Under the pieces are notes generated by a model. That model did no database searches and was not told the origin of the DNA. It saw nothing but the letters and a program-made list of their open reading frames with translations. A program made the translations under genes and the position numbers. Source: a virus (taxonomy: Duplodnaviria; Caudoviricetes). Taken from it: DNA of 61,572 nt. This document shows, piece after piece, positions 1 through 61,572 of the stretch. The stretch is taken from IMG/VR virus record IMGVR_UViG_3300025836_000010, positions 1 to 61,572 of that record; one strand, 5' to 3'. How positions within the stretch are numbered: position 1 is the first letter of the stretch; every line of letters starts with the position of its first letter.

Positions 1-206
1 TGGCGCGCCCCCACCACACAAACTTCTCGACCACCCCCATGTTAGGCACACCTAACTCGCCGGCGTAGGCTGCCCGATTGCAGCGCGATAGGCAGGACGA
101 AGACCGCTCGATCGTTCCAAAACGAGCCTAAAGAGTTGCATGGCAACGGCCGATATGCGGTACGGTACGGGCAAGGATTCATTCGATCGAGACAGGAGCG
201 GGAGCA

Positions 207-392
207 ATGAAGGCTGAAACTAAGGCACGCAGAGCAGCACAATGGGCAGCCTACCAAGCACACCTCGCAGAGTGGCGCGCACTGGACGCACGCAGCGAGC
301 TAGGCGCGGCAATGCGCCTGGCGACCGTGCGCTCGCACACCGCGCAGCCGACCGCCGCGCCGCTTGTCGCCAGTGTTGAGGTAGTGCAATGA
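207..392 (+). CDS. small early-region hypothetical protein
   Basis: GGGAG SD before ATG; stop overlaps next start (ATGA). Confidence 0.6.
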   Translation: MKAETKARRAAQWAAYQAHLAEWRALDARSELGAAMRLATVRSHTAQPTAAPLVASVEVVQ

Positions 393-613
393 GCCCGCAG
401 TACATGGCCATTGATCAATATGGCGAGACATTCCACGGTCTCGAGTATCCACGGCGCGACCTACTCGAGAGACTCAACAGGCAGCATGCAGACAAGATGT
501 ACATTGACCACAAAGACGGCAGTACCTATCACTGCGGCTACATCATTGCCGGTCTTTGGCTATGTGTGTATGGGATAGAAGGCACAGTGTTCGCGACCAA
601 GGCAAGCGCATGA
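389..613 (+). CDS. phage early hypothetical protein
   Basis: Translationally coupled ORF with protein-like composition (IDQYG...KMYID...HCGYIIAGLW). Confidence 0.75.
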   Translation: MSPQYMAIDQYGETFHGLEYPRRDLLERLNRQHADKMYIDHKDGSTYHCGYIIAGLWLCVYGIEGTVFATKASA

Positions 614-710
614 TCGTCGATATCTGGACAACGCCAATCGGTACCCTGCTTTGGGTCCTGTTCAACGCAGGATCCTCGCTTGGGTGCCTGTTCATATAGG
701 AGTGTGGGCA

Positions 711-905
711 ATGAACCGCACAACTACCGACACATGCGACACATGCGCACACCTGACGATTCGCTGTACTGGTGAGTACCAGGGTGGACTATGCACGCAG
801 GCAGCAAGCGCGCTACAAATGCAGGGTTTCGCATCAGGACAACTTCACTACTTCGATGAACTGGCATGTGAGCACTACACACACAACGAAAGGACGGCGC
901 CATGA
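711..905 (+). CDS. small Cys-rich hypothetical protein
   Basis: AGGAG SD at ~698; CxxC motif; coupled to next gene. Confidence 0.6.
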   Translation: MNRTTTDTCDTCAHLTIRCTGEYQGGLCTQAASALQMQGFASGQLHYFDELACEHYTHNERTAP

Positions 906-1297
906 CAGCATGCGATTCATGCGGAGATATCTCCTGCACCTTGAACCCCGAGGCAGACTACTCGCCGACTGTGGTCATCTTCCGCAAGTGGAGGACTGGC
1001 GACCACGACGTGATCGCGCTCCTGCCCGAGTTGCCGGGTAATTCGCGGTATGACTGCATGTCATACATGCACGTCGGGCAGCATGGCGCGGCGAATCCGG
1101 GCATTGTCATTGATAGAACTACTCCGGCAACGGATAAGGAATCCTCTTCACTCGCTCTTGAAATGCAGCACCTTGGCTACGTGTTGAGCGTGCGCAAGCG
1201 CATCACACCGAAGACTCGCGCGAACAGGGAACACTACTACCTGGCTACACTGGCCAGCTATCAGACATGCGCACGATATGGAGGGCAGGCAGCATGA
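902..1297 (+). CDS. phage early hypothetical protein
   Basis: AAGGA SD; ATGA coupling; VIFRKW...IALLPE...SYMHVGQHG motif. Confidence 0.75.
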   Translation: MTACDSCGDISCTLNPEADYSPTVVIFRKWRTGDHDVIALLPELPGNSRYDCMSYMHVGQHGAANPGIVIDRTTPATDKESSSLALEMQHLGYVLSVRKRITPKTRANREHYYLATLASYQTCARYGGQAA

Positions 1298-1581
1298 AGG
1301 CCGACGTATCCACCACCAGATACCAGGAGGGCAACGGTACCCGCTACGTCAGAGACGAGCTAATCACCTACGGCACGCACGACAACTGTCACCCTGACGT
1401 GCACACGCAACACATCGGAATCCGTCGTTACTCCCTTTGGGTATCGGAGCAATTCGGAGACGGAGCCCTAACGCGCGACGATCGTTTCCTCGACCACGAA
1501 GAAAACGACAGTCATATCGTCGACCGCTGTACGCGCGTGGACATATCTATGTGGCTACCTATCGTCACGGCGGGAGTGTGA
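1294..1581 (+). CDS. hypothetical protein
   Basis: GGAGG SD; ATGA coupling. Confidence 0.6.
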   Translation: MKADVSTTRYQEGNGTRYVRDELITYGTHDNCHPDVHTQHIGIRRYSLWVSEQFGDGALTRDDRFLDHEENDSHIVDRCTRVDISMWLPIVTAGV

Positions 1582-1820
1582 TTGCCATGGATTGGCCATA
1601 TCACCCGACTGCGCAGGACTTGCGCCGGCGGTGGATCTACTTCCTGCCTGTCGAGCAGGAGCGCATTCGCAGGACGATCAGGTCGCGCGCGGCATTGCTC
1701 CGCGCGATGCGACGGGCCCCGTATGAAGAGCAGATCGCCATAGGAATCCGCGCAGCTGCCGCACTCGAGTCAATCCGCTGGACGTATGAAGGAGCGCGCC
1801 TGCGCACACTTGGATACTGA
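1578..1820 (+). CDS. basic hypothetical protein
   Basis: GTGA coupling to the upstream ORF; an ATG at 1587 is an alternative start. Confidence 0.5.
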   Translation: MIAMDWPYHPTAQDLRRRWIYFLPVEQERIRRTIRSRAALLRAMRRAPYEEQIAIGIRAAAALESIRWTYEGARLRTLGY

Positions 1821-1908
1821 CGCCATGACGAAACGGCGCGCCGCATCGGGCGCCGTCGGCAGGTATTGGTAGCCTGTCAGGATTAGTCACCACGGCGAAG
1901 GAGCAAAG

Positions 1909-2466
1909 ATGTCAGCATGGATTGTCAGTAAGGAGCATATCGACTTGATCGTCAGAGCTGCGACGCAGCGAGGCGACGGGTACGACAGCGGGCGCGAGCG
2001 AGTGTACCTCCGCAAGCTCGAGAGCGACGAACGGGCGCCCGATACGCAAGGGTATGACTTGACCGAATACCCGGCCAAATACGGCGGCGCGCGTAACCTC
2101 TTTTTCCAAATCGCGCCAGAGAACGCCAGCGAGCTAGGCCGCCTGCTTTGGTGGGAGTGTGTGCGCAGCGTCTCCTATCGGTACGACGACCCGGACTTCG
2201 CAAAGCTGCCCGGGTATGGGTATACGTTGAACGAATACGAGCAGTATCGGTACCCCGCGGCAATGGATGCTTACTCCGCGCGGCCGGATCCGGTGGTCGT
2301 TCTCAAGTCGATAGCCTGTTACGAGTACCAGTCCTGTGAGCATCCTGGCTGGGCAGAGAGCGACGCAAAGCGACTTTGCGAATGGCTACGCGACAAGATG
2401 ATTCATTCGTTGCCCGGGTACGAGGATGCGCCGTGGGGCGTCGAGCCTGCAGCGGTGGCGTCGTGA
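1909..2466 (+). CDS. conserved-looking phage hypothetical protein
   Basis: AAGGAG SD; MSAWIVS..HID and CYEYQSCEH...LPGYEDAPW motifs. Confidence 0.8.
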   Translation: MSAWIVSKEHIDLIVRAATQRGDGYDSGRERVYLRKLESDERAPDTQGYDLTEYPAKYGGARNLFFQIAPENASELGRLLWWECVRSVSYRYDDPDFAKLPGYGYTLNEYEQYRYPAAMDAYSARPDPVVVLKSIACYEYQSCEHPGWAESDAKRLCEWLRDKMIHSLPGYEDAPWGVEPAAVAS

Positions 2467-2777
2467 GCGCCGTTTCAGACTTCATTATCAGAGTGTGCGA
2501 GGCGGCCGGCCTAGATCCTGCGGACGAATCGTCGTGGGACGCTATCTGGCAAGCCGACCAGGGCGCGCAGTCGGTACCGTGCGACCCGGCGGAGCACTTC
2601 GCGCAGATCGTCGCGACACTGCGGCAGGCGCCGCGGCCGTGCACGCGGTGCACAATGACCGTGTCAGGACTGCACGACGGAAACGTCGTGAACGGCCGAA
2701 CCTACTGTCGGGAGTGCTCTGGCATCGTTGCGCAGACACCGACCGATAGGCGCGAACGCGCAGAGCGTGCGCGATGA
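2463..2777 (+). CDS. hypothetical protein with Zn-ribbon (CxxC...CxxC)
   Basis: GTGA coupling; two CxxC pairs. Confidence 0.55.
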   Translation: MSAVSDFIIRVCEAAGLDPADESSWDAIWQADQGAQSVPCDPAEHFAQIVATLRQAPRPCTRCTMTVSGLHDGNVVNGRTYCRECSGIVAQTPTDRRERAERAR

Positions 2778-2865
2778 GCGACCTCGAGGCACTGATAGCA
2801 ATGTACTTTCTGTTTTGGGTTGCGATTTGGTATGGACTCGGCAAGATGAGCGGAGGCGGGAAGTA

Positions 2866-3075
2866 ATGACACGCACACATTGCTACTCGTGCGCGAACAC
2901 AATCACGACAGGCGGCCGATATCTCGGACTGTTTGATGACTGGGCAACGCTCCGGCCTTATTGCACGCCGTGCGCGATGGAGACACGGCGCCGAGCTCTT
3001 GCGGCGGGTATGGGGCGCGTTGAGGTGCGGCAGTGGTACCACAGACACGGCAGGGTAGCGAGGCCGCGACACTGA
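2866..3075 (+). CDS. small Zn-finger hypothetical protein
   Basis: GGAGG upstream; CYSC...CTPC. Confidence 0.5.
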   Translation: MTRTHCYSCANTITTGGRYLGLFDDWATLRPYCTPCAMETRRRALAAGMGRVEVRQWYHRHGRVARPRH

Positions 3076-3089
3076 CGCAGACCACAAAG

Positions 3090-3125
3090 CGCGCGATTCG
3101 GCCGCCTGGTGCGGCCGTTTCGCGT
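3090..3125 (+). terminator. possible terminator hairpin after the early operon
   Basis: Imperfect inverted repeat CGCGATTCGGCCGC-CTGGT-GCGGCCGTTTCGCG. Confidence 0.4.
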
Positions 3126-3660
3126 TAAGAGGGGCCGCCCGCGTCCGCCGTAGCGTCACCACGGGCCGCGCGGCGCCTGCGGGTACACTGACGCCACAAC
3201 GGCCGGCCGCGCGTCAGAACGGGCCGCAGGATCCTACTCCGGGCCCGGGAGCGATTCTAGGCGCCGCAGGGGCCGCGCGACACCAGTACACGACCACGGG
3301 CCGCGCGGGCGGTACGGGGCCGCCTGGGGCCGCATGGAGGTATCGGGCAGGGTGCCGATGGAGACGGGGCGCGGCCGGCGGGCGCCCGGTACGGGCTCGG
3401 CAGGGTTTCAGCAGGGCTCGAGCTAGTCGATCGACGCGAAACAGCCCGAATCGGGCGGCTTCATAATTCTCAACAATAGCCTGTTTCCGCCCTGTTGCCA
3501 GTCTAGTAGTTGCGCGCTCATTGACCCCGCAAACAAGACCAATCCGGTCGCATACTAGCACCGTAACATGTCACCGGATGCGTCAGGAACTGTAGATCTG
3601 GCGCTAAAATCCTGGCGGAAACTGTAGATTTTTCTGCAAATTTTTCTGCAAAAAAAATTG
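3100..3660. repeat. non-coding region with GGCCGC array and AT-rich direct repeats (candidate origin or packaging region)
   Basis: Nine same-strand GGCCGC copies 3100-3333; CCACGGGCCGCGCGG twice; AACTGTAGAT twice and TTTTTCTGCAAA twice at 3588-3658. Confidence 0.5.
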
Positions 3661-3724
3661 CCGCGCCCGCTTTGTGGTAGTCTCCAAGTGTTGCGCCGCG
3701 AAAACCTTGTTGTCAGGAGCCCGG

Positions 3725-3916
3725 ATGCGTGCCGGCAAACGCAGAATCACGGCCGCCGAAGCAGCCCGTCGCCTAGGCGTTCACAAGTCGACAGTCACAA
3801 GGTGGATAGCCGCCGGGAAGTTGCCTGCCAAGCGCACTCCCGGCGGCCACTATCGGATTCGGCCTAGCGATCTGAGAAGAAACGCCCAAACTCACCATCA
3901 TCCCATCCGTCGATGA
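3725..3916 (+). CDS. excisionase/MerR-like winged-HTH protein (HTH_17 type)
   Basis: AGGAG SD; ITAAEAARRLGVHKSTVTRWIAAGKLPAKRTPGGHYRI. Confidence 0.85.
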   Translation: MRAGKRRITAAEAARRLGVHKSTVTRWIAAGKLPAKRTPGGHYRIRPSDLRRNAQTHHHPIRR

Positions 3917-4070
3917 ACCCGCCCCCTGGTGGTGTCTCTCCAAGAACCCCGCACAGGATGATGATTTCGTCGTGAACGTCGCCCATGTTCTCGGACATCA
4001 TCAGTCCTGCAACGACATTCTTGAGTGCTTGATTCTCACCACTCGTCACGGTGTCTCCCTCCACACTCAC
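3864..4070 (-). CDS. acidic hypothetical protein
   Basis: GTGA-coupled to the rtcB stop. Confidence 0.55.
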   Translation of the reverse strand: MSVEGDTVTSGENQALKNVVAGLMMSENMGDVHDEIIILCGVLGETPPGGGFIDGWDDGEFGRFFSDR

Positions 4071-5242
4071 GCCTTCACGACGGCGAGCGGCCGCAGTTTC
4101 TTCGTGATCCGCACGAGGTCCGCTTGATTGGCCATCACAACGTCGATGTCATGGTACGCCTGCCGACATTCCTCGGCAACGTCGGCCTTCTTCACCTTGT
4201 ACAGGGCGATGTCCGCGGCCTCCATCTCGGCGATCACGTCAGCGGCTGGAATCGCCCTCTGCGCGGCCTTGCGCCCCATCGCCCGCCCGGCCCCGTGTGA
4301 ACATGACATGAACGACTCGCGATTGCCCAGGCCCTCGCCGATGTAGCTGGTACTGCCCATGCTGCCAGGAATGATGACCGTCTCGCCGTCGCGCGCCCTG
4401 ACGGCTCCCTTCCGGTGCACCATCACGTTCTTGCCGAAGTGGTTTTCCATGGTCGCGTAGTTGTGGTGTATGTCGATCTCGTCGCCCCATCCGATGCCCT
4501 CGCGGTACAGCACGCTCTGAATGGCGTGCATCATGTGCTCGCGGTTGAGATAGGCGAAGCGCAGGCAGGCGTTCATCTCGGCGAGGTAGGCTTGGCCCTC
4601 GTCTGAATCGAGCGGCAGGAACGCCAGTTCGTGATCCTTGGGCACCGACGAATGCCAGCGCGCGTTCATCTCGATGGCGAGTGCGTTGTAGTGCTTGGCG
4701 ACTTGGAAGCCGACGTTGCGGCTACCTGAGTGGAGCATGAACCACGCCATGTCGTCTTCGTCTGCCTGCGCCTCGATGAAGTGGTTGCCGCCGCCAAGGG
4801 TGCCGATCTGAGTCAGGGACTTCTCGTACTCGCGCTCCAGTATGGGCAACCGTCCGTCTTGGCCGTTGATCAGTTCCTGTCCGGCCCAGTCGGGTTGCTC
4901 TTCCTGGTGGTGACTGAAGCCGGTCGGGATCGCGCGCTGGATATCGTGCATGATGGCTTCGCGCTTCGCCATGAACTCGTCGACTGTGCATTCGAGCGGC
5001 CATGTTCTCATCCCGCAGCCGATGTCAACGCCGACCGCATTCGGGATGACGACTCCCTGTGTGGCGAGCACGCCGCCTATCGGCATCCCGTAGCCCTGAT
5101 GTGCGTCGGGCATGATGGCGACGTGGCGGAAGGCGAAGGGGAGATCGGCAAGATGCCGCGCCTGCTCCATCGCGCCCTCTTCCATGTCGTCCGTCCATAT
5201 CTTCAGCGGCACGCGTCCGGTGGCATCAATCTGCATGGTCAC
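4067..5242 (-). CDS. rtcB: RtcB-family 3'-phosphate/5'-OH RNA ligase
   Basis: MPDAHQGYG, VGVDIGCG, GTLGGGNHFIE, LHSGSR, HHNYA, HRKGA, IPGSMG, SHGAGR motifs. Confidence 0.96.
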   Translation of the reverse strand: MTMQIDATGRVPLKIWTDDMEEGAMEQARHLADLPFAFRHVAIMPDAHQGYGMPIGGVLATQGVVIPNAVGVDIGCGMRTWPLECTVDEFMAKREAIMHDIQRAIPTGFSHHQEEQPDWAGQELINGQDGRLPILEREYEKSLTQIGTLGGGNHFIEAQADEDDMAWFMLHSGSRNVGFQVAKHYNALAIEMNARWHSSVPKDHELAFLPLDSDEGQAYLAEMNACLRFAYLNREHMMHAIQSVLYREGIGWGDEIDIHHNYATMENHFGKNVMVHRKGAVRARDGETVIIPGSMGSTSYIGEGLGNRESFMSCSHGAGRAMGRKAAQRAIPAADVIAEMEAADIALYKVKKADVAEECRQAYHDIDVVMANQADLVRITKKLRPLAVVKA

Positions 5243-5520
5243 CCCACCTCTATCGCCAGCGCGTGTTCATCCACCGCCCGGATGGCCCGATTCAGCGTGT
5301 CGATATTCGTCACCAACGGGTTCCGCGACATCTTCGTGTAGCAATCCACCTCCGTCTTCAGGTTCGCCAGCTCGAGCTTCGCCGACATCGAGCGGATGTT
5401 CTGACGGTGGGCGCGGCTTCTCCGCTGTAGCCGGTCCACCTCGGTTGTCAATGCGGCGATGTACGCCATGGACTCGGCCTTGGCCATCTTGCCGACTTCT
5501 GATTTGGTAAGGATGTTCAC
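5239..5520 (-). CDS. coiled-coil hypothetical protein
   Basis: Coupled between the two ligase genes. Confidence 0.7.
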   Translation of the reverse strand: MNILTKSEVGKMAKAESMAYIAALTTEVDRLQRRSRAHRQNIRSMSAKLELANLKTEVDCYTKMSRNPLVTNIDTLNRAIRAVDEHALAIEVG

Positions 5521-6527
5521 GTGGTCCCCCTTGGGTCTAGTGTCACGGTTGAGTTAGCGCCCGTGATCGGGTCTGTAACCGTTATGGACGAGAGTTTCTG
5601 TGGTCCCGGGTCCGCCTCTTTCTCATCCGCGAACACATCCGCCATCAGTCGCTCCTTGTACCATTCGGGCGCCCCGGCGACGGACTTCCGCAACAACGCG
5701 CCGCCGAACTCCCGCCAGAGGAAGTCCTTGATGGTGTCGATCTCTTCCTCCGTGATGTCGCGCTGAATCTCCTTGATGAGCGGCCCGATGTCGCGCGGGG
5801 CGTTCTCAAGGCGACCGTCGTCGCGCAGGTGCTGAACGGCCTTCTCCCACCGCGCCTCGCTCCGGTATTGGTCCTGGAACACGTCCCACTTTCCACGCGC
5901 CGTGTTCTCGATTCCCCAGTTCTTCTGGTGCTTCTCCTTGAACGCCTCGCTGACGTATTTGCCGCACATGAGCGGGATCGGTTGGCCGCCTAGCAGAAAC
6001 GGGCGCTGGTAGTTCTTCACGACCACGCCCTCGACGGTGGTGCCGCCGAGGTAACTGTCCGTGGCGAGCAGTTCTTGGAGTTGCGCCACAGCCTCGACCT
6101 TGCCCCGGTACAGGAGCGGTACCGCTTCCAGCCCGATGCTCGCCGCCAGATCGGCAAGCTCGCGCCAGTCCGAGACGAAGGTGCCCCCTGGCGTGCTGGC
6201 GCCGAAGACGGCGATGTTGTTCTGCGGGACGCACTCATACGCCAAGGTGTTGTGCTTCGGCTTGCGCAGATACTCGCCGTAGAAGATCACGTTGTTGGGC
6301 AAGTCGAGGCTGAGCACGTAGTCGGCGGCCAGATCGAACATCCGGTCGACCGCGCCGGCGTGCTGTTCCTTGCCCTTCGACCGCATGTGGAGTTCGCCGC
6401 TGACCCGCCCAAACACCCACTGCGAGCCGTCGACCTTCTCGGTCACCTCCACGTCGTCCTTGAACAGGTCGGCGATGTAGTCCTGGCCGATGGAGAATAT
6501 CTTGGGGAACGCGCTGAATCCCACCAA
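5517..6527 (-). CDS. ATP-dependent RNA ligase, Rnl2-like
   Basis: Nucleotidyltransferase motifs: I EKVDGS, III FYGE, IIIa VFG, IV EGVVVK, V KYVSEAFKE; N-terminal FSAFPKI; AGGAGG SD. Confidence 0.85.
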   Translation of the reverse strand: MVGFSAFPKIFSIGQDYIADLFKDDVEVTEKVDGSQWVFGRVSGELHMRSKGKEQHAGAVDRMFDLAADYVLSLDLPNNVIFYGEYLRKPKHNTLAYECVPQNNIAVFGASTPGGTFVSDWRELADLAASIGLEAVPLLYRGKVEAVAQLQELLATDSYLGGTTVEGVVVKNYQRPFLLGGQPIPLMCGKYVSEAFKEKHQKNWGIENTARGKWDVFQDQYRSEARWEKAVQHLRDDGRLENAPRDIGPLIKEIQRDITEEEIDTIKDFLWREFGGALLRKSVAGAPEWYKERLMADVFADEKEADPGPQKLSSITVTDPITGANSTVTLDPRGTT

Positions 6528-6557
6528 TGCACCTCCTGGAATGATTGCCGTGCAACC

Positions 6558-6586
6558 ATCCTAGAGGGCAAGAGTGGGGACGGAGG
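6558..6586 (-). promoter_or_regulatory. phage-specific promoter copy 1 (CCTCCGTCCCCAC-N10-TAGGAT)
   Basis: Perfect 13-mer shared with four other intergenic sites; -10 at a fixed distance; upstream of the ligase operon. Confidence 0.8.
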
Positions 6587-6610
6587 AGGCTACAGGGAGT
6601 TGCAGACGTG

Positions 6611-6635
6611 AAAAGGCCCGCACGGTGGCGGGCCT
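6611..6635 (-). terminator. intrinsic terminator
   Basis: AGGCCCGC-CACCGT-GCGGGCCT followed by TTT on the minus strand. Confidence 0.7.
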
Positions 6636-6660
6636 CGGGTCGCGCTGTATGCGGGGGCGG

Positions 6661-6903
6661 CTAGTCCTTGCGTGGCCGCCAGTTGGCAAGTCGATAATCG
6701 AGAGGTGATTGCGGGTTGACGTGGGTTTCGTAGGCGAGTTCCCTACAGGCGTCTCGCGCCACCCACTCCCACTTGTCCCGCTCCACCTCCAGCTCGGCTA
6801 GGGCGGCGTCAGCAGCATCAGCTACTTCGCTTCGCTCGACCGCCCAGTACTCCTTGCCGCGCACGATAGCGCACACCCTCTTGTACTCATCCATGGCACT
6901 CAT
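6661..6903 (-). CDS. small modular protein (MSA..EY..ADAA.AELE family)
   Basis: MSAMDEYKR...ADAALAELEVE; coupled start. Confidence 0.7.
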   Translation of the reverse strand: MSAMDEYKRVCAIVRGKEYWAVERSEVADAADAALAELEVERDKWEWVARDACRELAYETHVNPQSPLDYRLANWRPRKD

Positions 6904-7082
6904 GGCGTCCCATTCCCAATCCTTGCCAGCTCCGCGTCCACCCACGTCACCCTAACGCGCCAGCGACCACCCTGCCGCACGGCCGGCACTTTGCCCGCCG
7001 CAATCCATCGCGTCATCGTCGACTTGTTCACGCCGAGGCGGCGGGCGGCGGCGGCGGCGGTGATTGTCTGGGGGCCGGTCAT
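6900..7082 (-). CDS. excisionase/MerR-like winged-HTH protein, paralog of 3725..3916
   Basis: ITAAAAARRLGVNKSTMTRWIAAGKVPAVRQGGRWRV. Confidence 0.85.
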   Translation of the reverse strand: MTGPQTITAAAAARRLGVNKSTMTRWIAAGKVPAVRQGGRWRVRVTWVDAELARIGNGTP

Positions 7083-7324
7083 CGCACGTATTCGTCCCAG
7101 ATGGCCCGCAGGCGGGCGGACTCGGCGTCTGGGATGCTGCGGTACTCGGCGACCTTGTCGTTTTCATCGAGCAGGTCGGCGTAGGTGCTGATGAGGACGT
7201 GGGCGGCGGCGAGCGCGTCGGCCTGCGCCATATTGCGGTTTGTGATGGGAGAGAACTTAGCGATGACGCGGCGGGCGGTCTCAACTTCGGCTTCGATCTG
7301 CTTCGGGTTCGTCGTGCAGTACAT
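7079..7324 (-). CDS. hypothetical protein
   Basis: GGAGGG SD; first gene after a sigma-A-like promoter. Confidence 0.7.
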   Translation of the reverse strand: MYCTTNPKQIEAEVETARRVIAKFSPITNRNMAQADALAAAHVLISTYADLLDENDKVAEYRSIPDAESARLRAIWDEYVR

Positions 7325-7358
7325 GATGCCCTCCGGGTCGGTATCTGCTTACAGTCTC

Positions 7359-7386
7359 AGTATACCCCTACTCGCAACGTTTGCAA
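7359..7386 (-). promoter_or_regulatory. sigma70/sigmaA-like promoter
   Basis: TTGCAA-N16-TATACT upstream of 7324. Confidence 0.55.
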
Positions 7387-7462
7387 CCCCTTGGGCACGA
7401 TTGATTGCACGGCCAATGTGCAATTGGGGCGCCAGTCGGTGCAATTCCCGTGCGATTAGATG

Positions 7463-8338
7463 TCAGCCCAAGCGAGCTGCGCGGAGCCGGCGGTATTTCA
7501 GTAGCCCAGCCTCGCCAGCCAAGTACGCGAACGCCGCAGCCATCGAGTGAGGACACTGTGCGTTACCGAGGCCGCGCAATCTGTCCACTCTGGCGGGAAT
7601 CCCTGCAGCCACTCGACCCACAGGGGCGAGAGTGATCCAGGGGTCGACTTCGTATCCGTCACCGTCTGCGCGTACAGCGTGTCGCTCGTCTCGCGGCTGT
7701 TCCTGCGGCCGGCACACTGACTGTCCTCGGCTCGCGGGGTCGCATACGTCTGCCGGGTCGCACCACCACGGGCTACCGCCACATTCAGCGGGTCCGAGTT
7801 GCGCTCCCACTGACTCGGCCCCGCGTCGTTCTTCGCATCCTGCGCCGTCACGGTAGGCCAGTATCCACAGCCGCTTGCGCCGATGCGGGGCACCGACATC
7901 GTCCGCTCCCAGCACGCACCACTCCGCATCGAACCCCGCTTCGGAAAGGTCGCCGAGGATGCCGCCGAACATGCTTCGTCCGGCAGCATCGCGGCTTGTG
8001 AGGAGACCGGGTACGTTCTCGAAGAACCCGAGGGGAGCGTCACTTTCTCGCAGTACGCGAAGGGTGTCAGGCCAGAGGTCTCGGGAGTCCAGTCCGCCGA
8101 GGCGGTTGCCGGCTTGGGAGTGCGGCTGGCAGGGGAAGCCACCGGTGACGATATCGCACGATCCGGGGACGGGGCGGAAGTCCCGCACGTCCAAGTGGCG
8201 GGGTACGTCGGGGAAGCGGGCGGCGAGCACTCTCTGGCAATAGGCGTCGTGCTCGACGAACTGCACGGGCTCCCATCCGAGGATAAGGCTGCCGAGCAGG
8301 CCGCCGCCGGCTCCGGTGAAGAGGGAAAGTTCTCGCAT
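7463..8338 (-). CDS. DNA cytosine-5 methyltransferase, alpha-type chain lacking motif IX
   Basis: Motifs I SLFTGAGG, IV GGFPCQ, VI ENVPG, VIII HRRKRLWI, X LRGLGNA; AAGGAG SD. Confidence 0.9.
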   Translation of the reverse strand: MRELSLFTGAGGGLLGSLILGWEPVQFVEHDAYCQRVLAARFPDVPRHLDVRDFRPVPGSCDIVTGGFPCQPHSQAGNRLGGLDSRDLWPDTLRVLRESDAPLGFFENVPGLLTSRDAAGRSMFGGILGDLSEAGFDAEWCVLGADDVGAPHRRKRLWILAYRDGAGCEERRGAESVGAQLGPAECGGSPWWCDPADVCDPASRGQSVCRPQEQPRDERHAVRADGDGYEVDPWITLAPVGRVAAGIPARVDRLRGLGNAQCPHSMAAAFAYLAGEAGLLKYRRLRAARLG

Positions 8339-8355
8339 GGGTCTCCTTCGTCCAT
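7498..8355 (-). CDS. overlapping alternate-frame beta chain of the C5 methyltransferase (TRD + motif IX); start uncertain
   Basis: Same-strand open frame with WPTVTAQDAK/YATPRAEDS and LSPLWVEWLQGFPPEWT (motif IX-like), as in M.EcoHK31I-type enzymes. Confidence 0.75.
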   Translation of the reverse strand: MDEGDPCENFPSSPEPAAACSAALSSDGSPCSSSSTTPIARECSPPASPTYPATWTCGTSAPSPDRAISSPVASPASRTPKPATASADWTPETSGLTPFAYCEKVTLPSGSSRTYPVSSQAAMLPDEACSAASSATFPKRGSMRSGACWERTMSVPRIGASGCGYWPTVTAQDAKNDAGPSQWERNSDPLNVAVARGGATRQTYATPRAEDSQCAGRRNSRETSDTLYAQTVTDTKSTPGSLSPLWVEWLQGFPPEWTDCAASVTHSVLTRWLRRSRTWLARLGY

Positions 8356-8361
8356 GCACCA

Positions 8362-8390
8362 ATCATGGCGCACGGATGTGGGGACGGAGG
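8362..8390 (-). promoter_or_regulatory. phage-specific promoter copy 2 (CCTCCGTCCCCAC-N10-CATGAT)
   Basis: Perfect 13-mer at 8378-8390; -10 at 8362-8367. Confidence 0.75.
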
Positions 8391-8394
8391 ACCG

Positions 8395-9549
8395 CTACAG
8401 TATCGCGGCGATGATGTCCCTGACGCGATCCATAGTTTGCGGGTCGACATGCGAATACGTCGACTGCAGCACGCGCGACGAACTTTGACCGAGGATGCGG
8501 GACAGCTCCTCGTCCGGTATCAGCCCCCGCAGCCGGGTCGCATACGAGTGCCGGCAAACGTAGGGCGTGAGTCCCGCGAACTCGCTGCCCGCGATCAGCC
8601 TGCGCCACGCCAGCCGGAACGCCTGCACCGTCCATGGCCCGCCGGGGTTCTTACGCGGGTCCAGCGACGGGAACACGTAGCCGACCTCCGACCATCTGCC
8701 GAGCCGCAGCTTGTACTCGGATTGCCGGGCCTTGTGCGCCTTCAGCATGGAGATCAGGTTCGGCGGCAGGGGCACGTCCCGCTGGCCGCGCCTCGTCTTG
8801 GTCGTCTTCCGCCGCGGCTCCCGGCCCCGCGCCGCCTCGAGGTTGTGGTAGACGTGACAGGTGCCCGCCTTCGCGTCGATGTCCTGCCACAGTAGCGCCA
8901 TTGCCTCGCCGGGGCGGACTCCGGTGCCCAGCATGAACATGGTCGCGTCATGCACCTGCTGACGACGTTCGGTAGTCATGTGACCACAATCAGTAGTCGC
9001 CATGTGCCTCAGCAGCGCCTGGGCCTCGTCGGCGCTCAGTGCCCGCTTCTCCTGCGTGTCGATCTGCGGCTTGTCCCGCCGCCTCAGCGACGAGCAGGGG
9101 TTGCGGAACAGGAGGCCGTCGGTCGTGGCCTGGTCGAGAATCGTGGCAAGCAGATTGGCGACCTTACGAGCGGTGGTTCCGGACAGGCCCGCATCCGCGA
9201 GGTCGCCATGGAATGTGCGGACGACCATCGGCGTGATGTCGACGAGCTTGTAACCGCCGAGCCGGGGCGTGATGTGCGCGTCCAGTATGTAGGCGTGGTG
9301 TTGGTGGGTCTCCGGCGAGCCGCGGCGCAGTGATTCGGCGTACCAGTGATCGGTGTACTGTTCGAACTGTCCTGATTTCCCTGACAGTTGCCCCCTGTCG
9401 CGCTTGGTGAGCAGTTGCCGCTCCAGCCGCTTGGCTTCGGCCTCGGTGCCGTGGACGGTCCTCGAGATAGCCTGTCGCTTGCCGTCGGGGCGCGGGCTGG
9501 CGCGCAGACGGACGCGGTAGAGGCCGGGGGCTAGGCGGTGGACGCTCAC
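8395..9549 (-). CDS. int: tyrosine integrase
   Basis: N-terminal arm-binding-like domain (DGKRQAISRTVHGT), SAM-like domain, TGVRPGE, YVCRHSYAT, LGQSS, TYSH; GTGA-coupled start. Confidence 0.9.
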   Translation of the reverse strand: MSVHRLAPGLYRVRLRASPRPDGKRQAISRTVHGTEAEAKRLERQLLTKRDRGQLSGKSGQFEQYTDHWYAESLRRGSPETHQHHAYILDAHITPRLGGYKLVDITPMVVRTFHGDLADAGLSGTTARKVANLLATILDQATTDGLLFRNPCSSLRRRDKPQIDTQEKRALSADEAQALLRHMATTDCGHMTTERRQQVHDATMFMLGTGVRPGEAMALLWQDIDAKAGTCHVYHNLEAARGREPRRKTTKTRRGQRDVPLPPNLISMLKAHKARQSEYKLRLGRWSEVGYVFPSLDPRKNPGGPWTVQAFRLAWRRLIAGSEFAGLTPYVCRHSYATRLRGLIPDEELSRILGQSSSRVLQSTYSHVDPQTMDRVRDIIAAIL

Positions 9550-9833
9550 TTGGGCTTGTGCTTGGCAATTTCCTCTTCGGCCAAGTCGCGCCGTATCCAT
9601 TCCGTGCCAGTAGGACCCCGCAGAACGTGCCCGCGCTCAGCCTCGTATGCGCTCTTGTACTTGGCCGCGAGGCGGGCGAGGGCGAGGATGGCGGCGTCGT
9701 CAATCTCAATGATGTTGAGCGCATGTTGATGAGATGCCTTGGCGTCGTACCAACCACGGGACATGCCGACCTTTTCCGCCTCCGCACACTCCACGCCCGC
9801 CGCCTTGAGGACTTCTCTCGGATCGTCAGTCAT
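9546..9833 (-). CDS. small hypothetical protein (DDAAILALA variant of modular family)
   Basis: Coupled ORF in the int operon. Confidence 0.65.
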   Translation of the reverse strand: MTDDPREVLKAAGVECAEAEKVGMSRGWYDAKASHQHALNIIEIDDAAILALARLAAKYKSAYEAERGHVLRGPTGTEWIRRDLAEEEIAKHKPK

Positions 9834-9988
9834 CCCAGTCCTCCTACGGCTGCCATGACCGCCGCCTTTACCAGCTCCAGCGCCTGATTCTCCGTGAACC
9901 CGGCAGCCTGATAGGACAGGAACATTTCGTGAGCCGCGATGGCTCCCTCCATCATCGTCGAGATTGGGTCTTGGGGGCCGTCAGTCAT
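9830..9988 (-). CDS. small hypothetical protein
   Basis: MTDGPQD...AAGFTENQALEL; ATGA coupling. Confidence 0.6.
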   Translation of the reverse strand: MTDGPQDPISTMMEGAIAAHEMFLSYQAAGFTENQALELVKAAVMAAVGGLG

Positions 9989-10182
9989 CCCTGCACCGCC
10001 AGCGTCGTCTTCCACTTCTCGGGCGGAAAGACGCCGACCGCGAACGGGCGAACGAAGATGTCCACACGGGTGGGGAATTCCCCGGTGTCGATGTACTCGA
10101 TCTCGACGGCATCCGTCTTCCCGGCCTCGAGGATTTCGAGGTCCACTTTCGACTTGAACTCATGCCAGGTCACGTCAACCAC
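9985..10182 (-). CDS. hypothetical protein
   Basis: Coupled ORF in the int operon. Confidence 0.55.
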   Translation of the reverse strand: MVDVTWHEFKSKVDLEILEAGKTDAVEIEYIDTGEFPTRVDIFVRPFAVGVFPPEKWKTTLAVQG

Positions 10183-10199
10183 CCTTCCCGCTTATCCAT

Positions 10200-10424
10200 T
10201 CAGTCATCGTCGCGTCCGCCTGACATCTCAGCGATGGTGCGTTCGGCCATGAGCAAATTCCAACGGACGTGCTTGCGCTTCAGCATGGTCTCCAGTTCGT
10301 CGCGTTCCGCCTCCAGTTGGGCGATAGCGGGTTTGGCGTACATGTCGAGAATCGTCTCGTCACTCAATCCGCGTGAGTCCTCGAACACTTCATGGGCCTG
10401 CCCCACGTAGTCAACGCCCATCAT
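10200..10424 (-). CDS. small modular protein (AIAQLEAE family)
   Basis: ATG 6 nt after an extended -10 (TGC-TAGAAT), so likely leaderless. Confidence 0.65.
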   Translation of the reverse strand: MMGVDYVGQAHEVFEDSRGLSDETILDMYAKPAIAQLEAERDELETMLKRKHVRWNLLMAERTIAEMSGGRDDD

Positions 10425-10430
10425 GCCTCC

Positions 10431-10439
10431 ATTCTAGCA
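10431..10439 (-). promoter_or_regulatory. extended -10 promoter for the int operon, adjacent to an arm-type site
   Basis: TGCTAGAAT on the minus strand with ATG 6 nt downstream. Confidence 0.5.
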
Positions 10440-10440
10440 C

Positions 10441-10673
10441 AGTGTGTCATAATAGGTGTCACGCCGTTTTGCACGCCAAAGTGGCGAGTTACGGAAAGTA
10501 GGGATTTGCAGGTATTTGCGTGGTGGGCGACGTTGGAATTGAACCAACGACCTCGTGCTTGTCGAGCAGGCGTAAATGGTGCTCTCAGGCACGCTGAGCG
10601 TTTCGCCACGCACAAGATTTTGAGACTGGCGAATCTGCTAGGCTCGGTTAAGTGTGTCATTTTATGTGTCACG
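10441..10673. mobile_element. attP: tRNA-Val(GAC) 3' core flanked by integrase arm-type repeats
   Basis: Core 10521-~10568 reads TGCTCGACAAGCACGAGGTCGTTGGTTCAATTCCAACGTCGCCCACCA on minus; direct repeats AGTGTGTCAT-N5-GTGTCACG at 10441-10463 and 10651-10673 (20/23 identical). Confidence 0.85.
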
Positions 10674-11033
10674 GCTTCTGCTCGCCGCCTCGGCGCGGGC
10701 GCGGAGGTCGGCGGTTACTCGTATCACGAGTAGTTCGCATGTCGAGTCGTGCTGCGTCATTCCGCGACAGTAGGTACAGGGAAAATCGCTCTCTATCTCT
10801 GCCGGATCGGCATCAGCCTTACGAGCACGATCCTCCCACCCAGCCCGATTCTTCTCCTTCAGACTTGCCCACTCTTTGCAATCTAGGTTTGGGCAGCGAG
10901 GGAATGGGCGTCCTCCTAGCGCGGCCTCCAGCTCGGCGATGGCAGCGTCGGCGTATTTGACAACGGACGCGGCCTCCCTCGTTTCCGGTGGGTCGTCCTT
11001 CCACATCACGCGGTACTCCTCTACAGCGCTCAT
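10662..11033 (-). CDS. small modular protein (MSAVEEYR..ADAAIAELEA) with Cys-rich C-terminus
   Basis: Family motif; GAGG SD. Confidence 0.7.
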   Translation of the reverse strand: MSAVEEYRVMWKDDPPETREAASVVKYADAAIAELEAALGGRPFPRCPNLDCKEWASLKEKNRAGWEDRARKADADPAEIESDFPCTYCRGMTQHDSTCELLVIRVTADLRARAEAASRSRDT

Positions 11034-11108
11034 TCCTCGCCTCCATCGCGGTGCTGCTTGGTTAGCATCGTCCTGTCGCTCACGGCGTACCCCCCTGATT
11101 GATTGCGG

Positions 11109-11387
11109 TCATACCCCCGCCTCGTGTAGCGCGCAGCCATGCCCCGCCGGTGACGTGTCTGCATCGGGGAACACAATGTCGCCCCGGTGGCAGACGCCGT
11201 ATAAGCCGCCCATCATCTCGAATTGGTCCCGCCAGTAGCGGCAGTTGTCGCAGCGGAGTTCGGGAGCGGCGTCGACGACAGCGAGAATATCGGCGAGGTC
11301 TATCGAGCCGAGGTCGAATGCGTCCCTGAGCATGGCACCCGCTGCGTCCAGTTCCGCCCGCAGCGCGTCTGCGTCAATGAGCTTCAT
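11109..11387 (-). CDS. MKLIDADAL-type protein with CxxC..W..C domain
   Basis: GGAGG SD; paralog of the next gene. Confidence 0.75.
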   Translation of the reverse strand: MKLIDADALRAELDAAGAMLRDAFDLGSIDLADILAVVDAAPELRCDNCRYWRDQFEMMGGLYGVCHRGDIVFPDADTSPAGHGCALHEAGV

Positions 11388-11781
11388 ACGGCACCTCCCA
11401 GCGCCTCGGCAATCTCCCGCGCCGCCTCACCCGAGCGAATATCCGCCTTCCATTCAGGATGCTCCTGCCCGTACAGAATCCCGGCGCGGTAGGAGTCCTG
11501 CGCCAGGTCCAAGCACGGGCACGGGACCAACGCCTCGCCGCACATCGGGCATTTGGACGGGACGAGGCCGTGCGGGTTGTCGGCGGCGCAGGTGATGGAC
11601 GGGGCGGCGTCGAGGATGGTTATGGTGTCGGTCACGGCGACTCGATACGACGAGTTCTTCCACGGTCGCAGGTCGTCGCGCAGTTCGTCCAACTGCTCCC
11701 TGAGCGCGTCTGCGTCAATGAGCTTCATGCGGCACCTCCCAGCGCCTCTGCGATCTCCCGCGCCGCATACCCCGAGCGAAT
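11362..11781. repeat. 79-bp near-identical direct repeat spanning gene junctions (11362-11440 and 11703-11781)
   Basis: Both copies encode IRSG.AAREIAEALGGA.-stop/MKLIDADAL. Confidence 0.9.
11384..11728 (-). CDS. MKLIDADAL-type protein with Zn-ribbon
   Basis: GGAGG SD; ATGA coupling. Confidence 0.75.
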   Translation of the reverse strand: MKLIDADALREQLDELRDDLRPWKNSSYRVAVTDTITILDAAPSITCAADNPHGLVPSKCPMCGEALVPCPCLDLAQDSYRAGILYGQEHPEWKADIRSGEAAREIAEALGGAV

Positions 11782-12099
11782 CATCGCCCCCGTGTAGTGG
11801 AACACGGCCCAGCCCAGGCGCGAGGCGGCGTTGAACTTCTCGGCGTCGCGTTGGTAGCCGGCGCCGCGGACATGCCGGCCGCCGCTCCATGTTCCTCCGT
11901 CGCACTCGATTGCGATGAAGCGGCTGGGGTAGGCGAAGTCGAAGCGCCACTGGGGCGCTGGCTTGGTGGTGAATCGGTACTCACGCTCGGGCACCGGCAG
12001 GCCAAGTTTAGCAAGGTCTGCTAACAGGCGATCCTCCAGAGACGTGCGCTTCGCCTTCGCGATCAGCCGCTTGGCCTCGGCGGGGGTGACGGCGCTCAC
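11725..12099 (-). CDS. PD-(D/E)xK endonuclease (Vsr/DUF559-like)
   Basis: EYRF...WRFDFAYP...IAIECDGG.WSGGRHVRG.GY..D.EKFN.A..LGW. Confidence 0.8.
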   Translation of the reverse strand: MSAVTPAEAKRLIAKAKRTSLEDRLLADLAKLGLPVPEREYRFTTKPAPQWRFDFAYPSRFIAIECDGGTWSGGRHVRGAGYQRDAEKFNAASRLGWAVFHYTGAMIRSGYAAREIAEALGGAA

Positions 12100-12326
12100 T
12101 CCCCTACCTCCAGCACGTCGAACTCCTGCACGTCCTTGAGCATCCCCAGCAGGACCCTAACGAGCCCGTCCTTTGTGTCGGCGAAGAGGCCCATGGCGTT
12201 ATCAGTCCATGCGTCGCCGCCGTCTGCTCTCAGTCCCTCGTACACCTCGCGCACCTCGAACATGTCATCGGTTCGCCCGTCGGGCATTGTGATCGTGCGA
12301 TGGGTTGCCTGATAGCGCCGGGTCAA
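12096..12326 (-). CDS. hypothetical protein
   Basis: TTGA coupling. Confidence 0.6.
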   Translation of the reverse strand: MTRRYQATHRTITMPDGRTDDMFEVREVYEGLRADGGDAWTDNAMGLFADTKDGLVRVLLGMLKDVQEFDVLEVGE

Positions 12327-12679
12327 AAGGGCCTCATTTCTGCGTGGCGCTTCCTGTGATGTGGGAGGCACAGCACCGTGCACTTCGCGATCTCCTCACA
12401 GAGCGCGTTCAGGGAGTAGTTGTACATCCGGGAGACTTGGTACTTCTTTGTATCCGGGTCAAGATGATGATGTTCGAACTTTCCCTCGTGTGTACCGCAA
12501 TCGTCGCAACCTTGGGTCCGCCTCAGGATGTTGAGGTTAGCCGTGAACCATCGTTGCCGCCTGGCATCTTTCTCGCGTATCTCCTCGCGGTGCGATGAAT
12601 TGTAGGCGGCCTGGTAGGCAAGTCTCTCGTCGCGGTTCTCTTGGTACCAAGCCGCCTGGTAGACCCGCTTGGTCGTCAC
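12323..12679 (-). CDS. HNH-family endonuclease
   Basis: CDDCG...FEHHHLDP..K...EIAKCTVLCLPHH. Confidence 0.8.
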   Translation of the reverse strand: MTTKRVYQAAWYQENRDERLAYQAAYNSSHREEIREKDARRQRWFTANLNILRRTQGCDDCGTHEGKFEHHHLDPDTKKYQVSRMYNYSLNALCEEIAKCTVLCLPHHRKRHAEMRPF

Positions 12680-12710
12680 TGTGTCACCTCCGGTAGTTGT
12701 CTGGTTGTGG

Positions 12711-12884
12711 TCAAAATGGCGTTTTCAGTTTCGGGTAGTGGGGAAACACCCAGCGACGATCCGACCGGCGGCTCTGGTAGTGCAGCCGCGGAATCCCGGG
12801 CCACAGGAACAGCATCCAGAAGCGGCTGCCGATGTCGAACACGATTTGTCCGCCGTAGCGGTGCAGGTCCAGGCGGAAGCTCAA
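12711..12884 (-). CDS. hypothetical protein
   Basis: TTGA coupling. Confidence 0.45.
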   Translation of the reverse strand: MSFRLDLHRYGGQIVFDIGSRFWMLFLWPGIPRLHYQSRRSDRRWVFPHYPKLKTPF

Positions 12885-13249
12885 AACTCCCCCTCCCACA
12901 CGCAGTCGAAGCAGACGCCAGGTCCGCCGACCGTGCCGGCGACCAGGTGCGAGCCGCATTCCGGGCAGGCCCATTCGCGCTGCGCCTCTTCGGCGCTCGT
13001 CTCGCGGCACTTCTTCAATACCAGCGCCACGGGAGGCAGTTCCATCTCGTCGCGGATCAGGGCCGCGATGGCGTTGCGCGTCACCTGCGGCGTGACCCCT
13101 GACTGCATGAGTGCCATCACGTACACCGTCTCACTGTCCTGCCGCCAGCTCGCACGCGGGAAGGCGGCGCCGAGCATCCTGACTGCCTGTAGGAGTTCCT
13201 TCGGTTCCGTCGTCTTCTGCTGTACCAATCTGGTCATGCTCATCTCCAA
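12881..13249 (-). CDS. putative helicase loader/inhibitor-like protein with Zn-ribbon
   Basis: Position after the initiator; LGAAFP...ELPPVA..L; CPECG...CFDC. Confidence 0.55.
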   Translation of the reverse strand: MEMSMTRLVQQKTTEPKELLQAVRMLGAAFPRASWRQDSETVYVMALMQSGVTPQVTRNAIAALIRDEMELPPVALVLKKCRETSAEEAQREWACPECGSHLVAGTVGGPGVCFDCVWEGEF

Positions 13250-14063
13250 TCAGACCGAAGGCTTGCGCCCCGGCGTCGAGAACGTCAGTGAGGTTTCCAG
13301 TAGTGCGTTGCTCCGGAAGGTAGTTCGCCGGCGGCCCATCCGCCCAGTCCTCCCAGCGTCGCTGGTTGAGGAATGTCGACGGGTGTGGACAGAACGTCTT
13401 CTCCTGCCAGCCGCGGTCGACGCAATCGCGCATGGACTCGGCGGCGGCGGCGGCGGCGGCGCGCACCTTTTTTGGTACACGCTTCCACGCCCGGCGTGCT
13501 ACCTGCTTCGATTCCTTGCGAGGGTAGGGTGTCCAGAAGAGGTCGAAGTCGTCAGGAGGGGTTGATTCGATATCGTTCGATTCGGCAGAATCGGACAATA
13601 GTTCTTGATCTTGTTCTTTCTTAGTCTTAGTCTTAATCTCCGCGCGAGGGTAATGTGTATGTAACGGTGATGTAACTGTTACCGAATCGCCCTGAGCAGG
13701 CTTTTCTCTGTGCCGAGCCACACGCCGCGCATTGTCGGCCCGTTCGGCAAACAGCGCGCCGCCCCAGTCAATCCAGTCGTGAATGAACAGGCGGTCGCCT
13801 TCGTAGCAGAGGAATCCTGTGTCAAGAAGTGATGTAACCATTACGTCACCGTTACCACTCCACCCCACGGCCCGGGCCAGTGCCCGATGCTTGAATCGCG
13901 AGATATCTCCATCGGGGGCATCGGTGAAGGCCATGCGCCACAAGCCAGAGAGGAGTCCGTCGACGAGGATCGGCGTGCTGTCGAGCTCGGCGACGAGGTC
14001 GTGGAACGCGGGATGCGAGCGCAGGGATGGGTCCGTCTTCTGCCACTTCTTCTCTGGCTTCAT
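13131..14063 (-). CDS. phage replication initiator protein
   Basis: N-terminal wHTH-like domain (LFIHDW), low-complexity linker, C-terminal FDLFWTPYPRKESK...PHPSTFLNQRRWED. Confidence 0.8.
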   Translation of the reverse strand: MKPEKKWQKTDPSLRSHPAFHDLVAELDSTPILVDGLLSGLWRMAFTDAPDGDISRFKHRALARAVGWSGNGDVMVTSLLDTGFLCYEGDRLFIHDWIDWGGALFAERADNARRVARHREKPAQGDSVTVTSPLHTHYPRAEIKTKTKKEQDQELLSDSAESNDIESTPPDDFDLFWTPYPRKESKQVARRAWKRVPKKVRAAAAAAAESMRDCVDRGWQEKTFCPHPSTFLNQRRWEDWADGPPANYLPEQRTTGNLTDVLDAGAQAFGLIGDEHDQIGTAEDDGTEGTPTGSQDARRRLPACELAAGQ

Positions 14064-14455
14064 CCTTGCGCCCTCAACGCCAGCAACTCTGCCCCGCAGC
14101 GCATGCAGGACCGATGGCTCGCGACAAACTCCTCTGCCGTGCCGAAGAATACGGGGAGCGACATTGTCTCTGCCGCGGCAGCCTCACCCTCGGCCCCATT
14201 GGACAATCCCAGGAGCCTCAGCACGAGGTCGCAGCGACGCATGAGGCGCACGTCGTACTCGTACCAATAGTCGACGTTGTGGGGATGCAAGAGGTGTGTG
14301 AATAGCGAGAGGTGGGGGACGATGACGACGTACCCAGCGGCGACCAGGGTTTCCCCCGCGTCAATCGCCGCTCGCGTGTTCACAACCGGGTCGGGATGCG
14401 TGTAGGGGCCAGAGACGAATACCCATGCGTCGAATCCACAGGCGGAGCAAGTCAA
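14060..14455 (-). CDS. DUF1937/DUF4406-like protein (nucleoside deoxyribosyltransferase-like fold)
   Basis: VFVSGPYT...PHL...RCDLVLRL.G.S.GA..E. Confidence 0.75.
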   Translation of the reverse strand: MTCSACGFDAWVFVSGPYTHPDPVVNTRAAIDAGETLVAAGYVVIVPHLSLFTHLLHPHNVDYWYEYDVRLMRRCDLVLRLLGLSNGAEGEAAAAETMSLPVFFGTAEEFVASHRSCMRCGAELLALRAQG

Positions 14456-14700
14456 AGCAACTCCCCGTCTACCGCTCGCCCGATGTCGCACAGCGCCCGC
14501 TCGAGGCTGCGCAGGCGGGTGATGATCTCGTTACACTGGTCGTGAAATGGGCAATCGACTCTCAATTCTTGAGGGTTAGTGACTACAGGTTGAGGCTCAA
14601 CGTCACTGAGCCTAACGTAGTGTTCGCAGGCGCGCAGGTCTTGGCCCACTGAGTCGCAAAAGGCGGGGTCTTCGAAGCATGTCATGCAGGTCTGGGTCAC
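14452..14700 (-). CDS. small Cys-rich hypothetical protein
   Basis: GGAGG SD; GTG start. Confidence 0.6.
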   Translation of the reverse strand: MTQTCMTCFEDPAFCDSVGQDLRACEHYVRLSDVEPQPVVTNPQELRVDCPFHDQCNEIITRLRSLERALCDIGRAVDGELL

Positions 14701-14755
14701 GATATTCCTCCGTGGTTCGTTTCATCATGGCGCGCAGCGGTGGCGACGGAGGCGC

Positions 14756-15757
14756 TCACGTCGTCACCGCCAGTTGCATCTGATCCCGGTGCGGTGCGAT
14801 CCGCCGCTCGGCCATCTCGGCGTACTCCGGGTTCAGTTCGATGCCGACGAAGTTGCGGCCGAGGCGACAGGCGACCACGCCCGTGGTGCCGCTGCCGGCG
14901 AAGAAGTCGGCGACGGTGCCGCCAACGGGGCGGCCCGCCAGTACGCACGGCTCGACCAGCTTCTCGGGGTAGGTGGCGAAGTGAGCCTCGGGGTACGGCT
15001 GCGTGGCGATGGTCCAGACATCTCGCTTGTTCCGCGTCGCAGGTGGCGGGCCCGAGAAGTACCGTTCGTTGAAGCCCGCGTGTCGTCTGCCGTGGCCATC
15101 CTGCTTCGTCTGACCGGGTACGTCGGTACGAGGTGAACCCGTCACGTCATGCCACGAGCGGCCGTCAGTGGGTTCGGCTATGGCGTCGGAATCGTAGTAG
15201 TAGCGCGCCTTCTTCGTGAGCATGAAGAGGTACTCGTGGCTCGACGTGCATCGGTCCCGCACGCTCTCGGGCATACACGAGGTTTTGGCCCAGATGATGT
15301 CGCTGCGTAGGTACCAGCCGTCGTCGCGAAGGGCGAGCGCGACCGTCCACGGTATCCCGACCAGGTCCTTGGGCTTGAGGCCAGCGACGATTGTGTTGCG
15401 CTTCGTTCCCGCACCAGAGTCCATCGTCTTCTGGTAGCGCGCAGAGTTGCGCCCCCCATGCAGCCCGGTCGTTTCCGGCGTGAACCCCTTGCCGTTGCCC
15501 GGTGGTGTACTCGCATACGAATCGCCGAGGTTGAGCCACAGCGTGCCGTCGTCTCGAAGGATTCTGCGCACCTCGCGGAACACGGCGACCATGTTGGCGA
15601 CGTAGAGTTCGGGGGTGGGTTCGAGGCCGAATTGCCCGTCTGTGCCGTAGTCGCGCAGCCCCCAGTACGGCGGGCTGGTCACGACGCAGTTGACGGACCC
15701 GGCTTCGAGCGTCGGCAGGATGTCGAGCACGTTGCCGACGTGGACGATGGCGCTCAC
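14756..15757 (-). CDS. beta-class N4/N6 DNA methyltransferase
   Basis: VTSPPYWG, IIWAK, HFATYP, DFFAGSGTT, GIELNPEY. Confidence 0.92.
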   Translation of the reverse strand: MSAIVHVGNVLDILPTLEAGSVNCVVTSPPYWGLRDYGTDGQFGLEPTPELYVANMVAVFREVRRILRDDGTLWLNLGDSYASTPPGNGKGFTPETTGLHGGRNSARYQKTMDSGAGTKRNTIVAGLKPKDLVGIPWTVALALRDDGWYLRSDIIWAKTSCMPESVRDRCTSSHEYLFMLTKKARYYYDSDAIAEPTDGRSWHDVTGSPRTDVPGQTKQDGHGRRHAGFNERYFSGPPPATRNKRDVWTIATQPYPEAHFATYPEKLVEPCVLAGRPVGGTVADFFAGSGTTGVVACRLGRNFVGIELNPEYAEMAERRIAPHRDQMQLAVTT

Positions 15758-16197
15758 GCCGTCATCTCCATCTGCCCGAACTCCCCCAGTATCTCGAGGC
15801 AGCCCGCATGCACCCGCCGCTCCCAGCACGGCGAGCAGTAGACGCCCCCCTGCAGGATGTGGTCGCGGGCCAGGTACGCGACGCAGCCCGGCGTGCCACA
15901 GCGGATCGGTGGCAGCGGTACCCGCGGATGGATACCGAAGTCGGGGTCGAACTCCAGCAGGCACGGACACGGCCTCATGGTGGTCATCACGTACATGCCG
16001 CCGCGGTGCGACCCCGGCTGGTTCACGTTCACGATGCGGAACCCGTCCGCGACCAGTGCCCCGAGCGCCTTGTGTATCTGGCGACGCGCCGACCCTCCCC
16101 ACTCCATGCCGGCCAGTTCGGCCAGCGCGAATGTGGTGCAGGGACGGGTCGAGAGTGCGGCGACGATGGTGGTGCGGAGGTAGGCGGATGCGCTCAC
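15754..16197 (-). CDS. winged-HTH plus Cys-rich hypothetical regulator
   Basis: GTGA coupling; TTFALAELAG...RRQIHKAL; CGTPGC...CSPC. Confidence 0.6.
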   Translation of the reverse strand: MSASAYLRTTIVAALSTRPCTTFALAELAGMEWGGSARRQIHKALGALVADGFRIVNVNQPGSHRGGMYVMTTMRPCPCLLEFDPDFGIHPRVPLPPIRCGTPGCVAYLARDHILQGGVYCSPCWERRVHAGCLEILGEFGQMEMTA

Positions 16198-16397
16198 AGC
16201 TCCCCCTCGTGGACCGCTAGGCACCCCTTGCAGATGTACCTCGGCCGACAATCGGTTGCCTCCGCCGAGTGTCCGAGAATCGGCAGGCCGCAGCAGGTGA
16301 GGCGATGCTTCTCGGCCAGGGTCCACTCCCATACGTCGGAGCGAACGTGCCAAACACTGCCGCCGGGGCGCTGGTGTACGAATGTCGCGGCGGTCAC
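16194..16397 (-). CDS. small Zn-binding hypothetical protein
   Basis: WH...CCG...CKGC; coupled. Confidence 0.6.
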   Translation of the reverse strand: MTAATFVHQRPGGSVWHVRSDVWEWTLAEKHRLTCCGLPILGHSAEATDCRPRYICKGCLAVHEGEL

Positions 16398-16606
16398 TCC
16401 GTCCCCCTCTCGGCCAGTGCTTGGATGGCAATGCGGTGCGCGGACCCAGGGGTGGTCGACTGAATCGCAACGAGGGCAGTCCTCAGCCGCTCAACCTCCG
16501 CTTCAGCCAACTCAGCCCTCATCACGGCGTTCTTGAATAGACGTTCATCAGTGAAGTAGGGATTGAGAACGGCTTCCTCCGTGGGGCCTCTGTCGATTCT
16601 GCTCAC
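16394..16606 (-). CDS. small modular protein; C-terminus shared with 59271..59480
   Basis: RLRTALVAIQSTTPGSAHRIAIQALAER. Confidence 0.7.
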   Translation of the reverse strand: MSRIDRGPTEEAVLNPYFTDERLFKNAVMRAELAEAEVERLRTALVAIQSTTPGSAHRIAIQALAERGTE

Positions 16607-17151
16607 GAGTTCCCCCTAGCTTTGTATTCAGCACGGGTCATCCCGTAGGTTTTGATGTGGTAGCGGTCGTTGCGCTTCTTCCGCTCGCAGACGCGGCATG
16701 TCGAGTTGTGTATGCCGCCGAGGCGGAATGTGAAGTTATCGCCAGTCGCAGGCTTCAATGCTCCACAGGCGCTGCACTTGACCATGCGCAGGCAGCCGCG
16801 CACCGCCCCGGCCGCCGCCTTCGCCCTGTCGGCGCGGTCCGAGACGCGCTTCTGTTTGGCCTCGCACCTGAGGCACGTGGTGGCACGCTCGTCAGGTGTC
16901 AGCCGCCGGAACGCCTTCTCGGCGTCCAGCCGGCCGCACGTGTCGCAGACGATGAACCGTATCCCGAGGTAGACCATGAAGTCCGGCGCCGGCTTGTGCA
17001 GTTCGCACGTCGTGCCGCCGTTGTACCGGCTCAGGATCGTCTTGCATCCGTCATGGCAGCAGCGGCGGCCGGCGGCGTATGTCTTGACCCAGTTCGCGGT
17101 GACGTTCCAGTCGTCGATGGACCAGCGGGCGTTGCGGGTGTCGTCGGTCAT
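16603..17151 (-). CDS. multi-Zn-finger hypothetical protein
   Basis: Several CxxC pairs. Confidence 0.65.
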   Translation of the reverse strand: MTDDTRNARWSIDDWNVTANWVKTYAAGRRCCHDGCKTILSRYNGGTTCELHKPAPDFMVYLGIRFIVCDTCGRLDAEKAFRRLTPDERATTCLRCEAKQKRVSDRADRAKAAAGAVRGCLRMVKCSACGALKPATGDNFTFRLGGIHNSTCRVCERKKRNDRYHIKTYGMTRAEYKARGNS

Positions 17152-17399
17152 CCCTCGACCAACTTCCGCACGCTGGAAGTCGACACCAGGAACCCAGGCA
17201 CGTCCTCAATCCGCCGCAGTTTCCCGGCCTTGACGAGCCTCTTGACCGTGGCTGCGGAGGAGTAACCAAGCTCGACCGCTGTTTGCTCGATGGTCATGGT
17301 CGCTGGCAGTATCGCCCAGTGGTCGATCTGGACGATGACGTTCGGACCGCCGGGGGCCGCGCCGGCTACGGCTTCGCGGAGGAGGGAGCGGGCGGTCAC
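17148..17399 (-). CDS. excisionase-like HTH protein
   Basis: MTIEQTAVELGYSSAATVKRLVKAGKL; GGAGG SD. Confidence 0.7.
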   Translation of the reverse strand: MTARSLLREAVAGAAPGGPNVIVQIDHWAILPATMTIEQTAVELGYSSAATVKRLVKAGKLRRIEDVPGFLVSTSSVRKLVEG

Positions 17400-18607
17400 G
17401 CCAGCGCCTCCTTCACGGCCCACGCCTTGAACTCGGCAGCCTCGCCGTGGGTGAGTTCCGAGTTCCCGCGACCGCCGAAACGCTTGCGGTACTCCTTCAC
17501 GGCCGCGCCGTCGACGTGGGCCAGCGCCTCGCTCAGCAGCTTCTTGTCGCCGGTGGTCGCGGGCCGCTTCGGGTCGTCGGTGGCGAAGAGTGCGCCGCGT
17601 CCTGGCATTGTGCCGTCTGAGGCGATTGGGCCGCTTTCGGCATCGGTGGTAATGTTGAGGGTTTCGACGCCGCCCTGTGGCTCCCGTGAAGCCTCAGCCG
17701 TATGCGGGGCGTCGTCGGTGAAGCCGATGTCGTCGTCGTTGACCTCGCCGGTCACGGGGTCGACGGTGGCTGGCGGCGCTTGCTGCTTCGTCGGCATCGT
17801 CGCTAGGCCCGCCATGAGCGACTCCCACACGACGTGGGGCATCCCGGCCAGCTCGCCGGTGTACTTGGCCTTGGCGGCGAGGTTCTTCTTCACCTCGACT
17901 TCGCTTATGTCGACGCGCTTCATCTCAGCCAGCAGTGCGTCGTACTCGTCTTGGCCGATGATCTGGCCCGTCTCTTCCTCGACCGCCGTACCCTCGTAAT
18001 CAGCGGTCCCGCCCTCGATGATCCGCTGTGCCTCGTCTTCGTCATAGATGCCGCCGAAGCCGAAAGCCTCACGGATGCCTTGGATGCGGGCCTTGTGGCG
18101 CAGCATGCGCTTCGTGTGGCTCTGCCACGGTCCTTTGTAGCCGTTTCGTGGCGGCACGTAGCACTCGTCGAGATACTCGCGATGCACGGCCGGGACCTGG
18201 CGGCCCTTGATGTGGATGCTTACCTCCATCCACTCGGGGCATGGCTTGGCGTCTTTGTCGATCTGCACCATGTTGTCCGACGCGGTGACCTCCTCACCGA
18301 GGAAGTCTTCGCGTGGTTTCCCGTCGGGGTGGTGAGTCTCCAGATGATTCCAGCCGTCGATTCCAACGATGGGCACGATGGCGCCCTTGTCGACGAAGCC
18401 GTGGATCTGCTTGGTCCACACGTCGAGGCCGTAGCGGTCGGCGATCGCCAGGAACATAGCGAGTTCCTCGTCGGTCGCTGGCCGGTCTTTGGTCTTGAGC
18501 ACGGTCGCCTTGACGACCTGCTTGAAGTATTCAGGCGAGAGCCCGAGCGGCGCGGAGAACTTCTCGAGCAGCGTCACTGCGGTGCCTGGCTTGCCGGTGG
18601 TCGTCAT
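17396..18607 (-). CDS. bet: Bet/RecT-family single-strand annealing recombinase
   Basis: TDEELAMFLAIA.RYGLD, PIVGIDGW, EYLDEC, PWQSHTKRMLRHKA.IQ.IR.AFGFGGIYDEDEA. Confidence 0.9.
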   Translation of the reverse strand: MTTTGKPGTAVTLLEKFSAPLGLSPEYFKQVVKATVLKTKDRPATDEELAMFLAIADRYGLDVWTKQIHGFVDKGAIVPIVGIDGWNHLETHHPDGKPREDFLGEEVTASDNMVQIDKDAKPCPEWMEVSIHIKGRQVPAVHREYLDECYVPPRNGYKGPWQSHTKRMLRHKARIQGIREAFGFGGIYDEDEAQRIIEGGTADYEGTAVEEETGQIIGQDEYDALLAEMKRVDISEVEVKKNLAAKAKYTGELAGMPHVVWESLMAGLATMPTKQQAPPATVDPVTGEVNDDDIGFTDDAPHTAEASREPQGGVETLNITTDAESGPIASDGTMPGRGALFATDDPKRPATTGDKKLLSEALAHVDGAAVKEYRKRFGGRGNSELTHGEAAEFKAWAVKEALA

Positions 18608-19251
18608 ACCACCATCTCCTCATAGATGCGCACGCCGGGGATCTCGCGCACGCCAGCCCGCACGACCTTGCCGAGCTTCACGGCGTCGGGCATCTTGTAC
18701 TCGTCTGACAACACCCCGAAGTCGAGGACCTCGTGCTTCCATGTGGTGCGGATCGTTACCGAGCCGGACTCGGTGCGCACCGTCTTCGGGGGTGCCTGCA
18801 CAGTTGGCATGGGGATGAGGACCGGCGGCGCCTCGATGCCCTTCTCTTCGGCCTTCGCCGCCTGCCGCGCCTGCTTGGCCTCGGCGAGTTTGCGTAGGCG
18901 CTCCTGTTCCTTGCGTGCGGCTTCGCGCTGAGCAATTGTCCACGTGAGGTGCTTCTGGCCGACGATCTTCTCGGTCGCCGCCAGAGGGTCATCGCCCGCC
19001 TTGAACTTAGCGATGATGCGCTTCTTCTGCGTCTCCAGCGGGTCCGTGAACCAGTGCCGCAGTTCGTCCCAACGCTTGCGCGCCGTCTTGACCTGCGCCA
19101 GGAACTCGACGGCCGCGAAGTCGCTTTCGTCGTCGACGATCTCGATGCTCTGCGCGCGTTGCAGTAGCTCGATGGACCCCTGCGACAACTCTTGCACGCG
19201 CTCGTCTTGCTCGATGACTTGCAGTTCTACGTTCTCGGCCGTGGTGGCCAT
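18604..19251 (-). CDS. coiled-coil phage protein of the recombination module
   Basis: Coiled coil plus C-terminal EY.MPD...EIPGVRIYEE. Confidence 0.7.
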   Translation of the reverse strand: MATTAENVELQVIEQDERVQELSQGSIELLQRAQSIEIVDDESDFAAVEFLAQVKTARKRWDELRHWFTDPLETQKKRIIAKFKAGDDPLAATEKIVGQKHLTWTIAQREAARKEQERLRKLAEAKQARQAAKAEEKGIEAPPVLIPMPTVQAPPKTVRTESGSVTIRTTWKHEVLDFGVLSDEYKMPDAVKLGKVVRAGVREIPGVRIYEEMVV

Positions 19252-19252
19252 G

Positions 19253-19903
19253 TCAGATCCCTCGCTTTAGGTCGTGGTACAAGTACAGGCAGGAACAAAA
19301 CCCCTGAAAGTCGCTCTGGTGCCGTGTGTGTTCGTGGAACCGCGCCGGGCCGGTCGCGTCCCGCGGGATGTGCAGGACGCCGCGGCGGCAGGCGCTCACG
19401 TTGACGCCATGCGTCTGGAGCCCGCAGCGGGACGCCTCGCGGTATGCCGCCGTCTGGTAGCGATGCTCCGGGTACACGGCCTTGCCGCTCTTGACGTCGA
19501 CGATGGTGGGCACCTTGTGACGCTTCATGCGTAGCAGGAAGTCGAGCTGCCCGGCGTAGCGGTAGCCCTCGTGGAAAACCATCAGCTCGACCGCGTAGAC
19601 CTCCTCGACATACTTCTCGTACCAGTCGGTGAATGCGTCGAGCTGTGCCTGCGCCGGGGCGTCTTCTTCGCCCATGGGGATGGAGGGCACGCCCTCGACG
19701 ACCAGGGCGGCCAGTGCGTGCACGAGGGTTCCGTGCGAGGCCGCCTTGGTGCGCACCCGCTCGGCCTCGGCGTTGCCCAGGCTGCCTATCCACTTCTCGA
19801 GGCCGGGCTTGCGGATGACGCTGCCGATGACTGTGGTGACGCCTACGAAGGGACGGCCGCCGACTGTGTACTCGTGGGAGTCGGAGCGGGTGATCGTGGC
19901 CAT
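19253..19903 (-). CDS. PD-(D/E)xK (Cas4-like) exonuclease
   Basis: VTTVIG, GTLVH, YAGQLD, IVDVKSG, YQTAAY. Confidence 0.85.
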   Translation of the reverse strand: MATITRSDSHEYTVGGRPFVGVTTVIGSVIRKPGLEKWIGSLGNAEAERVRTKAASHGTLVHALAALVVEGVPSIPMGEEDAPAQAQLDAFTDWYEKYVEEVYAVELMVFHEGYRYAGQLDFLLRMKRHKVPTIVDVKSGKAVYPEHRYQTAAYREASRCGLQTHGVNVSACRRGVLHIPRDATGPARFHEHTRHQSDFQGFCSCLYLYHDLKRGI

Positions 19904-20109
19904 CAAAACCCCACCCAGTGCCGGTCGTTCTCCGCGCCGCAGTCTTCGCAACGCAGCACGTCGTAGCCGTTGCCGAAGGGGTGCCGGGCGTCGAACTCGA
20001 CGCCCCACGTCAAGTCGCCCCCACACTCAGCGCAGACGCGCTGGCGGCGGGGGGCGGGCTTGGGCAGGCCGAGGTGCGCGGCGGCTTGGCTTATGGTGAT
20101 GGTGCTCAT
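19903..20109 (-). CDS. small Zn-ribbon protein
   Basis: CAECG...CEDCG; coupled. Confidence 0.6.
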   Translation of the reverse strand: MSTITISQAAAHLGLPKPAPRRQRVCAECGGDLTWGVEFDARHPFGNGYDVLRCEDCGAENDRHWVGF

Positions 20110-20351
20110 CGCTTCGCCCAGTGGCAGCAACGGAAGCCGCCTTCGGTGAACAGGCCGCCGGGCGCGCGGAACGAACCGGACACGAGGCACTTGCCGAGTC
20201 CGGCGGTGCCCGGCTCGCCGGTCCAGTGCCGGCAGCCATCGCAGGCGTGGGGGGCTTCCAGTTCGGCGATGGCGGCGTCGGCTTTGGCCAGCCAGTATGG
20301 CTTCCATCTCTTAGAGTTCCGTGCGTCCCGGTACTCATCGACCGCGCTCAC
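20106..20351 (-). CDS. small modular protein (MSAVDEYR..ADAAIAELEA + CxxC..W domain)
   Basis: Family motif. Confidence 0.7.
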   Translation of the reverse strand: MSAVDEYRDARNSKRWKPYWLAKADAAIAELEAPHACDGCRHWTGEPGTAGLGKCLVSGSFRAPGGLFTEGGFRCCHWAKR

Positions 20352-20629
20352 GGCGTCGCCCCCCGCGTCCAGCGGATGCAGGCGAACCCGTGGTTGTTGT
20401 CCCATCCGTAGTACACGGCCTCGTGATGGACCTTGCAGCTACCTAGGCGCTCACAGGTGCTGCACCGCTCCGCCTTCCGGGCTACCAGTTCGGCCTCGGC
20501 CCGCTCGGCGCGTTCGTGGGCCGTGGTGAGTGAGCAGATGTCATCAGCCATGCTGCTGTTCTCCGCCTTCAGCTCGGCGATACGCCTCATGGCCCTCGGG
20601 TATTCGATGTCCATGTTGATAGGGCTCAT
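20348..20629 (-). CDS. small modular protein (RIAELKAE + CxxC..C..W domain)
   Basis: Family motif; ATGA coupling. Confidence 0.65.
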   Translation of the reverse strand: MSPINMDIEYPRAMRRIAELKAENSSMADDICSLTTAHERAERAEAELVARKAERCSTCERLGSCKVHHEAVYYGWDNNHGFACIRWTRGATP

Positions 20630-20817
20630 GGCGTCGCCCCCCGCGCCGCTTCGTCCGGGCGGCAGTACGGACAAGGCAGCTCGCCCTCGTCGTGGCGGAT
20701 GGTGCCGGTGTCCTGACAGCCGCGGCAGTGCCGGGCGGCGTCCAGCGCGTGCCAACTCGCGAGCGCTACGTCATAGCGGGCGCGGGCCTCGCGGCGCTTG
20801 GGGATGGCGTCGGTCAT
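20626..20817 (-). CDS. small Zn-finger protein
   Basis: CRGC.DTG...CPYC. Confidence 0.6.
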   Translation of the reverse strand: MTDAIPKRREARARYDVALASWHALDAARHCRGCQDTGTIRHDEGELPCPYCRPDEAARGATP

Positions 20818-21020
20818 CGCTCACGCTCCGTCAAAAGATTGGGGTGTTCGCCACACACGTCCGACTCTCGCACGACAGGAAACCACGCCTTGTCAGGCTC
20901 AAACCCGCCGAATGTACCCTCAGGCCAGACACGTGGGGCATGGCGACGGCACTTCCCGGACTCGTTGTCGATGCGGGTCCAGTTCGGGCAGGTGTTGCAG
21001 CATGTGTCGCGGGCGCTCAT
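20814..21020 (-). CDS. small Cys-rich protein (CxxC..W...CRRHAP...CGE)
   Basis: Four-Cys pattern; coupled. Confidence 0.65.
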   Translation of the reverse strand: MSARDTCCNTCPNWTRIDNESGKCRRHAPRVWPEGTFGGFEPDKAWFPVVRESDVCGEHPNLLTERER

Positions 21021-21211
21021 CTCGCCACGTCCAGACGATCAGAGGAGTCGACGGGGAAGGGGTTGCCGATCTCGGGGACTAGCTCGACCTGGCAGCCGTT
21101 GAACCGGGCAGCGACGATGGCTAGGCGGCGCCCGGAGTAGGGGCTGACGTATGTGGTGAGCTTGGGGACACCGTGGCGTGCGGCCATGCGGGCTGTGACG
21201 GTCTTCATCAC
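21017..21211 (-). CDS. hypothetical protein
   Basis: Coupled ORF. Confidence 0.55.
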   Translation of the reverse strand: MMKTVTARMAARHGVPKLTTYVSPYSGRRLAIVAARFNGCQVELVPEIGNPFPVDSSDRLDVAR

Positions 21212-21501
21212 GTCACCGCCTGACCAAGAATGAACAGGACGGCGATCAGCGTGTAGAGGGTGATGACCGCGCTGGCGACGATCAGCGTCGCGAAGATGAG
21301 GAAGGCGAGGACATCGGTCCAGGTGCGGAGCGGGGCTTCGTAGGTGCGGGGGTGACGGGGCTTGTCTGTGCGGGTGCTTGAAACGGTCGCACCTGTGCTA
21401 TTCTTAACGGACGTTGGCTTGGGTTCTGGGAAGTTCTCGGGCTCAGCGAGGGCGGTGGGGTCATACCAGTGACCCTGCCGCCCGTCTTGTCGGGCGTTCA
21501 T
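21208..21501 (-). CDS. membrane protein, first gene of the leftward operon
   Basis: GGAGG SD; C-terminal hydrophobic segment. Confidence 0.65.
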   Translation of the reverse strand: MNARQDGRQGHWYDPTALAEPENFPEPKPTSVKNSTGATVSSTRTDKPRHPRTYEAPLRTWTDVLAFLIFATLIVASAVITLYTLIAVLFILGQAVT

Positions 21502-21571
21502 TCTTTCCTCCAGTGGTGGAAGTGATCAGGACTTCCCTACGTGCTCGCCCCCCCCTCATTCGACTACCGAT

Positions 21572-21601
21572 ACCCTACAACCATCCTCGGACGGATGTCA
21601 A
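21572..21601 (-). promoter_or_regulatory. leftward sigmaA-like promoter
   Basis: TTGACA-N18-TAGGGT. Confidence 0.7.
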
Positions 21602-21652
21602 TACTTTTCAGCGAGAAAGTTTATTCCCCCTGGCGCGGTGGTATCTTCCCCG

Positions 21653-21681
21653 TTGACACCGACTGGAGGCGCGTGTACGGT
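21653..21681 (+). promoter_or_regulatory. rightward sigmaA-like promoter
   Basis: TTGACA-N17-TACGGT; imperfect palindrome ACTTTTC-AGC-GAGAAAGT between the two -35 boxes. Confidence 0.7.
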
Positions 21682-21722
21682 ATTGGCGACAGACTTAACA
21701 CTATTGAGAGGGGAGATATGCG

Positions 21723-22046
21723 ATGTACAATGGATCCGAAGTGCGCCACGACCCAGACAGATGGATGTCCCCTGCGGCGGTGTCGGCCCTTTGGGCGAGC
21801 ATCGGCTATTGGGACTTGTCACGGGTGACGGTGCAAAACATGATGGATGAGGGCTGGTTCCAGGAGCGCGGGATAGATACGCAACAGCCCGACCCGGGCC
21901 ACTTCCGCGTCCTGCGCGACGAACTGCTCCGGTATCTGGTATGGAAGATGGCCCGAATCACGGTGCTGCTGAATGGGGAGTGCGAGGCGCGGGGGATCGA
22001 CGCCGCGTCCGTCATCGCGGAGCGGATGAACGAGGAGGAGCAATGA
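21723..22046 (+). CDS. putative DNA-binding regulator (Xis/MerR-like wHTH), repressor candidate
   Basis: WMSPAAVSAL...LSRVTVQNMMDEG...PGHFRVLRDELLRYL; first gene of the rightward operon. Confidence 0.55.
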   Translation: MYNGSEVRHDPDRWMSPAAVSALWASIGYWDLSRVTVQNMMDEGWFQERGIDTQQPDPGHFRVLRDELLRYLVWKMARITVLLNGECEARGIDAASVIAERMNEEEQ

Positions 22047-22192
22047 GCGGACTGAAGAGGCCCACCGGGTGGCAGGACTGGCTCGGGATAGCGGTGGGGG
22101 CATCCTACGCGATCATCGTGATTCCCTTGGTCGCGATTGTCATGGTCGTGATCGTGATGTTCGTGTTCGCCTGCGCTGGCGCGATGACGTGA
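22043..22192 (+). CDS. small membrane protein
   Basis: GAGGAGGAG SD; long hydrophobic stretch. Confidence 0.6.
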   Translation: MSGLKRPTGWQDWLGIAVGASYAIIVIPLVAIVMVVIVMFVFACAGAMT

Positions 22193-22209
22193 CAACGGAG
22201 GGGGACACA

Positions 22210-22404
22210 ATGACGGATACCGCAATCAAGGCCACCCACTACGACATCGCCTGTGAGATCATCGCCTGCCACCTCGGCCACTGTGGCACCGACCGCGCCC
22301 GGGCGATGGTTGAGCATGAGTACCGATTGCGATACGGGCTCGAGCCGGGCGTCCCCGAGACGAGTAATGCCAGGGCCGAGGCCCGCTTGGCCGATCCGAA
22401 TTAG
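22210..22404 (+). CDS. hypothetical protein
   Basis: GGAGGGGG SD before ATG. Confidence 0.6.
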   Translation: MTDTAIKATHYDIACEIIACHLGHCGTDRARAMVEHEYRLRYGLEPGVPETSNARAEARLADPN

Positions 22405-22422
22405 CACCGCGGCCCGAGACGC

Positions 22423-22460
22423 AAAAAAGGCGCCCCGCCACTGGATGGTGGCGGGGCGCC
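22423..22460 (-). terminator. intrinsic terminator between convergent operons
   Basis: GGCGCCCCGCCAC-CATCCA-GTGGCGGGGCGCC-TTTTTT. Confidence 0.85.
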
Positions 22461-22502
22461 GGGGGCCGGGAGGGGCCGGGGTGATCTCGTGGGGCTGTCT
22501 CC

Positions 22503-22622
22503 CTACCCCTGCGTTACCAACCCGCACTGATTGCACTTGTATTTGTATCCATCGTAGTGGAAGTCTTTGCCCCCGCACTTTCCACACTTCAGGTATCTAA
22601 GCGGCTTCTTGCCTCCGTGCAT
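22503..22622 (-). CDS. 39-aa Zn-ribbon protein (below the ORF track cutoff)
   Basis: MHGGKKPLRYLKCGKCGGKDFHYDGYKYKCNQCG. Confidence 0.5.
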   Translation of the reverse strand: MHGGKKPLRYLKCGKCGGKDFHYDGYKYKCNQCGLVTQG

Positions 22623-22672
22623 GATCGAGGCCCTCACCTACTTCTCAGTAGCTACTCTTGGCGATGGCGGCG

Positions 22673-22882
22673 TTACTCTGTGCCGCTACCGTAGTCCTTG
22701 ACGAACGGGTTGAGCCACTTGTAGGCGAACGCGATCAGCGCGGCGATTCCAGCGGCGGCGATTCCCTTCCACTGTCCGGCGCTCAGGTCGAAGATGTGAG
22801 CACCGACGGCGGTTAGTTCACCGAGGACTGTCACAACGAAGACGAGAATGAGCGTCTGAGCGATGGCCTTGGTTCCTTTCAT
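22673..22882 (-). CDS. holin-like two-TM protein
   Basis: Two hydrophobic helices and C-terminal WLNP..KDYGSG; GGGAGG SD. Confidence 0.7.
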   Translation of the reverse strand: MKGTKAIAQTLILVFVVTVLGELTAVGAHIFDLSAGQWKGIAAAGIAALIAFAYKWLNPFVKDYGSGTE

Positions 22883-22929
22883 TCATTCACCTCCCTAGAG
22901 ATTCCATGATGCCAGTTGGCTTTTCATGG

Positions 22930-23676
22930 TCAGCGGACCTCGTCCACGACGCCGAGGCGGAGACTCTCGTCCGAGTCCAGCCACCAGTCCTTGCGCCGCC
23001 AGCGGTTGGCAAACTGTTTGGCGGTCAAACCCGTCTTTGGCTGCGCCTTCAGCGACCGCTTGCTGAAGATGGCCAGAACGCGGTCCTGAATCTTGCGCAC
23101 GAACGCGACCTCGTCCTCGACCTCGCCGATCTTGCCGCCCGCGCCGAAACTGACCTCATGAATAAGGACATATGCCTCGCGTCCCATCACGCGCACGTCG
23201 CCGGCCTGCAGCAGTATCCCGGCCATGCTCGCCGCGTAGCCGATGGCGACCGTCGTGATTTTGTGGCCCTTGCCACGCAGGAACATCAGGTAGTCGAACA
23301 GCGCCATGCCCGCGATGACCTCGCCGCCGGGGCTATTTAGGATGATCTCGATGTCGCACTTCGGGCTGTCGCGATTCCAAAACGACAGTTCCCTGACGCA
23401 ACTGGCAACGGACGACTCAGAAACCTTGCCGAGAAACTGGTAAACATGGTGGTAGTTGTCCTGGGCCAACTCGCGCTTGCGCAGTTCCAGTGTCCGCTGC
23501 AACTCGATGGCTCCGGACGCGGCACCATGCTCGAACAGCAGCGCCTCGGCTGACATCTTGCGCGCCTCGGCCTCGCTCTTCGCCGCTTCAGCAAGTGCCG
23601 CGACGGCCTCGGCCTGCGCCTTGGCGACGTTGGCCTTGACCTCTTCTGGACTAAGCTCTCGGGCCTTTTCCGTCAT
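22930..23676 (-). CDS. clpP: ClpP-family serine protease with N-terminal coiled coil
   Basis: LNSPGG, GYAASMAG (Ser), LIHE (His), RKDWWL (Asp), GVVDEV. Confidence 0.9.
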   Translation of the reverse strand: MTEKARELSPEEVKANVAKAQAEAVAALAEAAKSEAEARKMSAEALLFEHGAASGAIELQRTLELRKRELAQDNYHHVYQFLGKVSESSVASCVRELSFWNRDSPKCDIEIILNSPGGEVIAGMALFDYLMFLRGKGHKITTVAIGYAASMAGILLQAGDVRVMGREAYVLIHEVSFGAGGKIGEVEDEVAFVRKIQDRVLAIFSKRSLKAQPKTGLTAKQFANRWRRKDWWLDSDESLRLGVVDEVR

Positions 23677-23720
23677 TTGTCACTCCCCCGGTTTGGATTC
23701 GGTATGATCCTCATGCGTCC

Positions 23721-23749
23721 AGTTTAGGCGGTCAGAGTGGGGACGGAGG
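23721..23749 (-). promoter_or_regulatory. phage-specific promoter copy 3 (CCTCCGTCCCCAC-N10-TAAACT)
   Basis: Perfect 13-mer at 23737-23749; extra partial copy at 23756-23765. Confidence 0.8.
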
Positions 23750-23774
23750 GGAATGGTGGGGACGGCCATGAATA

Positions 23775-23854
23775 TGGTGGAGCCGGACGGATTTGAACCG
23801 TCGTCCCCGGGTTGCCCATCAGGCTTTGGCCCAAGTCGAAACCAATTCGGCCCC
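23775..23854 (-). ncRNA. tmRNA tRNA-like-domain-only RNA (80 nt)
   Basis: GGGGCCGAATTGGTTTCGAC...GGACGACGGTTCAAATCCGTCCGGCTCCACCA; G3:U70, A73, CCA, T-arm, ssrA-type D-loop, short P2a; no mRNA-like domain. Confidence 0.88.
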
Positions 23855-24080
23855 ATATTGCTGAGCGGCCCCCATGTCATTACCAGCCGCTCGCTGCCCT
23901 CGCGCCTTTTTCCGTCTCGTGCCGCATTGCGATAACTCGAACCGGCTTGTGGACGGTCGCCGTCTCTGGGGCGTCCCCCATCGCGAGTGCCCGGCACCGG
24001 GATTGAACAGCTCGGGCCGCATTACCTAAGCAGGCCCTTCTCACCGGCATAGCATTGTGTACAGGTGTCCACACTTGCGG

Positions 24081-24968
24081 CTAACTGTGGGCACTTGTTA
24101 CCAAACCCCCCTTGCCGCAGAGTGCCGTATCCTCGTCTTGAGACGCGGTTGCGGGACTCACTAGCTCGTCGCCGAACCTATCAACCAGGTCATAGAACTC
24201 GCCATCGGACCATTCCTCGGCCCGTTCCCTGCGCAGCCCTGGCGAATCCTTCCGGAATACCTCGTCTCCGTGTTCGTCCGCGCCGATCCCGAGTACCCTG
24301 ATGAGCGTCATCCCGCGCAGCTCATCGTCGCTGAGCACGTCCGGGCGCGGAGAGTGCAGGTCTTCGATGTGCCGGGCCAGCCACAGCGCCTGCTTCCACA
24401 ACGGGACGCTGAGTGTTTCCTCTTCGGCGTCCGATTCCCGTTTGGGCAACAGTACCGATTCCGGCCCGTAGTCGAGGTCCGTCACGGCCCCGCACTCGGG
24501 GCAGGACTTGACAGTCACGGGGCCAACGTCAATGCCGGCTATCGCGGCCTCCGTGTAGAAGTCGACGGTCGGGTGTTCGCGCGACCCCTCGGACACGCAA
24601 CTTTCTACGTGTTCGGGCACTGCGTTGACAACGGAATCCGTTACCTGCGCAGCCTCGTCGCACCCCGTCGCGTGCGGCATGTTCGGCGCGGAGCGGCAAT
24701 CGGGGCACTGGTCCGCGCAGAAGGTACTACTCTCGGTAGTGCCGACTGCGCGCTCCGGTCCGTCGCTTGGGTACCGCTCGCTCGGCCAGCAGTCCTGGTA
24801 CGTTGGGTCGGGATTACTGTCATTCCGTTCGCGTAAGGTCGCAGATTCAGGTAGTTCTGGCGTTGGCACGGGCACATAGCACTCATCTCGCCAATGCCAG
24901 GCGGGAGGTGTCGAGGTGCTCTGGACGCGGCTCCCGGTTGCGTCCTGAATCTCGCCGAGGCATCCCAT
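24081..24968 (-). CDS. hypothetical protein (low-complexity N-terminus, CxxC, helical C-terminal domain)
   Basis: Long ORF within the operon. Confidence 0.6.
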   Translation of the reverse strand: MGCLGEIQDATGSRVQSTSTPPAWHWRDECYVPVPTPELPESATLRERNDSNPDPTYQDCWPSERYPSDGPERAVGTTESSTFCADQCPDCRSAPNMPHATGCDEAAQVTDSVVNAVPEHVESCVSEGSREHPTVDFYTEAAIAGIDVGPVTVKSCPECGAVTDLDYGPESVLLPKRESDAEEETLSVPLWKQALWLARHIEDLHSPRPDVLSDDELRGMTLIRVLGIGADEHGDEVFRKDSPGLRRERAEEWSDGEFYDLVDRFGDELVSPATASQDEDTALCGKGGLVTSAHS

Positions 24969-24969
24969 C

Positions 24970-25488
24970 TCAGCAGCTCATTCGATGGTTGTAGCGCGGG
25001 GGCTGGCCGGGCCGCTCGTGATAGCCCGTCCCCAGCGGGTACCTCTCGGGGCAAGTTTCCTTCACGATCCGGTTGAGCAGGATGCCGGACTCGTCAGACG
25101 CAGCGCAGAAGGCGACGACGGCGTAGTCCAGCTCATCAAAGTCTTCGCGGATCCAGACGCCCAACTGGTCACCACTCGCCTGCTGCATCTTCGGACCGTA
25201 GGGGATGAGGACGTAGTCAAGGTATTCGAGCCATCCTTCAATCTCGGGCTCGCTGGGGATGGACCCGACCACGAAGATGAAGTCCTCGTGCTGCTTGTTG
25301 TCGACAAGCGCCTCTTCCAATCGGCAGAGGGTCATCCACTGGGGGAAGCCCTCGCGCAGGTTGTGCACGAAGTACCCAGCCTTGCCGGCCTCGCTGAGCC
25401 AGTTGATGGTGTTGAGGGGCGTGACAGCGGGTGGGTCACACCCGGCGCTGAACTCGACCGAAAACAACGGGCAAAACTCGTGCATCAA
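24970..25488 (-). CDS. acidic hypothetical protein
   Basis: GAGG SD; in operon. Confidence 0.7.
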   Translation of the reverse strand: MMHEFCPLFSVEFSAGCDPPAVTPLNTINWLSEAGKAGYFVHNLREGFPQWMTLCRLEEALVDNKQHEDFIFVVGSIPSEPEIEGWLEYLDYVLIPYGPKMQQASGDQLGVWIREDFDELDYAVVAFCAASDESGILLNRIVKETCPERYPLGTGYHERPGQPPRYNHRMSC

Positions 25489-25495
25489 GTCATCC

Positions 25496-25783
25496 TCATT
25501 TCGTCACCCTCGCGGTCCAGTAGCGGCACCTGAAGTCACTTTGCATCGGATAGTCAGTGCGGACGTTGACCCGGGCGTCTCCGTTCAAGCAGAAGCCCAC
25601 CCGCGTGCAGGAATCACAGTTGGCGCAGCAGCCCCGCTCGATCTTCGCCTCCAGCTCGGCGATGGCGGCGTCGGCGTACAGGCGGAACGCGTCGAGCCCA
25701 GCGAGGACAACGCGAGCCTCATGCGTCGTCTTGAACCCACTGATTGTGATGCTGAATCGTCGGTAGTCACCCAGGGCGCTCAT
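25496..25783 (-). CDS. small modular protein (MSALGDYR..ADAAIAELEA + CxxC..C..W domain)
   Basis: Family motif; ATGA coupling. Confidence 0.7.
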   Translation of the reverse strand: MSALGDYRRFSITISGFKTTHEARVVLAGLDAFRLYADAAIAELEAKIERGCCANCDSCTRVGFCLNGDARVNVRTDYPMQSDFRCRYWTARVTK

Positions 25784-26991
25784 TTCGACACACTCAGCTC
25801 GTCACCAAGATGGATGTAGCTAATCTCGTCTAGCCCTCGGTCGCGGCTCAGGAAGTAGACGCTCTGCTGCGGCGTCGAGGATGGGTTGCGGAGCTTCCCG
25901 GTCAGGTTGTTGTAGCCGACCGCGTCGCCGCAGGAGATGGCCGCACCATTCCCGTAGGTGACCATGCTCGTCTGATGAATGTGGCCGAAGAACCAGTAGC
26001 GGAACAGGGTGTCGAGTTCCTGCGTGTGCTTCATCCATGCGGTGCGGATGCCGTAGAACGGGATGCCTAGTTGGCCGCGCAATTCATCGCCGTGAGTCAT
26101 GAGGCAGGACTGCCCCGCCACCTCGAACAGCACACGACCATCGGTGGCGTACTCTGACGGGATGCCGAGGGGGGCTGTGTTCGCCTCAAGAAGGTTGAGC
26201 CAGATGTACTCGTAGTTCACGGTGCTGGTGACCGCGCCGCCCTTGCGACCCTCGGGCAGGCCGTGATTGCCGAACACGGCCTTGCGCCGCAGCGGCACTC
26301 CGGGGAACTCGCCCGCGATGGCGGCCTCGAACTCTGCCCAGCACCGGCCCGCATCGACTACCTGCGCGCCGGCGTCCTTGCAGAGCTGGTAGCCTTGCTC
26401 GGCGAAGACCTTGTATCCCTCGATGATGTCGCCCGTGTACATGAAGACGATCTCGTCGATGAAGTAGGCGCGCATCACGTTGCGGATGGACCCGACGACT
26501 CCCACGAAGAAGAGGCCCTGCCGGGCAAGCATGATGTCCCAGTCGTAGACGTTCCCGCCCGTGTCGCAGGCGCTCACCTTTTGGCCCCCCTGCCAGTCGC
26601 CGATATGGATGATGACCCAGCGGTGGGGCTTGTGGCCGTCCTGGTCGATGGGCGGAACGTCGGGGAACGCGACCGGAGACGCGCAGGCGTCGAGCACTTC
26701 GATCAGGAATTCGTCTTGGTTGCGAAGTTCCTGCTTGGCCGCCCGCAGAAGTTTCTTGGCCTCTGCCGCCTTGGCCGTCGCGGCCTCGACCGCCATCGTG
26801 TCGCGCAGTCGTTCGGTCGGCGTCCTCACGTCCTCGGCGGGTGGGGCCTGTGGCTTGCGCCCCCAGTGCACCGCCGGGACCGCCAGTCCCTCGCCCCTCG
26901 CCATCTTCCGCGCCGTCTGGTAGTGGCAGCCGATCAGGGCGGCGAGGTCGTTGAGGGATGTGCTCGCGTCATAGGCTTCACGTACTGTCAA
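25780..26991 (-). CDS. HTH-fused calcineurin-like metallophosphoesterase
   Basis: GDWQ, GDIIEG, GNHG, THGD, GHIH motifs; N-terminal HTH and coiled coil. Confidence 0.85.
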   Translation of the reverse strand: MTVREAYDASTSLNDLAALIGCHYQTARKMARGEGLAVPAVHWGRKPQAPPAEDVRTPTERLRDTMAVEAATAKAAEAKKLLRAAKQELRNQDEFLIEVLDACASPVAFPDVPPIDQDGHKPHRWVIIHIGDWQGGQKVSACDTGGNVYDWDIMLARQGLFFVGVVGSIRNVMRAYFIDEIVFMYTGDIIEGYKVFAEQGYQLCKDAGAQVVDAGRCWAEFEAAIAGEFPGVPLRRKAVFGNHGLPEGRKGGAVTSTVNYEYIWLNLLEANTAPLGIPSEYATDGRVLFEVAGQSCLMTHGDELRGQLGIPFYGIRTAWMKHTQELDTLFRYWFFGHIHQTSMVTYGNGAAISCGDAVGYNNLTGKLRNPSSTPQQSVYFLSRDRGLDEISYIHLGDELSVSK

Positions 26992-27024
26992 CTAGCGCCC
27001 CCTTGTGGATGTGCTCATAGGGAT

Positions 27025-27053
27025 AGTGTGACGCACCAGAGTGGGGACGGAGG
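27025..27053 (-). promoter_or_regulatory. phage-specific promoter copy 4 (CCTCCGTCCCCAC-N10-CACACT)
   Basis: Perfect 13-mer at 27041-27053. Confidence 0.8.
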
Positions 27054-27121
27054 GGGCTAGCGGGAATTTGGGTTGCAGCGGACGGAGAATTGTGATATTC
27101 GCGCGCGTCTACTAGCCTACG

Positions 27122-27454
27122 TCACGGCGCCCTGACGATGACCCTCCCGACCGCCTCGATCAGCGGAATCTCAACGCCGCCCGCCGTCTTCGTGAGGCGC
27201 GTGAGGATGCGGAACTGGCCGGCCACTGTGCCGCCGAGGTCGATGAGGCGGGCCTTGCCGTAGTTCTTGCCGTCGATGACGGACAGCGCGGCGGTAGTGA
27301 AGGACGCCGGCTCGTCGACAAACGCCGCGCCACGCGCCACCATTGCGGCCTTCGCCGTCCAGTCAGCCGGCACGTAGGTGAAGCCCGGCGTCGTGCACTC
27401 GATCTGCCAGATGACGTACTCGTCGGTGCCGAGGATGTAGGTTGCGTCGCTCAT
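27122..27454 (-). CDS. virion-associated hypothetical protein (possible fibre adaptor)
   Basis: AGGAG SD; ATGA coupling; last gene of the tail cluster. Confidence 0.65.
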   Translation of the reverse strand: MSDATYILGTDEYVIWQIECTTPGFTYVPADWTAKAAMVARGAAFVDEPASFTTAALSVIDGKNYGKARLIDLGGTVAGQFRILTRLTKTAGGVEIPLIEAVGRVIVRAP

Positions 27455-30400
27455 TTCTCGTCTCTCCTGACCGCAGCCTTCCAGCCGCTCGGTTGCATGT
27501 CTGCCTGCCATCCATTCGCGCGCAGCCGCGCCGCCCACACCTCTGCCTGCGTCTCCACCGACCAGCCCTCGCGCAGGAGCCGCGCGTTCCAGCCGCTTGG
27601 AACGAGGGTGACGGTGAAGACCATGTCGGGCCACCACACTTTGCCCTCGCCGCTGACCTTGACCTTCGTCGTGGTGAGGGCGCCGGTCCCGGTCGTATAG
27701 ACGGCCGTGGTGCCGATGCCGGCGACGTTGGCGGAGGTGGCGCATAGGCTGCCCGCGCCGAACGTCCTGGACGTGCCCTGGCCCTGCACCCGCGCCGCGC
27801 CCACGGTGACGGTGCCAGTACCGCTGGTCTTGGTCTGTCCGATGCCCGCAACGCTCGTTGCCGCTGCCGTGACCACTCCGGCGCCGACAAAATGGACCGT
27901 GCCCGCGCCGGTGACCGTCGAGGCTCCGGCGGTCAGAGTTCCAGTGCCGAGCGTCTTGGCCGCGCCCGAACCTGCGATCTTAGACTTGCCTGCGGTGAGT
28001 GCGCCGGTTCCTAGAGTCTTCTCAACGCCCGCGCCGGATGCCGACGCCTTGCCGGTCGTCAGCGCACCGGTACCGCTGACGGCGGACGGTGCGGTCGCCG
28101 TGCCTGCCCCGGAGACGGAAGCGCCTGCTGTCGTGAGTGCGCCGTATCCCGAAGTCTCGCCGGGAGCCGTGGCTGTGGCTTCGCCTGCGACCACGACCGT
28201 GGCCGTGGTAAGCGAACCTGTGCCGCTTGTCTTGCTGCCGCCGACGCCGCTTGCAGTCGCGCTGGCGGTTGTGAGCAAGCCCGTGCCAACGGTCGTAGTC
28301 TTGCCCGAACCCGTGACGGAGGCGGTCGCCGTGGTGAGTCCGCCGAGGGCGATATGCTGCCAGTCGCCGACTCCCGCAACTGCGGTGACCGCGACGGTCA
28401 GCGCGCCGGTGCCGCTGGTCTTCGCGGCTCCGCTACCGGAGACGGAAGCGGTGCCCGTCGTCAGAGCGCCGCTGCCTGCGGTCTTCTCGCTGCCCGCTCC
28501 GACTACGGCCGTGGTGGCGGTCGCGAGGGAACCCGCGCCAATGTTCTTGAGCTTGCCTGCGCCCGCGAGGCTGGCCGTACCCGTAGCGAGTACGCCGCTG
28601 CCGTCCGTGGCCGCCGGGACGGTAGCCTCGCCCGCGCCAGCAACTGCGACACTGCCCGTCGTGACGGTGCCCGTCCCCGATGTCGCACCAGGGGCCGTGG
28701 CCTGCGCGGTGCCGTCGACCGTGATATTGGCCGTCGTGAGAACGCCCGAGCCGCTGAGGATCGTGGTGCCTGCGCCGCTCGCCTGCGCCGCTCTCGCGGT
28801 GATCGCGCCTGCGCCAGCCACCGTGGTCTTACCTGCACCCGCCACGGAAGCCGCAGCGGTTGTGAGGCCGCCTATCGAGACGTACTCGGTGTCGCCGATG
28901 CCCGCGACGCTGGCGGCACCCGCTGTGAGCGCGCCAGTCGCTGTGTGCAGCGGTGCGCCGGCGCCGCTGACGGAGAAGGCGGGCACGTCGCAGGTACCGG
29001 CACCGAGCAGATGAACGTCGCCGCTGCCCGCGAGCGACGCGGCTGCCGTCGTGAGTGCGCCAGAGACGCCCGCAGCCTCGGTCTCGAAGTCGACCTCGTC
29101 GCCGTATGCGGTGCCGCCGGCGTTGGTCGCGTAGGCGCGGACGTGGTAGACGGTGTCTGCGTCGAGGTCGGTGAGCGCGCTAGCGAAGGAGATGCCGGAG
29201 GTGCCCGTGCCCGCGAGGCTCGCGGTACCCGCAGTGAGTGCGCCGGTACCTGCGGTCTTGGTAGCGCCGACGCCCGCGACAGATGCTGCAGCGGTAGTTA
29301 GCCCGCCGACTGCTACGTCTTCGGTATCGCCGACTGCGGCTACGCTGACTGTTGCAGTCGTAAGCGCACCTGTACCGACGAAGTACGCGCTACCGACGCC
29401 GGTCGCCGTCGTCGTCGCGGCCGTGAGCGCACCCGCGCTCGTAAAGTGTACCGCGCCGCTGCCGGTGGCCATAGCCGCTCCGGTGGTCGCGGCACCAGTA
29501 CCGATGTTCCTGAAGGTGCCCGCCGCGCCGAGACTCGCGGCTACGGTCGTCAAAGCCCCCGCGCCAGTCGTCTTCTCGCTGCCCGTACCCGCAACGGCAG
29601 CGACTCTCGTCGTGAGCGTGCCTGTGCCCGAAGTCTTGACCGAACCGGAACCGACGATGGCGGCGGCACCTGTGGTGAGCGCACCGGAACCGTTGGGCGT
29701 GCCGACCTCAGTGTCGAACTCCTCGACGTTACCGTAACTGGTGCCCGCCGAGTTGGTCGCGTAGGCGCGCACGTAGTAGTGCGTGTCGGCGGCAAGGTCG
29801 GTGAGGAAACTATCGAACTCGAGCCCGACGGTGCCGCTGCCCGCGATAGCGGATGCGGCGGTCGTGAGCGTGCCCGTGCCCGCGTCCTTGAGTTGACCGG
29901 CCCCTGCGACCTGCGCTGGCGCCGTGGTCAATCCGCCGATAGCGATGTCTTCGGCGTCGCCTGCTCCAGCGGTGCTCGCTGCCGCCGCCGTGATCGCGCC
30001 GATCCCGACAAAGTGCGCTGCACCTGAGCCGGACGTCGAGGCGGCGCCTGTGTCCAGGCTGCCTGCGCCAGCATTCTTGAGCTTCCCGCTACCCGCGACC
30101 GTCGCCGCGGCGCTGGTCAGCCCGCCAGTCGATATGTACTCGTTGTCGCCGACACCAGAGACCGCCGCCTTGCCCGTGGCCAGAGCGCCGCTGCCGGAGG
30201 TCTTCTCGGTGCCAGCACCGATGGCAGATGCCCTGCCTGTGGTAACTGCACCTGCCCCGGCGAAGTGTGCGGTCCCGATTCCGGCGACAGAGGCAGCACC
30301 AGCAGTCAAGGAGCCGCTGCCACTCAGGATCGTGCGCGTTCCGCTGCCGGATACTGCAACTGCACCGACCGTAAGGCCACCTGAGCCAGAGACCTTCGGC

Positions 30401-31500
30401 GTGACCGCGCCCGCGCCAGCGACGGACGCCCTGCCTGTCGTCAGAGCACCCGTACCGGAGACGATGAACTTCCCCGCTCCCGCTACAACCACAGCGGCGA
30501 CCAGCAACACGGCGACGCCCTTGAGGATGTGCTTTGCCGCGCCGGTCACAGCAGGAGAAGCAACAGTGAGCGCGCCCGCCCCGGAAGTCTTGACTGTGCC
30601 CACGCCGCTGACCGATGTCTTCCCGGTCGTGACGGTGCCGGAGCCTTGCGGGTACGTTGATTCTGTCGTCGCGAAGTCGAGTTCGGCTGAGTAGCTCGTC
30701 CCGGCAGTGCTCGTGGCATAGGCCCGGACGTGGTACGTGGTCTCCGCGCCCAGTCCGGTCAGGGCACTCGTGAACGGCGTACCGCCATCGCCCGCACCGG
30801 CAACGCTGGCCGCTCCTGCCACGAGGGCTCCCGAGCCCGTGGTCACAGGTATGACCGTTCCTGCACCGGCAACGCTGGCCGCTCCTGCCACGAGGGCTCC
30901 CGAGCCCGTGGTCACAGGTATGACCGTTCCTGCACCGGCAACGCTGACCGCTCCCGCTGTGAGGGCTCCAGTGCCGCTGGGAATCGTGTAGTAGACGGTG
31001 ATCGTCACATAATCGACGCGGATGTCGGTATTGGCGTTCTTCGCCTGGATGGCGAACTGCATGCCGAAATCGTCGTCGTTGACCATCGCCGGGGTGAGGG
31101 CGACGTTCCACTTATCGGTTATCCCGCCGAAGGTGTAGACGGCGTCGGATGCGGTAAGCGTCCCGCCGTCTGCGGCATTGTTGTCGCCCTCGGCGGCACC
31201 CGAGGCATTGAGTAGCTGGACATCGGACCAAACGGCCTTGGTCGTGCCCGCGTAACAGGCGGCCTCTGCATTGACGGCGAGACCGCCGATGGTCGCGCCC
31301 GCAGGGATGGCGAAGTCGAAGTGCTGTGCCTTGGCTAGGAAACTATAATCAGCGGCGTCGAAGGTGCTGGCGTCGATGTAGGCGTAAGTGCTGTTCTCGG
31401 CCTTGATGCCCGCAATAGTTACCCAGTCGTCATTGCTATACGGAGCTGTAGCGTTGGTGGTGCTGGTGACGGTGGGGTACTTGGTGACGGCGGTAGACAT
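27451..31500 (-). CDS. 1349-aa Gly/Ala/Thr-repeat fibre-like protein with three embedded FN3 C-terminal halves
   Basis: ~21-aa SGTGALTTGAASVAGSG-type repeats; three YxVRAYAT...GTxY...F segments; globular N-terminal domain. Confidence 0.8.
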   Translation of the reverse strand: MSTAVTKYPTVTSTTNATAPYSNDDWVTIAGIKAENSTYAYIDASTFDAADYSFLAKAQHFDFAIPAGATIGGLAVNAEAACYAGTTKAVWSDVQLLNASGAAEGDNNAADGGTLTASDAVYTFGGITDKWNVALTPAMVNDDDFGMQFAIQAKNANTDIRVDYVTITVYYTIPSGTGALTAGAVSVAGAGTVIPVTTGSGALVAGAASVAGAGTVIPVTTGSGALVAGAASVAGAGDGGTPFTSALTGLGAETTYHVRAYATSTAGTSYSAELDFATTESTYPQGSGTVTTGKTSVSGVGTVKTSGAGALTVASPAVTGAAKHILKGVAVLLVAAVVVAGAGKFIVSGTGALTTGRASVAGAGAVTPKVSGSGGLTVGAVAVSGSGTRTILSGSGSLTAGAASVAGIGTAHFAGAGAVTTGRASAIGAGTEKTSGSGALATGKAAVSGVGDNEYISTGGLTSAAATVAGSGKLKNAGAGSLDTGAASTSGSGAAHFVGIGAITAAAASTAGAGDAEDIAIGGLTTAPAQVAGAGQLKDAGTGTLTTAASAIAGSGTVGLEFDSFLTDLAADTHYYVRAYATNSAGTSYGNVEEFDTEVGTPNGSGALTTGAAAIVGSGSVKTSGTGTLTTRVAAVAGTGSEKTTGAGALTTVAASLGAAGTFRNIGTGAATTGAAMATGSGAVHFTSAGALTAATTTATGVGSAYFVGTGALTTATVSVAAVGDTEDVAVGGLTTAAASVAGVGATKTAGTGALTAGTASLAGTGTSGISFASALTDLDADTVYHVRAYATNAGGTAYGDEVDFETEAAGVSGALTTAAASLAGSGDVHLLGAGTCDVPAFSVSGAGAPLHTATGALTAGAASVAGIGDTEYVSIGGLTTAAASVAGAGKTTVAGAGAITARAAQASGAGTTILSGSGVLTTANITVDGTAQATAPGATSGTGTVTTGSVAVAGAGEATVPAATDGSGVLATGTASLAGAGKLKNIGAGSLATATTAVVGAGSEKTAGSGALTTGTASVSGSGAAKTSGTGALTVAVTAVAGVGDWQHIALGGLTTATASVTGSGKTTTVGTGLLTTASATASGVGGSKTSGTGSLTTATVVVAGEATATAPGETSGYGALTTAGASVSGAGTATAPSAVSGTGALTTGKASASGAGVEKTLGTGALTAGKSKIAGSGAAKTLGTGTLTAGASTVTGAGTVHFVGAGVVTAAATSVAGIGQTKTSGTGTVTVGAARVQGQGTSRTFGAGSLCATSANVAGIGTTAVYTTGTGALTTTKVKVSGEGKVWWPDMVFTVTLVPSGWNARLLREGWSVETQAEVWAARLRANGWQADMQPSGWKAAVRRDEK
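30794..30946. repeat. perfect 69-bp tandem repeat (2.2 copies)
   Basis: Units start at 30794, 30863 and 30932; encodes VIPVTTGSGALVAGAASVAGAGT. Confidence 0.9.
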
Positions 31501-32267
31501 TAGTCGTGCGTATGCGAGTCGGCAATGGTCGGGGTACCGCCCATGTTCCAGCAGACGCCCCTCTCGGTAACCTCGGCGCTGCCCTCTGCAACAACCCAGC
31601 CGCCACTCGCGGCGGAGTTCTCAGTGATGGCACTGATGCCCACGATTGTGACGGTGGGGGCGACGGCGGGGACACCGTACTCCACGTATAGTTTCGGGTC
31701 GCGGTCGGTGCCGCCGACGCCGGTGGCGTCGTTGGCGGAATAGAGATAGACGTCTTCCTCGTTGGGAGGCTGTGTCGTGCTCGCGTGCCTGTCGGAGTTC
31801 AGGAGAATGTAAGTCGTGCCGGTTTTGGCGATGTTGCTGAGAAACGCCGATTCGCCGGTGAGTGCGGTGTAGGCGTTCGTGGGAAAGCCGCCACTCGTCG
31901 CGTATGAGGCGAGTAGAGTCAGTGCACCGAGGCTGCTGTCTTTGACCCAGTCGGTGGACACATCAAGACTGCCGCCCCAGTCTTTGAGGCGTGCTTGGAT
32001 GACGAAGTCCGTCGTGCTCTGGTCATAATTCCCGTAGACGCTTAGGGTGGCGGCGGTGGCAGAGTTTTCGGCCCCGACGCCGGAGGTGTCGAACCCGACG
32101 AATGACTCGTAGATGGAGAATCCGGCCTCTTGACCGACAACCATCGTTGACCCGGAGTCGTTTAGGCCCCCCCCGGATGTCGCCCCTGCTGCGGTCGCAT
32201 ACGTCGCGTTGATGGACCTTATCCAGCCGTCAGCCGTCGTGCTCCAGACTGTGAGCGGACTAGCCAT
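31500..32267 (-). CDS. virion protein (DNRLRE/CBM-like beta domain) ending in an FN3 N-terminal half
   Basis: VGFDTSG...ATLSVY...DPKLYVEY, then PTVT...VTERGVCWN..GTPTIADSHTHD-stop. Confidence 0.7.
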   Translation of the reverse strand: MASPLTVWSTTADGWIRSINATYATAAGATSGGGLNDSGSTMVVGQEAGFSIYESFVGFDTSGVGAENSATAATLSVYGNYDQSTTDFVIQARLKDWGGSLDVSTDWVKDSSLGALTLLASYATSGGFPTNAYTALTGESAFLSNIAKTGTTYILLNSDRHASTTQPPNEEDVYLYSANDATGVGGTDRDPKLYVEYGVPAVAPTVTIVGISAITENSAASGGWVVAEGSAEVTERGVCWNMGGTPTIADSHTHD

Positions 32268-32700
32268 GCGTCCACCCGTGGTTTCTGGCGTAGTTCACGA
32301 CGGCCTCATAGACGAAGCCCTGCACGACGGCGGCAAGGTCTTCCATGGTCGCGCCTTGGTCCGTCTCCCCGTTCGTGCCGGGGACGCGCGTCCAGCGGCG
32401 GATCGGCGGGTTGCGGAACAGGTACATCTCGCCCGCCGCGTAGTCGGGCATCGGCAAGGGGCCGTTTGCATCCGAGACGTCGAGCACGAGGCCGAAACAG
32501 CCGCTCACGTAGTGCGCGCTGGCGAGGTCAATGGTGACGCCGTCCACGGTGAAGGTCGTGTAGCGGCTGATGCGGACGAACTTCGTCCCGACCTTGTACT
32601 CGCTCGTGTTCAGCAGGCTGACCAGCGCCTCGGCCTTGCGGTCGGCCTTCTGCGCGTTTGTGAGTCCGGTGAGCAGGTCTGTCAGGGTGGTCTGAGGCAT
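32260..32700 (-). CDS. hypothetical tail-region protein
   Basis: In operon; GAGGG SD. Confidence 0.65.
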   Translation of the reverse strand: MPQTTLTDLLTGLTNAQKADRKAEALVSLLNTSEYKVGTKFVRISRYTTFTVDGVTIDLASAHYVSGCFGLVLDVSDANGPLPMPDYAAGEMYLFRNPPIRRWTRVPGTNGETDQGATMEDLAAVVQGFVYEAVVNYARNHGWTHG

Positions 32701-32745
32701 CAGCTATCCCTCGCCGCGCCGTAGGTCGTGACGTTGAGGCTCAGC

Positions 32746-33561
32746 TCACTCGTCATGCGTATGCGAGTCGGTAATGATTGGCGTACCCGACGTGTTCCAG
32801 CAGACGCCGTAAGTCGTGACCGGGGAATCTCCTTCGTCGGTGATGTTGCCACCACCTGAGGCCGTGGTGCGCGTGATGGCGGTGATAGCCATGGTGGTGA
32901 GGGTGGGGAGATCGGCGGGAGCACCCTCGGTGTAGGTGGGAACGAGCCGCGGGGGGTGGGTGCCGTCAGCGGTGTAACAGGTGGTGGAGTAGTCGCTGTT
33001 CGCCGGGGCCGTGTCGGCTCGGTAGAGGTCGCAGATGGCCACGAGTCGCAGTATGCCGTCGTCGGCAAGCGCGGCGTTGATAGCGTTCACCATATTAGTC
33101 TCATCGACGGTGAACGGCGTGTACGCCGTCATGCCGTCGCCGACTGCCGGGGTGTGGGTGGCGACTAGGGCACTGGGGTTGCTGGAGAACCACCCCGTTG
33201 AGCCGCCGGTACGCCAGTCTGCCCCCGCAGTACCCGCAATACTCCTCCCGTCAGGAGCTGCACCCCAGTCGAAAGCGTAGATCTCTTCGACCTGTCCGTT
33301 GCAATGATCGAGATGGGTGTACCACGGCGCGTAGGTCGCGCTGTCGATGGTCGCGCCCGCCGGAATGCCCGACAGGTCGAAGGCGAGGAAGTACTCCGTC
33401 GCGTAGGTGGGGGCGACGAAGAGGCCGACATTGGTCGTTGCTGCACTGCTGCCCTCTGGGACGTTAGTTCCCGCGAGCGCGACCGCCCACGTCGCGCCGT
33501 CCGTGTAAAAGTCCTGGTCATCGGGAGAGGTTGTCGCGTAAATGGGATCGCCTGATGCCAT
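32746..33561 (-). CDS. virion protein, paralog of 31500..32267, ending in an FN3 N-terminal half
   Basis: LAFDLSGIPAGATIDSAT...PPRLVPTY, then LPTLTT...VTTYGVCWNTSGTPIITDSHTHDE-stop; GAGGAGG SD. Confidence 0.7.
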   Translation of the reverse strand: MASGDPIYATTSPDDQDFYTDGATWAVALAGTNVPEGSSAATTNVGLFVAPTYATEYFLAFDLSGIPAGATIDSATYAPWYTHLDHCNGQVEEIYAFDWGAAPDGRSIAGTAGADWRTGGSTGWFSSNPSALVATHTPAVGDGMTAYTPFTVDETNMVNAINAALADDGILRLVAICDLYRADTAPANSDYSTTCYTADGTHPPRLVPTYTEGAPADLPTLTTMAITAITRTTASGGGNITDEGDSPVTTYGVCWNTSGTPIITDSHTHDE

Positions 33562-33572
33562 GCGTCACCTCC

Positions 33573-35378
33573 TCATACCTTCGTCGGTGGTACGTTGCTG
33601 TGGGCGATGAGTTCGGACCCCGCCCGCCAGTAGAGAGTCCCGGTTTCAGGGACAAAAGCACTTCCTCCTTGACGGACGTAGCCGGTCACGGTGGAACCGC
33701 TGAAATCGTTGTCTTCGCAACTGTAGAAGTAGTTGGCCCCATAGGCTTCGATGGAGTCGCAGCAGCCGCCATCGGTGCCAGTGTTGATAGCGACGCCTGC
33801 AACGCGGACGGAATCAATACTCGCCCACCCGAAGACGCAGCTGGTATCGACGGACGTATCTGTCTGATAAGCGTGCGAGAAGTCGACAGTCCCGCCAGTG
33901 ACGAGGATGTGGGGATCGTCGTTGTCCCCGTTGAAGTTGAAACAGGTCCCGCTCCACCTCCAGAACTCGCAGTCGCGTATCTCGATGTAGTGGCCCTGGT
34001 TGGACTCGAAGACGTTGGAATACTGCTGGCCCCACTCGGGGGTGCCTCCACCGCCGCCCTTGAAGAGGCAGTTTTCGTAGAGGTGCATGTTGTCGCCAGC
34101 GTTGAGGCTGAGTGGTTCAGCCATCGCGGGCTCGAAGGTGCAGCCGGTGAACTTGATGCGCGTGGCGGGACCGTAGGCTCCGTTCTGCTGTTCGTAGCCC
34201 ATGCGGGTGAAGGCGTTGGCCCCACCGTCGGGTGTGCCGAAGAGGCAGTCCGCGAAGGTGAGGTCGTTGACGAGGTCGTTGACGTTGTACCCGGTCGCCA
34301 CTTTGACGCAGTTGACGCCGAAGTCGACACCCTCGCCAACACCCGTGTTGTTGCTGAATGTGCAGTTGAGGAAAGTCATGCGCTCGTGCCTCTTCTCGCC
34401 GTTACCGAGTGAGAGCACGCCCCACGCTGTCCCCGTCATGGTCTGACAGGTAGCGGTGAAGGTGACCCCATCGAAGAGGATGTCGTCGGCGTTGTTGACG
34501 GGGTAGAGGCCGAAGATGGTGGAACTCGTATAGGTCGCCGTGGCGGGATCCCATGTCGCGTTGCTGGGTTCACCCCATTCCGAGCCGGTCTGAGCGATGA
34601 CAGAGTAGGCCACGGCGGTGCTGGTCCCGGTCGTGATGGTCGTCACCGGGTCGATGTAGAAGTCGGCCGCGTTCGACTCGACGCCACCGACGTAGACGCG
34701 GACGCGGTGGTAGGTGTCGGGGTAGCCGGCCTTGCCGGGGCTCATCGCCGGCACGGTGCAGGTGATCGAGGTGTTGCTCCACGAGACGTAGGAGGCAGCC
34801 TCTTTAGTGACGGGTGCCCAGCCCTGAATGTTGACCGGCTCCCCGAACGTGACCGTCGAAGTCCCTTGCGCCGCGCCGAACCCCGTGCCGGTAATGGTCA
34901 CTTCGTCGCCGATGTCGGCGTGGGATGCGGAGAGCGCGATATTGCCGCCGGGGGGCGGTGGCGCGGGTGATTCGATACTGGCGGCAAGGAGCAGGTTCGT
35001 GACGACGAACTTCGACCCGGCGGAGATGGTGTCCGTGGCCAGAACGAGGTCATCTCCGGTAGTAGGTGAGCACGTCCCTTGCAGAACGGTGTCCGAGTTG
35101 GAGGCCAGCACGCGGAAGTGCGTCACGGCGCTGGCGCTCCCGGTGCAATCAGGGTCGACCGCAGCCGTAGCCAGCGCCGCCTCGGCGGCGTAGTCGCCAG
35201 CTACGTAGGATGCAGCCCCGAAGGCGGGCGTCGAGAGCACGCACGTCGCCACCTCTGTGGCGGCAGCGTCATCGGCATGGGTCGGTTCCGAGCCCGTGTA
35301 GATGACAACGCTGCCGTCGTCGCAAAGGTCAGCTACGGCGTCGCAGGCGCCGGTTGCGGCAGCCTCGGACAGCTTCAT
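33573..35378 (-). CDS. tail protein: N-terminal anchor, IPT/TIG domain, parallel beta-helix (possible depolymerase/RBP)
   Basis: VTITGTGFG...VSWSNTSITCTVP (IPT/TIG); repeated F.NC.F/F.GC.F strands. Confidence 0.7.
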   Translation of the reverse strand: MKLSEAAATGACDAVADLCDDGSVVIYTGSEPTHADDAAATEVATCVLSTPAFGAASYVAGDYAAEAALATAAVDPDCTGSASAVTHFRVLASNSDTVLQGTCSPTTGDDLVLATDTISAGSKFVVTNLLLAASIESPAPPPPGGNIALSASHADIGDEVTITGTGFGAAQGTSTVTFGEPVNIQGWAPVTKEAASYVSWSNTSITCTVPAMSPGKAGYPDTYHRVRVYVGGVESNAADFYIDPVTTITTGTSTAVAYSVIAQTGSEWGEPSNATWDPATATYTSSTIFGLYPVNNADDILFDGVTFTATCQTMTGTAWGVLSLGNGEKRHERMTFLNCTFSNNTGVGEGVDFGVNCVKVATGYNVNDLVNDLTFADCLFGTPDGGANAFTRMGYEQQNGAYGPATRIKFTGCTFEPAMAEPLSLNAGDNMHLYENCLFKGGGGGTPEWGQQYSNVFESNQGHYIEIRDCEFWRWSGTCFNFNGDNDDPHILVTGGTVDFSHAYQTDTSVDTSCVFGWASIDSVRVAGVAINTGTDGGCCDSIEAYGANYFYSCEDNDFSGSTVTGYVRQGGSAFVPETGTLYWRAGSELIAHSNVPPTKV

Positions 35379-35383
35379 GTCGT

Positions 35384-35827
35384 TTACGCCTGGTCGATGG
35401 GCACGCTCACGGTGAGAGCGGTGATGTCGACCTGCGAGCCGGTGGCGATGATGGCGCTGTTGAGCACGAGATCGTCGCCCGCCGTTGCCGAGCAGGTACC
35501 TTGCAGGACTGCCGTGCCAGCAGCGTTGCCGAGACGGAAGTGGGTCACGGCTGAGGCGCTGCCGGTGGCGTGTAGGTCGGTAGCGGTCGACGTGAGAGCG
35601 GCGTCCGAGGTGTGCGTGCCACCGACGTAGGATGCAGCACCGAAGGCGGCCTCGGCCAGAGTACAGGTCGCGACTTCGGTCGCGGCGGCGTCGTTGCAGT
35701 GCGTCGGCTCGGTGCCGGTGTAGATGATGAGGAAACCGGGTGGTGTACCAGCGTCGATGAGGTCGACGATGGAGTTGCAGGCAGCGGTGGCTGCGACCTG
35801 GCTTACACGACAGTGATGGGCGGCCAT
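35384..35827 (-). CDS. structural protein, paralog of the N-terminus of 33573..35378
   Basis: IYTG.EPTH..DAAATEVATC...FGAASYV...SAVTHFR shared by both. Confidence 0.75.
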   Translation of the reverse strand: MAAHHCRVSQVAATAACNSIVDLIDAGTPPGFLIIYTGTEPTHCNDAAATEVATCTLAEAAFGAASYVGGTHTSDAALTSTATDLHATGSASAVTHFRLGNAAGTAVLQGTCSATAGDDLVLNSAIIATGSQVDITALTVSVPIDQA

Positions 35828-35952
35828 TACTTGTCACCTTCCTTTGAGTTGTCGGACTTCGGTGGCGTGACGATTCCCACGCCTTTCATCTTGACCTTGA
35901 GGCCCGTGAACACGATCACCGGGGCCTCTTTCTTCTGCGGCTTGTCTGCCAT
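35827..35952 (-). CDS. 41-aa small protein
   Basis: AGGAG SD; TAATG coupling. Confidence 0.55.
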   Translation of the reverse strand: MADKPQKKEAPVIVFTGLKVKMKGVGIVTPPKSDNSKEGDK

Positions 35953-35985
35953 ATCAGTCTCCTAGGGGTGGGGTGGGGGTGGTCA

Positions 35986-36714
35986 TTATGCGTACTTCCT
36001 TGCCGTCTCCAGGATCTCCGCGTAGGGGAAACCTGTGCCGGGATCGGTGTGGCCTCCGTAGATGTGGAACACCCGCGAGCACTGCCGATGCGTGGTGATG
36101 CCCTTCTCGTTGGCATGGAGTTGCTCATCGGTTAGGGCGCGGATCGGGATGTGGAGCTTCTTCGCCTTACGGGCAATCCACCAGGCCGTCCGGTCGAGCG
36201 TGCCGGCGGCGTACTTCTTCCACTCGGCCTCGGTCCAAGATGCCTTGCCCATCTGCTCGACATGCTCGCCGCTCGTATTGACGTAGGGCGCGCCCCACGG
36301 GATCACGGTGTCGTCGAGGTAGCTCTGGATCGAGTTGTTGTCGACGCCGGCGTTTGTCGAGCCGCCGGACTGCTTCATCTCGAAGTAGCGGCCGACGTCC
36401 TCGGCGGCTGTGAGGAAGGCTGCAACCTCCATGTCGTGCAGGACGATCTGGTGGACCACGGCGAGGGCGCGGTTCCCGCTGTGATGCACGGCGTCGTAGT
36501 CGTGCCTGACGGCGTACTGGGGCGCCGGATGGAACATCGCCCAGAGGGCGTTCTTCTCGGTGGTGCCGTGCCCGGTCTTGTGCTTGCTGACGCGCCAGGC
36601 GAGGGTCTTGGCATTGCCGCCCCAGGTCGCGGTCCTCCAGGTGACCGGCGGGATCTCGAGCTTGTTCGCCTTGGCGTAGGCGCGCATCTCGGCTTTGAGG
36701 ATGATGATGTTGAT
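35986..36714 (-). CDS. endolysin, N-acetylmuramoyl-L-alanine amidase (Amidase_2); probable ATC start (first ATG at 36687)
   Basis: IVLHDME, HVEQ, TTHR, GHTDPG..FP; AGGAGG SD 5 nt before the in-frame ATC. Confidence 0.8.
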   Translation of the reverse strand: MNIIILKAEMRAYAKANKLEIPPVTWRTATWGGNAKTLAWRVSKHKTGHGTTEKNALWAMFHPAPQYAVRHDYDAVHHSGNRALAVVHQIVLHDMEVAAFLTAAEDVGRYFEMKQSGGSTNAGVDNNSIQSYLDDTVIPWGAPYVNTSGEHVEQMGKASWTEAEWKKYAAGTLDRTAWWIARKAKKLHIPIRALTDEQLHANEKGITTHRQCSRVFHIYGGHTDPGTGFPYAEILETARKYA

Positions 36715-36723
36715 GGGTGCCTC

Positions 36724-37125
36724 CTAGTGGGCGAACTGGGTGATTAGCGAGACGACGGCGACGAGGGCCATGATGATCGCCGCAGCGCCGTAGAGGGTGG
36801 CCTTCTGACCTTCCCCACGACCCGTACCCTGCTCCGCGCGGGTACTGAGATCGCTGATCCGGTCGTCCTGCTGCGCGGATCGGGCCATGGCGAGGAGCTC
36901 CTGCTTGACCACGGCCTTTTCCGCCGCCGTGAGTGCCGTAACGTTCGCCTTATCCGCCGCCGCAAGGGCCGCCGAGGTGGCCGTTTCCATTGCCCTGAAG
37001 CGGTCATCGGTCCGCCGCCAGAGTTGATCGGTGGTCTCACGGACCTCAATCTTGAGCATGTCGACCGCCGTCGTGAGCGATGCCACGCGTGCGATTATCT
37101 GTTCTCTGAAGTCGTGCTCGGTCAT
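36724..37125 (-). CDS. coiled-coil protein with C-terminal TM helix (lysis-associated?)
   Basis: Directly upstream of the amidase; hydrophobic C-terminus. Confidence 0.7.
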   Translation of the reverse strand: MTEHDFREQIIARVASLTTAVDMLKIEVRETTDQLWRRTDDRFRAMETATSAALAAADKANVTALTAAEKAVVKQELLAMARSAQQDDRISDLSTRAEQGTGRGEGQKATLYGAAAIIMALVAVVSLITQFAH

Positions 37126-37223
37126 CGCGTACCCTTGCTTTGTGGTGTGTGGAAAGTGCGGCCCCCGCCCGGTATCAGCGGACGGGGGCCGGAGCGCGAG
37201 GGGGAACCGCGCGGTCGAAAGTC

Positions 37224-37640
37224 TTACGGCATACGCTTCAGGTGCAGCTCGAACTTCGCGATGTGGCGCAGTTTGTAGAGCTCGTCGAACTTGATTTCAG
37301 GTTCCGATGACGGCCCGACGGTGAACGTCTGACCGCTTGGCTCCCCGTCCGGTTGCCACGTCAGCGTACCGCCCGCGATGCACTGCGCCTTGATGAGCAC
37401 CAGCGTGTCATAGAGGTCGTCGGCGGGCGTGCCGCCGGTCCCCTTGACCGTCATGGGGAGCACCACGTCAATGAGCGGCTGATGCACGTCCACCTGCCGA
37501 ATGCTTCCGGTGTAGGAGCGCACCTCATCGAACTCCGTGCGCTTGTAGCCGAGGTCGACGCCGTAGTCGACGAAGGTCTTTGAGCGGTCATTCAGGTTGA
37601 GCGGCGTCCCGGTGCCGAGCGTGCATACGTCAGCCATCAA
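37224..37640 (-). CDS. distal-tail (Dit)-like protein
   Basis: Size, position, GTLTWQPDG pattern. Confidence 0.5.
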   Translation of the reverse strand: MMADVCTLGTGTPLNLNDRSKTFVDYGVDLGYKRTEFDEVRSYTGSIRQVDVHQPLIDVVLPMTVKGTGGTPADDLYDTLVLIKAQCIAGGTLTWQPDGEPSGQTFTVGPSSEPEIKFDELYKLRHIAKFELHLKRMP

Positions 37641-40633
37641 TCCCCCCTTTGGAGCATGTAGCGCATCGGCGGCCCCTTGGCGGCCGAAGAGTTTGCCGGC
37701 ACTGCGGAGTTCGGCTGGCCAGGGCTGCTAGCGAACCGATCCTCAAAGCCAGTCCCGCCCAGTGACAGGGTGACGCTGTCGCCGTCCACGTCCGCGGATA
37801 GCGAAGTGACGATGCCCCCGGAGACGTCCCCGCAGTTGACGCTGCTGCCGACCGGGGTCGCCCCCGCCCGCGCGTAGCCGAGCAGGGTGATGGTCCCTTC
37901 CCACTGCGGGCCGTGGCCGCCGCGCTGGTCTATGAGTGACTGGGCGATCTCGGCGGCGCAGTCGGCGTCGCAGGCGATGTGCGATGCGTCGATAAGCCCG
38001 CTCATCTCAGCCGGACTCGTCACGCCGTCGCCGTTCATGTCGAAGGTCAGGCTGTAGGGCACCCATGCGGCCAGCACGCGGCGGTCGTCAAGCTCGCCCG
38101 TCGAGTCCGAATAGATGACGGTGGCCGTGTCAATTACGCCGTCGTTCTTGATGGCCGCCGCCACGGTGACGCCGGGTATGTCGGCATCAAAGCTCACGCT
38201 GCCCCGGTCGGTCGTGCAGAAGAAGTCGGGGTCCCATCCCCAGTACAGCGGGTCGGGTGACATGCCGACAAGTTGCTCGATGCCGGCGAGCTTGGTCGTG
38301 TACGGCTCGATCTTGAGGGTCGGCTTGCCGGTCAGGGTGACGGGGCTGATGTCACCGCCACCGACCACGGCCCCGATGGCCCACGCGAGGTCATTGCCGC
38401 CCGGGTAACCGTTCGCCAGGATCTCCACGTCGCGCAGTTCGCAGAACTGTCCAGATTCGGTATACAGGGTGTTGAGCGCGTACCACTCGCTCCACACGAG
38501 GTGGTCGAGGCCCGCGTCGTACAGGGCGTTGAACGGCACCGGAAGCTGGATGACCACGTAGCTGGAGTAGAAGACGAGGAACTTGTTGTCACAGGTCAAG
38601 TCGATGGCCTCTTCTTCGGCGGGCGTGGCGATGACGGCGTGGCCCATCTCGTCGTATTCGATGAAGCCCTCGTCGTCGACCGCGTAGACCACGGGGTCGG
38701 TATGACTGCGCGGCTCGAACAGGTGCAGGCGGTGCGGGTCGTCAAGCATCGCCACCGGATCCTTGATCGGCAGGTCGCGCGGATCGTCGCAGGCATAGAC
38801 GGCCGCCCACATGGAGCCGGGCGGGGCGTCGAGGTGGTAGAACTCAGTCCACATATTGAGCGTGGAATAGGTCGAGAAGCGGTGGCCGTAATCGGGGTCC
38901 GCGGCGCCCTGCGGGTCGTTGAGGTTGTCGATGGTCTTCGCGTCCTCGATCGGCGTCCGCAGGTCATACCGCGCCTGCGCCTTCAGGCCCGTGATGCGGT
39001 CCGCGGTCAGCCCGTCCTGAATGTGGTAGTAGTGCGCCGACCAGAGGATTTTCGCCGGCGGGCAGTCGGCGGCGTAGTCGGCGTCGGCGGGCGCCAGCTC
39101 ATGCCACGTCGCGCCGCCGTCAGTCGACAGGTAGAGCCTGCCACCGTAGGCCGCGACCATTAGCACGGAGCCGTCAGAGTCTGAGGTGCAGCTACGCCAG
39201 TTCCTGTCCACGGACCCGGCGGGCGTCATCTCTGTCCAGCTTGACCCGCTGTTGGTCGAACGGTAGAGCCTGCCTCCGTATGTCCCCGCTAGCAGGACTG
39301 AGCCGTCGGCATCCACGGCGCAACTGCGCCAGTGCTTGCTGACGTCCCCGGCGGGCCTGGTTTCGGCCCAGCTAGAGCCGCCGTTGGTAGACAGCCAGAG
39401 ACGGGCGCCGCTTGCCGGCACGCTGCCGCCGTAATCGCCCGCCAGCAATACCGCGCCGTTGGCGCTTACGGCACAACCGCGCCAGTCCTGATCCGTGACC
39501 CCGGCGGGCGTCTGCTGCGTCCATGTCGTGCCGCTGTTTGTCGAGAGCCAGAGGCGGCCATCGTGGACTCCTGCAAGCAAGACGGCTCCGTCGGCGCTGG
39601 CCGATCCGCTGCGCCAGTGCTGGTTCGTGTCGCCGGCAGGCCGGGCCTCCGTCCAGTTCACGCCGCCGTCGGTCGAGATGTAAAGGCGCCCGCCAGCCCC
39701 TGTTTCGCTGCCGAAGTCCCCCGCCAAAAGCACGGAACCATCCGAGTCGCAGGCGCAGACTTGCCAACCCTTGTTCGCGCTTCCTGCGGGCCGCACCTCG
39801 GCCCAGTCCGCTCCGCTGTTTGACGTGAGGTAGAGGCGGCCCCGGTTGACTCCAGCCAGAAGTACCGAGCCGTCGGAGTCGGAGGCGCAGGTGCGCCACA
39901 GTCTGTCCGCGTTCCCAGCAGGAGTCTGCCTGGTCCACGTCGTGCCGCCGTCGACGGAAAGGTAGAGGCGACCGCCGTAGGCGCCGGCCAGAAGTACCGA
40001 GCCGTCGGAGTCGGACGCCGTGACCATCCAGTTCTTGTTCGCGGCCGAGACGGGCGGGGAGTTCCCAATGTAATCCCCCGCCAGGCCCTGGTACTTGTAG
40101 GCGCCGTCGATGCTGCTCTGGTCGGTCGCCAGTGCATCGACGTCGCTCGACTGGAAGCGCAGTCCTGCGTCCACGGCCTGCGTGATCTCGAAACCGTTGG
40201 CCGCCGCGTCCCAGTGCTGGCAGTCGAGTTGTTTCCATGCACCGAGGTCGCGGTCGTTGCCCATCCATGCGAAGTCCTCGGCGGTGCCGAACCCCCGCGC
40301 CGGTCCCTCGCCGACGACCTCGTAAGCGACGTTCTCGCCGGTGTAGGCGATGTCCGGCGTGTTGACGACCGTTCCCGAGTACAGCGTCTCGCCGTAGGCT
40401 GTGATGAGGATCGCGTCATCGTAGCTCGGCGGGGTCGCGGGCGGGCGCAGGCGGAAGGAGCAGGCGCCGAAGCCGCCGGACGTGTTGACGTCGTAGGTCA
40501 GGTTCTCGGCATAGGCGGTGTAATCGGTGCCGCCCACGGTGACGTTGATCTGGCCGATGAGCGTATGGACCGCGTTGGTGAGAGAACCCGACGCCGGGGC
40601 GGCAGGCGCACTTACGACGGTGAAGTCGGTCAC
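37637..40633 (-). CDS. baseplate hub/Tal-like protein with inserted 7-blade BNR/Asp-box propeller
   Basis: N-terminal GGFGACSF hub-like region; seven DSDGSVLLAG...RLYLSTDGG..W repeats. Confidence 0.75.
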   Translation of the reverse strand: MTDFTVVSAPAAPASGSLTNAVHTLIGQINVTVGGTDYTAYAENLTYDVNTSGGFGACSFRLRPPATPPSYDDAILITAYGETLYSGTVVNTPDIAYTGENVAYEVVGEGPARGFGTAEDFAWMGNDRDLGAWKQLDCQHWDAAANGFEITQAVDAGLRFQSSDVDALATDQSSIDGAYKYQGLAGDYIGNSPPVSAANKNWMVTASDSDGSVLLAGAYGGRLYLSVDGGTTWTRQTPAGNADRLWRTCASDSDGSVLLAGVNRGRLYLTSNSGADWAEVRPAGSANKGWQVCACDSDGSVLLAGDFGSETGAGGRLYISTDGGVNWTEARPAGDTNQHWRSGSASADGAVLLAGVHDGRLWLSTNSGTTWTQQTPAGVTDQDWRGCAVSANGAVLLAGDYGGSVPASGARLWLSTNGGSSWAETRPAGDVSKHWRSCAVDADGSVLLAGTYGGRLYRSTNSGSSWTEMTPAGSVDRNWRSCTSDSDGSVLMVAAYGGRLYLSTDGGATWHELAPADADYAADCPPAKILWSAHYYHIQDGLTADRITGLKAQARYDLRTPIEDAKTIDNLNDPQGAADPDYGHRFSTYSTLNMWTEFYHLDAPPGSMWAAVYACDDPRDLPIKDPVAMLDDPHRLHLFEPRSHTDPVVYAVDDEGFIEYDEMGHAVIATPAEEEAIDLTCDNKFLVFYSSYVVIQLPVPFNALYDAGLDHLVWSEWYALNTLYTESGQFCELRDVEILANGYPGGNDLAWAIGAVVGGGDISPVTLTGKPTLKIEPYTTKLAGIEQLVGMSPDPLYWGWDPDFFCTTDRGSVSFDADIPGVTVAAAIKNDGVIDTATVIYSDSTGELDDRRVLAAWVPYSLTFDMNGDGVTSPAEMSGLIDASHIACDADCAAEIAQSLIDQRGGHGPQWEGTITLLGYARAGATPVGSSVNCGDVSGGIVTSLSADVDGDSVTLSLGGTGFEDRFASSPGQPNSAVPANSSAAKGPPMRYMLQRGD

Positions 40634-40884
40634 GACTGCACGCTGCCTGCCGGATGCGTGACGGTAATTACCCCACTCGTCGCCCCCACCGGCACCTTGG
40701 CACTGATCGTGGTGTTACTGACGACGCTCCACGCGGTCGCTGCCGTGCCGTGGAAGGAGAGCGCCGTCGCGCCGATGAAGCCGGTCCCGGTGATGGTCAC
40801 TGTGTGGCCGACCAGAGCCGAGGCCGGTGCGAAGCCCGTTATGGTCGGCGCGTTGCCGCCGCGCAGGAGGGAGAACAGGCTCAA
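40630..40884 (-). CDS. IPT/TIG-domain small protein
   Basis: PTITGFAP...VTITGTGF...VVSNTTISAKVP.GATSG.ITVT. Confidence 0.8.
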   Translation of the reverse strand: MSLFSLLRGGNAPTITGFAPASALVGHTVTITGTGFIGATALSFHGTAATAWSVVSNTTISAKVPVGATSGVITVTHPAGSVQS

Positions 40885-41382
40885 TCAGACTTCCCATCCC
40901 TCGGCATAGACACTGCCCGTGAAGCCGCTGCCGCTGGTGTACTTGAGGATGTTGTCGGCGGTGGCCGAGGTGTAAGGCATGTCCAGTTGCCAGATTGCCA
41001 GCCATGTGCCACCGATGGCCATTGTGATGATGGGGGTGATGACCGTGTTGCCGCTGTCGGTGGAATCGAAGAAGTCAACGTCGCCCGCGGTCTTGCAGGA
41101 GACGACGAGCTTGGTCAGGACGAACTTCGTGCCGGCAGTCGGGTCCCAGATGGTAACGCCGGTCTGAGATGCCGTCAGGGCGACGCGCTTACTCACGCGA
41201 GTCTTGCCGTTGGCGGCTATCTTCACGGAGCCGATCTCAACGTCGGGGTTCGCCGTGAGCTTGCCGATGGCCGCTGTGCTGGCAACCAGTTCGGCGTGCT
41301 CGGTGTGGACGCCGCCGGTGTCGGTCGTTGCGACGGTCTTGCTGACGCCAGCGCCGTCCAGAATCGAGATGTTATTAGCGAT
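40885..41382 (-). CDS. virion beta-sandwich protein; probable ATC start (ORF track starts at GTG 41226)
   Basis: GGAGGTG SD 7 nt before an in-frame ATC; 52 extra open codons (ANNISILDGAG...). Confidence 0.65.
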   Translation of the reverse strand: MANNISILDGAGVSKTVATTDTGGVHTEHAELVASTAAIGKLTANPDVEIGSVKIAANGKTRVSKRVALTASQTGVTIWDPTAGTKFVLTKLVVSCKTAGDVDFFDSTDSGNTVITPIITMAIGGTWLAIWQLDMPYTSATADNILKYTSGSGFTGSVYAEGWEV

Positions 41383-41414
41383 GGTAGCTCACCTCCCGGT
41401 GGCGTTGGTGGTCA

Positions 41415-42947
41415 TCATGCCGCCGTCGCGATGTTCGACGGCGCGGAGATGTTCAGGTCTTTGTCGATGGCGGCCATGCGATAACTGCGCGGGCCGGTCG
41501 TGGGATCAGGCCAGCTAGTCACGGGGTCGCCCGCCGCGTCCCTTGCCCAGACGACGGCCTTGGGCTGCGACTGATTACTGTCGTAGACGAGGTAGGCGAG
41601 CAGGCGCGTGGGGTCGGCCTTGCTGCTCGGGGTCCAGGTCCAGCCGCCGCCGCCGGGGCCGGGGGCTACCCCGCCCCCGTAGAGGAAGAGGCGGCCGCCG
41701 ACAACTCCCGCCAACAGCACCGAACCGTCGGCGTTCACGGCGCAGCAGTACCATTCTTTATACCCGAGCGCGGGAGGATACGTCTCGGCCCAGCTTGAGC
41801 CGCCGTTCGTGGAGAGGTAGACATGGCCGCCGGTGTAACTCCCCGCCAACAGCACCGAACCGTCGGCGCTCACGGCGCAAGTGTGCCAATACTGGTTTAT
41901 GTTCCCGGAAGTCTCAGCCCAGCTTGAGCCGCCGTTCGTGGAGAGGTAGAGGAGGCCCCATTCGACCCCCGCCAGCAGCACCGAGCCGTCGGAATCACAA
42001 GCACAGGCGATCCACCCCTTACTCACGTCCCCGGCAGGCTGCATCTCGGCCCAACTCGAGCCGCCGTTCGTGGAGAGATAGAGACGGCCGGTGCTGACTC
42101 CCGCCAACAGCACCGAGCCGTCGGAATCACAGGCGCAGGAGTACCACCACGTATCCACGTTCCCGGCAGGCTGCGTCTCAGCCCAGCTTGAGCCGCCGTT
42201 CGTGGAGAGATAGAGACGACCGCCGGAGACCCCCGCCAACAGAACCAGACCGTCGGCGCTCACGGCGCAGGAACGCCAAGACGCATCCTTCCTGATAGGC
42301 TTCGTCTCGGCCCAACTCGTGCCGCCATTGGTGGAGAGCCAGAGGCGGCCGGGGAAGGCCCCCGCCAACAGCACCAGACCGTCGGCGCTCACGGCGCAAG
42401 TGAGCCAGTCCCCAGACACCCCGTCAGGTCGGGCATCGGCCCAGCTTGAGCCGCCGTTCGTGGAGAGGTAGAGACTGCCGCCGGTGTAACTCCCCGCCAA
42501 CAGCACCGAACCGTCGGCGCTCACGGCGCAAGTGTTCCAATACTGGTTTATGTCCCCGACAGGCTGCGTCTCGGCCCAGGTTCCAGCCACTGCCGGCGTC
42601 TCCGCCGCTCCCGCAGCAAGGCCCCCCGGCACAGTCGGCGGAATCCGGTCCACCGGCGGCGAATGCGGCGTCGCAACCGTGAACTTCGGCCCCACAGCCG
42701 TCAGCGTCGTCTCGGCCGCGTCATCCGCCCCCTGCACGCTGTAGTGGTAGACGCGGCTCGGCTGGACGGCGTTGTCGATGTACGCTTCGGCCTCAGTCTT
42801 GCCGACGACCCTCGCGTCGCTGCCGTTACCCATGAGGCCGCGAGACACGACGAAGTGGTGATAGGGGCGGCTGTCGTCAGCGCGGAAGGTCGGGCCGAGT
42901 TGCCCGTCCCAGGCGATCATCACGCGGTCGTAGCGTGCCCACTGCAT
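41415..42947 (-). CDS. tail protein: FN3 domains with inserted 7-blade BNR/Asp-box propeller
   Basis: Seven CAVSADGSVLLAG...LYLSTNGGSSW repeats between PPTVPGGL and WTPS...YRMAAID..NISAPSN. Confidence 0.75.
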   Translation of the reverse strand: MQWARYDRVMIAWDGQLGPTFRADDSRPYHHFVVSRGLMGNGSDARVVGKTEAEAYIDNAVQPSRVYHYSVQGADDAAETTLTAVGPKFTVATPHSPPVDRIPPTVPGGLAAGAAETPAVAGTWAETQPVGDINQYWNTCAVSADGSVLLAGSYTGGSLYLSTNGGSSWADARPDGVSGDWLTCAVSADGLVLLAGAFPGRLWLSTNGGTSWAETKPIRKDASWRSCAVSADGLVLLAGVSGGRLYLSTNGGSSWAETQPAGNVDTWWYSCACDSDGSVLLAGVSTGRLYLSTNGGSSWAEMQPAGDVSKGWIACACDSDGSVLLAGVEWGLLYLSTNGGSSWAETSGNINQYWHTCAVSADGSVLLAGSYTGGHVYLSTNGGSSWAETYPPALGYKEWYCCAVNADGSVLLAGVVGGRLFLYGGGVAPGPGGGGWTWTPSSKADPTRLLAYLVYDSNQSQPKAVVWARDAAGDPVTSWPDPTTGPRSYRMAAIDKDLNISAPSNIATAA

Positions 42948-45900
42948 CAGTAGGACGTCCGCTTGCGGTCATTGGCGAGGCGCGTGAACTCGGGCTTCAG
43001 GCGCCGGACAAGTTGCCGCTTCTCGCGCTCACTCGGCTCGCCGGTCAGGGTCTGCCATGAGACGTTCACATCCACGCTTCCGCCGGGGGTGCTCGCCATC
43101 GCGGGGACGGCGGCGAGGGCTGGAACGGGCGCAGTGTTCATCGCGTTCACGGAATTGGCCGATACCTCGACCATGGACGCGAAGATGTCGCGTAGCAGGG
43201 TCACGGCGTCAAGCGCGGTCTGCAGCTTGGTCGCATCGGGGATGATGTGCAGGGCGCCGACGATGCCGTTGATCATCTGCGTGAGGGCGCTGCCGATGCC
43301 CTGCCAGAGATTGCCGTAGGTCATGGTGGCGAACTTCTGCAGGTTGGCGGCCATGTCGGGAAGTGAGGCGGCGAGATCGGCGATGCTTCCGATGACGCTG
43401 ACCATGGTACCGATGAAGCCCATCTTCTCGGACTTACTCTTCAGCATCTTGTCGTCCCAAATCGCGAACTGTTTGAGGACGCCTCCGACGCCTTCGATCA
43501 TGGCTGTGCCGAACGCGGCCCAGTTCTGGCGCATGGTCGTGATGATGGTCTTGGGGGCGTTCGCGAAGTAGGACAGGATGTCGCCGAGGGGGCCGACCAT
43601 CGCGCCGATGAGGCCCATGCGGTCGCCCTTCTTGCCGAGCATCTCGTCGCTCATGTCCTTGTAGACCTTCAGGACCTCCTCGACGGCCTTCTTGATGACG
43701 ACGGCGAGGGAGTGCCACTTCTGCGGGATGACGGCCACAGCTTTGTCGGGTGCCTCGACAAACATCGAGATGATGGAACCGAGACTGCCCGCCATGCCCG
43801 CTACGGAACCCGCCCGAGTCGCACTGTCGCCGAGCTGCTTCGTGGACAGTTTCTTGAAGACCGCGAGGACTTGATCGACGGCCGACTTGACAACCTTCGC
43901 CAGCGCCTTCCACTTCTGCGGGATGATCTTCACGGCCTTGTCGGGGAGATCGGCAAGGGCAGAGATGAAGCTGCCGATGCCGCCCGCCGCCGAGCCGATG
44001 CTGCCGATACGCTCGGCGTTACCGGCGAGGCCCTTGGTGCTGGTTGCGGCGAAGACGTTGAGGACTGCGGCGAGCGCCGCACTCAGCACGGTCGCCAGCT
44101 TCTTCCACGCCTGCGGGATGATCTTCACGGCCTTGGCCGGCATGTCGGCCATGGCGCCGATGAAGCTGCCGATGCCACCAGCCGCGCTGCCGACCGAACC
44201 GGCGCGTTCAGCCTGCTTGGCGAGGCCCTTGTCGGTGAAGACCGAGAGGACTGCGGACAAGGCTGATGCCAGCGTTGCCGCGAGACTGTGCCACGCCTGC
44301 GGGATGACCCTGACGGCCTTCTTCGGCATGTCGGCGAGCGCCGAGATGAACGACCCGATGCCCCCTGCCGCAGTGCCGATACTGCCCATGCGTGCGGCGT
44401 CCGCGACTAGCATTTCGTCGCTCATCTGCGCGAACGCGGCGTTCACCTGCATCATGGCGTTGAACAAAGCGACGCCGAGCGCGGCAAAGTTCTGTTGTAG
44501 CGGCCTGAGCGCCTTCTTTGGCGCGTCCGCGAATACGGACAGGATGCTGCCCAGTGCGCTGGTGATGCTCGCGAGGCTACTCATGCGCGTGCCCCAGAGC
44601 CCGACCAGTTCGTCGGTCAGGGACGCGAAGCCGCTATTGAAGGCGATCATCGCGTTGAATGTCGCGGCGCCAATCCCGGCCCAGTCGCGGTTGAGAATCT
44701 CGATGATGTTCTTGGGGATGGATGCGAGTGTGTTGGTTAGGTCGGCCCCGGCCGCGGCGGTTTCGGCGGCCGTCTTCTGGACGTCCTCGACGATGGTCGC
44801 GCCCTTGAGCATGATCTCGGTCCCGGCCTTGTCGAGTCCCATCCACCCACCGGCGACGGCCTGACTCTTGCTCATGCCCACTGGGCCGGACATGCCGGGA
44901 ATCTGGACGTTGATTATCGCGAGTGCGTCGGCGGCGGCCTTCAGCGCCTCCTTGGCCTTCTTTGCCTTTGTCGCCGTATCGTCCAATGCGCTTGGGTCGA
45001 TGTTCAGGAGTTGCTGCGATAGCAAGGCTACGGCTGGGGCCGCGATGGTGCCGAGTCCCTTCAGATCGTCGATGGCCCCGACGATCTTCTTCTTGCCCTC
45101 CGCCGTGAGGGGCCCCTTGTCGAATATGGCCTGGGTGGTGTCCAGGATCTTCCCCGCGGCCTTGGCCACCTCCTGATCGGACTTCTCTCCCAGAAGGTGC
45201 TTCCACTGGGCCTCGAGGTTGGACGTCATCCTGCTCAGTCCGAGTGCCGGGCCTTTGGTCTGCTCATCGAGGGACGCCATGACGTCGGATGCCATGAGAT
45301 CGGCGAACTCTTGGTACCTGTCCGACAACACGCCGAACTTGTCGGCTATACGCTCCAGGTTCAGAGTGACTGCATCGGCGAAACCCTTGGTGGCATCCGC
45401 GGCCTGTTTCTCGGCGTCTTTCCACTCCCTGTAGAACGGCCTGACCAGAAGAAAGGCCGCGCCCGCGGCGGCAGCGGCGATGATGAATGGACCGAACGAC
45501 ACGGCGGCAGATGCGATGCCAGCGCCCAGGGAACGGAATGCACCGCCGGTCTTGGCCGCTACTATGCCGAGCCTGCTCACGGGCTGCTCTGCCTTACCGA
45601 TCGTGCCGAGCGTGGGTGCGAGGCCGGCGGCGGATCCCGCCTTCTGCATGGCCGAGAGGTCTTGCGCCTTGAAAGCCGCATTCAGGTCTGCCTGCCTGTT
45701 CATTCGCGGAGATGCGTAGGGAGCGCCCATCCCGCCCAGGCTGCCGCCAGCGCGCGCCGCGTTATTGGCCACCAGCGCAGCGGTGTCGGCGTCGATGGCG
45801 GCCGTCTCTCCCGCCCAGCCCATGGTTTTCAGCGCACCCTTGAACGCCTGCGCCGACTGCACTGACTTGGTGAAGATGAGGGCAATGGCACCGAGGGGGA

Positions 45901-46912
45901 CGCCGAGGGCGAGGATGAGGGCAGGGACGGGGCCGAGGAAGCCGAACGCCTTACCGAACGCCTTGCCGACGCCGCTCACCACCTTGATAGCACGCGGCCC
46001 CCAGGTACCGATGAACCCGGCTATGGCGGTCATGGCTGGGGACATAATCTTGCCGATCTGCGCCCACATGAGCGCCCACGTCAGGCTGACCTTGCGCTGC
46101 GATTGGATGAACTTCTCGTAGCCGCCCTTGTCGAACTTGAAGCCGGACTTTTTGACGATGTCGTTGTAGCTCTGGATGAGCTTCTCGTCCGTGGAAATCC
46201 AGCGGCCGAGGACCTGCCAGCCACGGCTGAAGAGGGCCATGGCGACGCCCGCCTTCAGGCTCGAGTCCTTCGTCTCGCTGAGGCGATCGCGGACTTCGGG
46301 GAGTAGTTCGGATGCCGTCTTCCACTCGCCACTGGATGTCTTGAGCTTGACACCGAGGTCCTTGAGCGCCCCCGCCTGCGCTCCGACTCCCGACCGCGCC
46401 TTGTACAGGTTCTTCGTGAACATGGCGATGGCCTTGGCCCCCGCCTCTGCGTCCACGCCGGTCATCTTGAATTGCGCGTAGAGATTGGTGGCGGCCTCTG
46501 GATTGATGCCGGAAACGAAGCCGATCTTCGTGATGCTGGCCCCGAGGGCGGCGTAGGTCTGGATCCCCTTGACGCCCATGGCGATGAAGCCGCCGATGGC
46601 CGCAGCCGCGACGGCGAACGTCTTGACGATGCCGCCGCCCATCGAGTTGAAGCCCTCAAGCGAGCGACCGATGCTGGACATGCCCTGGCTGATGTTGCCG
46701 GATACCAGGAAGCGCAGGGCGTTCTTGAGGTCACCGAAGCCGCGCCCGATGCCAGACATGCCGACCTTCTGGAACGCGAGGCCGAGACCGTGCATGTTCT
46801 TGTTCAGGTGCTCGGCGTCGACGGACGCCTTCTTCATGGTGCTGGAGTAGCCCTTGTCCTTGCCCTGCAGTACGGCCTGGACATTGAAAGTGGCCGTCTT
46901 GTTATAGGACAC
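42947..46912 (-). CDS. tape measure protein
   Basis: 1321 aa, helical and Ala/Gly-rich, follows the tail chaperones, internal repeats. Confidence 0.9.
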   Translation of the reverse strand: MSYNKTATFNVQAVLQGKDKGYSSTMKKASVDAEHLNKNMHGLGLAFQKVGMSGIGRGFGDLKNALRFLVSGNISQGMSSIGRSLEGFNSMGGGIVKTFAVAAAAIGGFIAMGVKGIQTYAALGASITKIGFVSGINPEAATNLYAQFKMTGVDAEAGAKAIAMFTKNLYKARSGVGAQAGALKDLGVKLKTSSGEWKTASELLPEVRDRLSETKDSSLKAGVAMALFSRGWQVLGRWISTDEKLIQSYNDIVKKSGFKFDKGGYEKFIQSQRKVSLTWALMWAQIGKIMSPAMTAIAGFIGTWGPRAIKVVSGVGKAFGKAFGFLGPVPALILALGVPLGAIALIFTKSVQSAQAFKGALKTMGWAGETAAIDADTAALVANNAARAGGSLGGMGAPYASPRMNRQADLNAAFKAQDLSAMQKAGSAAGLAPTLGTIGKAEQPVSRLGIVAAKTGGAFRSLGAGIASAAVSFGPFIIAAAAAGAAFLLVRPFYREWKDAEKQAADATKGFADAVTLNLERIADKFGVLSDRYQEFADLMASDVMASLDEQTKGPALGLSRMTSNLEAQWKHLLGEKSDQEVAKAAGKILDTTQAIFDKGPLTAEGKKKIVGAIDDLKGLGTIAAPAVALLSQQLLNIDPSALDDTATKAKKAKEALKAAADALAIINVQIPGMSGPVGMSKSQAVAGGWMGLDKAGTEIMLKGATIVEDVQKTAAETAAAGADLTNTLASIPKNIIEILNRDWAGIGAATFNAMIAFNSGFASLTDELVGLWGTRMSSLASITSALGSILSVFADAPKKALRPLQQNFAALGVALFNAMMQVNAAFAQMSDEMLVADAARMGSIGTAAGGIGSFISALADMPKKAVRVIPQAWHSLAATLASALSAVLSVFTDKGLAKQAERAGSVGSAAGGIGSFIGAMADMPAKAVKIIPQAWKKLATVLSAALAAVLNVFAATSTKGLAGNAERIGSIGSAAGGIGSFISALADLPDKAVKIIPQKWKALAKVVKSAVDQVLAVFKKLSTKQLGDSATRAGSVAGMAGSLGSIISMFVEAPDKAVAVIPQKWHSLAVVIKKAVEEVLKVYKDMSDEMLGKKGDRMGLIGAMVGPLGDILSYFANAPKTIITTMRQNWAAFGTAMIEGVGGVLKQFAIWDDKMLKSKSEKMGFIGTMVSVIGSIADLAASLPDMAANLQKFATMTYGNLWQGIGSALTQMINGIVGALHIIPDATKLQTALDAVTLLRDIFASMVEVSANSVNAMNTAPVPALAAVPAMASTPGGSVDVNVSWQTLTGEPSEREKRQLVRRLKPEFTRLANDRKRTSY

Positions 46913-47426
46913 TACTTAGCTCCGTGATATTCGGCGGCAACCTTGGCCGCGACGTTGAACTGCTCGACCGTCAAATCAAGTACGTCCTCTCTGCGCCACT
47001 TGTAGGCGATGCACAAACGGAAGATGTCCTTTTCGGTTACGACTTCTTGCGCGCCGTCCGCTTCGGCGCCGGAGGAGGGTCTGATTCGGCCTTCGTCGTG
47101 GCCCACGCGATGATTGCGCGCAGCAGTGCGCCGTACTCAAGTTTCTCCGCCATCTCGTCGAACTTCAGAAACTTGTCCTTGCGCCGCTCGGTGATCCAGG
47201 CAAGGCCCAGGAGCCACTCCGGAGGGATGTTGGAATACTGCTCGGCGTCTTCCGTCTCGAACGCCTTGCCGATCTTCAGCATGGCGTACTGCGGGTTGAC
47301 GCCGGTCTTCTCGCGGTAGGCCATCTGCTCGGCCAGCTTCCAGTTGGAAGGGTCGGCGTCGATGTCCATGGGCGCGGGTTCGGCCTCTACTTCGTCGGCT
47401 GTGATCGTCTTCACTTCGTCTGTCAT
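46912..47426 (-). CDS. tail assembly chaperone G (47037..47426) and -1 frameshift product G-T (to 46912)
   Basis: Overlapping -1 frame encodes FRLCIAYKWRREDVLDLTVEQF; candidate slip site GAC-CCT-CCT near 47071-47081. Confidence 0.7.
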
Positions 47427-47444
47427 GTGTCCCCCTCGTGGTGC

Positions 47445-48104
47445 TTACGCGCTGAGTTTGTGCCCGGTGTGTTCGGCGATTTTCTTGGTCATGTCGTTCC
47501 AGTAATCCTTGAAAATCTTGTCGAGGTTCTTGTCCACGGTCGGGAAGAAGAAGTGACCCATCGGGAAACCGTCCTTCATCCCGCTACGTTCGCGGACGCC
47601 GATGATGTGTCCGCCCCTACTAGCGCCATGCTTGGCGAACTGTTCGGCGTGCGATTTGTGCGAGCGCGTCGCGTTCAGCGGAACATGCGCGCCGCCGTGC
47701 CTGCTGCGCCACCACACTCCGCCGCCGAACTCACTGACGACGAAGTGCGGAGTGCGTGCGTCGCCGCCGGTGACGGACGAGTAGTCGACACCGGCATGCG
47801 TCTTGATAGACTTGCGGATGATGCCGTGCGGGGTATTGTGCGGCGTGGCCCCCGGACGGTGCGTGATGCCTTCCTTCTTCTTCGCATCGGAGCGGCGCCG
47901 CCGCCGACCTTTGCCCACGCCGCCGGTTGTCGGTTCCGCCGCCTTGATGATGACCGCGAGCTTGCGCGCCCACAGGCGGTTGACCTTCTTGAGAAGTGGG
48001 CGCACGTCCTGTGAGGTGTGCTTCAGCCCCTTGGCCATCTCCTCAAGACCGTCGATACGGAAAGTCTGACCCTGCTGCCCGGACGGGATCCCTAGGCGTG
48101 CCAC
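47445..48104 (-). CDS. HK97 gp10-like neck/tail protein
   Basis: IDGLEEMAKGL...SEFGG...HFFFPT; basic. Confidence 0.65.
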   Translation of the reverse strand: MARLGIPSGQQGQTFRIDGLEEMAKGLKHTSQDVRPLLKKVNRLWARKLAVIIKAAEPTTGGVGKGRRRRRSDAKKKEGITHRPGATPHNTPHGIIRKSIKTHAGVDYSSVTGGDARTPHFVVSEFGGGVWWRSRHGGAHVPLNATRSHKSHAEQFAKHGASRGGHIIGVRERSGMKDGFPMGHFFFPTVDKNLDKIFKDYWNDMTKKIAEHTGHKLSA

Positions 48105-48743
48105 TTAGGCGAGCCCCGCCACGTAGTAAGGGCCGTCGTTGAAGTTGACGACGAACGGCTGCTCGACCACGCCGTCGATGGACGCGCTGATGGACGTACT
48201 GCCCAGCGTGCCAAAGCCGGTGTAGCGGATTTCATAGCCCGCCGTGGAATCGACGAACAGGTCGACGCCGATGCGCGGATTGGTCGAGATCATCTCGTTG
48301 AACAGGGTCTCGTCCACATAGAAGCCCTCGATGTTGGCTGTGCCCTGGGTAATCATCGCGACCTGCCGCTTGAACGTGTCGCCGAAGGAGGTCACGTCGA
48401 CGAACTCAGTGGCGAAGTCCAGCGTCCACGACTTGCACTCGCCGACTACGGCGACGGGCAGGTACTTACCCGTGATGAACACGTCCCCATCACCGGGGGT
48501 CGCTGCCCACGTGACGATGCCGCCGGGGCGCTGGATGGATGCGTAGCTCGTGACCGGAGTCGCGTTGTCGGGGTAGTCAATAACAACGGCGGTGTCCGGG
48601 TCGAGGAATCGCTTGGCCTCGTCGGCGATGGTGAAGACGGTCTTGGCGGCGTTGGCGGTGGTGGCCTCGTTCGTCAATGCCGTGGTGCCGGCCCCGATCT
48701 GGGCCATGTAAACGGCCCCGAGGCGTCCCTTGATAACGGTCAT
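48105..48743 (-). CDS. tail tube-like protein with inserted domain
   Basis: WTLDF..EFVDVTSFGDTFK...SISASIDGVVE; paralog of the upstream tube gene. Confidence 0.7.
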   Translation of the reverse strand: MTVIKGRLGAVYMAQIGAGTTALTNEATTANAAKTVFTIADEAKRFLDPDTAVVIDYPDNATPVTSYASIQRPGGIVTWAATPGDGDVFITGKYLPVAVVGECKSWTLDFATEFVDVTSFGDTFKRQVAMITQGTANIEGFYVDETLFNEMISTNPRIGVDLFVDSTAGYEIRYTGFGTLGSTSISASIDGVVEQPFVVNFNDGPYYVAGLA

Positions 48744-48758
48744 AGGTCAGCCCCCCAC

Positions 48759-49142
48759 TCAGGCGTAGGCGAGGGGGCCGCTGGCCGCGAACGTCCAGTT
48801 GATCTCGACGATGCCATCCACAGCCGCGCTGATGGAAGCCGAGACGTAGGCCGGGCCGTGGTAGTAGTGCGTGGCATCGACGTAGCAGCGGATGTCTCCC
48901 ACTTCTGTGCCAGCGAGGACCGCCGTCTGTAGCGCGAGCTGGCCGGTGGTGTCGGTGATGCAGTAGTTGCCCTTCGCGGTGGCGGACCATGTGGCGAAGG
49001 TCGGGGTACTCTCTCGGAAGGTATCGCCGAAGGACGTGGTGTCAACGGTCTCCTGGGAGATGTCGAGCGACCAATTCTGGCACTCCAGAATGGCATTGGC
49101 GGCGACGCGGATGCTCGCCAGGTTTCCTTTCAGAACGCTCAC
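48759..49142 (-). CDS. major tail tube protein
   Basis: WSLDISQETVDTTSFGD..RE...W. Confidence 0.8.
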   Translation of the reverse strand: MSVLKGNLASIRVAANAILECQNWSLDISQETVDTTSFGDTFRESTPTFATWSATAKGNYCITDTTGQLALQTAVLAGTEVGDIRCYVDATHYYHGPAYVSASISAAVDGIVEINWTFAASGPLAYA

Positions 49143-49354
49143 ACGTCCTCCTTAACGGAAATGGCCGCTTCCGCGGCCTCTTGTTTGACTGGCTTCGGCG
49201 CCCTCTCGGGCGCGGGTTCCTTCTTCGGCGGCGAGCCCGGAATGAACTCTTCCGCCTCCCTCTTCGCGATGAGTTCGCGCGCCATCTCGGGGCCGTAATC
49301 GACCACCGATCCAGCCGCGCAACTGTCGCGCTTGACGAGTAGCTTGACCTTCAC
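49139..49354 (-). CDS. small hypothetical protein
   Basis: AAGGGAG SD; GTG start. Confidence 0.6.
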   Translation of the reverse strand: MKVKLLVKRDSCAAGSVVDYGPEMARELIAKREAEEFIPGSPPKKEPAPERAPKPVKQEAAEAAISVKEDV

Positions 49355-49368
49355 GTATCTCCCTTCGA

Positions 49369-49830
49369 TTACGGTGTCACGCGAGCCGTGACATTCAGCG
49401 CGAACTCGACCCACACAACGCGCGCGGGCGGGTCTGGGCGCATGCCCTGGTGCCAGTTCTGCGACGCGATCTGCACGTCCTGCACGCTGCCGGTCATGGT
49501 GTCGTTGCTGCCCAGTTCAGCCACAATCTCGGCAAGGATGGCGGCGCAACGGTCGCGGGCGGCCTTAGCTGAGACGTTGATCCCGAGTTTGCTTGTGGAC
49601 GCGGCCACGAGCAGGCTGCCGGGGACTGAGTACGTCTCCGCGATGACCGTGCTACCCATCGCCGCGAGAGTCTGCTCGACCGTGACCTCCTCGCCGAACT
49701 CGATGCCCTCCATGCCCAGGTCTTCGGGGGCGACCGGGCAAGAAAAGATATTGACGCCGCTCAGGCCGTTCCGGGTGCCCAGCGCACCTACGAGAGAATC
49801 GAGGAAGTCGGGCAGGGTAGTGGGAGCCAT
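49369..49830 (-). CDS. tail terminator/completion protein
   Basis: Position and size. Confidence 0.55.
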   Translation of the reverse strand: MAPTTLPDFLDSLVGALGTRNGLSGVNIFSCPVAPEDLGMEGIEFGEEVTVEQTLAAMGSTVIAETYSVPGSLLVAASTSKLGINVSAKAARDRCAAILAEIVAELGSNDTMTGSVQDVQIASQNWHQGMRPDPPARVVWVEFALNVTARVTP

Positions 49831-50777
49831 TAGCCGAGCCCGGGGCCGGAGTGGTCATAGAGGCGCAGCGCGAGCATCACGTGCGGCAGGCCGGACCAGG
49901 CCCCGCCGTAGCCATCGCCGCGGGTCCACGAGTAGGAGGTGCCCCCCGCCTCGTAGCTGTCGGCCTGCCATGGTGTGTTGCTCGGCGGCATCTCGGTGAT
50001 CGCCACCTCGAGCGCGGCTCGTTTGATGAGCGGCGGCACCGCCGGGTACCCAGCAACGTAGGTGACGCGAGCGTTGGCACGACTGCGAGGCCAGTGCCCC
50101 GCAAGCCACACAATCTCGCCGGTCGGAAGTACCTGGATTGCGCCCAGCTCGTCGGCGGTCAGGTCCGTCCACACGGTCCCGGATCGTAGCGATGCCGAGA
50201 CGACGGTCGTGGGCATGGGCCAGTCGAGGAGCAGGGAGTGGCGCCAGTTGCCGTCGTGGAGCTCGTCGGTGTGCTGCGTCGGAACGAAGTCGACCTTGCA
50301 CGCGGCGGTGAACAGGCTGCGAATCTCGGCTTCCTTGGCGACGATATCGGCATCCAAATACTCCGACGTGTCGGAGAGTTCGGCGATGTGGAAGGCGCGC
50401 GCCTCGGCAACGGTGAAGAGTGTGGTCGGTGCCTCGGCCACAAGGTCGTATCCGACCGCGACCGTGACCGAAGACGGAACAGCACCATCGTTCGTGACCA
50501 CGCAGGCGATGTAGTCGTAGCTGCCGGCGTCGACGCGGTAGACGTTGCCGCCCGTGCCCGAGGTGCTCGGCGCCGCCGTCTCGGTGTAGGCGGCGAGGAT
50601 GGCCCCGGCGGCGACCGTGGCGAAGTCCGCGTTGGCGACGTAGAAGCGCACACTGTGCAGTACGTTGCACTGGACGCGGAAGTCGACCTCGGGCGGAACC
50701 GAGATCAGGTACGCCACGACGGCGCTCGATGCGGCGGCGTTGACCGCGGCAGTGTCGACGAGGACGGTTTCAGCCAT
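49830..50777 (-). CDS. head-tail adaptor (gp6-like) with N-terminal extension
   Basis: LFTVAEAR...VTYVAGYPAVPPLIKRAALE. Confidence 0.7.
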   Translation of the reverse strand: MAETVLVDTAAVNAAASSAVVAYLISVPPEVDFRVQCNVLHSVRFYVANADFATVAAGAILAAYTETAAPSTSGTGGNVYRVDAGSYDYIACVVTNDGAVPSSVTVAVGYDLVAEAPTTLFTVAEARAFHIAELSDTSEYLDADIVAKEAEIRSLFTAACKVDFVPTQHTDELHDGNWRHSLLLDWPMPTTVVSASLRSGTVWTDLTADELGAIQVLPTGEIVWLAGHWPRSRANARVTYVAGYPAVPPLIKRAALEVAITEMPPSNTPWQADSYEAGGTSYSWTRGDGYGGAWSGLPHVMLALRLYDHSGPGLG

Positions 50778-50786
50778 GGATGCGCC

Positions 50787-51119
50787 CTACGCCCTGTAGC
50801 CGTGCACGATGGTCGTGCTGTGGTCTGCGGCAGACGTGGTCACGTTGATGTTCTTGTTCGCGGTTACGGGGATGCTCGGGCGGCCACTGTTGAAGGTCTG
50901 GTTCGCGCCGAGGTAGATGGCCCCGGTCGGCGGATACAGCGCGACCGCATCTTCGTCCTTGACGACGAAGCTATTGGCGGTGCCCTCATTGGAAAACACG
51001 ATCTGCTCGATGACGATTGACTTGCCCGCGCCGGGGGTCGCCTTGACTTCTGTGGCAGTCAGGGCGGCGACAGTGCTGGCGGCGCTGGCAACCCATCCGC
51101 CTGTTGCATCACCTGACAT
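50787..51119 (-). CDS. putative capsid decoration beta-sandwich protein
   Basis: Position after MCP; beta-rich. Confidence 0.5.
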   Translation of the reverse strand: MSGDATGGWVASAASTVAALTATEVKATPGAGKSIVIEQIVFSNEGTANSFVVKDEDAVALYPPTGAIYLGANQTFNSGRPSIPVTANKNINVTTSAADHSTTIVHGYRA

Positions 51120-51358
51120 TACTTACCAGCCTTTCGCGGAGTTGGCTTCGTGGTACGTGCCGCCGCGTTGCGGGGCGGCTCGACTTCGGCGGTCCTGACC
51201 ACGGGGGCGGGGACCGGCTTCGGATACGGCTCGGCCTGCCCCTCCTCGATGAGGAACGTGGCCGTCTTTTCGTTGATGTTGACGACGGTGCCTTCGACGA
51301 GCCACTGGCTGTCGCAGGTGCCGGGGATGGTGGTGAGCATGGCAATCTTCATGGGCAT
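51119..51358 (-). CDS. small hypothetical protein
   Basis: AAGGGGG SD; TAATG coupling. Confidence 0.6.
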   Translation of the reverse strand: MPMKIAMLTTIPGTCDSQWLVEGTVVNINEKTATFLIEEGQAEPYPKPVPAPVVRTAEVEPPRNAAARTTKPTPRKAGK

Positions 51359-51439
51359 CCCCCTTGGGGCGGGGTAGGGGCCGGGCCGGGCGGGTGGCCC
51401 GGCCCCGGAGTGGTTGTTAGCTCTGCGGAGCGCCTGTTA

Positions 51440-51694
51440 TCAGGCGGCGACGCCGTTGAGGACCCACACGTCGTTCTGCTTCTGCCAGGTGCCGCTCGCG
51501 CCGTCGACGCAGCTGATGTAGAGGCTGCCGTCGGCGTAGAGGGTGTCGGCGCCGAGTTCCGCGATGATGGTGGCGTCGCTGTTCGACTGGCCTGCGGCGA
51601 GAATGCAGGGGAGGCCGTTGGCGTCGGTGCCGAGGACCATGTAGCCGCCGCCCTGAATACCGTGGACCTTGGTGTTGTAGCCGGAATCGGCCAT
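51440..51694 (-). CDS. small virion-associated protein
   Basis: AAAGGA SD; GSLYI...W pattern. Confidence 0.65.
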   Translation of the reverse strand: MADSGYNTKVHGIQGGGYMVLGTDANGLPCILAAGQSNSDATIIAELGADTLYADGSLYISCVDGASGTWQKQNDVWVLNGVAA

Positions 51695-51792
51695 GGGTTT
51701 CCTTTCAGTTGGTACAGCCGGGAATGCCCCGGCCTATCCCGTGAGGGGCGGGGGCGGCCCGCATGGGACCGCCCCCGAGAGATGATCGAGAA

Positions 51793-53007
51793 TTACAGGA
51801 GCGCCAGGCACTTGTTCGTGGATGTCTGGAACAAATCGGCATCCATATAGCAGCTGAACCGAACAACACTCTCGAACGCGGTGAAATACACGCTGTCGTC
51901 GCGCTCGATGTTGACGCCGCCGATGCGACGGACCTTGTACTCAGACACGTCACCAAAGGTAACGGGCTTGAGGGTTGTCGTGCAGGCCGGATACGCCGCG
52001 TCCTCGAACAGGGGCTTGCCGAGGATGCTGCCGATGCCCTTGTCCTTGGCGATGTCGTGGAGCAAATAATCGCCGTCGGCGTTCTTGAGCTTGAAGATGA
52101 TCGCCAGTGCACCCGAGCCTGCGATGAAGGAACCGCGCGAACGCGAGCCCGGCATCACGGACAGGTAGAGGTCGATGATCTCGTCGCAGGTGAACGTGGT
52201 CTTGGACGCAGCCGTCACGCCAGTAGCAGTCTTGGTCGGCAGGCCGTCCGGCATGGTGGTGCCGGTGCCCGTAGCCAACTGAGACGCGACCTTCGTGGCC
52301 AGGGCGCGACTTGCGACCTCGCCTACGGCCTGCATGATGTTGACCTGAGAGTCGCGAATCAGCTCTTTGGTCAGGGTCATGTAGCCGTCCTGGCGGTACG
52401 AATCGAGCTGAGCCTGCGCGAACACAGGGTTGGTCAGGGTAGCGGCGGTACGCTCAGCCGTCTGCGCGGCGGAAGCGTCAGTCGCGAGAATCGGCCAGAG
52501 CATCGTGTTGCCGTCGGCCGTGTCGACGTAGGTCGGACCCGCCTGCAGGACGCCAGACTCGGCGTTCTCGTGCCAGATGACGTTGCTGATCAGCGTGCTG
52601 GCGTAGGTATAGCCCGCCTTCACGGTCTTGGACGTGTCCTTGAACCACTCTTCGTCGGCGCGCTTGGTGAAGGGCACGGTCAGGTAACGCTTGACCGGAC
52701 CATCCTCAGTCGGCGCGGAGCAGAAGCGTTCGACGGAACGCAGCATCGGGTCGACGGCCGCGGGGGCCCCAGAACCCTCTGCATGGATCACGGACTCGAG
52801 CTTGGCGCGGGACTCAGCAACTTCCGCGTCCATGCTCATGCGCTCGGTCTCGTCCTTCTCGAGCTGGGCGAAGCGCCGGGCGTCGGCAACGGCGCGCTGG
52901 TAGCTCTCTTCAAGCTCGCCTTCGCCGTTGTAGTCGACGTTCTCCGCGATCTCGCGGGCGTCGGTGATGGCCTTGGCCTTGCGGTCAAGAATGTCCTTGA
53001 TAGTCAC
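51793..53007 (-). CDS. HK97-fold major capsid protein
   Basis: N-terminal coiled delta domain; KELIRDS; GTGTTMPDGL; KLKNADGDYL; ILGKP; FGD. Confidence 0.92.
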   Translation of the reverse strand: MTIKDILDRKAKAITDAREIAENVDYNGEGELEESYQRAVADARRFAQLEKDETERMSMDAEVAESRAKLESVIHAEGSGAPAAVDPMLRSVERFCSAPTEDGPVKRYLTVPFTKRADEEWFKDTSKTVKAGYTYASTLISNVIWHENAESGVLQAGPTYVDTADGNTMLWPILATDASAAQTAERTAATLTNPVFAQAQLDSYRQDGYMTLTKELIRDSQVNIMQAVGEVASRALATKVASQLATGTGTTMPDGLPTKTATGVTAASKTTFTCDEIIDLYLSVMPGSRSRGSFIAGSGALAIIFKLKNADGDYLLHDIAKDKGIGSILGKPLFEDAAYPACTTTLKPVTFGDVSEYKVRRIGGVNIERDDSVYFTAFESVVRFSCYMDADLFQTSTNKCLALL

Positions 53008-53011
53008 TTGG

Positions 53012-53755
53012 TCACTCTCCTATTTCAATTGCGAGTAGCTCGATCTCGCGGAGTGCCAAGTCCCGGCGGCTGAGTGTCACTGACGGCTCAGGCGTGGTGT
53101 CCTCTAGCGGCTCAACGATGTCTTCGATGTCATCCGAGCGATGCCCGGAGTCGTCTTCATGGGTGGGGGTCCACAGGCGGGCGGTCTCGCCGGCCTCGTA
53201 TGCTTCGCGGACCTCTTCGATGCTGTAGCCCGACAGATTGGCACAGCGTAGGAACAGGCGCGCCGACACGTCAGTGTCCTCATATGCGGGGAACACGACC
53301 GGGCTCACGTCGTACAGTTTGGCCTCGCGCACTGTGATGAGGGGAAGGTCGGTGGTATCCGGGTCCGCCGACTCGCGAGTTTCCTTGATGGTCTCGAAAG
53401 CGAAGCTGGACTGGGTGATGTCGCCGCGGTCGATGGACGTCCAGAGGTCGCGGGCGGCCTGCGTGTCGGGCAGGTCGATTTCGTAGGCGAGGCCGGACAG
53501 GTCCTCGACCAGTCGCAGGGTGCCGGCCTTATTCCGGCCCAAGACGATGTTCGTGTCGTGGTTGAACAGGGCGCGGATGTCGTTCTCTTTGATTGACTTC
53601 TTGAACGCCCTGGGGGCGATCTGCTCACGGAACATTCCCATGATGGTCGTGGGCGAGTTGAACATCGCGGCGTGCCCGATGAGGGTGTTGCCGCCGTCGG
53701 TGCTGCGGATATCGAACTCCGTAGCCACTGAACGAACTTGCATGTCGGTCTTCAC
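53012..53755 (-). CDS. HK97-family prohead protease
   Basis: GHAAMFN, ALFNHD, QSSFAF, YDVSPVVFPAY. Confidence 0.93.
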   Translation of the reverse strand: MKTDMQVRSVATEFDIRSTDGGNTLIGHAAMFNSPTTIMGMFREQIAPRAFKKSIKENDIRALFNHDTNIVLGRNKAGTLRLVEDLSGLAYEIDLPDTQAARDLWTSIDRGDITQSSFAFETIKETRESADPDTTDLPLITVREAKLYDVSPVVFPAYEDTDVSARLFLRCANLSGYSIEEVREAYEAGETARLWTPTHEDDSGHRSDDIEDIVEPLEDTTPEPSVTLSRRDLALREIELLAIEIGE

Positions 53756-53812
53756 AGACCCTCCTTGGGTGCGTGCGTCGGCCTCCCGTGGGGGCCATGT
53801 TTTTAGTAGGGG

Positions 53813-53885
53813 TGGTAGCTGGGGCCAGGGTTGAACTGGCGAAAGCAGGGTTATGAGCCCCGCCGGGGAACCGTCCCTCCCAGCG
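53813..53885 (-). tRNA. tRNA-Met(CAT), initiator-like, with reduced D-arm
   Basis: C1xU72 mismatch, three G-C pairs above a CTCATAA loop, T-arm GCCAG-TTCAACC-CTGGC, encoded CCA. Confidence 0.8.
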
Positions 53886-53890
53886 ACGTG

Positions 53891-54142
53891 CTACTTACAC
53901 TTGGGGCAGAAAAAGTCCCTGCAGATCGCAGGCCGCGATTCGTAGATGGCACACGACGAGCCGAGCTGCTTGTTTGATCTCAGGTGCAGGCACTTCGACT
54001 GGCCGTACACTTCCATCAGGCCGTCCGCGCGGTCACGCAGCGTCAGGCCGTGGTAGCTCAGGAACCTCGCCGTGTCTTCGCTCTTGCTCATGGCCACGCA
54101 GTAGTCGCGACAGCAGGCACCGCAGCGGGTACAGCCCGTCAC
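53891..54142 (-). CDS. YkgJ-family Cys-cluster (CxxCxxCC) protein
   Basis: CTRCGACC...C..L...CAIYESRPAICRDF. Confidence 0.85.
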   Translation of the reverse strand: MTGCTRCGACCRDYCVAMSKSEDTARFLSYHGLTLRDRADGLMEVYGQSKCLHLRSNKQLGSSCAIYESRPAICRDFFCPKCK

Positions 54143-55413
54143 GGGGCGGGCTCCGGCGGCGCGGGCTCCGCGGGCGCGGGTTCTGGCGGCGCGGGCGGCT
54201 CCGGCACCATCAGCATCCCGTCCGGGCCGATGGGCGCGGATGCCGTGTTGATGTAGTGCGCGTCGCCGCCGGGGAAGGGATTTTCGTCTTCCTTGTTGAG
54301 GATCCAGTTCGGGCTCGCGGCGCCGACGTTGGCGAGTTCCTTGTAAAACGCGGCCCTGGCGGCCATGTCGCCGCGCATCAGGGCGTTGAGGTTGAACTTG
54401 CAGTACCAGTCCGCGTTGCCGCGCGTATCGACCGTCTGCGCGTAGTCAACGATAAGCGGCTTGAACGCGGCCTCGACGAACTTCACCCACGGCGCGAGCG
54501 CGAAGACCACGAAGGAAATCTGCATCTGCTCGATGCCGGTGCCCCATGAGGTCGAGCTGGTCACATCGGCGAGCATGTGCGGCGGGATGCCGAACCAACG
54601 CGCGACCTCAGAAACCTGGAACTGGCGCGTCTGCAAGAACTGCATCTGTTCGTTCGTTATCGACAGAGCGTTGACGGTCGCGCCGCCGCCGAGCACGGCA
54701 GTTTTGCCGACTTGGTCGAGGCCCGCGTGTAGGCGGTCGAAGCGGTCGGCTGTCTTCTTCGCCACGTCGTCGTCAACCTTGCCCGGCACCGTGATGATGA
54801 CGTTCGGCGTCGCGGCGTTGGCGAGCTGCTTGGATCCGTGCTTCTCGGCGCCAAGGCCGAGGCCGATGGTCTGGCGCATGTACTCGACGGGGGACAGGCC
54901 GCGCAGCGCGCCGGGCAGCATAATGCCGGGGATGTGCAGGATGTCGCGGCTGGTCAGCGTCCGGCCGTTGATCTCGTATATCTTCTCGCCGGTCTTCGGG
55001 TCGCGGTCGACGACCACGAGGCGCGGGTCGAGGGGCCACATCTCCTGCAGCGTGCCCCGCGCGTGCACCTTGACGGAGAACGAGTCGCCGCCGAGGAGGA
55101 TGGAGGCCATCGTCTGCTGCACGAAGCTCGGCCAATCCGTCTCGGGGTTCGGCTTCACCATCCATGGCGGCTTGGGGCGCACGAACGTCTTCGGGCCGAA
55201 GCTGACGTAGGAACCCACGGGAAGACTCGACATGCCGTGGCTGATGAGCCTGACCGCAGCGAACACGGCAGAGTAGGTCATCGCCGTCTCGTGACTTACG
55301 GGAATGCCGGTGTAGGACTCGGGACCGCTCCTGTCCCAGAAGACACCGGGGTCGCGCTGAGCCGGCGTCGTGGTGCCGAACCAGTTGAGGGCCGCGCGCT
55401 TCAAGATGCTCAC
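54139..55413 (-). CDS. HK97-family portal protein
   Basis: PNP, DILHI, GLSP, QFLQTR, ARWFGIPPHML. Confidence 0.93.
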   Translation of the reverse strand: MSILKRAALNWFGTTTPAQRDPGVFWDRSGPESYTGIPVSHETAMTYSAVFAAVRLISHGMSSLPVGSYVSFGPKTFVRPKPPWMVKPNPETDWPSFVQQTMASILLGGDSFSVKVHARGTLQEMWPLDPRLVVVDRDPKTGEKIYEINGRTLTSRDILHIPGIMLPGALRGLSPVEYMRQTIGLGLGAEKHGSKQLANAATPNVIITVPGKVDDDVAKKTADRFDRLHAGLDQVGKTAVLGGGATVNALSITNEQMQFLQTRQFQVSEVARWFGIPPHMLADVTSSTSWGTGIEQMQISFVVFALAPWVKFVEAAFKPLIVDYAQTVDTRGNADWYCKFNLNALMRGDMAARAAFYKELANVGAASPNWILNKEDENPFPGGDAHYINTASAPIGPDGMLMVPEPPAPPEPAPAEPAPPEPAP

Positions 55414-55556
55414 GAAGGCTTACCCCCCATGGCTTGACCGATAAGAATGAGGACGACTCCGAAGACGAACCACGCGAGCCATGGTGCAATCTGGTACGCG
55501 CCGTAGCAAAGAGCGGCCATGCCGCCTAGCTCAAACACTGATCCTGCGTATTTCAT
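55410..55556 (-). CDS. 48-aa membrane protein between terL and portal
   Basis: MKYAGSVFELGG...WLAWFVFGVVLILIG; coupled at both ends. Confidence 0.65.
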   Translation of the reverse strand: MKYAGSVFELGGMAALCYGAYQIAPWLAWFVFGVVLILIGQAMGGKPS

Positions 55557-57298
55557 CCGTCCGTCCCTGTGTCTTCGCCGGGAATGTAGAAACTGGTTGC
55601 GTCATCCGCATTGGCCATCGAACGTTCCAGCGCGGAAAGCATGGCCATCACGCCGTCGATCTTGTCGGCGGACTTGGTGCGGCTCGGGCGTACATGGTCG
55701 TCGCGGTCGTACTCGGCGACGGCGCCGCTTATCATCCAGCGGGCCACGGGGTTTCCGCCGTGGTTGAGCCGCTTCAATGACAGCAGCGACTCGAGGTACT
55801 TCGCCGGCGCGTTCATGCCGCGATAGCCCTGCGACACGTCGGCCAGCTCCAAGCCCTGCTCGATAAACTCGCTGATGACCGGGTAGGAGTGGAAGTTGTC
55901 GTAGCCAATCTCGGTGTTGCGGAACTTCTCGCAGTCGGCGAACACCTGCGCCTGCACGTCGCGGTGGTCGATGAGGTCGCCGGACGTGATGGTGACGAAT
56001 CCGGCCTTGGCCCATGCCTCAATCTGCGGCCCCATGCGCTCGCGGGTGACGACGGCCTTCTCGGGTATCCAGAAGCGCCAGAGAACATCCGCGCCGAAGC
56101 CCTCGCCGTCGTCGTCCCACGGGAACAGCAGTGCCCACGCCGTGAAGTCCTGCGTGTGCGACAGGTCGAGGCCGCCGTAGAACGCGCGGCCCTTCAGATT
56201 CTCTTCGTTGATGAGGCCGCCGCAGCGGTCCCACGTCGGCATGTCAATCCACTTGGTCTCGGACGATACCCACTGATTCAGGCGCAGGCGGCGAACAGAG
56301 TGCTCTTCCGTGGCCGATGTCTTGGCCTTCGCGACGGAACTGCGCAAGTCGTCGGGGCGCAGGAACTCCCCGAGCGCCGGGTTCGCCAGCGGCCAGACCG
56401 ATTCATCCTGCCAGTCGGCATCAACGGGCACGCTGTAGATGAAGGCCAACAGGTCTTCGTCTTCGGCCAGGCCCTCGATGACATGGCGGGCGTGTTCGTG
56501 TTCGTCCCACGCCAGTCCCTCTTGACCGGACCCGGCGGTCGTAATCGCCATGAAGACGGGTTCGGTGCGCGTGCCCTGACCCTGCGCCAGCACGTCGTAG
56601 AGGTTCCTGGAGCGGTGACGGTGGACCTCGTCTACGCCCACAGCCGAAGGGTTCACGCCGTCGTTGTAGTCGGCGTCGGCCGACATGACCTCGTAGAACG
56701 CCTCGATCTGCGGGTGCAGGATGGTCTTGGTCGAGTCAGACCACTTGGCGCGCTTGCGCAGCACGGCGTCCTGCTTGACCATGCTGACCATGACCTTGTA
56801 GGTCTGGCCGGCCTGCTTCTTCGCGGCGGCTGCCGAGTAGATTTCGCCGCCGTACTCGCTTAGGCCGAAGAGGCAGTAGAGCAGGATGGCCGCGATAAGC
56901 TCGGTCTTGCCGTTCTTCTTCGCGACCTCGAACCAGAGGCGGAGAAACCAGCGCGTGCCGTCGCCCCGAACGCAGGCAAAGAACGTGAACACGATGACGA
57001 ACTGGAACGGATACAGGACGAACGGACAGCCGTAGTACGGCGCCTTCGTGTGTCGGCAGCGGCGCTCGATGAAGTTGACGGCGCGTTGGCCCTTGGCCTC
57101 GTCGACCTCATACCCGAGCTTGCGCAGCTCTGCGGACAGGGCCGGAGCGCGGGGGTCGAGGGCGTCGCGAATGTTCCGCGTGCCGGCCGCGGCGACGATT
57201 TCGGCAAGCCGTTCCTTGACCGCGCCGGGGACCGTCCTGTGCTTGGCTACGGGTTTGCGGCGCCGCTTCCTAGTCGATGCCGAGGTCGTCTTCGTCAT
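55553..57298 (-). CDS. terL: terminase large subunit
   Basis: Walker A AKKNGKT, Walker B VDEVH, ITTAG, GLDLS, KIDG. Confidence 0.95.
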   Translation of the reverse strand: MTKTTSASTRKRRRKPVAKHRTVPGAVKERLAEIVAAAGTRNIRDALDPRAPALSAELRKLGYEVDEAKGQRAVNFIERRCRHTKAPYYGCPFVLYPFQFVIVFTFFACVRGDGTRWFLRLWFEVAKKNGKTELIAAILLYCLFGLSEYGGEIYSAAAAKKQAGQTYKVMVSMVKQDAVLRKRAKWSDSTKTILHPQIEAFYEVMSADADYNDGVNPSAVGVDEVHRHRSRNLYDVLAQGQGTRTEPVFMAITTAGSGQEGLAWDEHEHARHVIEGLAEDEDLLAFIYSVPVDADWQDESVWPLANPALGEFLRPDDLRSSVAKAKTSATEEHSVRRLRLNQWVSSETKWIDMPTWDRCGGLINEENLKGRAFYGGLDLSHTQDFTAWALLFPWDDDGEGFGADVLWRFWIPEKAVVTRERMGPQIEAWAKAGFVTITSGDLIDHRDVQAQVFADCEKFRNTEIGYDNFHSYPVISEFIEQGLELADVSQGYRGMNAPAKYLESLLSLKRLNHGGNPVARWMISGAVAEYDRDDHVRPSRTKSADKIDGVMAMLSALERSMANADDATSFYIPGEDTGTDG

Positions 57299-57728
57299 CC
57301 GACTTCGGCAGTGCCAGCCGGAGGCGCGACGTAGGCGATAGTCCGAGCTCGGAGATGTAGAATTTGAGTTGGGTGCGACATTGATTCGCGGCAGTCACGG
57401 CGGGGTTCTTCTGCTCGCCCCGTTCGGTCATCACGCCGAAGCCGTGTTCTGCTACCTCCCGGTTGGCGTGGTCAAGCTGCGCGCAGCAGATGCAGTAGTC
57501 CCCCAGGAGGCGCGCGTCGAGCAAGGCGATGATCCCCAGCTTGTCCAGCTCGGGAACGACGCGCTTCCATTCGGCCCGAGCGTCTCGGGACATCGTGTTA
57601 CGGCCCAGGAGCTTCATCCACTTCGGCTCGGGCGGTGCCTTCGGGTCGGCATGGACGCCGGTATCGGTGGCGCCCCCGCCGCCCTGAATGACCTGCAGCG
57701 CGGGCGCGGTCGGCTTACGGCCTCGCAT
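57270..57728 (-). CDS. terS: terminase small subunit, P27 family
   Basis: MRGRKP...EWKRVVPEL...NPAV...ELGLSPTSR; GAGGAG SD. Confidence 0.9.
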   Translation of the reverse strand: MRGRKPTAPALQVIQGGGGATDTGVHADPKAPPEPKWMKLLGRNTMSRDARAEWKRVVPELDKLGIIALLDARLLGDYCICCAQLDHANREVAEHGFGVMTERGEQKNPAVTAANQCRTQLKFYISELGLSPTSRLRLALPKSDDEDDLGID

Positions 57729-57909
57729 GGGAACTCCTCGCGTTGCGGAGGCGAACGAGTGGCGCATATCTCTCGACGCATTCGGGGCAGAGATAACTCC
57801 AGTCGAATGGAATGCTGAGAAGGGCTGGGTTGTCGATCCACTCAGGCCCGCCAAGCCCAGTAGCGTGCTCGGCGGATATGAAGTGGCCGCAGCCAGAGCA
57901 ACGCTCCAT
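57715..57909 (-). CDS. small Zn-finger protein
   Basis: CSGCG...LCPEC; GAGG SD. Confidence 0.55.
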   Translation of the reverse strand: MERCSGCGHFISAEHATGLGGPEWIDNPALLSIPFDWSYLCPECVERYAPLVRLRNARSSHARP

Positions 57910-57910
57910 G

Positions 57911-58327
57911 TCAGCGCCTCTCCTTCGCGTTGCGACTTCCAATGTGCCCCCCCTGCCGCCGCTGGCACTGCACGCAGGACAGGCGCAGGGGCCCAGACTC
58001 GGACCCGCCGGCGGATACGGGCGTGATGTGGTCGGCCAGCCAGTCGCGGATCGGTAGCGACTTGGATCGTCCGCAGGTGGCGCAGGTCGCGGCCCACACA
58101 CCATCACCAATATGCACGCCGTGCATATTTAGTTGGTCGCGGACGAACTTGCGGCGGCGGCGGCGCTCACGGTCGTAATCGGGACGGCGATCTCGGGTGG
58201 GGGCAGCGTAGGCGAAGGGCTTGGGCTTGTGCGCGGGGTCGGAGCAGTGGAGTTTCCGACAGACCCGGCACGGCGGCGCGGGTTTACTTGGCAAGGGGCA
58301 CGGACGCGCGAATACGATCTCGCTCAC
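57911..58327 (-). CDS. packaging-associated HNH endonuclease
   Basis: CATCG...ADHITPVSAGG...LRLSCVQC; upstream of terS. Confidence 0.8.
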   Translation of the reverse strand: MSEIVFARPCPLPSKPAPPCRVCRKLHCSDPAHKPKPFAYAAPTRDRRPDYDRERRRRRKFVRDQLNMHGVHIGDGVWAATCATCGRSKSLPIRDWLADHITPVSAGGSESGPLRLSCVQCQRRQGGHIGSRNAKERR

Positions 58328-58435
58328 ATTGCGTGAGTGGCGGCGAGCGGAAGCCCTCAGCGTTGCCGGGGTACCAATGGATGTGGACGCGCTTGAGCGG
58401 CGGCGTGTAGACGTGCGGGGTGTTGCGGACCTTGC

Positions 58436-58798
58436 TCACGCTTCTCGATTCCCGTCGCAACCGGCGCACTCCAGTTTGCACGTGCGCCAGTCTGAGGCGC
58501 AGTGCCGGGCCGCGTTCCTTGCTTTGTATGCTGAATCGGGCATACCCGTGCGACCAGACTGCGCGTTCAGGTAGCGCAGTTCCCAGTGGTCCCAATGGTT
58601 GCGCTGGATGTGCGTCCGGAAGATGGACGTGCCGCCCATGCACTCACTAACGTGTCTCAGGTCTGCCTCGCGCCCAAGCACTGCGCGTTCCAGTTCACGC
58701 CAGCGGGTCTGTTCCTTCACGATCTGGCGGTGGCGTAGCGCAGCCGGACTCATCCTTCGAGTCCCGGCCGGCTTCTTCGTCCCGCCACTCTTGCTCAT
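58436..58798 (-). CDS. basic hypothetical protein
   Basis: In operon; coupled downstream. Confidence 0.55.
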   Translation of the reverse strand: MSKSGGTKKPAGTRRMSPAALRHRQIVKEQTRWRELERAVLGREADLRHVSECMGGTSIFRTHIQRNHWDHWELRYLNAQSGRTGMPDSAYKARNAARHCASDWRTCKLECAGCDGNREA

Positions 58799-59255
58799 AC
58801 ATCTCTTCCCAACTTAGAAATGTGTCGCAGCCACCACCCTCTGCTGCAACGTCCGCGGCCCCACTTCGGCGTGCTTGGCCGCTCGCAAATGGAGCGGCAC
58901 CGTTGCCTGCCACGGTCCTCGGGATACGATCCGCCTTAGCGGCCCCTCTATCCTTATGCGAGTCGTAGGGTATTTGCGCCCGCATCTTTATCTGGGCACA
59001 CCGCAAGCGGTCCCGGACAGATGTGAAGTGGACGCCCTCGAACGCCGCGATCTTGCGTAGGGAGAGGTCGCCTCGGTACCTCATCACCACCACATCGAGC
59101 TGCTTGCGGGTCAGCACCGTCAGGTCGAAACTCGGGAAGCTCTCGGCCGCAACCTCGTTGGCCTCCGCGATGTCAGCGCGCGAACCGGAGTTACAGATAC
59201 GCTTAGCCAACGGGCACCTCGCGTTGCCGCGCCGTGAGCACGGACAAATCCACAT
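58695..59255 (-). CDS. sigma70 region-4-like HTH regulator (candidate late activator)
   Basis: LTRKQLDVVVMRYRGDLSLRKIAAFEGVHFTSVRDRLRCAQIKMR. Confidence 0.75.
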   Translation of the reverse strand: MWICPCSRRGNARCPLAKRICNSGSRADIAEANEVAAESFPSFDLTVLTRKQLDVVVMRYRGDLSLRKIAAFEGVHFTSVRDRLRCAQIKMRAQIPYDSHKDRGAAKADRIPRTVAGNGAAPFASGQARRSGAADVAAEGGGCDTFLSWEEMYEQEWRDEEAGRDSKDESGCATPPPDREGTDPLA

Positions 59256-59270
59256 GAGGAAAGTCCCCGC

Positions 59271-59480
59271 TTACGGCGTACTCCTCTCGGCCAGTGCTTG
59301 GATAGCGACGCGATGTGCGGAGCCGGGGGCGGTCGACTGAATTGCGACGAGGGCGGTCTTCAGCCGGTTGTTCTCCGCCTCTAGCTCGGCAATAGCGGCG
59401 TCGGCTTCTTGCTCAAGCGCCCACGACGCCTTGAGATGACGCGACCGGGAGCCGCGTCTGTACTGCTCAACTGCGCTCAT
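59271..59480 (-). CDS. small modular protein (MSAVEQYR..ADAAIAELEAE)
   Basis: Family motif; GAGGAG SD. Confidence 0.7.
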   Translation of the reverse strand: MSAVEQYRRGSRSRHLKASWALEQEADAAIAELEAENNRLKTALVAIQSTAPGSAHRVAIQALAERSTP

Positions 59481-60553
59481 AGTGTGCTCCTCTGATTGAT
59501 TTGCCTGTGGTAGTCCGTGTCAACGGGCACATCACCTTCGTCGTAGTCGGCACGGAGGAAGAATCTACTAGCGCCGCCGGAGTCGCCCAGGCCGCCACTG
59601 TTGGCTCCCAAGCGGCCCGTGTCCCACTTCCCGTAGGTCGTGTCCGACGTCTTCGCGGGCGTGTGCCCACCAGACGACACGCTCCGCCCCGTCTGCGCGT
59701 CCAGCATCGCGCAGGGACAGTTCGGGTCGGTGTGGATGCGGACGGGTTCCTTGCCGTCGGGGGCGTAGCTCATATCGTCCATCGGCGGCTTGTCCGAGTC
59801 GCTGCCGAACGTCTTGCCGCCACTGTTGTGACGAACCGCCGTCCCCGACTTCGCCGTCCCCTCCCGCGTCTCGTCGCAGGTGCATTCGAGGATGAGGTTG
59901 GCGGGCCAGCGACCGGAGGGAGAGTAGGAATCTTCGCGCTTTCCAGTCCACTCTCCGTAGGCGCTGCCGTTCCGGTTGCTGTCCAAGCCGACGACGCTGG
60001 CACACTTCGCGGCGTGGTCCGGTCCGCTAGGTATCCGGCACTCATCAATCCCCAGCTCCCGCATCGGCCCCGGCTTGCGGGCGAGGATGATCGGCTCCCA
60101 TGCGGGCTTTAAACACGACTTGCCTTTCGGAAATCCGCTGCCGTACAGCCACATGAGCGTGTCGCGGATCTCGAAGCCGGCGTCTTCGATAGCGCAGGCG
60201 AGGCGATGCCATGTGCGGGTGCCGCCGAAGGCGAGGAGGTAGTGGGAGGGCTTGAGGACGCGGAGGGCCTCGGTGGCCCACTCTTCATGCCACTCCTGCA
60301 TCGCCTCACGCTGCTGTAGGATTTTAGGCTGTCCTTTGGGGTCCGCGGATTTCATCCATGTTCCGTAGCGCGGCAAACCCATCCCTGACCGCTCCACAGA
60401 TGCATGACGATGTGATTTGTCGCCGAGCTTGTCCCACTCCTTCCCCATGAACTCCAGCCCGTAGGGCGGGTCGCAGCAGACCGCGTCAACGCTGCCCGCG
60501 TCCATCGCGGCCATGGCCTCGAGACAGTCGCCGTGCAGAAGCTCGTGGGTCAC
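59477..60553 (-). pseudogene. beta-class N6-adenine DNA methyltransferase lacking the C-terminal SAM-binding motif
   Basis: GDCLE, DPPYG, WLYGSGFPK, RWPAN and ASRFF present; no HPT.KP or F.G.G afterwards. Confidence 0.65.
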
Positions 60554-60909
60554 TTCTGCCGCGCCAGGTCGAGAAGCCAGTTGCGTAGTTCCTCGTCGGT
60601 CTGATGCCACCAGAGGCGGGGGTCCTCCGGGGTGATGTCCTTGATGAGCCGCAGGACGAAGCGAGCCTCGCACTCGTAGTAGTCGTCCTCCACTTCGTTA
60701 TGGGAGCGGCTGCATTCGATTAGCGCATCTGCCACCATTTCCTCTGTCAGCGGCCCATACGTGAGCTTGGTGCAGTTGGGGCAGGACGGCAGACCGACAT
60801 CGTTCGTGTCCATGATGTCGAGAACCTGGTCTAGTTCGGCCCCGGTCTCGAGGTGCTCGCAGACATACACTGTCGCTCCGCACTTCTCACACGTGAGCGT
60901 GACCTTCAT
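60550..60909 (-). CDS. Zn-ribbon hypothetical protein
   Basis: CEKCG...CPNC; coupled. Confidence 0.6.
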   Translation of the reverse strand: MKVTLTCEKCGATVYVCEHLETGAELDQVLDIMDTNDVGLPSCPNCTKLTYGPLTEEMVADALIECSRSHNEVEDDYYECEARFVLRLIKDITPEDPRLWWHQTDEELRNWLLDLARQK

Positions 60910-61097
60910 CGCGTCGCCGCCCACACGACGAGGATGAGGGCCAGGACCGCGATCGCGAAGATGGCCGGTATCCACACCGGGGCCAGCACCCACCACCACG
61001 ACCAGGCGATGACGCCGGTCAGCTTCAGGACGATGAAGGCGACGGTGAGTAGGCCGCAGAAGCCGATGCCGCCGTTCGATGTCGAGTTGTCGGTCAT
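60906..61097 (-). CDS. small phage membrane protein
   Basis: GGIGFCGLLTVAFIVLKLTGVIAWSWWWVLAPVW. Confidence 0.75.
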   Translation of the reverse strand: MTDNSTSNGGIGFCGLLTVAFIVLKLTGVIAWSWWWVLAPVWIPAIFAIAVLALILVVWAATR

Positions 61098-61399
61098 GCG
61101 CCATCCCTGATGTTCACGCAGTCCGCGCCGAGGACGACGGTCTTCTTGCCCTTGCGCGACACTGAAACGTAGGTGCCGCAGGTGTAGCCGATCTGCCGGC
61201 GCACGATCATCACGCCGTGCTTCTGCCGGCGGCGATAGACGTTCTCGTAATCCATCTCCGCGCCGCAGAGGTGGCAGGTCGCTCCGCCGATGGTGTTCAC
61301 GTTGCCCTCGAGGGGGTTCGCCTTGCTGCTCGGGGTCCAGGTCCAGCCGCCGTCGTCGCCGCCGACATGGAAGGTGTCTCCTGCGAACTTTGTCTCCAT
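61094..61399 (-). CDS. hypothetical protein, first gene of the right-end operon
   Basis: AGGAGG SD; CHLCG...Y.CG. Confidence 0.65.
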   Translation of the reverse strand: METKFAGDTFHVGGDDGGWTWTPSSKANPLEGNVNTIGGATCHLCGAEMDYENVYRRRQKHGVMIVRRQIGYTCGTYVSVSRKGKKTVVLGADCVNIRDGA

Positions 61400-61427
61400 G
61401 GTGCCTCCTGTTGCGGGGTGTGGGACT

Positions 61428-61456
61428 AGTGTGACTGGCGGAAGTGGGGACGGAGG
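61428..61456 (-). promoter_or_regulatory. phage-specific promoter copy 5 (CCTCCGTCCCCAC-N10-CACACT)
   Basis: Perfect 13-mer at 61444-61456; heads the operon leading into packaging and structural genes. Confidence 0.8.
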
Positions 61457-61572
61457 GCACCCAATCGCGTCGCGAGAGTCGGGCGCGGACGTAGGCGTAT
61501 CTGCGGCGGGAGCCAGATCGGGTTTCTAGGCTCACCCACATTTTGCCAATTGCGCACTCACTTGCGTTGTCT

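Follow-up and report, generated by a model that had tools for sequence, protein, structure and literature searches.

A tag-less tmRNA gene beside a ClpP-like peptidase gene in a phage genome: probably two separate accessory genes

Layout of the locus

The stretch of DNA analysed here (the window) comprises 61,572 nucleotides of a virus of the class Caudoviricetes (IMG/VR record IMGVR_UViG_3300025836_000010, positions 1 to 61,572). On its minus strand, an RNA gene reduced to the tRNA-like domain (TLD) of tmRNA lies directly upstream of a gene for a ClpP-like serine peptidase, and both are accompanied by a structured RNA element, two small open reading frames (ORFs) and a terminator-like hairpin. 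Read along the minus strand, the features are the following:

23858-24002, minus strand: structured non-coding RNA immediately upstream of the TLD (conserved in the viral contigs L123, L136 and L138, with compensatory changes)
23775-23854, minus strand: TLD-only (tag-less) tmRNA gene of 80 nt (Rfam RF00023, 65.1 bits; our own covariance model R1, 76.7 bits; covariation across the family)
23677-23774, minus strand: spacer of 98 nt from the CCA end of the RNA to the start codon of the ClpP-like gene, with a GGGGGAG ribosome-binding run inside
22930-23676, minus strand: ClpP-like S14 serine peptidase of 248 residues (Pfam, alignment, AlphaFold2 and Foldseek)
22673-22882, minus strand: hydrophobic ORF of 69 residues downstream of the ClpP-like gene (from the ORF list; GC3 0.74)
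22503-22637, minus strand: ORF of 44 residues with a CxxC...CxxC pattern (weak zinc-ribbon match, below cut-off)
22429-22460, minus strand: 13-pair hairpin, intrinsic-terminator-like, with a T run after it (terminator scan)

The leader RNA shows compensatory changes in eight of its 28 predicted pairs and matches no Rfam family; two pattern scans of viral contigs found it only in the same three contigs. The ClpP-like gene starts with an ATG preceded by the GGGGGAG run, which resembles a Shine-Dalgarno sequence. Downstream of it, neither the 69-residue ORF nor the other small flanking ORFs gave a PHROG or Pfam match, the 44-residue ORF reaching 16.1 bits against PF08271 (a weak score, the cut-off being 29). 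The 69-residue ORF probably belongs to the same transcription unit as the ClpP-like gene, and the hairpin at 22429-22460 is likely to mark the end of this unit. Since the terminator scan of the 98-nt spacer found no terminator-like site on the minus strand, a single transcript may, in this genome, cover the leader RNA, the TLD and the ClpP-like gene. Parts or all of the region 22900-24100 occur in 19 DNA runs, which come from peat and soil metagenomes; no RNA run is listed.

The tag-less RNA and its viral family

In an Rfam search, the 80-nt RNA matched RF00023 well above the gathering cut-off of 47 bits (E 3.9e-23), in an alignment which spans model positions 1-374 and in which 18 nucleotides stand in for 312 internal positions. 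The parts that can be read from the sequence are a 7-bp acceptor stem with a G3.U70 pair, a D-loop analogue, a T arm, a 5-bp P2 stem closing the 18-nt loop, and a 3' end, ACCA, formed by the discriminator A and an encoded CCA. The stem, the G.U pair and the score are those of a tmRNA tRNA-like domain; of the mRNA-like domain, the pseudoknots, the resume codon, the tag ORF and the stop codon are all missing. Because this domain is absent, with the 18-nt loop in its place, the window RNA is a TLD-only derivative and not a working tmRNA. The sequence-only reading had likewise described a TLD-only mini-tmRNA at this position. ARAGORN made no call at 23775-23854. Two other functions were considered for the RNA and rejected: a minimal one-codon tag (GCC followed by UGA in the window loop), given that an in-frame stop occurs in only one of the 50 family loops bearing the A-rich NCC motif, and an attP site, given that both TLD halves are present and that the integrase has a separate tRNA 3' fragment about 0.9 kb away.

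A pattern scan of viral contigs for TLD-only RNAs matched 116 contigs (93 distinct sequences), the 7-bp acceptor stem being perfect in 107 of them. When 98 TLDs were aligned (the window RNA, that of mycobacteriophage DS6A and 96 others), 97.2% of the cells paired, compared with 67.2% in shuffles, and the covariation score was 0.716, against 0.137 in shuffles; in this alignment all five pairs of the P2 helix covary, and G3.U70 is found in 95 of 96 TLDs. The family loops are mostly 15-21 nt long and hold no consistent in-frame stop. Judged by these sequence comparisons, the window RNA is real and belongs to a family that is under selection and has no coding capacity. Most of the TLDs either stand alone or sit in tRNA arrays, with tRNA genes within 2 kb in about 17 of 60 TLD loci. 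Searching 50,697 phage records with the 80-nt RNA by blastn returned only matches of 28-33 nt, to tRNA or attP-like 3' ends, so that the family is missed by sequence search alone. RtcB was also tried as a general partner of the TLDs and rejected, being present in two of 49 TLD-bearing records.

The window RNA is of a known kind, since a TLD-only tmRNA has already been published for DS6A, where the tmRNA is entered as "TLD only" (Hudson, Lau and Williams 2014, PMC4131195); a molecule similar to the DS6A TLD is also reported to inhibit tmRNA (PMC4131195, PMC11915505). Like the DS6A TLD (JN698994, 28478-28560), the window RNA is a complete TLD of conserved structure on one short RNA (about 65-90 nt for the type, about 80 nt in both cases), with an acceptor stem, a D-loop analogue, a short P2 with a small loop and a T arm, and with no tag reading frame. 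Additionally, both genomes are temperate actinophage-like, measure about 60 kb and encode RtcB. The two RNAs differ in their 3' end (an encoded CCA in the window, ...ACTA in DS6A), in their Rfam score (43.2 bits for DS6A) and in their surroundings, the DS6A TLD preceding a DNA polymerase III gene and the window RNA lying behind a structured leader and next to the ClpP-like gene. With the full-length tmRNAs of phages such as Bxz1, Wildcat and Bongo, the window RNA shares the tRNA-like domain, the alanine identity pair and an end-to-end match to RF00023, but none of the elements of the mRNA-like domain named above.

Similar reductions are described for organelles, in the CDS-less tmRNAs of jakobid mitochondria and in the plastid forms of about 65 bp of Mallomonadaceae, which likewise keep the TLD and have lost the mRNA-like domain (PMC11915505). 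Nevertheless, the organellar form is the only tmRNA of its organelle and is thought to aid rescue, whereas the phage RNA would act beside an intact host tmRNA, and for this reason competition is its expected effect. A literature search for phage tag-less tmRNAs returned DS6A as the sole named phage case; the supplementary tables of the tmRNA database papers may list others.

The ClpP-like peptidase and its family

The protein encoded next to the TLD matches the Pfam family CLP_protease (PF00574) with an E-value of 2.9e-25 and 89.6 bits (cut-off 20.2), over its residues 82-247 and profile positions 22-178 of 182. In a set of 57 homologues, S150 and H173 do not vary and D230 is kept in at least 90%. 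In an alignment with Bacillus subtilis ClpP, the three fall on its Ser, His and Asp positions; we take them to be the catalytic residues. The AlphaFold2 model (mean pLDDT 93.2) consists of a single helix (residues 10-70) followed by a ClpP core, which superposes on solved ClpPs with an rmsd of 1.4-2.0 A over about 177 columns (Foldseek E about 1e-16, target TM-score 0.81-0.91). Since the Pfam alignment enters the profile only at position 22 and the model shows a helix for residues 10-70, the canonical ClpP N-terminus appears to be absent. When compared with the bacterial enzymes (3KTI and 3TT6 from B. subtilis, 1TYF from E. coli), the phage protein has the same fold and aligned Ser-His-Asp positions, but the identity is only 24-26%, and a helix of about 60 residues appears to take the place of the N-terminal gating region (the first 21 profile positions). 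These results agree with the earlier description of this gene as a ClpP with a Ser-His-Asp triad, starting about 100 nt after the CCA end of the RNA (98 nt by our count); the N-terminal coiled coil of about 70 residues named there is a single helix in the model.

The protein can be assigned, by homology, to the "ClpP-like protease" family of actinophages, which occurs in clusters E, X, L, J and M and is thus a known kind. Its identity with Pumpkin gp103 and Gaia gp118 is 46-48%, and 1835 homologues are found at E <= 1e-10. Together with Faith1 gp90, LittleE gp159 and Bongo gp58, these proteins share with it a PF00574 core and 30-48% identity; an N-terminal helix rich in A, E and K, as in the window protein, is present in most actinophage members. 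The genes also resemble each other in their placement, since they lie in the non-structural arm, amid replication and recombination genes, in genomes that have a separate capsid protease. The conserved neighbours are SSB, a DnaQ-like exonuclease, Erf, an exonuclease and an RNA ligase, the latter preceding the ClpP-like gene in Faith1 and LittleE. In these named actinophages, unlike in the window, no tmRNA-type gene adjoins the ClpP-like gene. A literature search for the non-capsid actinophage protease returned no tested function, and a search of genome contigs with the window protein gave a single 7.4-kb MAG contig, which is the same DNA as locus L127 and carries no host assignment.

Relationship between the two genes

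The sequence-only reading had joined the two genes into one system, and it is here, rather than in the identity of either gene, that our results depart from it. In that proposal, the TLD RNA and the ClpP-like protease are a functional pair which rewires ribosome rescue and proteolysis, the TLD blocking tagging and the helix-capped ring poisoning, replacing or redirecting host Clp complexes. The adjacency of the genes in the window (with no terminator between them), their position within 0.6 kb of each other in L123 and L136, the presence of tmRNA-type genes in three separate ClpP-like lineages and a modelled core close to solved ClpPs (with the N-terminal gate region replaced) are all consistent with such a pair. 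However, the survey of linkage that the same reading had suggested gave no conserved association. None of the 98 TLD-bearing viral records has a ClpP-family gene within 9 kb of the TLD, a PF00574 match anywhere being found in five, always at a distance of at least 9 kb, and a tblastn search with the window protein against all 116 TLD loci gave no hits. The DS6A genome has a TLD and no PF00574 match; conversely, clusters E, X, L and J carry the ClpP-like gene without tmRNA, and in the genomes of Pumpkin, Gaia, Faith1 and LittleE, which have this gene, no tmRNA was found. When the ClpP-like loci are taken as the starting point, a TLD is present in one and a full tmRNA in one of the 80 metagenome loci, and a TLD lies within 4 kb in two of 16 viral loci.

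Even in the clade of the window the placement varies (upstream, downstream or 19 kb off). Among close relatives, the TLD and the ClpP-like gene are neighbours in three of seven, in two different orders: in L123 and L136 the TLD is found 400-600 nt downstream, and not upstream, of the ClpP-like gene, with its own TGTATAAT box. In the closest relative (G050, whose ClpP is 88% identical) it is the first gene of a tRNA array, with the ClpP-like gene 19 kb away, and in three others (L149, L150 and L152) no TLD was found in the DNA analysed, which for L149 is a part of a 48.6-kb contig. Neither adjacency nor co-occurrence is kept across relatives and independent lineages, and the succession of leader RNA, TLD and ClpP-like gene is a feature of this locus rather than a conserved module. 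Moreover, a tag-less RNA offers the protease no tag to read. On this evidence we regard a functional pair as unlikely.

Both the TLD and the ClpP-like gene are of kinds already known from phages, and their adjacency is not conserved among relatives; they are therefore probably independent accessory genes which do not form a single machine. The explanation that we favour, and hold to be likely, is that the region contains two real, separately evolving phage accessory genes which are neighbours by chance in this genome. Under this explanation, the 80-nt RNA, a tag-less RNA of the DS6A type, would mature in the manner of a tRNA, receive alanine from the host AlaRS (through G3.U70) and bind the host SmpB. 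It would then compete with the host tmRNA-SmpB, leaving the products of stalled ribosomes without a degradation tag, with titration of SmpB as the minimum effect. The ClpP-like protein would be the product of an independent early gene with an intact S14 core, located amid early recombination and replication genes, and may act on host or phage proteins early in infection, a role that does not imply tmRNA tags.

At the level of whole genomes, the two kinds of gene are found together more often than a naive baseline predicts. Among 16 viral records with a ClpP-like relative, a TLD is present in three and a full-length tmRNA in three, the latter at 3-6 kb from the ClpP-like gene, and Bongo and Wildcat also possess both kinds of gene, with 13-14 kb between the ClpP-family gene and the tmRNA; the share of phage genomes with a tmRNA is given as 2.3% (PMC9004378). 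The carriers of tmRNA-type genes form three separate groups on the ClpP-like tree (a marine clade, the soil clade to which the window belongs, and Bongo with Wildcat), and their RNAs are either tag-less TLDs or full tmRNAs with an unusually long tag of 30 residues. This co-occurrence is loose, and it counts against the independence of the TLD and the ClpP-like gene. Bongo, Wildcat and Faith1 all belong to the Vilmaviridae, so the cases from cultured phages are not independent of each other. It is conceivable, with a small probability, that the ClpP-like family and the phage tmRNA-type RNAs are functionally tied at the genome and not at the operon level, the helix-capped peptidase handling the products of phage-controlled trans-translation; leader RNA, TLD and protease in the window would then form one early transcript for the takeover of rescue and proteolysis.

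A different function of the RNA, to which we give a rather low probability, is that of a decoy or shield. The TLD would mainly divert factors of the host defence by which acceptor structures of tmRNA or tRNA are recognised or cleaved, or SmpB-like sensor domains, and it would work beside the phage RNA-repair enzymes and not as an inhibitor of tagging. The window does encode RtcB (4067-5242) and an RNA ligase (5517-6527), DS6A encodes RtcB too, a homologue of the RNA ligase adjoins the TLD and tRNA array of G050, and TLDs are often found within phage tRNA arrays. SmpB-like domains in CoCoNuT restriction systems, and tmRNA as the main target of RtcB, are both reported (PMC11090510). Against this, RtcB is rare among the TLD-bearing records (the two of 49 mentioned above), and the near-universal G3.U70 fits a need for charging, which is not an obvious need of a passive decoy. 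To our knowledge, there is no defence system that targets a TLD.

We consider it very unlikely that the TLD is chiefly a processing signal (a "t-element"), at which RNase P and the 3' tRNA-processing enzymes would cut, freeing the structured RNA upstream and setting the 5' end of the ClpP-like mRNA. The structured RNA does end 3 nt before the window TLD, and it also lies upstream of the TLDs of L123 and L136. Nevertheless, the gap there is 41 and about 230 nt, L138 has the structured RNA without a TLD, and most TLDs are found alone or in tRNA arrays. Additionally, the family scores on the tmRNA model, and what it has retained goes beyond a generic tRNA shape to features specific to tmRNA.

The remaining explanation concerns the protein, which could serve in virion maturation as a capsid or scaffold protease, a finding that the sequence-only reading had named as fatal to its own proposal. 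The genes of the window that bear on it are:

51793-53007: major capsid gene
53012-53755, minus strand: HK97-type prohead protease, given as context (phrog_80, 5.2e-51)
54139-55413: portal gene

Although the best PHROG match of the ClpP-like protein is phrog_94 "head maturation protease" (3e-54) and RefSeq gives this same label to Pumpkin gp103 and Gaia gp118, a virion role is highly improbable, because the gene lies amid replication and recombination genes, 29 kb from the structural module (the earlier estimate of about 30 kb was close) and outside the portal-capsid interval of the head module, which is occupied by the HK97-type enzyme, because in Pumpkin, too, a second enzyme besides gp103, the head maturation protease gp12, is encoded between portal and capsid, and because the name given by the GenBank submitters is "ClpP-like protease". 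The HK97-type protease being part of the structural module, the ClpP-like gene encodes a second protease.

The absence of a fixed TLD-ClpP module spares the field the pursuit of a false operon, and two separate questions remain in its place: what the TLD does to tagging, and which proteins the protease cleaves. The non-capsid ClpP-like protease of actinophages is widespread, and so are the tag-less tmRNAs of phages, which have barely been described in print. Their presence in more than 100 viral contigs, with strong structural conservation, points to a common and unstudied interference of phages with ribosome rescue.

The message-free tmRNA-like RNA and its genome

The virus record is complete (61,572 bp; CheckV 100%; IMG/VR 'linear'), has 64% G+C and carries most of its genes on the minus strand, and DNA near-identical to it is present in peat and soil metagenome runs. 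Based on a PHROGs search, we identified its head genes (small and large terminase, portal, prohead protease and major capsid protein), RecT-like and exonuclease genes, two DNA methyltransferases and several of the features listed below.

Features of the window (position, strand, identity)
4067-5242 (-), RtcB (PHROGs)
5517-6527 (-), RNA ligase (PHROGs)
8395-9600, tyrosine integrase (PHROGs)
10521-10565 (-), 3' portion of a tRNA gene (T arm, acceptor strand, ACCA)
22460-22429, strong terminator-like site
22930-23676 (-), ClpP-like protease, 248 aa
23775-23854 (-), RNA consisting of a tmRNA tRNA-like domain (TLD) only
23858-24002 (-), conserved structured RNA, compared among four copies
53012-53755 (-), HK97-type prohead protease (PHROGs)
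53813-53885 (-), tRNA-Met (CAT)

RtcB and the RNA ligase lie side by side (4067-6527, minus strand) with a 93-aa ORF between them, and the tRNA-Met gene sits within the head module, between a small post-portal ORF and the prohead protease gene. The tRNA 3' fragment, about 0.9 kb from the integrase, is likely the attP core used when the phage integrates at a tRNA gene of its host.

The mini-tmRNA proposed from the sequence alone proved real: it scores 65.1 bits on the Rfam tmRNA model (gathering score 47), in a match that covers the model end to end, with 18 nt standing in for 312 positions. It has a 7-bp acceptor stem with G3.U70 (the alanine identity element), the tmRNA D-loop analogue, a 5-bp P2 stem, a T arm and ACCA, and ARAGORN, run on the window, does not call it. 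These features show a tmRNA TLD without any message.

Such RNAs form a known but little-described class. Mycobacteriophage DS6A, the only phage case named in the literature searched, is entered as 'TLD only' in the tmRNA Website paper, which states that a similar molecule strongly inhibits tmRNA, perhaps via SmpB titration (PMC4131195); a 2025 database paper says the same (PMC11915505). We located the DS6A TLD at 28478-28560 (43.2 bits with Rfam, 53 bits with R1, a covariance model built here from 24 pattern-matched TLDs). Additionally, 116 viral contigs match a pattern describing a TLD whose internal gap is short, with 93 distinct sequences and a perfect 7-bp acceptor stem in 107 of the 116. 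In an alignment of 98 TLDs fitted to R1, 97.2% of the pairing cells are paired, versus 67.2% in shuffles, and sliding the partners lowers pairing to about 50-58%; P2 covaries at all five pairs. G3.U70 is found in 95 of 96; the search pattern dictated U70, the T loop and the adjoining TTCGAC and GGAC, columns that are uninformative by themselves, but left G3 on the 5' side and the stems free. Judged by these comparisons, selection maintains the helices and G3.U70 in this family. Since the internal loops are short (mostly 15-21 nt) and an in-frame stop occurs in only one of the 50 loops carrying an A-rich NCC motif, the class lacks a reading frame. Within 2 kb of about 17 of 60 TLD loci there are tRNA genes (leaving out two overlapping mis-calls, at loci L031 and L039). 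Both the window and DS6A carry an RtcB gene; among 49 viral records with a TLD, just 2 do.

The structured RNA beside the TLD is non-coding and about 150 nt long; its structure comprises a long-range helix and three hairpins, two of them internal and one at the 3' end, and compensatory changes affect 8 of its 28 predicted pairs among the four copies (the others at L123 5156-5307, L136 4797-4924 and L138 about 1960-2110). Three genomes have it immediately 5' of the TLD, and the fourth (L138) has it without a TLD; it matches no Rfam family, and no other copy turned up when viral contigs were scanned with two patterns.

The ClpP-like protease

The protease ORF starts 98 nt beyond the TLD, after a GGGGGAG run, in agreement with the gap of about 100 nt first read. 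The Ser-His-Asp assignment also holds: residues 82-247 match Pfam CLP_protease (2.9e-25), and S150 and H173 (invariant among 57 homologues) and D230 (nearly so) line up with their counterparts in B. subtilis ClpP. The proposed N-terminal coiled coil of about 70 residues stands as to the helix, which the AlphaFold2 model (mean pLDDT 93.2) renders as one long single helix over residues 10-70, followed by a ClpP core superposing on solved ClpPs at 1.4-2.0 A. In the model, the protein thus has the fold and the triad residues of a ClpP, and its N-terminus is replaced.

This protein belongs to a family already known and annotated, for which the literature searched gave no tested function. With tblastn, it finds 968 phage records at E <= 1e-5 and 360 at E <= 1e-10 (312 of them mycobacteriophages), with identities of 46% in cluster E, 48% in X, 43% in L, 33% in J and 31% in M, where submitters call it 'ClpP-like protease'; 1835 metagenome proteins match at E <= 1e-10, most of them covering the N-terminal helix too. 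In every annotated case examined the gene lies in the non-structural arm, following SSB in Pumpkin, RNA ligase in Faith1 and LittleE, and Erf and exonuclease in Bongo and Wildcat, and preceding a DnaQ-like exonuclease in Gaia. Pumpkin, like the window (with the separate HK97 protease originally noted), has a distinct head maturation protease, between portal and capsid. Because of this location and the separate capsid protease, the PHROG/RefSeq label 'head maturation protease' on the ClpP-like protein is most likely a carry-over.

The RNA ligase neighbourhood recurs (L231, Faith1 gp88-gp90; L232, LittleE gp158-gp159; L001, Pumpkin gp95...gp103): in clusters L and J the protease gene comes directly or nearly after the ligase gene, and in cluster E the ligase lies 3 kb upstream.

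Linkage of the two genes

Within the window's own clade (ClpP-like proteins sharing 73% identity or more), the two genes do not keep a stable arrangement. The window has the order structured RNA, TLD, protease gene; L123 and L136 have protease gene, small ORF, structured RNA, TGTATAAT box and TLD, the TLD lying 600 and 400 nt downstream of the protease gene, respectively. In the closest relative (G050, a complete 94-kb genome with a protease 88% identical), the TLD (83% identity) is 19 kb from the protease gene and heads a Tyr-Ser-Ser-Asn tRNA array (L143 1150-1581, that is, G050:C1 about 57187-57618); about 1.3 kb or less separates it from a homologue of the window RNA ligase. No TLD occurs in the stretches covered by L149, L150 and L152. 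Since similarity between the window and G050 in the protease region stops 20 nt upstream of the start codon, the RNA cassette is an insertion with respect to G050, or the reverse.

Across phages, tblastn with the protease finds no match at any of the 116 TLD loci (flanks of 2 kb at 80 and 0.3 kb at 36). Whole-record searches of 98 of these TLD carriers, L031 and L075 not among them, give a PF00574 match in five (4/49 and 1/49), the closest, computed from coordinates, about 9 kb from a TLD, and DS6A has none. Conversely, the linkage survey from the protease side finds, with R1, a TLD within 4 kb in two of 16 viral loci (L123 and L136), and in one of 80 metagenome loci taken with up to 10 kb each side (L151, the same contig as L136), with a full tmRNA in one other (L209); Pumpkin, Gaia, Faith1 and LittleE have no tmRNA above noise. 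The two-part module hijacking trans-translation, put forward in the sequence-only reading, is thus not supported by these sequence comparisons.

Co-occurrence and proposed action

On whole-record searches, tmRNA-type genes occur in 6 of the 16 viral records encoding a ClpP-like relative (three TLDs and three full-length tmRNAs with 30-residue tags), which is high against the 2.3% of phage genomes with a tmRNA given in PMC9004378. The full-length genes, of about 413 nt (L144 1501-1913, minus; L145 1171-1585, plus; L209 6195-6607, plus), lie 3-6 kb from the protease gene on related low-G+C phage contigs, and their unusually long tags (ARAGORN) have A-L-A-A-like tails, ending in ...AALAA, ...AAMAV or ...VAVAA. 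Bongo and Wildcat also hold both genes, 13-14 kb apart (Bongo tmRNA, NC_041970.1, cluster M, 54934-55336, plus strand, 98.4 bits on the Rfam model). On the ClpP-like tree, non-carriers separate the carriers into three groups. Nevertheless, we do not take co-occurrence as evidence of shared function: the cases amount to three lineages; Faith1, which lacks a tmRNA, is in the same virus family as Bongo and Wildcat; phages rich in tRNAs and with many accessory genes likely hold both genes by chance; and the reverse test, from TLD to ClpP, gives no enrichment. There may be a loose genome-level association between tmRNA-type and ClpP-like genes.

In the window genome itself, co-expression by read-through is plausible from the sequence, since the terminator scan finds a strong terminator-like site after the unit and none from the TLD to the protease gene. 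The protease would be an early-expressed peptidase, with no link to tagging implied. Based on the published statement on a similar molecule (PMC4131195), the TLD-only RNA would be charged by AlaRS, bind SmpB and compete with host tmRNA, so that tagging would fall.

Follow-up and report, generated by a model that had tools for sequence, protein, structure and literature searches.

What use a phage could have for a tmRNA that lacks its tag-encoding part is the question raised by an 80-nt gene on the minus strand of the DNA analysed here, a stretch of 61,572 bases (the window) that represents a complete 61.6-kb temperate soil phage. Trans-translation is the main route of ribosome rescue and quality control in bacteria and is also an antibiotic target. 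A compact natural RNA used by phages against or instead of trans-translation would be a ready-made probe of this route. The initial annotation, made from the letters of the sequence, had described the gene as a tmRNA consisting of the tRNA-like domain (TLD) only, and had offered three functions for it: sequestration of SmpB, acceptance of stalled nascent chains without a degradation tag, or a decoy for RNA-targeting toxins. It had proposed a search with the tmRNA covariance model and an analysis of covariation among homologues, and had named random decay of a full ssrA among the homologues as one finding that would speak against it.

Identity and structure of the RNA

The Rfam search of the whole window with the tmRNA model RF00023 (gathering score, 47) matched positions 23775-23854 on the minus strand, from model position 1 to 374, with 65.1 bits and an E value of 3.9e-23. 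This end-to-end match of the 80-nt RNA is far beyond chance; it was the single match at gathering score in the 61,572 bases, and a search of the region 23650-24120 at E<=10 gave the same tmRNA result. Within the RNA, 18 nt stand in for 312 internal positions of the model. A family model (R1), which was built from 53 viral-contig sequences including that of the window and leaving out that of mycobacteriophage DS6A, scored the RNA at 74.1 bits over 23778-23854. The parts of the RNA, in which RNA position i is window position 23855-i, are as follows.

23775..23854, minus strand: 80-nt gene for the mini-tmRNA (TLD-only tmRNA), its encoded CCA included (RF00023 and R1)
23848..23854, minus strand: 5' strand of the acceptor stem, GGGGCCG, RNA 1-7, pairing with 23779-23785 (CGGCUCC) (sequence)
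23835..23847, minus strand: stemless ssrA-type D-loop, AAUUGGUUUCGAC, RNA 8-20 (aligned to the Rfam tmRNA consensus)
23807..23834, minus strand: P2a, UUGGG/CCCGG, RNA 21-25/44-48, with the insert that it encloses (sequence and family covariation)
RNA 26-43, inside P2a, minus strand: 18-nt insert, CCAAA-GCC(UGAUG)GGC-AA, an A-rich bulge and a 3-bp mini-hairpin
23803..23806, minus strand: GGAC connector, RNA 49-52 (aligned to the Rfam tmRNA consensus)
23786..23802, minus strand: T arm, GACGG-UUCAAAU-CCGUC, RNA 53-69 (sequence and family pairing)
23775..23778, minus strand: discriminator A73 and encoded CCA, which are A77 and 78-80 in RNA numbering (sequence)

The acceptor stem (1-7/70-76) has seven pairs, including G3:U74, which is G3:U70 in tRNA numbering, and P2a consists of two U.G and three G-C pairs. 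The D-loop motif GG.UUCGAC, the GGAC connector and the 5-bp T stem with its 7-nt loop aligned to RF00023 with posterior marks of 7-9 or the asterisk. Alanine identity is determined by G3:U70, A73 and the CCA end. Together with the 7-bp acceptor stem, this set is complete in the window RNA, as read from its sequence and the Rfam alignment. The mRNA-like domain (resume codon, tag frame and stop codon) is absent, with 18 nt between the strands of P2a, and the Rfam alignment contains neither the pseudoknots PK1-PK4 nor the long P2 helix. The sequence, coordinates and strand, the individual parts, and the replacement of pseudoknots and tag frame by 18 nt were all as initially annotated.

Other assignments were considered and rejected. 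ARAGORN called no tmRNA and no tag peptide at 23775-23854 of the window, and it made no call of a canonical tRNA-Ala with an anticodon arm and D stem; Rfam clan competition retained tmRNA, not tRNA. The permuted tmRNA model RF04321 reached only 14.2 bits, and the window RNA is a contiguous TLD with a short capped P2a. The 18-nt insert could be taken for a tag frame of a single codon, GCC, with UGA next to it; however, no in-frame stop occurs there in relatives, L015 and L028 among them, and a loop carried by a 5-bp helix would, on structural grounds, be unable to get to the decoding centre.

The single-sequence fold was not distinctive. The minimum free energy was -30.8 kcal/mol (z = -0.75), 43 of 200 shuffled sequences were as stable or more so, and P2a was not present in the minimum free energy structure. 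Because the folding energy is undistinctive, the support for the RNA comes from the covariance model and the homologues, not from thermodynamics.

Conservation and natural variation of the family

The element belongs to a large family. One pattern search found more than 119 viral contigs among the matches listed and a second pattern 56, and 115 unique family sequences were obtained after alignment. ARAGORN called none of 60 family loci as a TLD-only tmRNA.

In the model alignment of 83 homologues, 94.7 % of the cells in paired columns were paired; the figure for shuffles was 63.6 %, and that for slid controls 44-59 %. Pairing by helix was 97.2 % for the acceptor stem, 91.3 % for P2a and 100 % for the T stem. 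All seven modelled pairs of P2a showed two-sided changes, and each of the four T-stem pairs that the search pattern left free occurred as 3-5 standard pair types. An alignment made with MAFFT only gave 90.7 % paired cells against 62.5 % in shuffles; its count of 86.9 % for acceptor pairs 5-7 is a register artefact of the search pattern. In the best register, 83 of 92 elements had all seven acceptor pairs, and pairs 5-7 varied freely across the family. Beyond P2a, an inner stem of at least 3 bp was found in 82 % of 96 elements, compared with 49 % in shuffles, and the bulge was 62 % A.

The D-loop (GG..TCGAC), GGAC and T-loop motifs were fixed in the census patterns, so that their conservation is no evidence. 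Alanine identity was counted in an unbiased census, in which the acceptor stem and discriminator were unconstrained in the pattern and which gave 56 contigs with 43 unique cores. As a result, G3:U70 and A73 were each present in 43/43 cores, G1:C72 and G2:C71 in 42/43, and the full set of seven acceptor pairs in 42/43. The CCA end was encoded in 19/43 of this set and in 48 of 92 elements.

Natural variation preserved the helices. Phage DNA was found in 20 sequencing runs, all of DNA, from peat, soil and one riverine metagenome. In four of the peat/soil runs, 40 variant places were detected over 1,101 nt, of which one lay inside the RNA. This variant, 23807 C>T (RNA G48A), turns the U21.G48 pair into U-A. 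The near homologue L184 has the P2a UCGGG/CCCGA, that is, the same U-A pair plus C22-G47; it also carries a compensatory T-stem pair and one difference within the 18-nt insert. The mini-tmRNA gene is dispensable in close relatives, two of which (L012 and L014) have no copy of the element within +-4 kb.

The RNA thus stands as a TLD-only tmRNA, as first annotated, on the Rfam score of 65.1 bits, the family-model score of 74.1 bits and the covariation of the acceptor, P2a and T stems in 83 homologues. It has a large phage family, covarying helices and a strictly conserved alanine identity; rather than decaying at random, the homologues keep compensatory pairs.

The phage and the surroundings of the RNA

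The window is likely an actinobacterial soil phage. All 33 matches of its endolysin (33/33) were to actinophages, and matches of its ClpP-like protein were led by phages of Mycobacterium (328) and Streptococcus (170). Identity to any annotated phage was below 38 % for the terminase, 28 % for the capsid and 29 % for the integrase, and blastn of 50,697 phage records with the RNA region as query gave no match. A search of genome contigs with the ClpP-like protein found one locus, on a 7.4-kb contig of a metagenome-assembled genome labelled as an archaeon, and indicated no host; this contig equals in length the one that carries viral locus L018 (7,438 bases). Among the genes of the phage are those for RtcB and an RNA ligase, and the tyrosine integrase gene (8395-9600) lies 14 kb from the RNA. 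No full-length ssrA was found in the 61,572 bases. Genes for SmpB, Pth and RF-1-domain proteins numbered 0 each in the complete phage, and the use of host SmpB is assumed because the phage has no SmpB gene.

The gap of 404 nt that holds the RNA is flanked by two same-strand genes; the neighbours of the RNA are as follows.

23865..24003, minus strand: conserved leader of ~140 nt, directly 5' of the RNA (comparison with related phages)
22930..23676, minus strand: ClpP-like serine protease gene, 98 nt downstream of the RNA (Pfam CLP_protease, 89.6 bits; phrog_94)
24081..24968, minus strand: 295-aa ORF upstream of the RNA, with no PHROG or Pfam match

A scan of 23400-24400 detected 0 promoter-like and 0 terminator-like sites, and transcription from upstream is therefore assumed. 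The leader may be a structured RNA, or it may act as a regulatory element. Its core of ~50 nt is nearly invariant among phages that share 75-79 % identity in their ClpP-like proteins, and no variant was listed for it in the four environmental runs. Leader homologues were found at seven metagenome loci, and the mini-tmRNA at four of these. The leader had no Rfam match at E<=10; two RNAalifold runs disagreed in fold, and compensatory changes occurred in 2 of 27 pairs in a set of eight sequences.

The best tblastn matches of the ClpP-like protein were non-structural genes for a 'ClpP-like protease' in Mycobacterium phages (46-48 % identity). A role as the head protease was rejected, the real head module being at 51793-57298. 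Two phages among the top ClpP-like matches, Gaia and Pumpkin, had no mini-tmRNA within +-8 kb. Relatives of the 295-aa ORF were found in four viral contigs, and the ORF was not carried together with the RNA in L015 and L028.

Across the family, the contexts of the element vary: it lies beside DnaB helicase genes (10/92), within tRNA arrays, or with a prohead protease gene on one side and a capsid gene on the other, and no neighbouring gene family exceeded 10 of 92 loci. A tRNA gene was within 100 nt of the element in 10/60 loci. A general linkage to RNA repair was rejected, with RtcB in one and RNA ligase in none of 152 element-bearing loci. The same held for a general linkage to ClpP, a ClpP-like gene being present in 5/152 of these loci, which come from three contigs.

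Function of the mini-tmRNA

The explanation that we favour, with about an even chance of being correct, is that the element is a functional tag-less mini-tmRNA, an alanine-charged competitor of the host tmRNA that acts via host SmpB and blocks degradation tagging. The mini-tmRNA probably interferes with the protein-tagging rescue of the host. We infer a course that leads from processing and charging through the use of host SmpB and entry into the ribosome to a benefit for the phage. Host tRNA-processing enzymes would cut the mini-tmRNA from a longer phage transcript, host AlaRS would charge it with alanine, and host SmpB would bind the charged form. EF-Tu would bring it to ribosomes that have stalled at the end of a message, where it would compete with the full-length host tmRNA. 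For lack of a reading frame, the mini-tmRNA could give the nascent chain a single alanine at most, but no degradation tag. As a net result, host trans-translation would be blocked or diverted in infection or lysogeny. Any role in rescue would require a further release step, because an RNA without a stop codon cannot end translation alone.

The phage precedent that the initial annotation had suspected does exist. Mycobacteriophage DS6A carries a "TLD only" tmRNA that is reported to be an inhibitor of tmRNA in E. coli (PMC4131195, PMC11915505), and both the TLD-only kind and its inhibitory activity are thereby already in print. As reported, this inhibition did not require chargeability (PMC4131195), and simple SmpB titration may therefore suffice; if it does, the conserved alanine identity needs another explanation.

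A pure SmpB sponge, with the RNA merely titrating host SmpB off tmRNA and with charging and ribosome entry irrelevant, is the best placed of the alternatives but unlikely. The TLD is reported to be the SmpB-binding part of tmRNA (PMC3022190), as this explanation needs. Against it, G3:U70 and A73 were kept in 43/43 cores and G1:C72 and G2:C71 in 42/43, while pairs 5-7 vary. Because G3:U70 and A73 are kept and CCA is encoded in about half of the elements, selection appears to act on aminoacylation, which would be superfluous for a sponge. The strict conservation suggests that charging matters, whereas the published 'SmpB titration' idea can do without it, and this difference makes the mechanism directly testable. 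Among the three functions first put forward, SmpB sequestration and tag-less acceptance of nascent chains are the leading options, while no result of the analysis favours the toxin decoy.

True tag-less rescue comes next in probability and is likewise unlikely. Here alanyl-mini-tmRNA with SmpB would take the nascent chain and the ribosome would be recycled, so that proteins from cut or non-stop messages survive untagged, which would be useful where host defence RNases cut phage messages. The strict alanine identity (43/43) fits, and the RtcB and RNA ligase of the phage would be expected where a phage meets RNA-cutting defences, although RtcB is near the element in just 1/152 loci. However, the RNA has no stop codon, the phage has no release factor, Pth or ArfB-type gene, and we know of no release step for a TLD-only RNA. 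PMC3895274 implies that a peptide can be transferred to TLD-only RNA in vitro, and frame-less mitochondrial tmRNAs with targeted SmpB and CDS-less plastid forms of ~65 bp are on record (PMC11915505), whereas the DS6A element was reported as an inhibitor, not a rescuer.

It is quite improbable that the element is a processing signal, at which RNase P and 3' tRNA-processing enzymes would cut the transcript between the leader and the ClpP-like gene to leave an excised RNA without a role. The 404-nt gap between same-strand genes, without promoter or terminator signal, and the tRNA genes near 10/60 loci are compatible with such punctuation. Nevertheless, it would need an acceptor and T minihelix only, neither the alanine identity (43/43) nor the covarying P2a and A-rich bulge, and the form of the element is kept in the unrelated contexts described above.

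Even more doubtful is a module in which the mini-tmRNA, the leader RNA and the non-structural ClpP-like protease together would re-programme the fate of unfinished proteins via alanine addition. Charged with alanine, the RNA would go into stalled ribosomes, perhaps more than once, to add one or more alanines in place of the host tag, and the phage protease would help to handle the products or spare them. Phages would in that case have their own alanine-tailing system, derived from tmRNA and working without a template.

It is very unlikely that the element acts as bait or as a decoy, whether for tRNA- or tmRNA-cutting host nucleases or for other defences that sense RNA. The window phage has RtcB and RNA ligase, DS6A also has an RtcB-like ligase, and a phage anti-CRISPR protein was reported in association with tRNA and tmRNA fragments (PMC11662646); however, the element lacks the anticodon loop that such nucleases usually target, its loci hold RtcB in 1/152 and RNA ligase in 0/152, and no link of the element to a defence system was seen in the data examined. 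An inert remnant, whether a host ssrA that was captured and is internally deleted or a piece of ssrA related to attP, has next to no chance: ssrA is reported to be a frequent integration site of prophages, which carry the 3' part of it (PMC10865867, PMC9004378), and this phage has a tyrosine integrase, but the integrase gene does not adjoin the RNA, both TLD halves are present and perfectly paired, 115 unique homologues share the compact design and compensatory changes, and the reading is contradicted by the environmental variants, which keep pairing, by the unbiased census, by the covariation and by the L184 comparison.

Comparison with known systems

The favoured reading, an alanine-charged competitor of host tmRNA, can be set beside several known RNAs. 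Organellar tmRNAs without a tag frame, from jakobid and other mitochondria, are reported to co-occur with targeted SmpB, and the CDS-less forms of ~65 bp were described from Mallomonadaceae plastids (PMC11915505). Like the window RNA, these are reduced to the tRNA-like part with SmpB encoded elsewhere; as described, they are chromosomal organelle genes, mostly permuted, and the sole tmRNA of their compartment, whereas the window RNA would act alongside a complete host tmRNA.

Full-length phage tmRNAs, such as those of Bxz1-type mycobacteriophages, Bacillus phage G and marine two-piece forms, belong like the window RNA to the phage-encoded tmRNA family and are reported to depend on host SmpB (PMC4131195, PMC9004378). 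They have a tag peptide and pseudoknots, where the window RNA has 18 nt. A full-length tmRNA (142.4 bits) was also observed in L023, a distant relative by its ClpP-like gene, 3.4 kb from that gene.

The TLD constructs with which laboratories have made SmpB co-crystals and measured kinetics have the same acceptor stem, T arm, D-loop and capped P2a. They are reported to bind SmpB 1:1 (PMC3022190), and peptide acceptance by TLD-only RNA in vitro is implied (PMC3895274). These constructs are man-made, and the natural family has in addition a conserved A-rich bulge and mini-hairpin beyond P2a.

Our literature search found no phage TLD-only family described beyond DS6A, and the supplementary tables of PMC11915505 and PMC9004378 may contain more; the 2025 tmRNA database gives 9 'Standard, no CDS' entries among 97,179 sequences (PMC11915505). 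The DS6A element (JN698994, 28478-28560) is, like that of the window, a phage-borne contiguous TLD in which a short insert replaces the pseudoknots and tag frame. The two share the acceptor stem GGGGCCG/CGGCUCC and A73, and both phages are temperate and have an RtcB-type ligase. R1, built without DS6A, recovered DS6A 28478-28557 at 62.8 bits; judged by sequence, the window RNA is homologous to the DS6A element. In DS6A, the D-loop and connector are degenerate and RF00023 gave 43.2 bits, which is below 47, whereas the window RNA has the canonical GG.UUCGAC and GGAC and scored 65.1. The inserts are unrelated, CCA is encoded in the window's element only, and the neighbouring genes differ (gp33 and gp34 in DS6A). 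Experimental data come from the DS6A type, and the window RNA is known from its sequence. The window itself adds modestly, as one more well-formed member of the family, with the leader and the ClpP-like neighbour as leads of its own. In summary, the published TLD-only phage type rests on one phage, whereas the present results show that it is common in uncultivated phages and under-annotated.

Identification of the 80-nt RNA

When the whole window was searched against Rfam, the only match at the gathering score (47 for the tmRNA model) was the mini-tmRNA, with 65.1 bits and an E-value of 3.9e-23. The match extended from model position 1 to 374, and 312 internal positions of the model were replaced by 18 nt. 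The initial annotation had described a tmRNA consisting of the tRNA-like domain (TLD) only; each part that it listed is present in the sequence, at its coordinates and on its strand, and the score across both model ends supports the reading.

Parts of the mini-tmRNA
23775-23854, minus: mini-tmRNA gene (Rfam tmRNA model)
Acceptor stem: 7 bp, GGGGCCG/CGGCUCC, with G3:U70
D-loop: stemless, with GG.UUCGAC
P2a: 5 bp, UUGGG/CCCGG
Insert: 18 nt; CCAAA, then GCC-UGAUG-GGC, then AA
Connector: GGAC
T arm: GACGG-UUCAAAU-CCGUC
3' end: discriminator A and encoded CCA

ARAGORN made no call at this position, its sole call in the window being a tRNA-Met, and the folding energy of the RNA was not distinctive against shuffles (z = -0.75). 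No other tmRNA match was detected anywhere in the complete 61,572-base record.

The Family of TLD-only Elements

A strict pattern, a TLD with a 10-40-nt insert, matched 6 viral contigs, and a relaxed pattern matched at least 119. Among the matches listed, 92 elements were unique, measuring 63-87 nt as far as the discriminator; 48 of them encode CCA. The usual layout comprises the acceptor stem, D-loop, P2a of 5-8 bp, A-rich bulge, mini-hairpin of 3-4 bp, GGAC and T arm, to which the 18-nt insert of the window conforms as bulge plus mini-hairpin. Of 96 elements, 82% have an inner stem of 3 bp or more, versus 49% when the same segments are shuffled, and A makes up 62% of the first four positions of the bulge. 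ARAGORN called no element as such over 60 element loci; tRNA genes were present in 14 of these, no more than 100 nt from the element in 10. In locus L062, ARAGORN called a 324-nt tmRNA (5905-6228, minus; tag peptide AWDYNPMWVQCSA*) sharing its 3' end with the TLD-only element at 5908-5987, which may be spurious or reflect a second 5' half upstream.

Since the first patterns had imposed GGGG...CUCCA, the search was repeated with the acceptor end free, using a pattern with a 29-nt insert whose sole anchors were the D-loop, GGAC and T-loop. This matched 56 contigs with 43 unique cores, all 43 of which carried G3:U70 and A73. A perfect 7-bp acceptor stem with G1:C72 and G2:C71 was found in 42 and G4:C69 in 39, and pairs 5-7 and the spacer length were variable. 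It is by such acceptor features that alanyl-tRNA synthetase (AlaRS) recognizes its RNA substrates. The alanine identity features are under strong purifying selection.

Covariation was counted first in a MAFFT alignment of 82 elements at the 14 pairs left free by the search pattern, where 90.7% of the cells were paired overall versus 62.5% in shuffles. The poor conservation of acceptor pairs 5-7 in this count was a register artefact, all seven pairs being formed in 83 of 92 elements at the best register. A covariance model was then built from 53 family sequences, the window's included and that of mycobacteriophage DS6A excluded; it recovered 83 elements from 100 sources (window, 74.1 bits; DS6A, 62.8 bits) and 39 matches in 41 further sources. 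In the model alignment, which is fitted to the model and leans its way although the MAFFT result agrees with it, 94.7% of the cells were paired, versus 63.6% in shuffles and 44-59% with slid partners; covariation among homologues, proposed as a check in the initial annotation, was borne out. Pairing reached 97.2% in the acceptor stem, 91.3% in P2a, where all seven pairs show changes on both sides in some sequences, 100% in the T stem, and 82.1% in the inner hairpin, of which only 2 pairs are modelled. A weak second match in locus L138 (3354-3426, minus; 25.2 bits, E 0.0078), 1.8 kb from the strong one, may be a degenerate copy or a tRNA.

These results show that the 80-nt RNA belongs to the tmRNA family and that its gene is well formed and under selection, with nothing for encoding a tag.

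Close Relatives, the Leader and Population Variation

Relatives were searched through the flanking genes, with the RNA itself left out of the query. Loci L015 and L028, whose ClpP-like proteins are 79% and 75% identical to that of the window, contain elements of 80 nt, with Rfam scores of 64.7 and 68.2 bits. Their order is ClpP-like gene, leader (a conserved non-coding element of 110-146 nt) and RNA, whereas that of the window is leader, RNA and ClpP-like gene. No copy was found within 4 kb on either side in L014 (ClpP-like protein, 88%) or L012, and the mini-tmRNA gene is therefore accessory.

Leader and its homologues
Window 23865-24003, minus: leader, about 140 nt, directly 5' of the RNA
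L015 5155-5300: homologue
L028 4794-4924: homologue
L179 4213-4345, minus: homologue
L184 1423-1532, minus: homologue
L185 1041-1150, minus: homologue
L186 32-141: homologue
L177 32-141: homologue

A core of about 50 nt is nearly invariant in all eight, a variable-length insert lies at one fixed point, and the four metagenome loci L177, L184, L185 and L186 have a minimal 110-nt form. The leader had no match in Rfam; in L028, one of its hairpins carries a double compensatory change. The mini-tmRNA lies at most about 350 nt from the leader, in variable order, in the window, L015, L028/L181/L183, L179 and L184, and was absent within 7.7 kb in L185; L177 and L186, with the leader at the contig start, were left out of this comparison. 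The 3' strand of the last leader hairpin (window 23855-23876, minus; GGGGGCCGC) repeats the 5' acceptor strand GGGGCCG of the RNA about 20 nt upstream of it; in the precursor, the two could compete for pairing with the acceptor 3' strand, or the repeat may be coincidental.

L179 and L184 were retrieved from metagenomes with the leader motif. The L184 RNA has the acceptor stem of the window, and just one base of its 18-nt insert is different. In P2a, the U.G pairs of the window are replaced in L184, giving UCGGG/CCCGA, and pair 2 of the T stem is C-G instead of A-U.

Contigs from four environmental runs were aligned to 23300-24400, giving 66 variant places. Among the 40 listed, the only one inside the RNA was 23807 C>T (G48A), which turns U21.G48 into a Watson-Crick pair; none fell in the leader, eight lay in 23572-23626 and eleven in 24004-24041. 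One run (X4) gave a 498-nt contig matching just 23775-23855 with 9 differences, and this community therefore also contains a homologue placed in a different context. A contig of another run (X2) passes directly from 23844 to 24113, omitting 268 nt including the leader and the first 10 nt of the RNA, and may represent either an assembly artefact or a differently arranged relative.

Genomic Context

A 295-aa ORF and a ClpP-family protease gene are separated by 404 nt, within which the mini-tmRNA lies; the protease gene starts 98 nt downstream of it on the same strand. No promoter-like or terminator-like sites were found around the mini-tmRNA. The viral record is rated 100% complete, and almost all genes are on the minus strand.

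Features of the window
4067-5242, minus: RtcB-type ligase
5517-6527, minus: second RNA ligase
7463-8362, 14756-16102 and 59477-60673, all minus: DNA methyltransferases (phrog_363 once, phrog_67 twice)
8395-9600: tyrosine integrase
17396-18607: RecT/Bet-type annealing protein
22930-23676, minus: ClpP-family protease (Pfam CLP_protease, 89.6 bits)
24081-24968: 295-aa ORF, no family match
42947-46912: tape measure
51793-53007: major capsid protein
53012-53755: prohead protease
53813-53885, minus: tRNA-Met (CAT), between the portal and prohead-protease genes (ARAGORN)
54139-55413: portal
55553-57298: terminase

Because of this gene set, in which exonuclease genes are present too, the window is a temperate tailed phage. 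The endolysin had 33 matches among annotated phages, every one an actinophage, and Mycobacterium phages lead the matches of the ClpP-like protein; despite these hints, the hallmark proteins are very far from any cultured phage. The genome scan gave no prophage relative, and the phage DNA is present in peat and soil metagenome runs.

Some 30 kb separate the ClpP-family gene from the head module, where a prohead protease is encoded as well, and the ClpP-family product most resembles the non-structural 'ClpP-like proteases' of mycobacteriophages. Such a gene is close to the mini-tmRNA in the window's group and L110, and near the element in only 5 of 152 element loci. No mini-tmRNA was found within 8 kb on either side of the ClpP-like genes of phages Gaia and Pumpkin; in the distant relative L023, a full-length tmRNA (195-607, 142.4 bits) and the ClpP-like gene are 3.4 kb apart. 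The proximity is taken here as a lineage-specific synteny and a weak functional hint.

The adjoining RtcB and RNA ligase genes make up a pair for RNA repair. An RtcB-like ligase (gp76) is likewise encoded by DS6A, and in Pumpkin genes for a polynucleotide kinase and an RNA ligase are located 3-7 kb upstream of the ClpP-like gene. A general linkage between RtcB and the mini-tmRNA was not found, RtcB being near the element in 1 of 152 loci.

Possible Function of the Mini-tmRNA

Enzymes of tRNA processing would cut the mini-tmRNA out of a longer transcript, and it would be alanylated and bound by SmpB in competition with host tmRNA. No SmpB, peptidyl-tRNA hydrolase or RF-1-domain protein is encoded in the window, and the phage would rely on host SmpB, AlaRS and EF-Tu. 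The TLD is bound by SmpB, as in 1:1 co-crystal structures (PMC3022190), and kirromycin sensitivity is mentioned for peptidyl transfer to a TLD-only RNA (PMC3895274). The reading that we favor, at about an even chance, is that the charged RNA enters stalled ribosomes and nascent chains escape the degradation tag.

A main point against it is that inhibition is reported as independent of chargeability: strong inhibition of tmRNA, perhaps through SmpB titration, is described for a similar molecule in both chargeable and non-chargeable form (PMC4131195, citing Mao et al. 2009), a statement repeated in the 2025 tmRNA database paper (PMC11915505). A pure SmpB sponge, which agrees with that report, is nevertheless rather unlikely; it needs no charging, yet the alanine identity set is invariant. 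Since sequestration reportedly works without charging and this identity is invariant, entry of the charged RNA into ribosomes is favored. After entry, the ribosome may be blocked or freed by some other factor; tag-less rescue of the latter kind is slightly less probable than the sponge. A mere processing signal is improbable, a nuclease decoy still more so, and an inert remnant can practically be dismissed.

Comparison with Known Systems

The phage precedent suspected in the initial annotation exists as 'Mycobacterium phage DS6A (TLD only)', listed by Hudson et al. 2014 (PMC4131195). We located this element at 28478-28560; its Rfam score is 43.2 bits, under the cut-off of 47, as against 65.1 bits for that of the window. 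Among 97,179 sequences, the 2025 tmRNA database counts 9 'Standard, no CDS' and 79 bacteriophage sequences, and its paper describes tag-less mitochondrial tmRNAs co-occurring with targeted SmpB and plastid forms of about 65 bp (PMC11915505). A wider phage family of TLD-only elements was not described in the main texts of the literature searched. The TLD-only tmRNA is accordingly a known kind, far commoner than the literature shows.

What the first reader, a model, noticed from the sequence alone, without database searches (positions are those of the whole stretch)
29080..32910. Split FN3-like domain: N-halves terminate two proteins, three C-halves sit inside a giant repeat fibre
Seen: 32746..33561 and 31500..32267 both end abruptly in PT.T...IT...A.SGG....EG...VT..GVCWN..GTP.I.DSHTHD(E)-stop (~32749-32910 and ~31503-31662). 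The 1349-aa protein contains F.S.LT.L.A.T.Y.VRAYAT..AGT.Y....F.T three times (~30667-30789, ~29710-29826, ~29080-29196), each with no preceding half. By recollection of the family, these are the first and second halves of one contiguous FN3-like domain common in bacterial surface proteins, broken at the same loop in all five pieces. Inference: a plug-and-socket system in which paralogous carbohydrate-binding-like heads dock onto spaced sites along a fibre by beta-strand complementation, giving a modular, exchangeable adhesin. Alternative: the pieces are joined by DNA rearrangement.
Basis: partly seen in the sequence, partly recalled or inferred. Interest (0 to 1): 0.88.

Follow-up and report, generated by a model that had tools for sequence, protein, structure and literature searches.

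The report
Split FN3 domain in phage fibre
In an uncultured peat/soil phage one small folded domain is encoded as separate halves on different tail-appendage proteins, a layout kept in several other phages, so the halves probably snap together to fasten sugar-binding-like heads onto a long repeat protein, although no binding has been measured.

Summary
Observation confirmed. The window is a complete 61.6-kb virus record. Two paralogous proteins (271 and 255 aa) end in positions 1-52 of a 94-position FN3-like domain. The next gene (1349 aa, about fifty 21-residue repeats) carries three copies of positions 51-94 with no first half before them.

The cut is not decay or an assembly error. It falls at the same profile position in seven other lineages whose heads belong to unrelated families. 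In 3 of the 5 lineages with DNA context, the next gene carries an orphan second half. A fibre-head relative without second halves has no first-half protein nearby. dN/dS of the first half is below 1 in 21 of 21 pairs. Contigs of four runs bridge both stop codons unchanged and show no joints.

Co-folding gave only weak support: 0.53 against a best control of 0.00. Both single-chain models were too poor to use.

Best reading (0.6): fragment complementation docks the heads on the repeat protein. The closest solved precedent is Tuc2009 BppU-BppA (PMC4742702). This scan has noted split FN3 domains before on other DNA. I rate it a new variant of a known kind.

The parts
32746..33561 (-). 271-aa protein: CBM96/DNRLRE-like head followed by a C-terminal N-half of the FN3-like domain ('plug' protein 1)
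   Evidence: ORF. Paralog of the 255-aa protein (32% identity, E 5e-24). DNRLRE match below cut-off (19.4 bits against 34).
32749..32907 (-). N-half 1: profile positions 1-52 of 94; one residue and then the stop follow the aligned stretch
32260..32700 (-). 146-aa ORF between the two plug genes; no family found and its role is unknown (placing it in the system is a guess)
   Evidence: no significant match.
31500..32267 (-). 255-aa protein: CBM96/DNRLRE-like head followed by a C-terminal N-half ('plug' protein 2). Its TAA stop overlaps the ATG of the next gene (TAATG).
   Evidence: repeat D9 shows the junction letters. CBM96 20.0 bits against cut-off 26. DNRLRE 22.9 bits against 34. CBM96 clusters among the look-alikes.
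31503..31658 (-). N-half 2: profile positions 1-52 of 94, ending at the last residue
27451..31500 (-). 1349-aa repeat protein: N-terminal head (residues 1-176), about fifty 21-residue G-x-G-A-L-T-T-G-x-A-S-V-A-G-A-G-x-x-K-T-S units, three orphan C-halves, and a conserved C-terminal tail
   Evidence: Repeat spacings are mostly multiples of 63 nt.
30973..31500 (-). Head of the repeat protein. Homologous heads start the downstream genes in L023 (67% identity) and L099 (55%).
30664..30798 (-). Orphan C-half 1 ('socket'): profile positions 51-94, residues 235-279
   Evidence: (fn3 profile positions 52-78 of 84).
29707..29841 (-). Orphan C-half 2: residues 554-598
29077..29211 (-). Orphan C-half 3: residues 764-808
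27454..27633 (-). C-terminal tail with PSGW...GWQADM.PSGW.AAVRR, shared with the L015 repeat protein (65% identity). Possibly the virion-attachment end (inference).

Best explanation
The phage encodes one FN3-like beta-sandwich as separate half-domains. Two paralogous head proteins (271 and 255 aa, heads probably CBM96/DNRLRE-like) end in the first half (strands A to C', about 52 residues). The 1349-aa repeat protein encoded next carries three copies of the second half (strands E to G, about 44 residues), spaced along its 21-residue repeats. After translation a first half and a second half fold together into one complete sandwich whose two sheets and core are shared between the chains. This is fragment complementation, and it fastens heads to defined sites on the repeat protein. 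The 255-aa gene is translationally coupled to the repeat-protein gene, so that pair probably co-folds as it is made.

Shown: the halves, their complementarity, the conserved break point, the conserved gene order and purifying selection.

Inferred: that the halves bind, that the product is a virion fibre, and that the heads bind glycans.
For: 1. The halves are exactly complementary. All N-half proteins match positions 1-52 (P0004: 1-53) of a 94-position intact-domain profile and end within 0-1 residues of the aligned stretch. Orphan C-halves match from positions 50-61 to 93-94, and an intact control matches 1-94.

2. The same break occurs in seven lineages outside the window: L015, L020/P0005, L021, L023, L100=L101=L102, P0004 and P0026. 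Their heads are non-homologous: LamG PF13385, DUF4082 PF13313 and others. In my profile census of 175 sequences the classes were 564 intact domains, 13 N-halves followed by a stop, 12 N-halves followed by other sequence and 3 cut by a contig end. Of the 13 stop cases, 6 are the window counted three times and 7 come from five lineages.

3. Gene order is conserved. In L015, L021 and L100-102 the gene directly after the plug gene has a head, one or more repeat units and then an orphan C-half. In L023 the next gene starts with a homologue of the window's repeat-protein head, and the contig then ends.

4. The stop overlaps the start (TAATG or TGATG) in the window, L021 and L101, and a 3-nt spacer separates them in L015.

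5. L099 has a repeat protein with a homologous head (55% identity) but no C-half, and no N-half protein within 20 kb.

6. dN/dS of the N-half is 0.28-0.95, below 1 in 21 of 21 pairs.

7. Co-fold of C-half 1 with flanks (77 aa, 5-row alignment) and the N-half of the 255-aa protein (60 aa, 6 rows) gave ipSAE 0.52/0.53/0.53 against a best of three controls of 0.00. The tool's verdict is 'weak support'. Its mark was reached by 58 of 80 solved complexes and 2 of 110 mismatched pairs, but at 0.60 or under by only 7 of those 80 and by both mismatches that passed. The runs agree in at least 92% of contacts and the partner's pLDDT is at least 73. Partner pLDDT was 74 with the C-half and 39 when the C-half chain was replaced. 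The C-half chain scored 62 with the partner and 33-36 with unrelated partners.

8. There is a solved precedent for the principle. In Tuc2009 the C-terminal hairpin of BppU completes a sheet of the beta-sandwich domain 2 of BppA, which carries a CBM, and the composite resembles a titin domain (PMC4742702, passages read).
Against: No binding has been measured. The only co-fold is graded weak. It may pass simply because the two chains look like the halves of solved FN3 domains. No interface was reported.

Both single-chain models were too poor to say what each half does alone (mean pLDDT 45.7 and 38.5). The ESM Atlas holds a confident model of the whole 255-aa protein (pTM 0.76, mean pLDDT 0.85) that I could not inspect. 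It may mean that the N-half packs on its own head.

The counts do not match: 2 plugs against 3 sockets here, and 1 plug against 2 sockets in the 20 kb of L015. The 271-aa gene is not adjacent to a socket gene.

In L020 no C-half lies in the 3 kb downstream of the plug gene, and the contig ends there. The comparative sample is small: five lineages with DNA context and one negative case.
Confidence: 0.6

Rival explanations
1. The halves do not pair. The N-half at the end of the head proteins is an independent small module, which either packs on its own head or binds some other conserved virion site. The C-halves are structural inserts that pack against the neighbouring 21-residue repeats.
For: Plug and socket numbers differ. 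The Atlas holds a confident model of the whole 255-aa protein on its own. The co-fold support is only weak. One repeat unit always precedes a C-half, and one precedes the N-half in L023, so the repeats may take part in the fold.
Against: It does not explain why both pieces keep the family's conserved core residues, stop and start at the same profile position, and travel together in adjacent genes in several lineages. It also does not explain why L099 lacks both. The residues before the C-halves show no likeness to an N-half. In the co-fold controls each chain lost confidence without the other.
Confidence: 0.22
2. The pieces are joined into one polypeptide by recoding (frameshift or stop read-through) at the 255-aa/1349-aa junction. 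This would give an FN3 domain with a roughly 240-residue insert.
For: The stop and the start overlap or nearly touch. In L015 the two genes are in the same frame, separated by a stop and one codon.
Against: The frame relation differs between lineages: a one-base overlap in the window, L021 and L101, but in frame in L015. Each downstream gene has its own conserved Met-start N-terminus, as seen in the window, L023, L099 and L101. The 271-aa gene is followed by an unrelated 146-aa ORF. I did not search for a slippery site.
Confidence: 0.06
3. DNA rearrangement (site-specific deletion or inversion) fuses an N-half to a C-half in part of the population.
For: None was found. Contigs cannot show rare variants.
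Against: No direct or inverted repeat links an N-half end to a C-half start; the only inverted pair found (I1) does not lie at these borders. All genes are on one strand. Contigs of 4 runs showed no joints, and contigs in all four (e.g. X1, X2, X3, X6) bridge the 31500 junction with no differences.
Confidence: 0.03
4. Decay or assembly artefact: the split domains are broken genes or mis-assemblies.
For: The contigs of the runs break at the 69-nt near-perfect tandem repeat at 30791-30928, which shows that this gene is hard to assemble.
Against: The same stop positions occur in independent assemblies and in other lineages. dN/dS is below 1. The heads are intact and the two plug proteins are paralogous.
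Confidence: 0.02

Closest known systems
Lactococcus phage Tuc2009 baseplate tripod: BppU C-terminal beta-hairpin with BppA domain 2 (PMC4742702; abstract and passages read)
   Same: An accessory protein carries a carbohydrate-binding head and ends in an incomplete beta-sandwich. That sandwich is completed by strands from another virion protein, and the composite looks like an Ig-type (titin) domain.
   Different: In Tuc2009 a 25-residue hairpin at a chain end completes one sheet. Here roughly half of an FN3-like domain (about 44 residues, three strands) would be supplied from internal sites, three per protein, so both sheets and the core would be shared. I tested no sequence relation. The present case is predicted, not solved.
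Donor-strand complementation and exchange in chaperone-usher pili (recalled from my own knowledge; only a search listing was seen)
   Same: An incomplete Ig-like fold in one subunit is completed by strands of another subunit, which joins the proteins non-covalently into a fibre.
   Different: In pili one strand is missing, and a chaperone and an usher drive the exchange. Here half a domain is missing, no such genes are known in the window, and the sockets sit inside a repeat protein.
Insulin receptor / IGF-1R FnIII-2 with its insert domain (recalled; named in scan note e1-5833351)
   Same: One FN3 domain ends up built from two polypeptide chains, with a large insert in a loop.
   Different: In the receptor the two chains arise by proteolytic cleavage of one precursor. 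Here they are separate genes.
Branched receptor-binding-protein systems of Klebsiella, CBA120-like and G7C-like phages, in which an anchor protein carries docking sites for exchangeable depolymerases
   Same: Exchangeable heads dock on a scaffold through a small conserved adaptor module.
   Different: As I recall, those adaptors are complete domains or peptides, not halves of one fold.
The intact 'GVCW...VRAYAT' FN3-like domain of bacterial surface proteins, for example P0006 with a Fib_succ_major domain. 18,935 representative proteins match the N-half profile at E <= 0.001.
   Same: Same sequence family: both halves match the intact-domain profile.
   Different: In those proteins the domain is contiguous, usually in tandem arrays (564 intact copies in the fetched loci). 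Here no contiguous copy exists in the genome.

Membership tests
FN3-like 'GVCW...VRAYAT' beta-sandwich domain (no Pfam family of its own; intact copies carry PF00041 fn3 and related hits) | First half (strands A to C') matches the family profile | tested here: met
   Positions 1-52 of 94, at 53.2 and 60.4 bits. E 1e-33 and 2.6e-32 with the split-type profile.
FN3-like 'GVCW...VRAYAT' beta-sandwich domain | Second half (strands E to G) matches the family profile | tested here: met
   Positions 51-94, at 40.8-43.3 bits, three times. Pfam fn3 profile positions 52-78 of 84 at 22.4 bits, below the cut-off of 25.
FN3-like 'GVCW...VRAYAT' beta-sandwich domain | Both halves contiguous in one polypeptide | tested here: not met
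   No N-half lies before any C-half.
FN3-like 'GVCW...VRAYAT' beta-sandwich domain | The two pieces form a seven-strand sandwich | tested here: inconclusive
   Co-fold 0.53 against a best control of 0.00, graded 'weak support', with no interface given.
Inter-chain beta-sandwich completion of the Tuc2009 BppA-BppU type | Accessory protein with a carbohydrate-binding head and a C-terminal incomplete sandwich | tested here: inconclusive
   The incomplete sandwich is shown. The head is only CBM96/DNRLRE-like below the cut-offs, with CBM96 clusters among the look-alikes.
Inter-chain beta-sandwich completion of the Tuc2009 BppA-BppU type | Sequence or fold homology to BppA or BppU | not tested
   No comparison was run, and my models were too poor for fold searches.
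Donor-strand complementation pili | A single missing strand supplied by a terminal extension of the next subunit | tested here: not met
   About 44 residues (three strands) are supplied from internal sites.
Donor-strand complementation pili | Dedicated chaperone and usher | not tested
   Only seven proteins around the locus were scanned against Pfam and PHROGs. None was such a protein.
CBM96 / DNRLRE domain (PF24517, NF033679) | Score above the curated cut-off | tested here: not met
   255-aa protein: 20.0 bits against 26 and 22.9 against 34. 271-aa protein: 19.4 against 34.

The most novel reading that the evidence does not exclude
The N-half is a portable 'plug' and the C-half a portable 'socket' shared among environmental phages. 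Any head that ends (or, as perhaps in L007, starts) with the plug could dock on any socket. Heads seen so far are CBM96-like, LamG, DUF4082 and tailspike. Sockets lie inside a repeat fibre (three here, four in P0045) or at the N-terminus of a tail-tip-like protein (L015). Phages could then change host range by swapping or adding one small gene, and could build multivalent, branched adhesins from a single scaffold. Nature would thus have its own non-covalent split-domain ligation kit.
Probability: 0.35. Interest if true: 0.85.

Novelty: new variant of a known kind. Interest (0 to 1): 0.66.

Why it matters
If the halves do pair, this is a natural way of joining virion proteins in which the gene boundary runs through the middle of a fold. 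It would explain how diverse lectin-like heads are recruited to one scaffold without any shared complete adaptor domain.

It would also give annotators a simple rule: a protein ending at ...DSHT.D needs a partner that carries ...F.S.LT.L...Y.VRAY. That rule would link receptor-binding genes that otherwise look unrelated.

The half-domains could also serve as a small genetically encoded pair for protein assembly.

The claim is directly testable with two purified fragments.

Tried and rejected
Searches that found nothing:
- DNA and protein searches against cultured phages found no match, so no host or named relative can be given.
- The search for related loci with the whole 271-aa protein found nothing in viral contigs.
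- The repeat-protein head found nothing in 185,579 species genomes.
- A conserved repeat segment found only the three identical contigs I already held.
- PHROGs gave no family for the three proteins.

The exhaustive profile search with the N-half returned 18,935 proteins at E <= 0.001. The 150 listed were all giant multi-copy proteins, so it says nothing about how common the split form is.

Both AlphaFold2 jobs gave unusable models: repeat protein residues 1-420 as a single sequence, mean pLDDT 45.7, and the 255-aa protein with a 9-row alignment, mean pLDDT 38.5. I draw no conclusion from them and ran no fold search.

I tested for a cryptic N-half before each C-half and rejected it (hhalign probability 0.1%). 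The DNA-rearrangement and artefact readings are rejected.

No RNA holder was listed among the runs, so nothing can be said about expression.

The 35 other 'orphan C-half' calls of my census lie in loci that lack an N-half stop. I read them by eye. 32 have a divergent N-half or another FN3 subtype upstream, and 2 are cut by contig ends. One (L007, 6253-8541) looks like a true orphan, next to an N-half that continues into non-FN3 sequence.

I asked for no supplementary files.

Three literature searches (listings only) showed no paper describing a genetically split FN3 domain in phage fibres. That is the whole basis for saying I found none in print.
Full report
WHAT THE WINDOW IS. The window is a whole virus record of 61,572 bases, rated 100% complete, with about 64% G+C. 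Its structural genes lie on the minus strand. Nearly identical DNA occurs in peat and soil metagenome runs. Neither the 27451-33561 region (DNA) nor the 315-aa ORF at 49830-50777, which I took for the major capsid protein, matches any cultured phage.

The locus lies at the end of the tail module. Upstream are a 147-aa phrog_3758 'virion structural protein' and a TIG/beta-helix protein. Downstream is an exonuclease.

THE OBSERVATION. The 271-aa and 255-aa proteins are paralogues (32% identity over 221 residues, E 5e-24). Both end in ...SGG...GVCWN..GTP.I.DSHTHD(E)-stop.

The 1349-aa protein starts at an ATG that shares one base with the TAA stop of the 255-aa gene (letters in repeat D9). It consists of:
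- a 176-residue head;
- about fifty 21-residue units (G-T-G-A-L-T-T-G-x-A-S-V-A-G-A-G-x-x-K-T-S; DNA spacings mostly multiples of 63 nt);
- three F.S.LT.L...Y.VRAYAT...G..Y.....F.T segments;
- a C-terminal tail.

Profile searches find exactly two N-halves in the whole genome and three C-halves.

ARE THEY HALVES OF ONE DOMAIN? I aligned 200 of them and built a 94-position profile. Its consensus runs PTVTT...SGGNVTSDGG..VTARGVCWNTS.NPTIADSKTTDGSGTGSFTSSLTGL...TTYYVRAYATNSAGTAYGNEVSFTT.

Against this profile:
- the two head proteins match positions 1-52 and then stop;
- the repeat protein matches positions 51-94 at residues 235-278 and 554-597;
- its third copy matches 28-94 at residues 739-807, with no gain in score, so the extension is noise;
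- an intact control (P0006) matches 1-94.

The 56 residues before each orphan C-half are repeat units or the end of a head. They have no likeness to the N-half (hhalign probability 0.1%). Pfam places the first C-half on the last third of fn3 (profile positions 52-78 of 84, below the cut-off).

IS THE SPLIT REAL AND MAINTAINED? Several independent lines say yes.

1. Contigs from four public runs bridge both stop codons without a difference. One of these runs is not flagged as a possible source of the record. No joints were seen.

2. The same truncation recurs elsewhere. Protein searches found P0004 (DUF4082 head), P0005 (LamG head) and P0026, all ending ...GVCWNT.G.PT.ADSHT..-stop.

3. I scanned 175 sequences: 174 fetched loci, two of which are pieces of the window, plus the window itself. 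My profile census counted 564 intact domains and 13 N-halves followed by a stop. Six of the 13 are the window seen three times. The other seven come from L015, L020 (equals P0005 apart from one residue), L021, L023 and L100/L101/L102. The last three are identical over 3.2 kb. All stop at profile position 52 or 53.

4. Gene order is conserved.
   - In L015 (a 94-kb viral contig) the plug gene is followed after 3 nt by a 940-aa protein. This protein has a head, one repeat unit, an orphan C-half, a different type of repeat of similar period (WEGSF.C.G.SAVA), and the same C-terminal PSGW...GWQADM.PSGW.AAVRR tail as the window protein.
   - In L021 and L100-102 the plug gene's stop overlaps the ATG of a gene with a head, repeat units and an orphan C-half. 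The L101 protein shares a 99-residue repeat segment at 66% identity with the window protein.
   - In L023 the next gene begins with a 67%-identical homologue of the window's repeat-protein head, and the contig then ends.
   - In L020 no C-half is seen in the remaining 3 kb.

5. One negative case fits. L099 has a 55%-identical head followed by repeats, but no C-half and no N-half protein in 20 kb.

6. P0045 has the same repeats and four orphan C-halves. Its context could not be fetched.

7. dN/dS across the 52 N-half codons is 0.28-0.95, below 1 in 21 of 21 pairs. The sequences are short and GC-biased, so this is only a rough measure.

DO THE HALVES BIND? This was not measured. I ran one co-fold. 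One chain was repeat-protein residues 222-298, with a 5-row alignment. The other was the last 60 residues of the 255-aa protein, with a 6-row alignment.

The co-fold gave ipSAE 0.52/0.53/0.53 against 0.00 for the best of three controls. The tool grades this as weak support. Its mark was reached by 58 of 80 solved complexes and 2 of 110 mismatched pairs. At 0.60 or under it was reached by only 7 of those 80, and by both of the mismatches that passed. The runs agree in at least 92% of contacts, and the partner's pLDDT is at least 73.

Each chain lost confidence without the other. The partner fell from 74 to 39, and the C-half chain from 62 to 33-36. Because the chains are the two halves of a fold with many solved examples, the pass may reflect that likeness. 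No interface was reported.

The two single-chain AlphaFold2 models were too poor to use. The ESM Atlas holds a confident model of the whole 255-aa protein (pTM 0.76) that I could not inspect. This stands as an unresolved point against the reading.

MECHANISM PROPOSED. I give fragment complementation a confidence of 0.6. In the FN3 topology, as I recall it, strands A, B and E form one sheet and C, C', F and G form the other. A plug (A to C') and a socket (E to G) would therefore share both sheets and the hydrophobic core. That would be a very intimate, probably irreversible joint.

Translational coupling of the 255-aa gene to the repeat-protein gene would favour co-folding. The paralogous 271-aa protein, or further copies of either, could fill the other two sockets.

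The heads are probably CBM96/DNRLRE-like. All their matches are below the curated cut-offs, and CBM96 clusters rank among the language-model look-alikes at 0.95-0.96. The assembly would therefore be a multivalent glycan-binding appendage.

In L015 a second orphan C-half forms the very N-terminus of a 622-aa protein. Its remaining sequence resembles, by my eye, the 6704-8440 gene that lies 1.5 kb upstream of the repeat-protein gene in L099. I took it for a tail-tip protein by that likeness alone and ran no alignment or family search. So sockets are not confined to repeat proteins.

RIVALS.
- Independent modules that never pair (0.22). This leaves the exact complementarity and the co-travel unexplained.
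- Recoding into one chain (0.06). The frame relations differ between lineages, and each downstream gene has its own conserved start.
- DNA rearrangement (0.03). No repeats are shared between N-half ends and C-half starts, and no joints were seen.
- Decay or artefact (0.02). This is contradicted.

WHAT IS KNOWN. The closest solved case is Tuc2009. There the 25-residue C-terminal hairpin of BppU 'completes one of [the] beta-sheets' of BppA domain 2, BppA domain 1 is a CBM, and the composite resembles a titin domain (PMC4742702, passages read).

Three other analogues are recalled rather than checked here: donor-strand complementation in pili, the two-chain FnIII-2 of the insulin receptor, and the branched receptor-binding systems of Klebsiella- and CBA120-type phages.

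Three full-text searches listed no paper on a genetically split FN3 domain in phage fibres (listings only).

This scan's own notes hold 36 findings with these words in at least 30 genomes, and one look-alike by sequence. They are AI notes and I did not test them, apart from the Tuc2009 lead.

VERDICT. It is a new variant of a known kind, inter-chain completion of a beta-sandwich. It is distinguished by a half-domain cut, by several internal sockets per scaffold, and by a plug shared among unrelated heads. Interest 0.66.

Noticed in passing
L101:9482-11650 (also in L100 and L102): Within its repeats the repeat protein holds a roughly 60-residue piece that looks like the start of a pectate-lyase/tailspike beta-helix (VNVKDYGAVGDGATDD...LYFPEGIYY...), and the repeats then resume. 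It may be another partial domain.
   Followed up: no
L007:4760-8541 (also L008): An N-half sits near the N-terminus of a tailspike-like protein and runs on into non-FN3 sequence. The next gene has an orphan C-half at about residue 83. The plug may therefore also be used at N-termini.
   Followed up: partly
L015:988-2853: A 622-aa protein begins directly with an orphan C-half (residues 6-42). Its ATG overlaps the stop of the upstream beta-helix gene. I called it tail-tip-like only from its likeness by eye to L099 6704-8440.
   Followed up: partly
L023:1410-2510: This LamG-headed plug protein carries one fibre-type repeat unit (GSGALTTGAAIIAAGTGT) directly before its N-half.
   Followed up: no
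window 30791-30928: Two 69-nt units are 99% identical in tandem (a third is 65% identical). This looks like a recent expansion of the 23-residue units just before C-half 1. Contigs of all the runs laid break here.
   Followed up: partly
window 32242-32449: In run X3 a second, minor contig differs at 17 places and lacks 3 nt within the 146-aa ORF. This indicates a co-occurring strain variant of that gene.
   Followed up: no
window 33573-35837: The 754-aa ORF call is probably too long. Its first roughly 150 residues overlap, in another frame, the 147-aa phrog_3758 gene (35384-35827). A second phrog_3758-like domain (residues 155-284) then leads into the TIG and beta-helix-like parts. This suggests tandem paralogues, one of them fused to a tailspike.
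   Followed up: no
P0060, P0063, P0066: The same roughly 21-residue G-T-G-x-L repeat occurs in other large proteins without C-halves, some of them with LamG domains. The repeat has no Pfam, PHROG or NCBIfam family.
   Followed up: no
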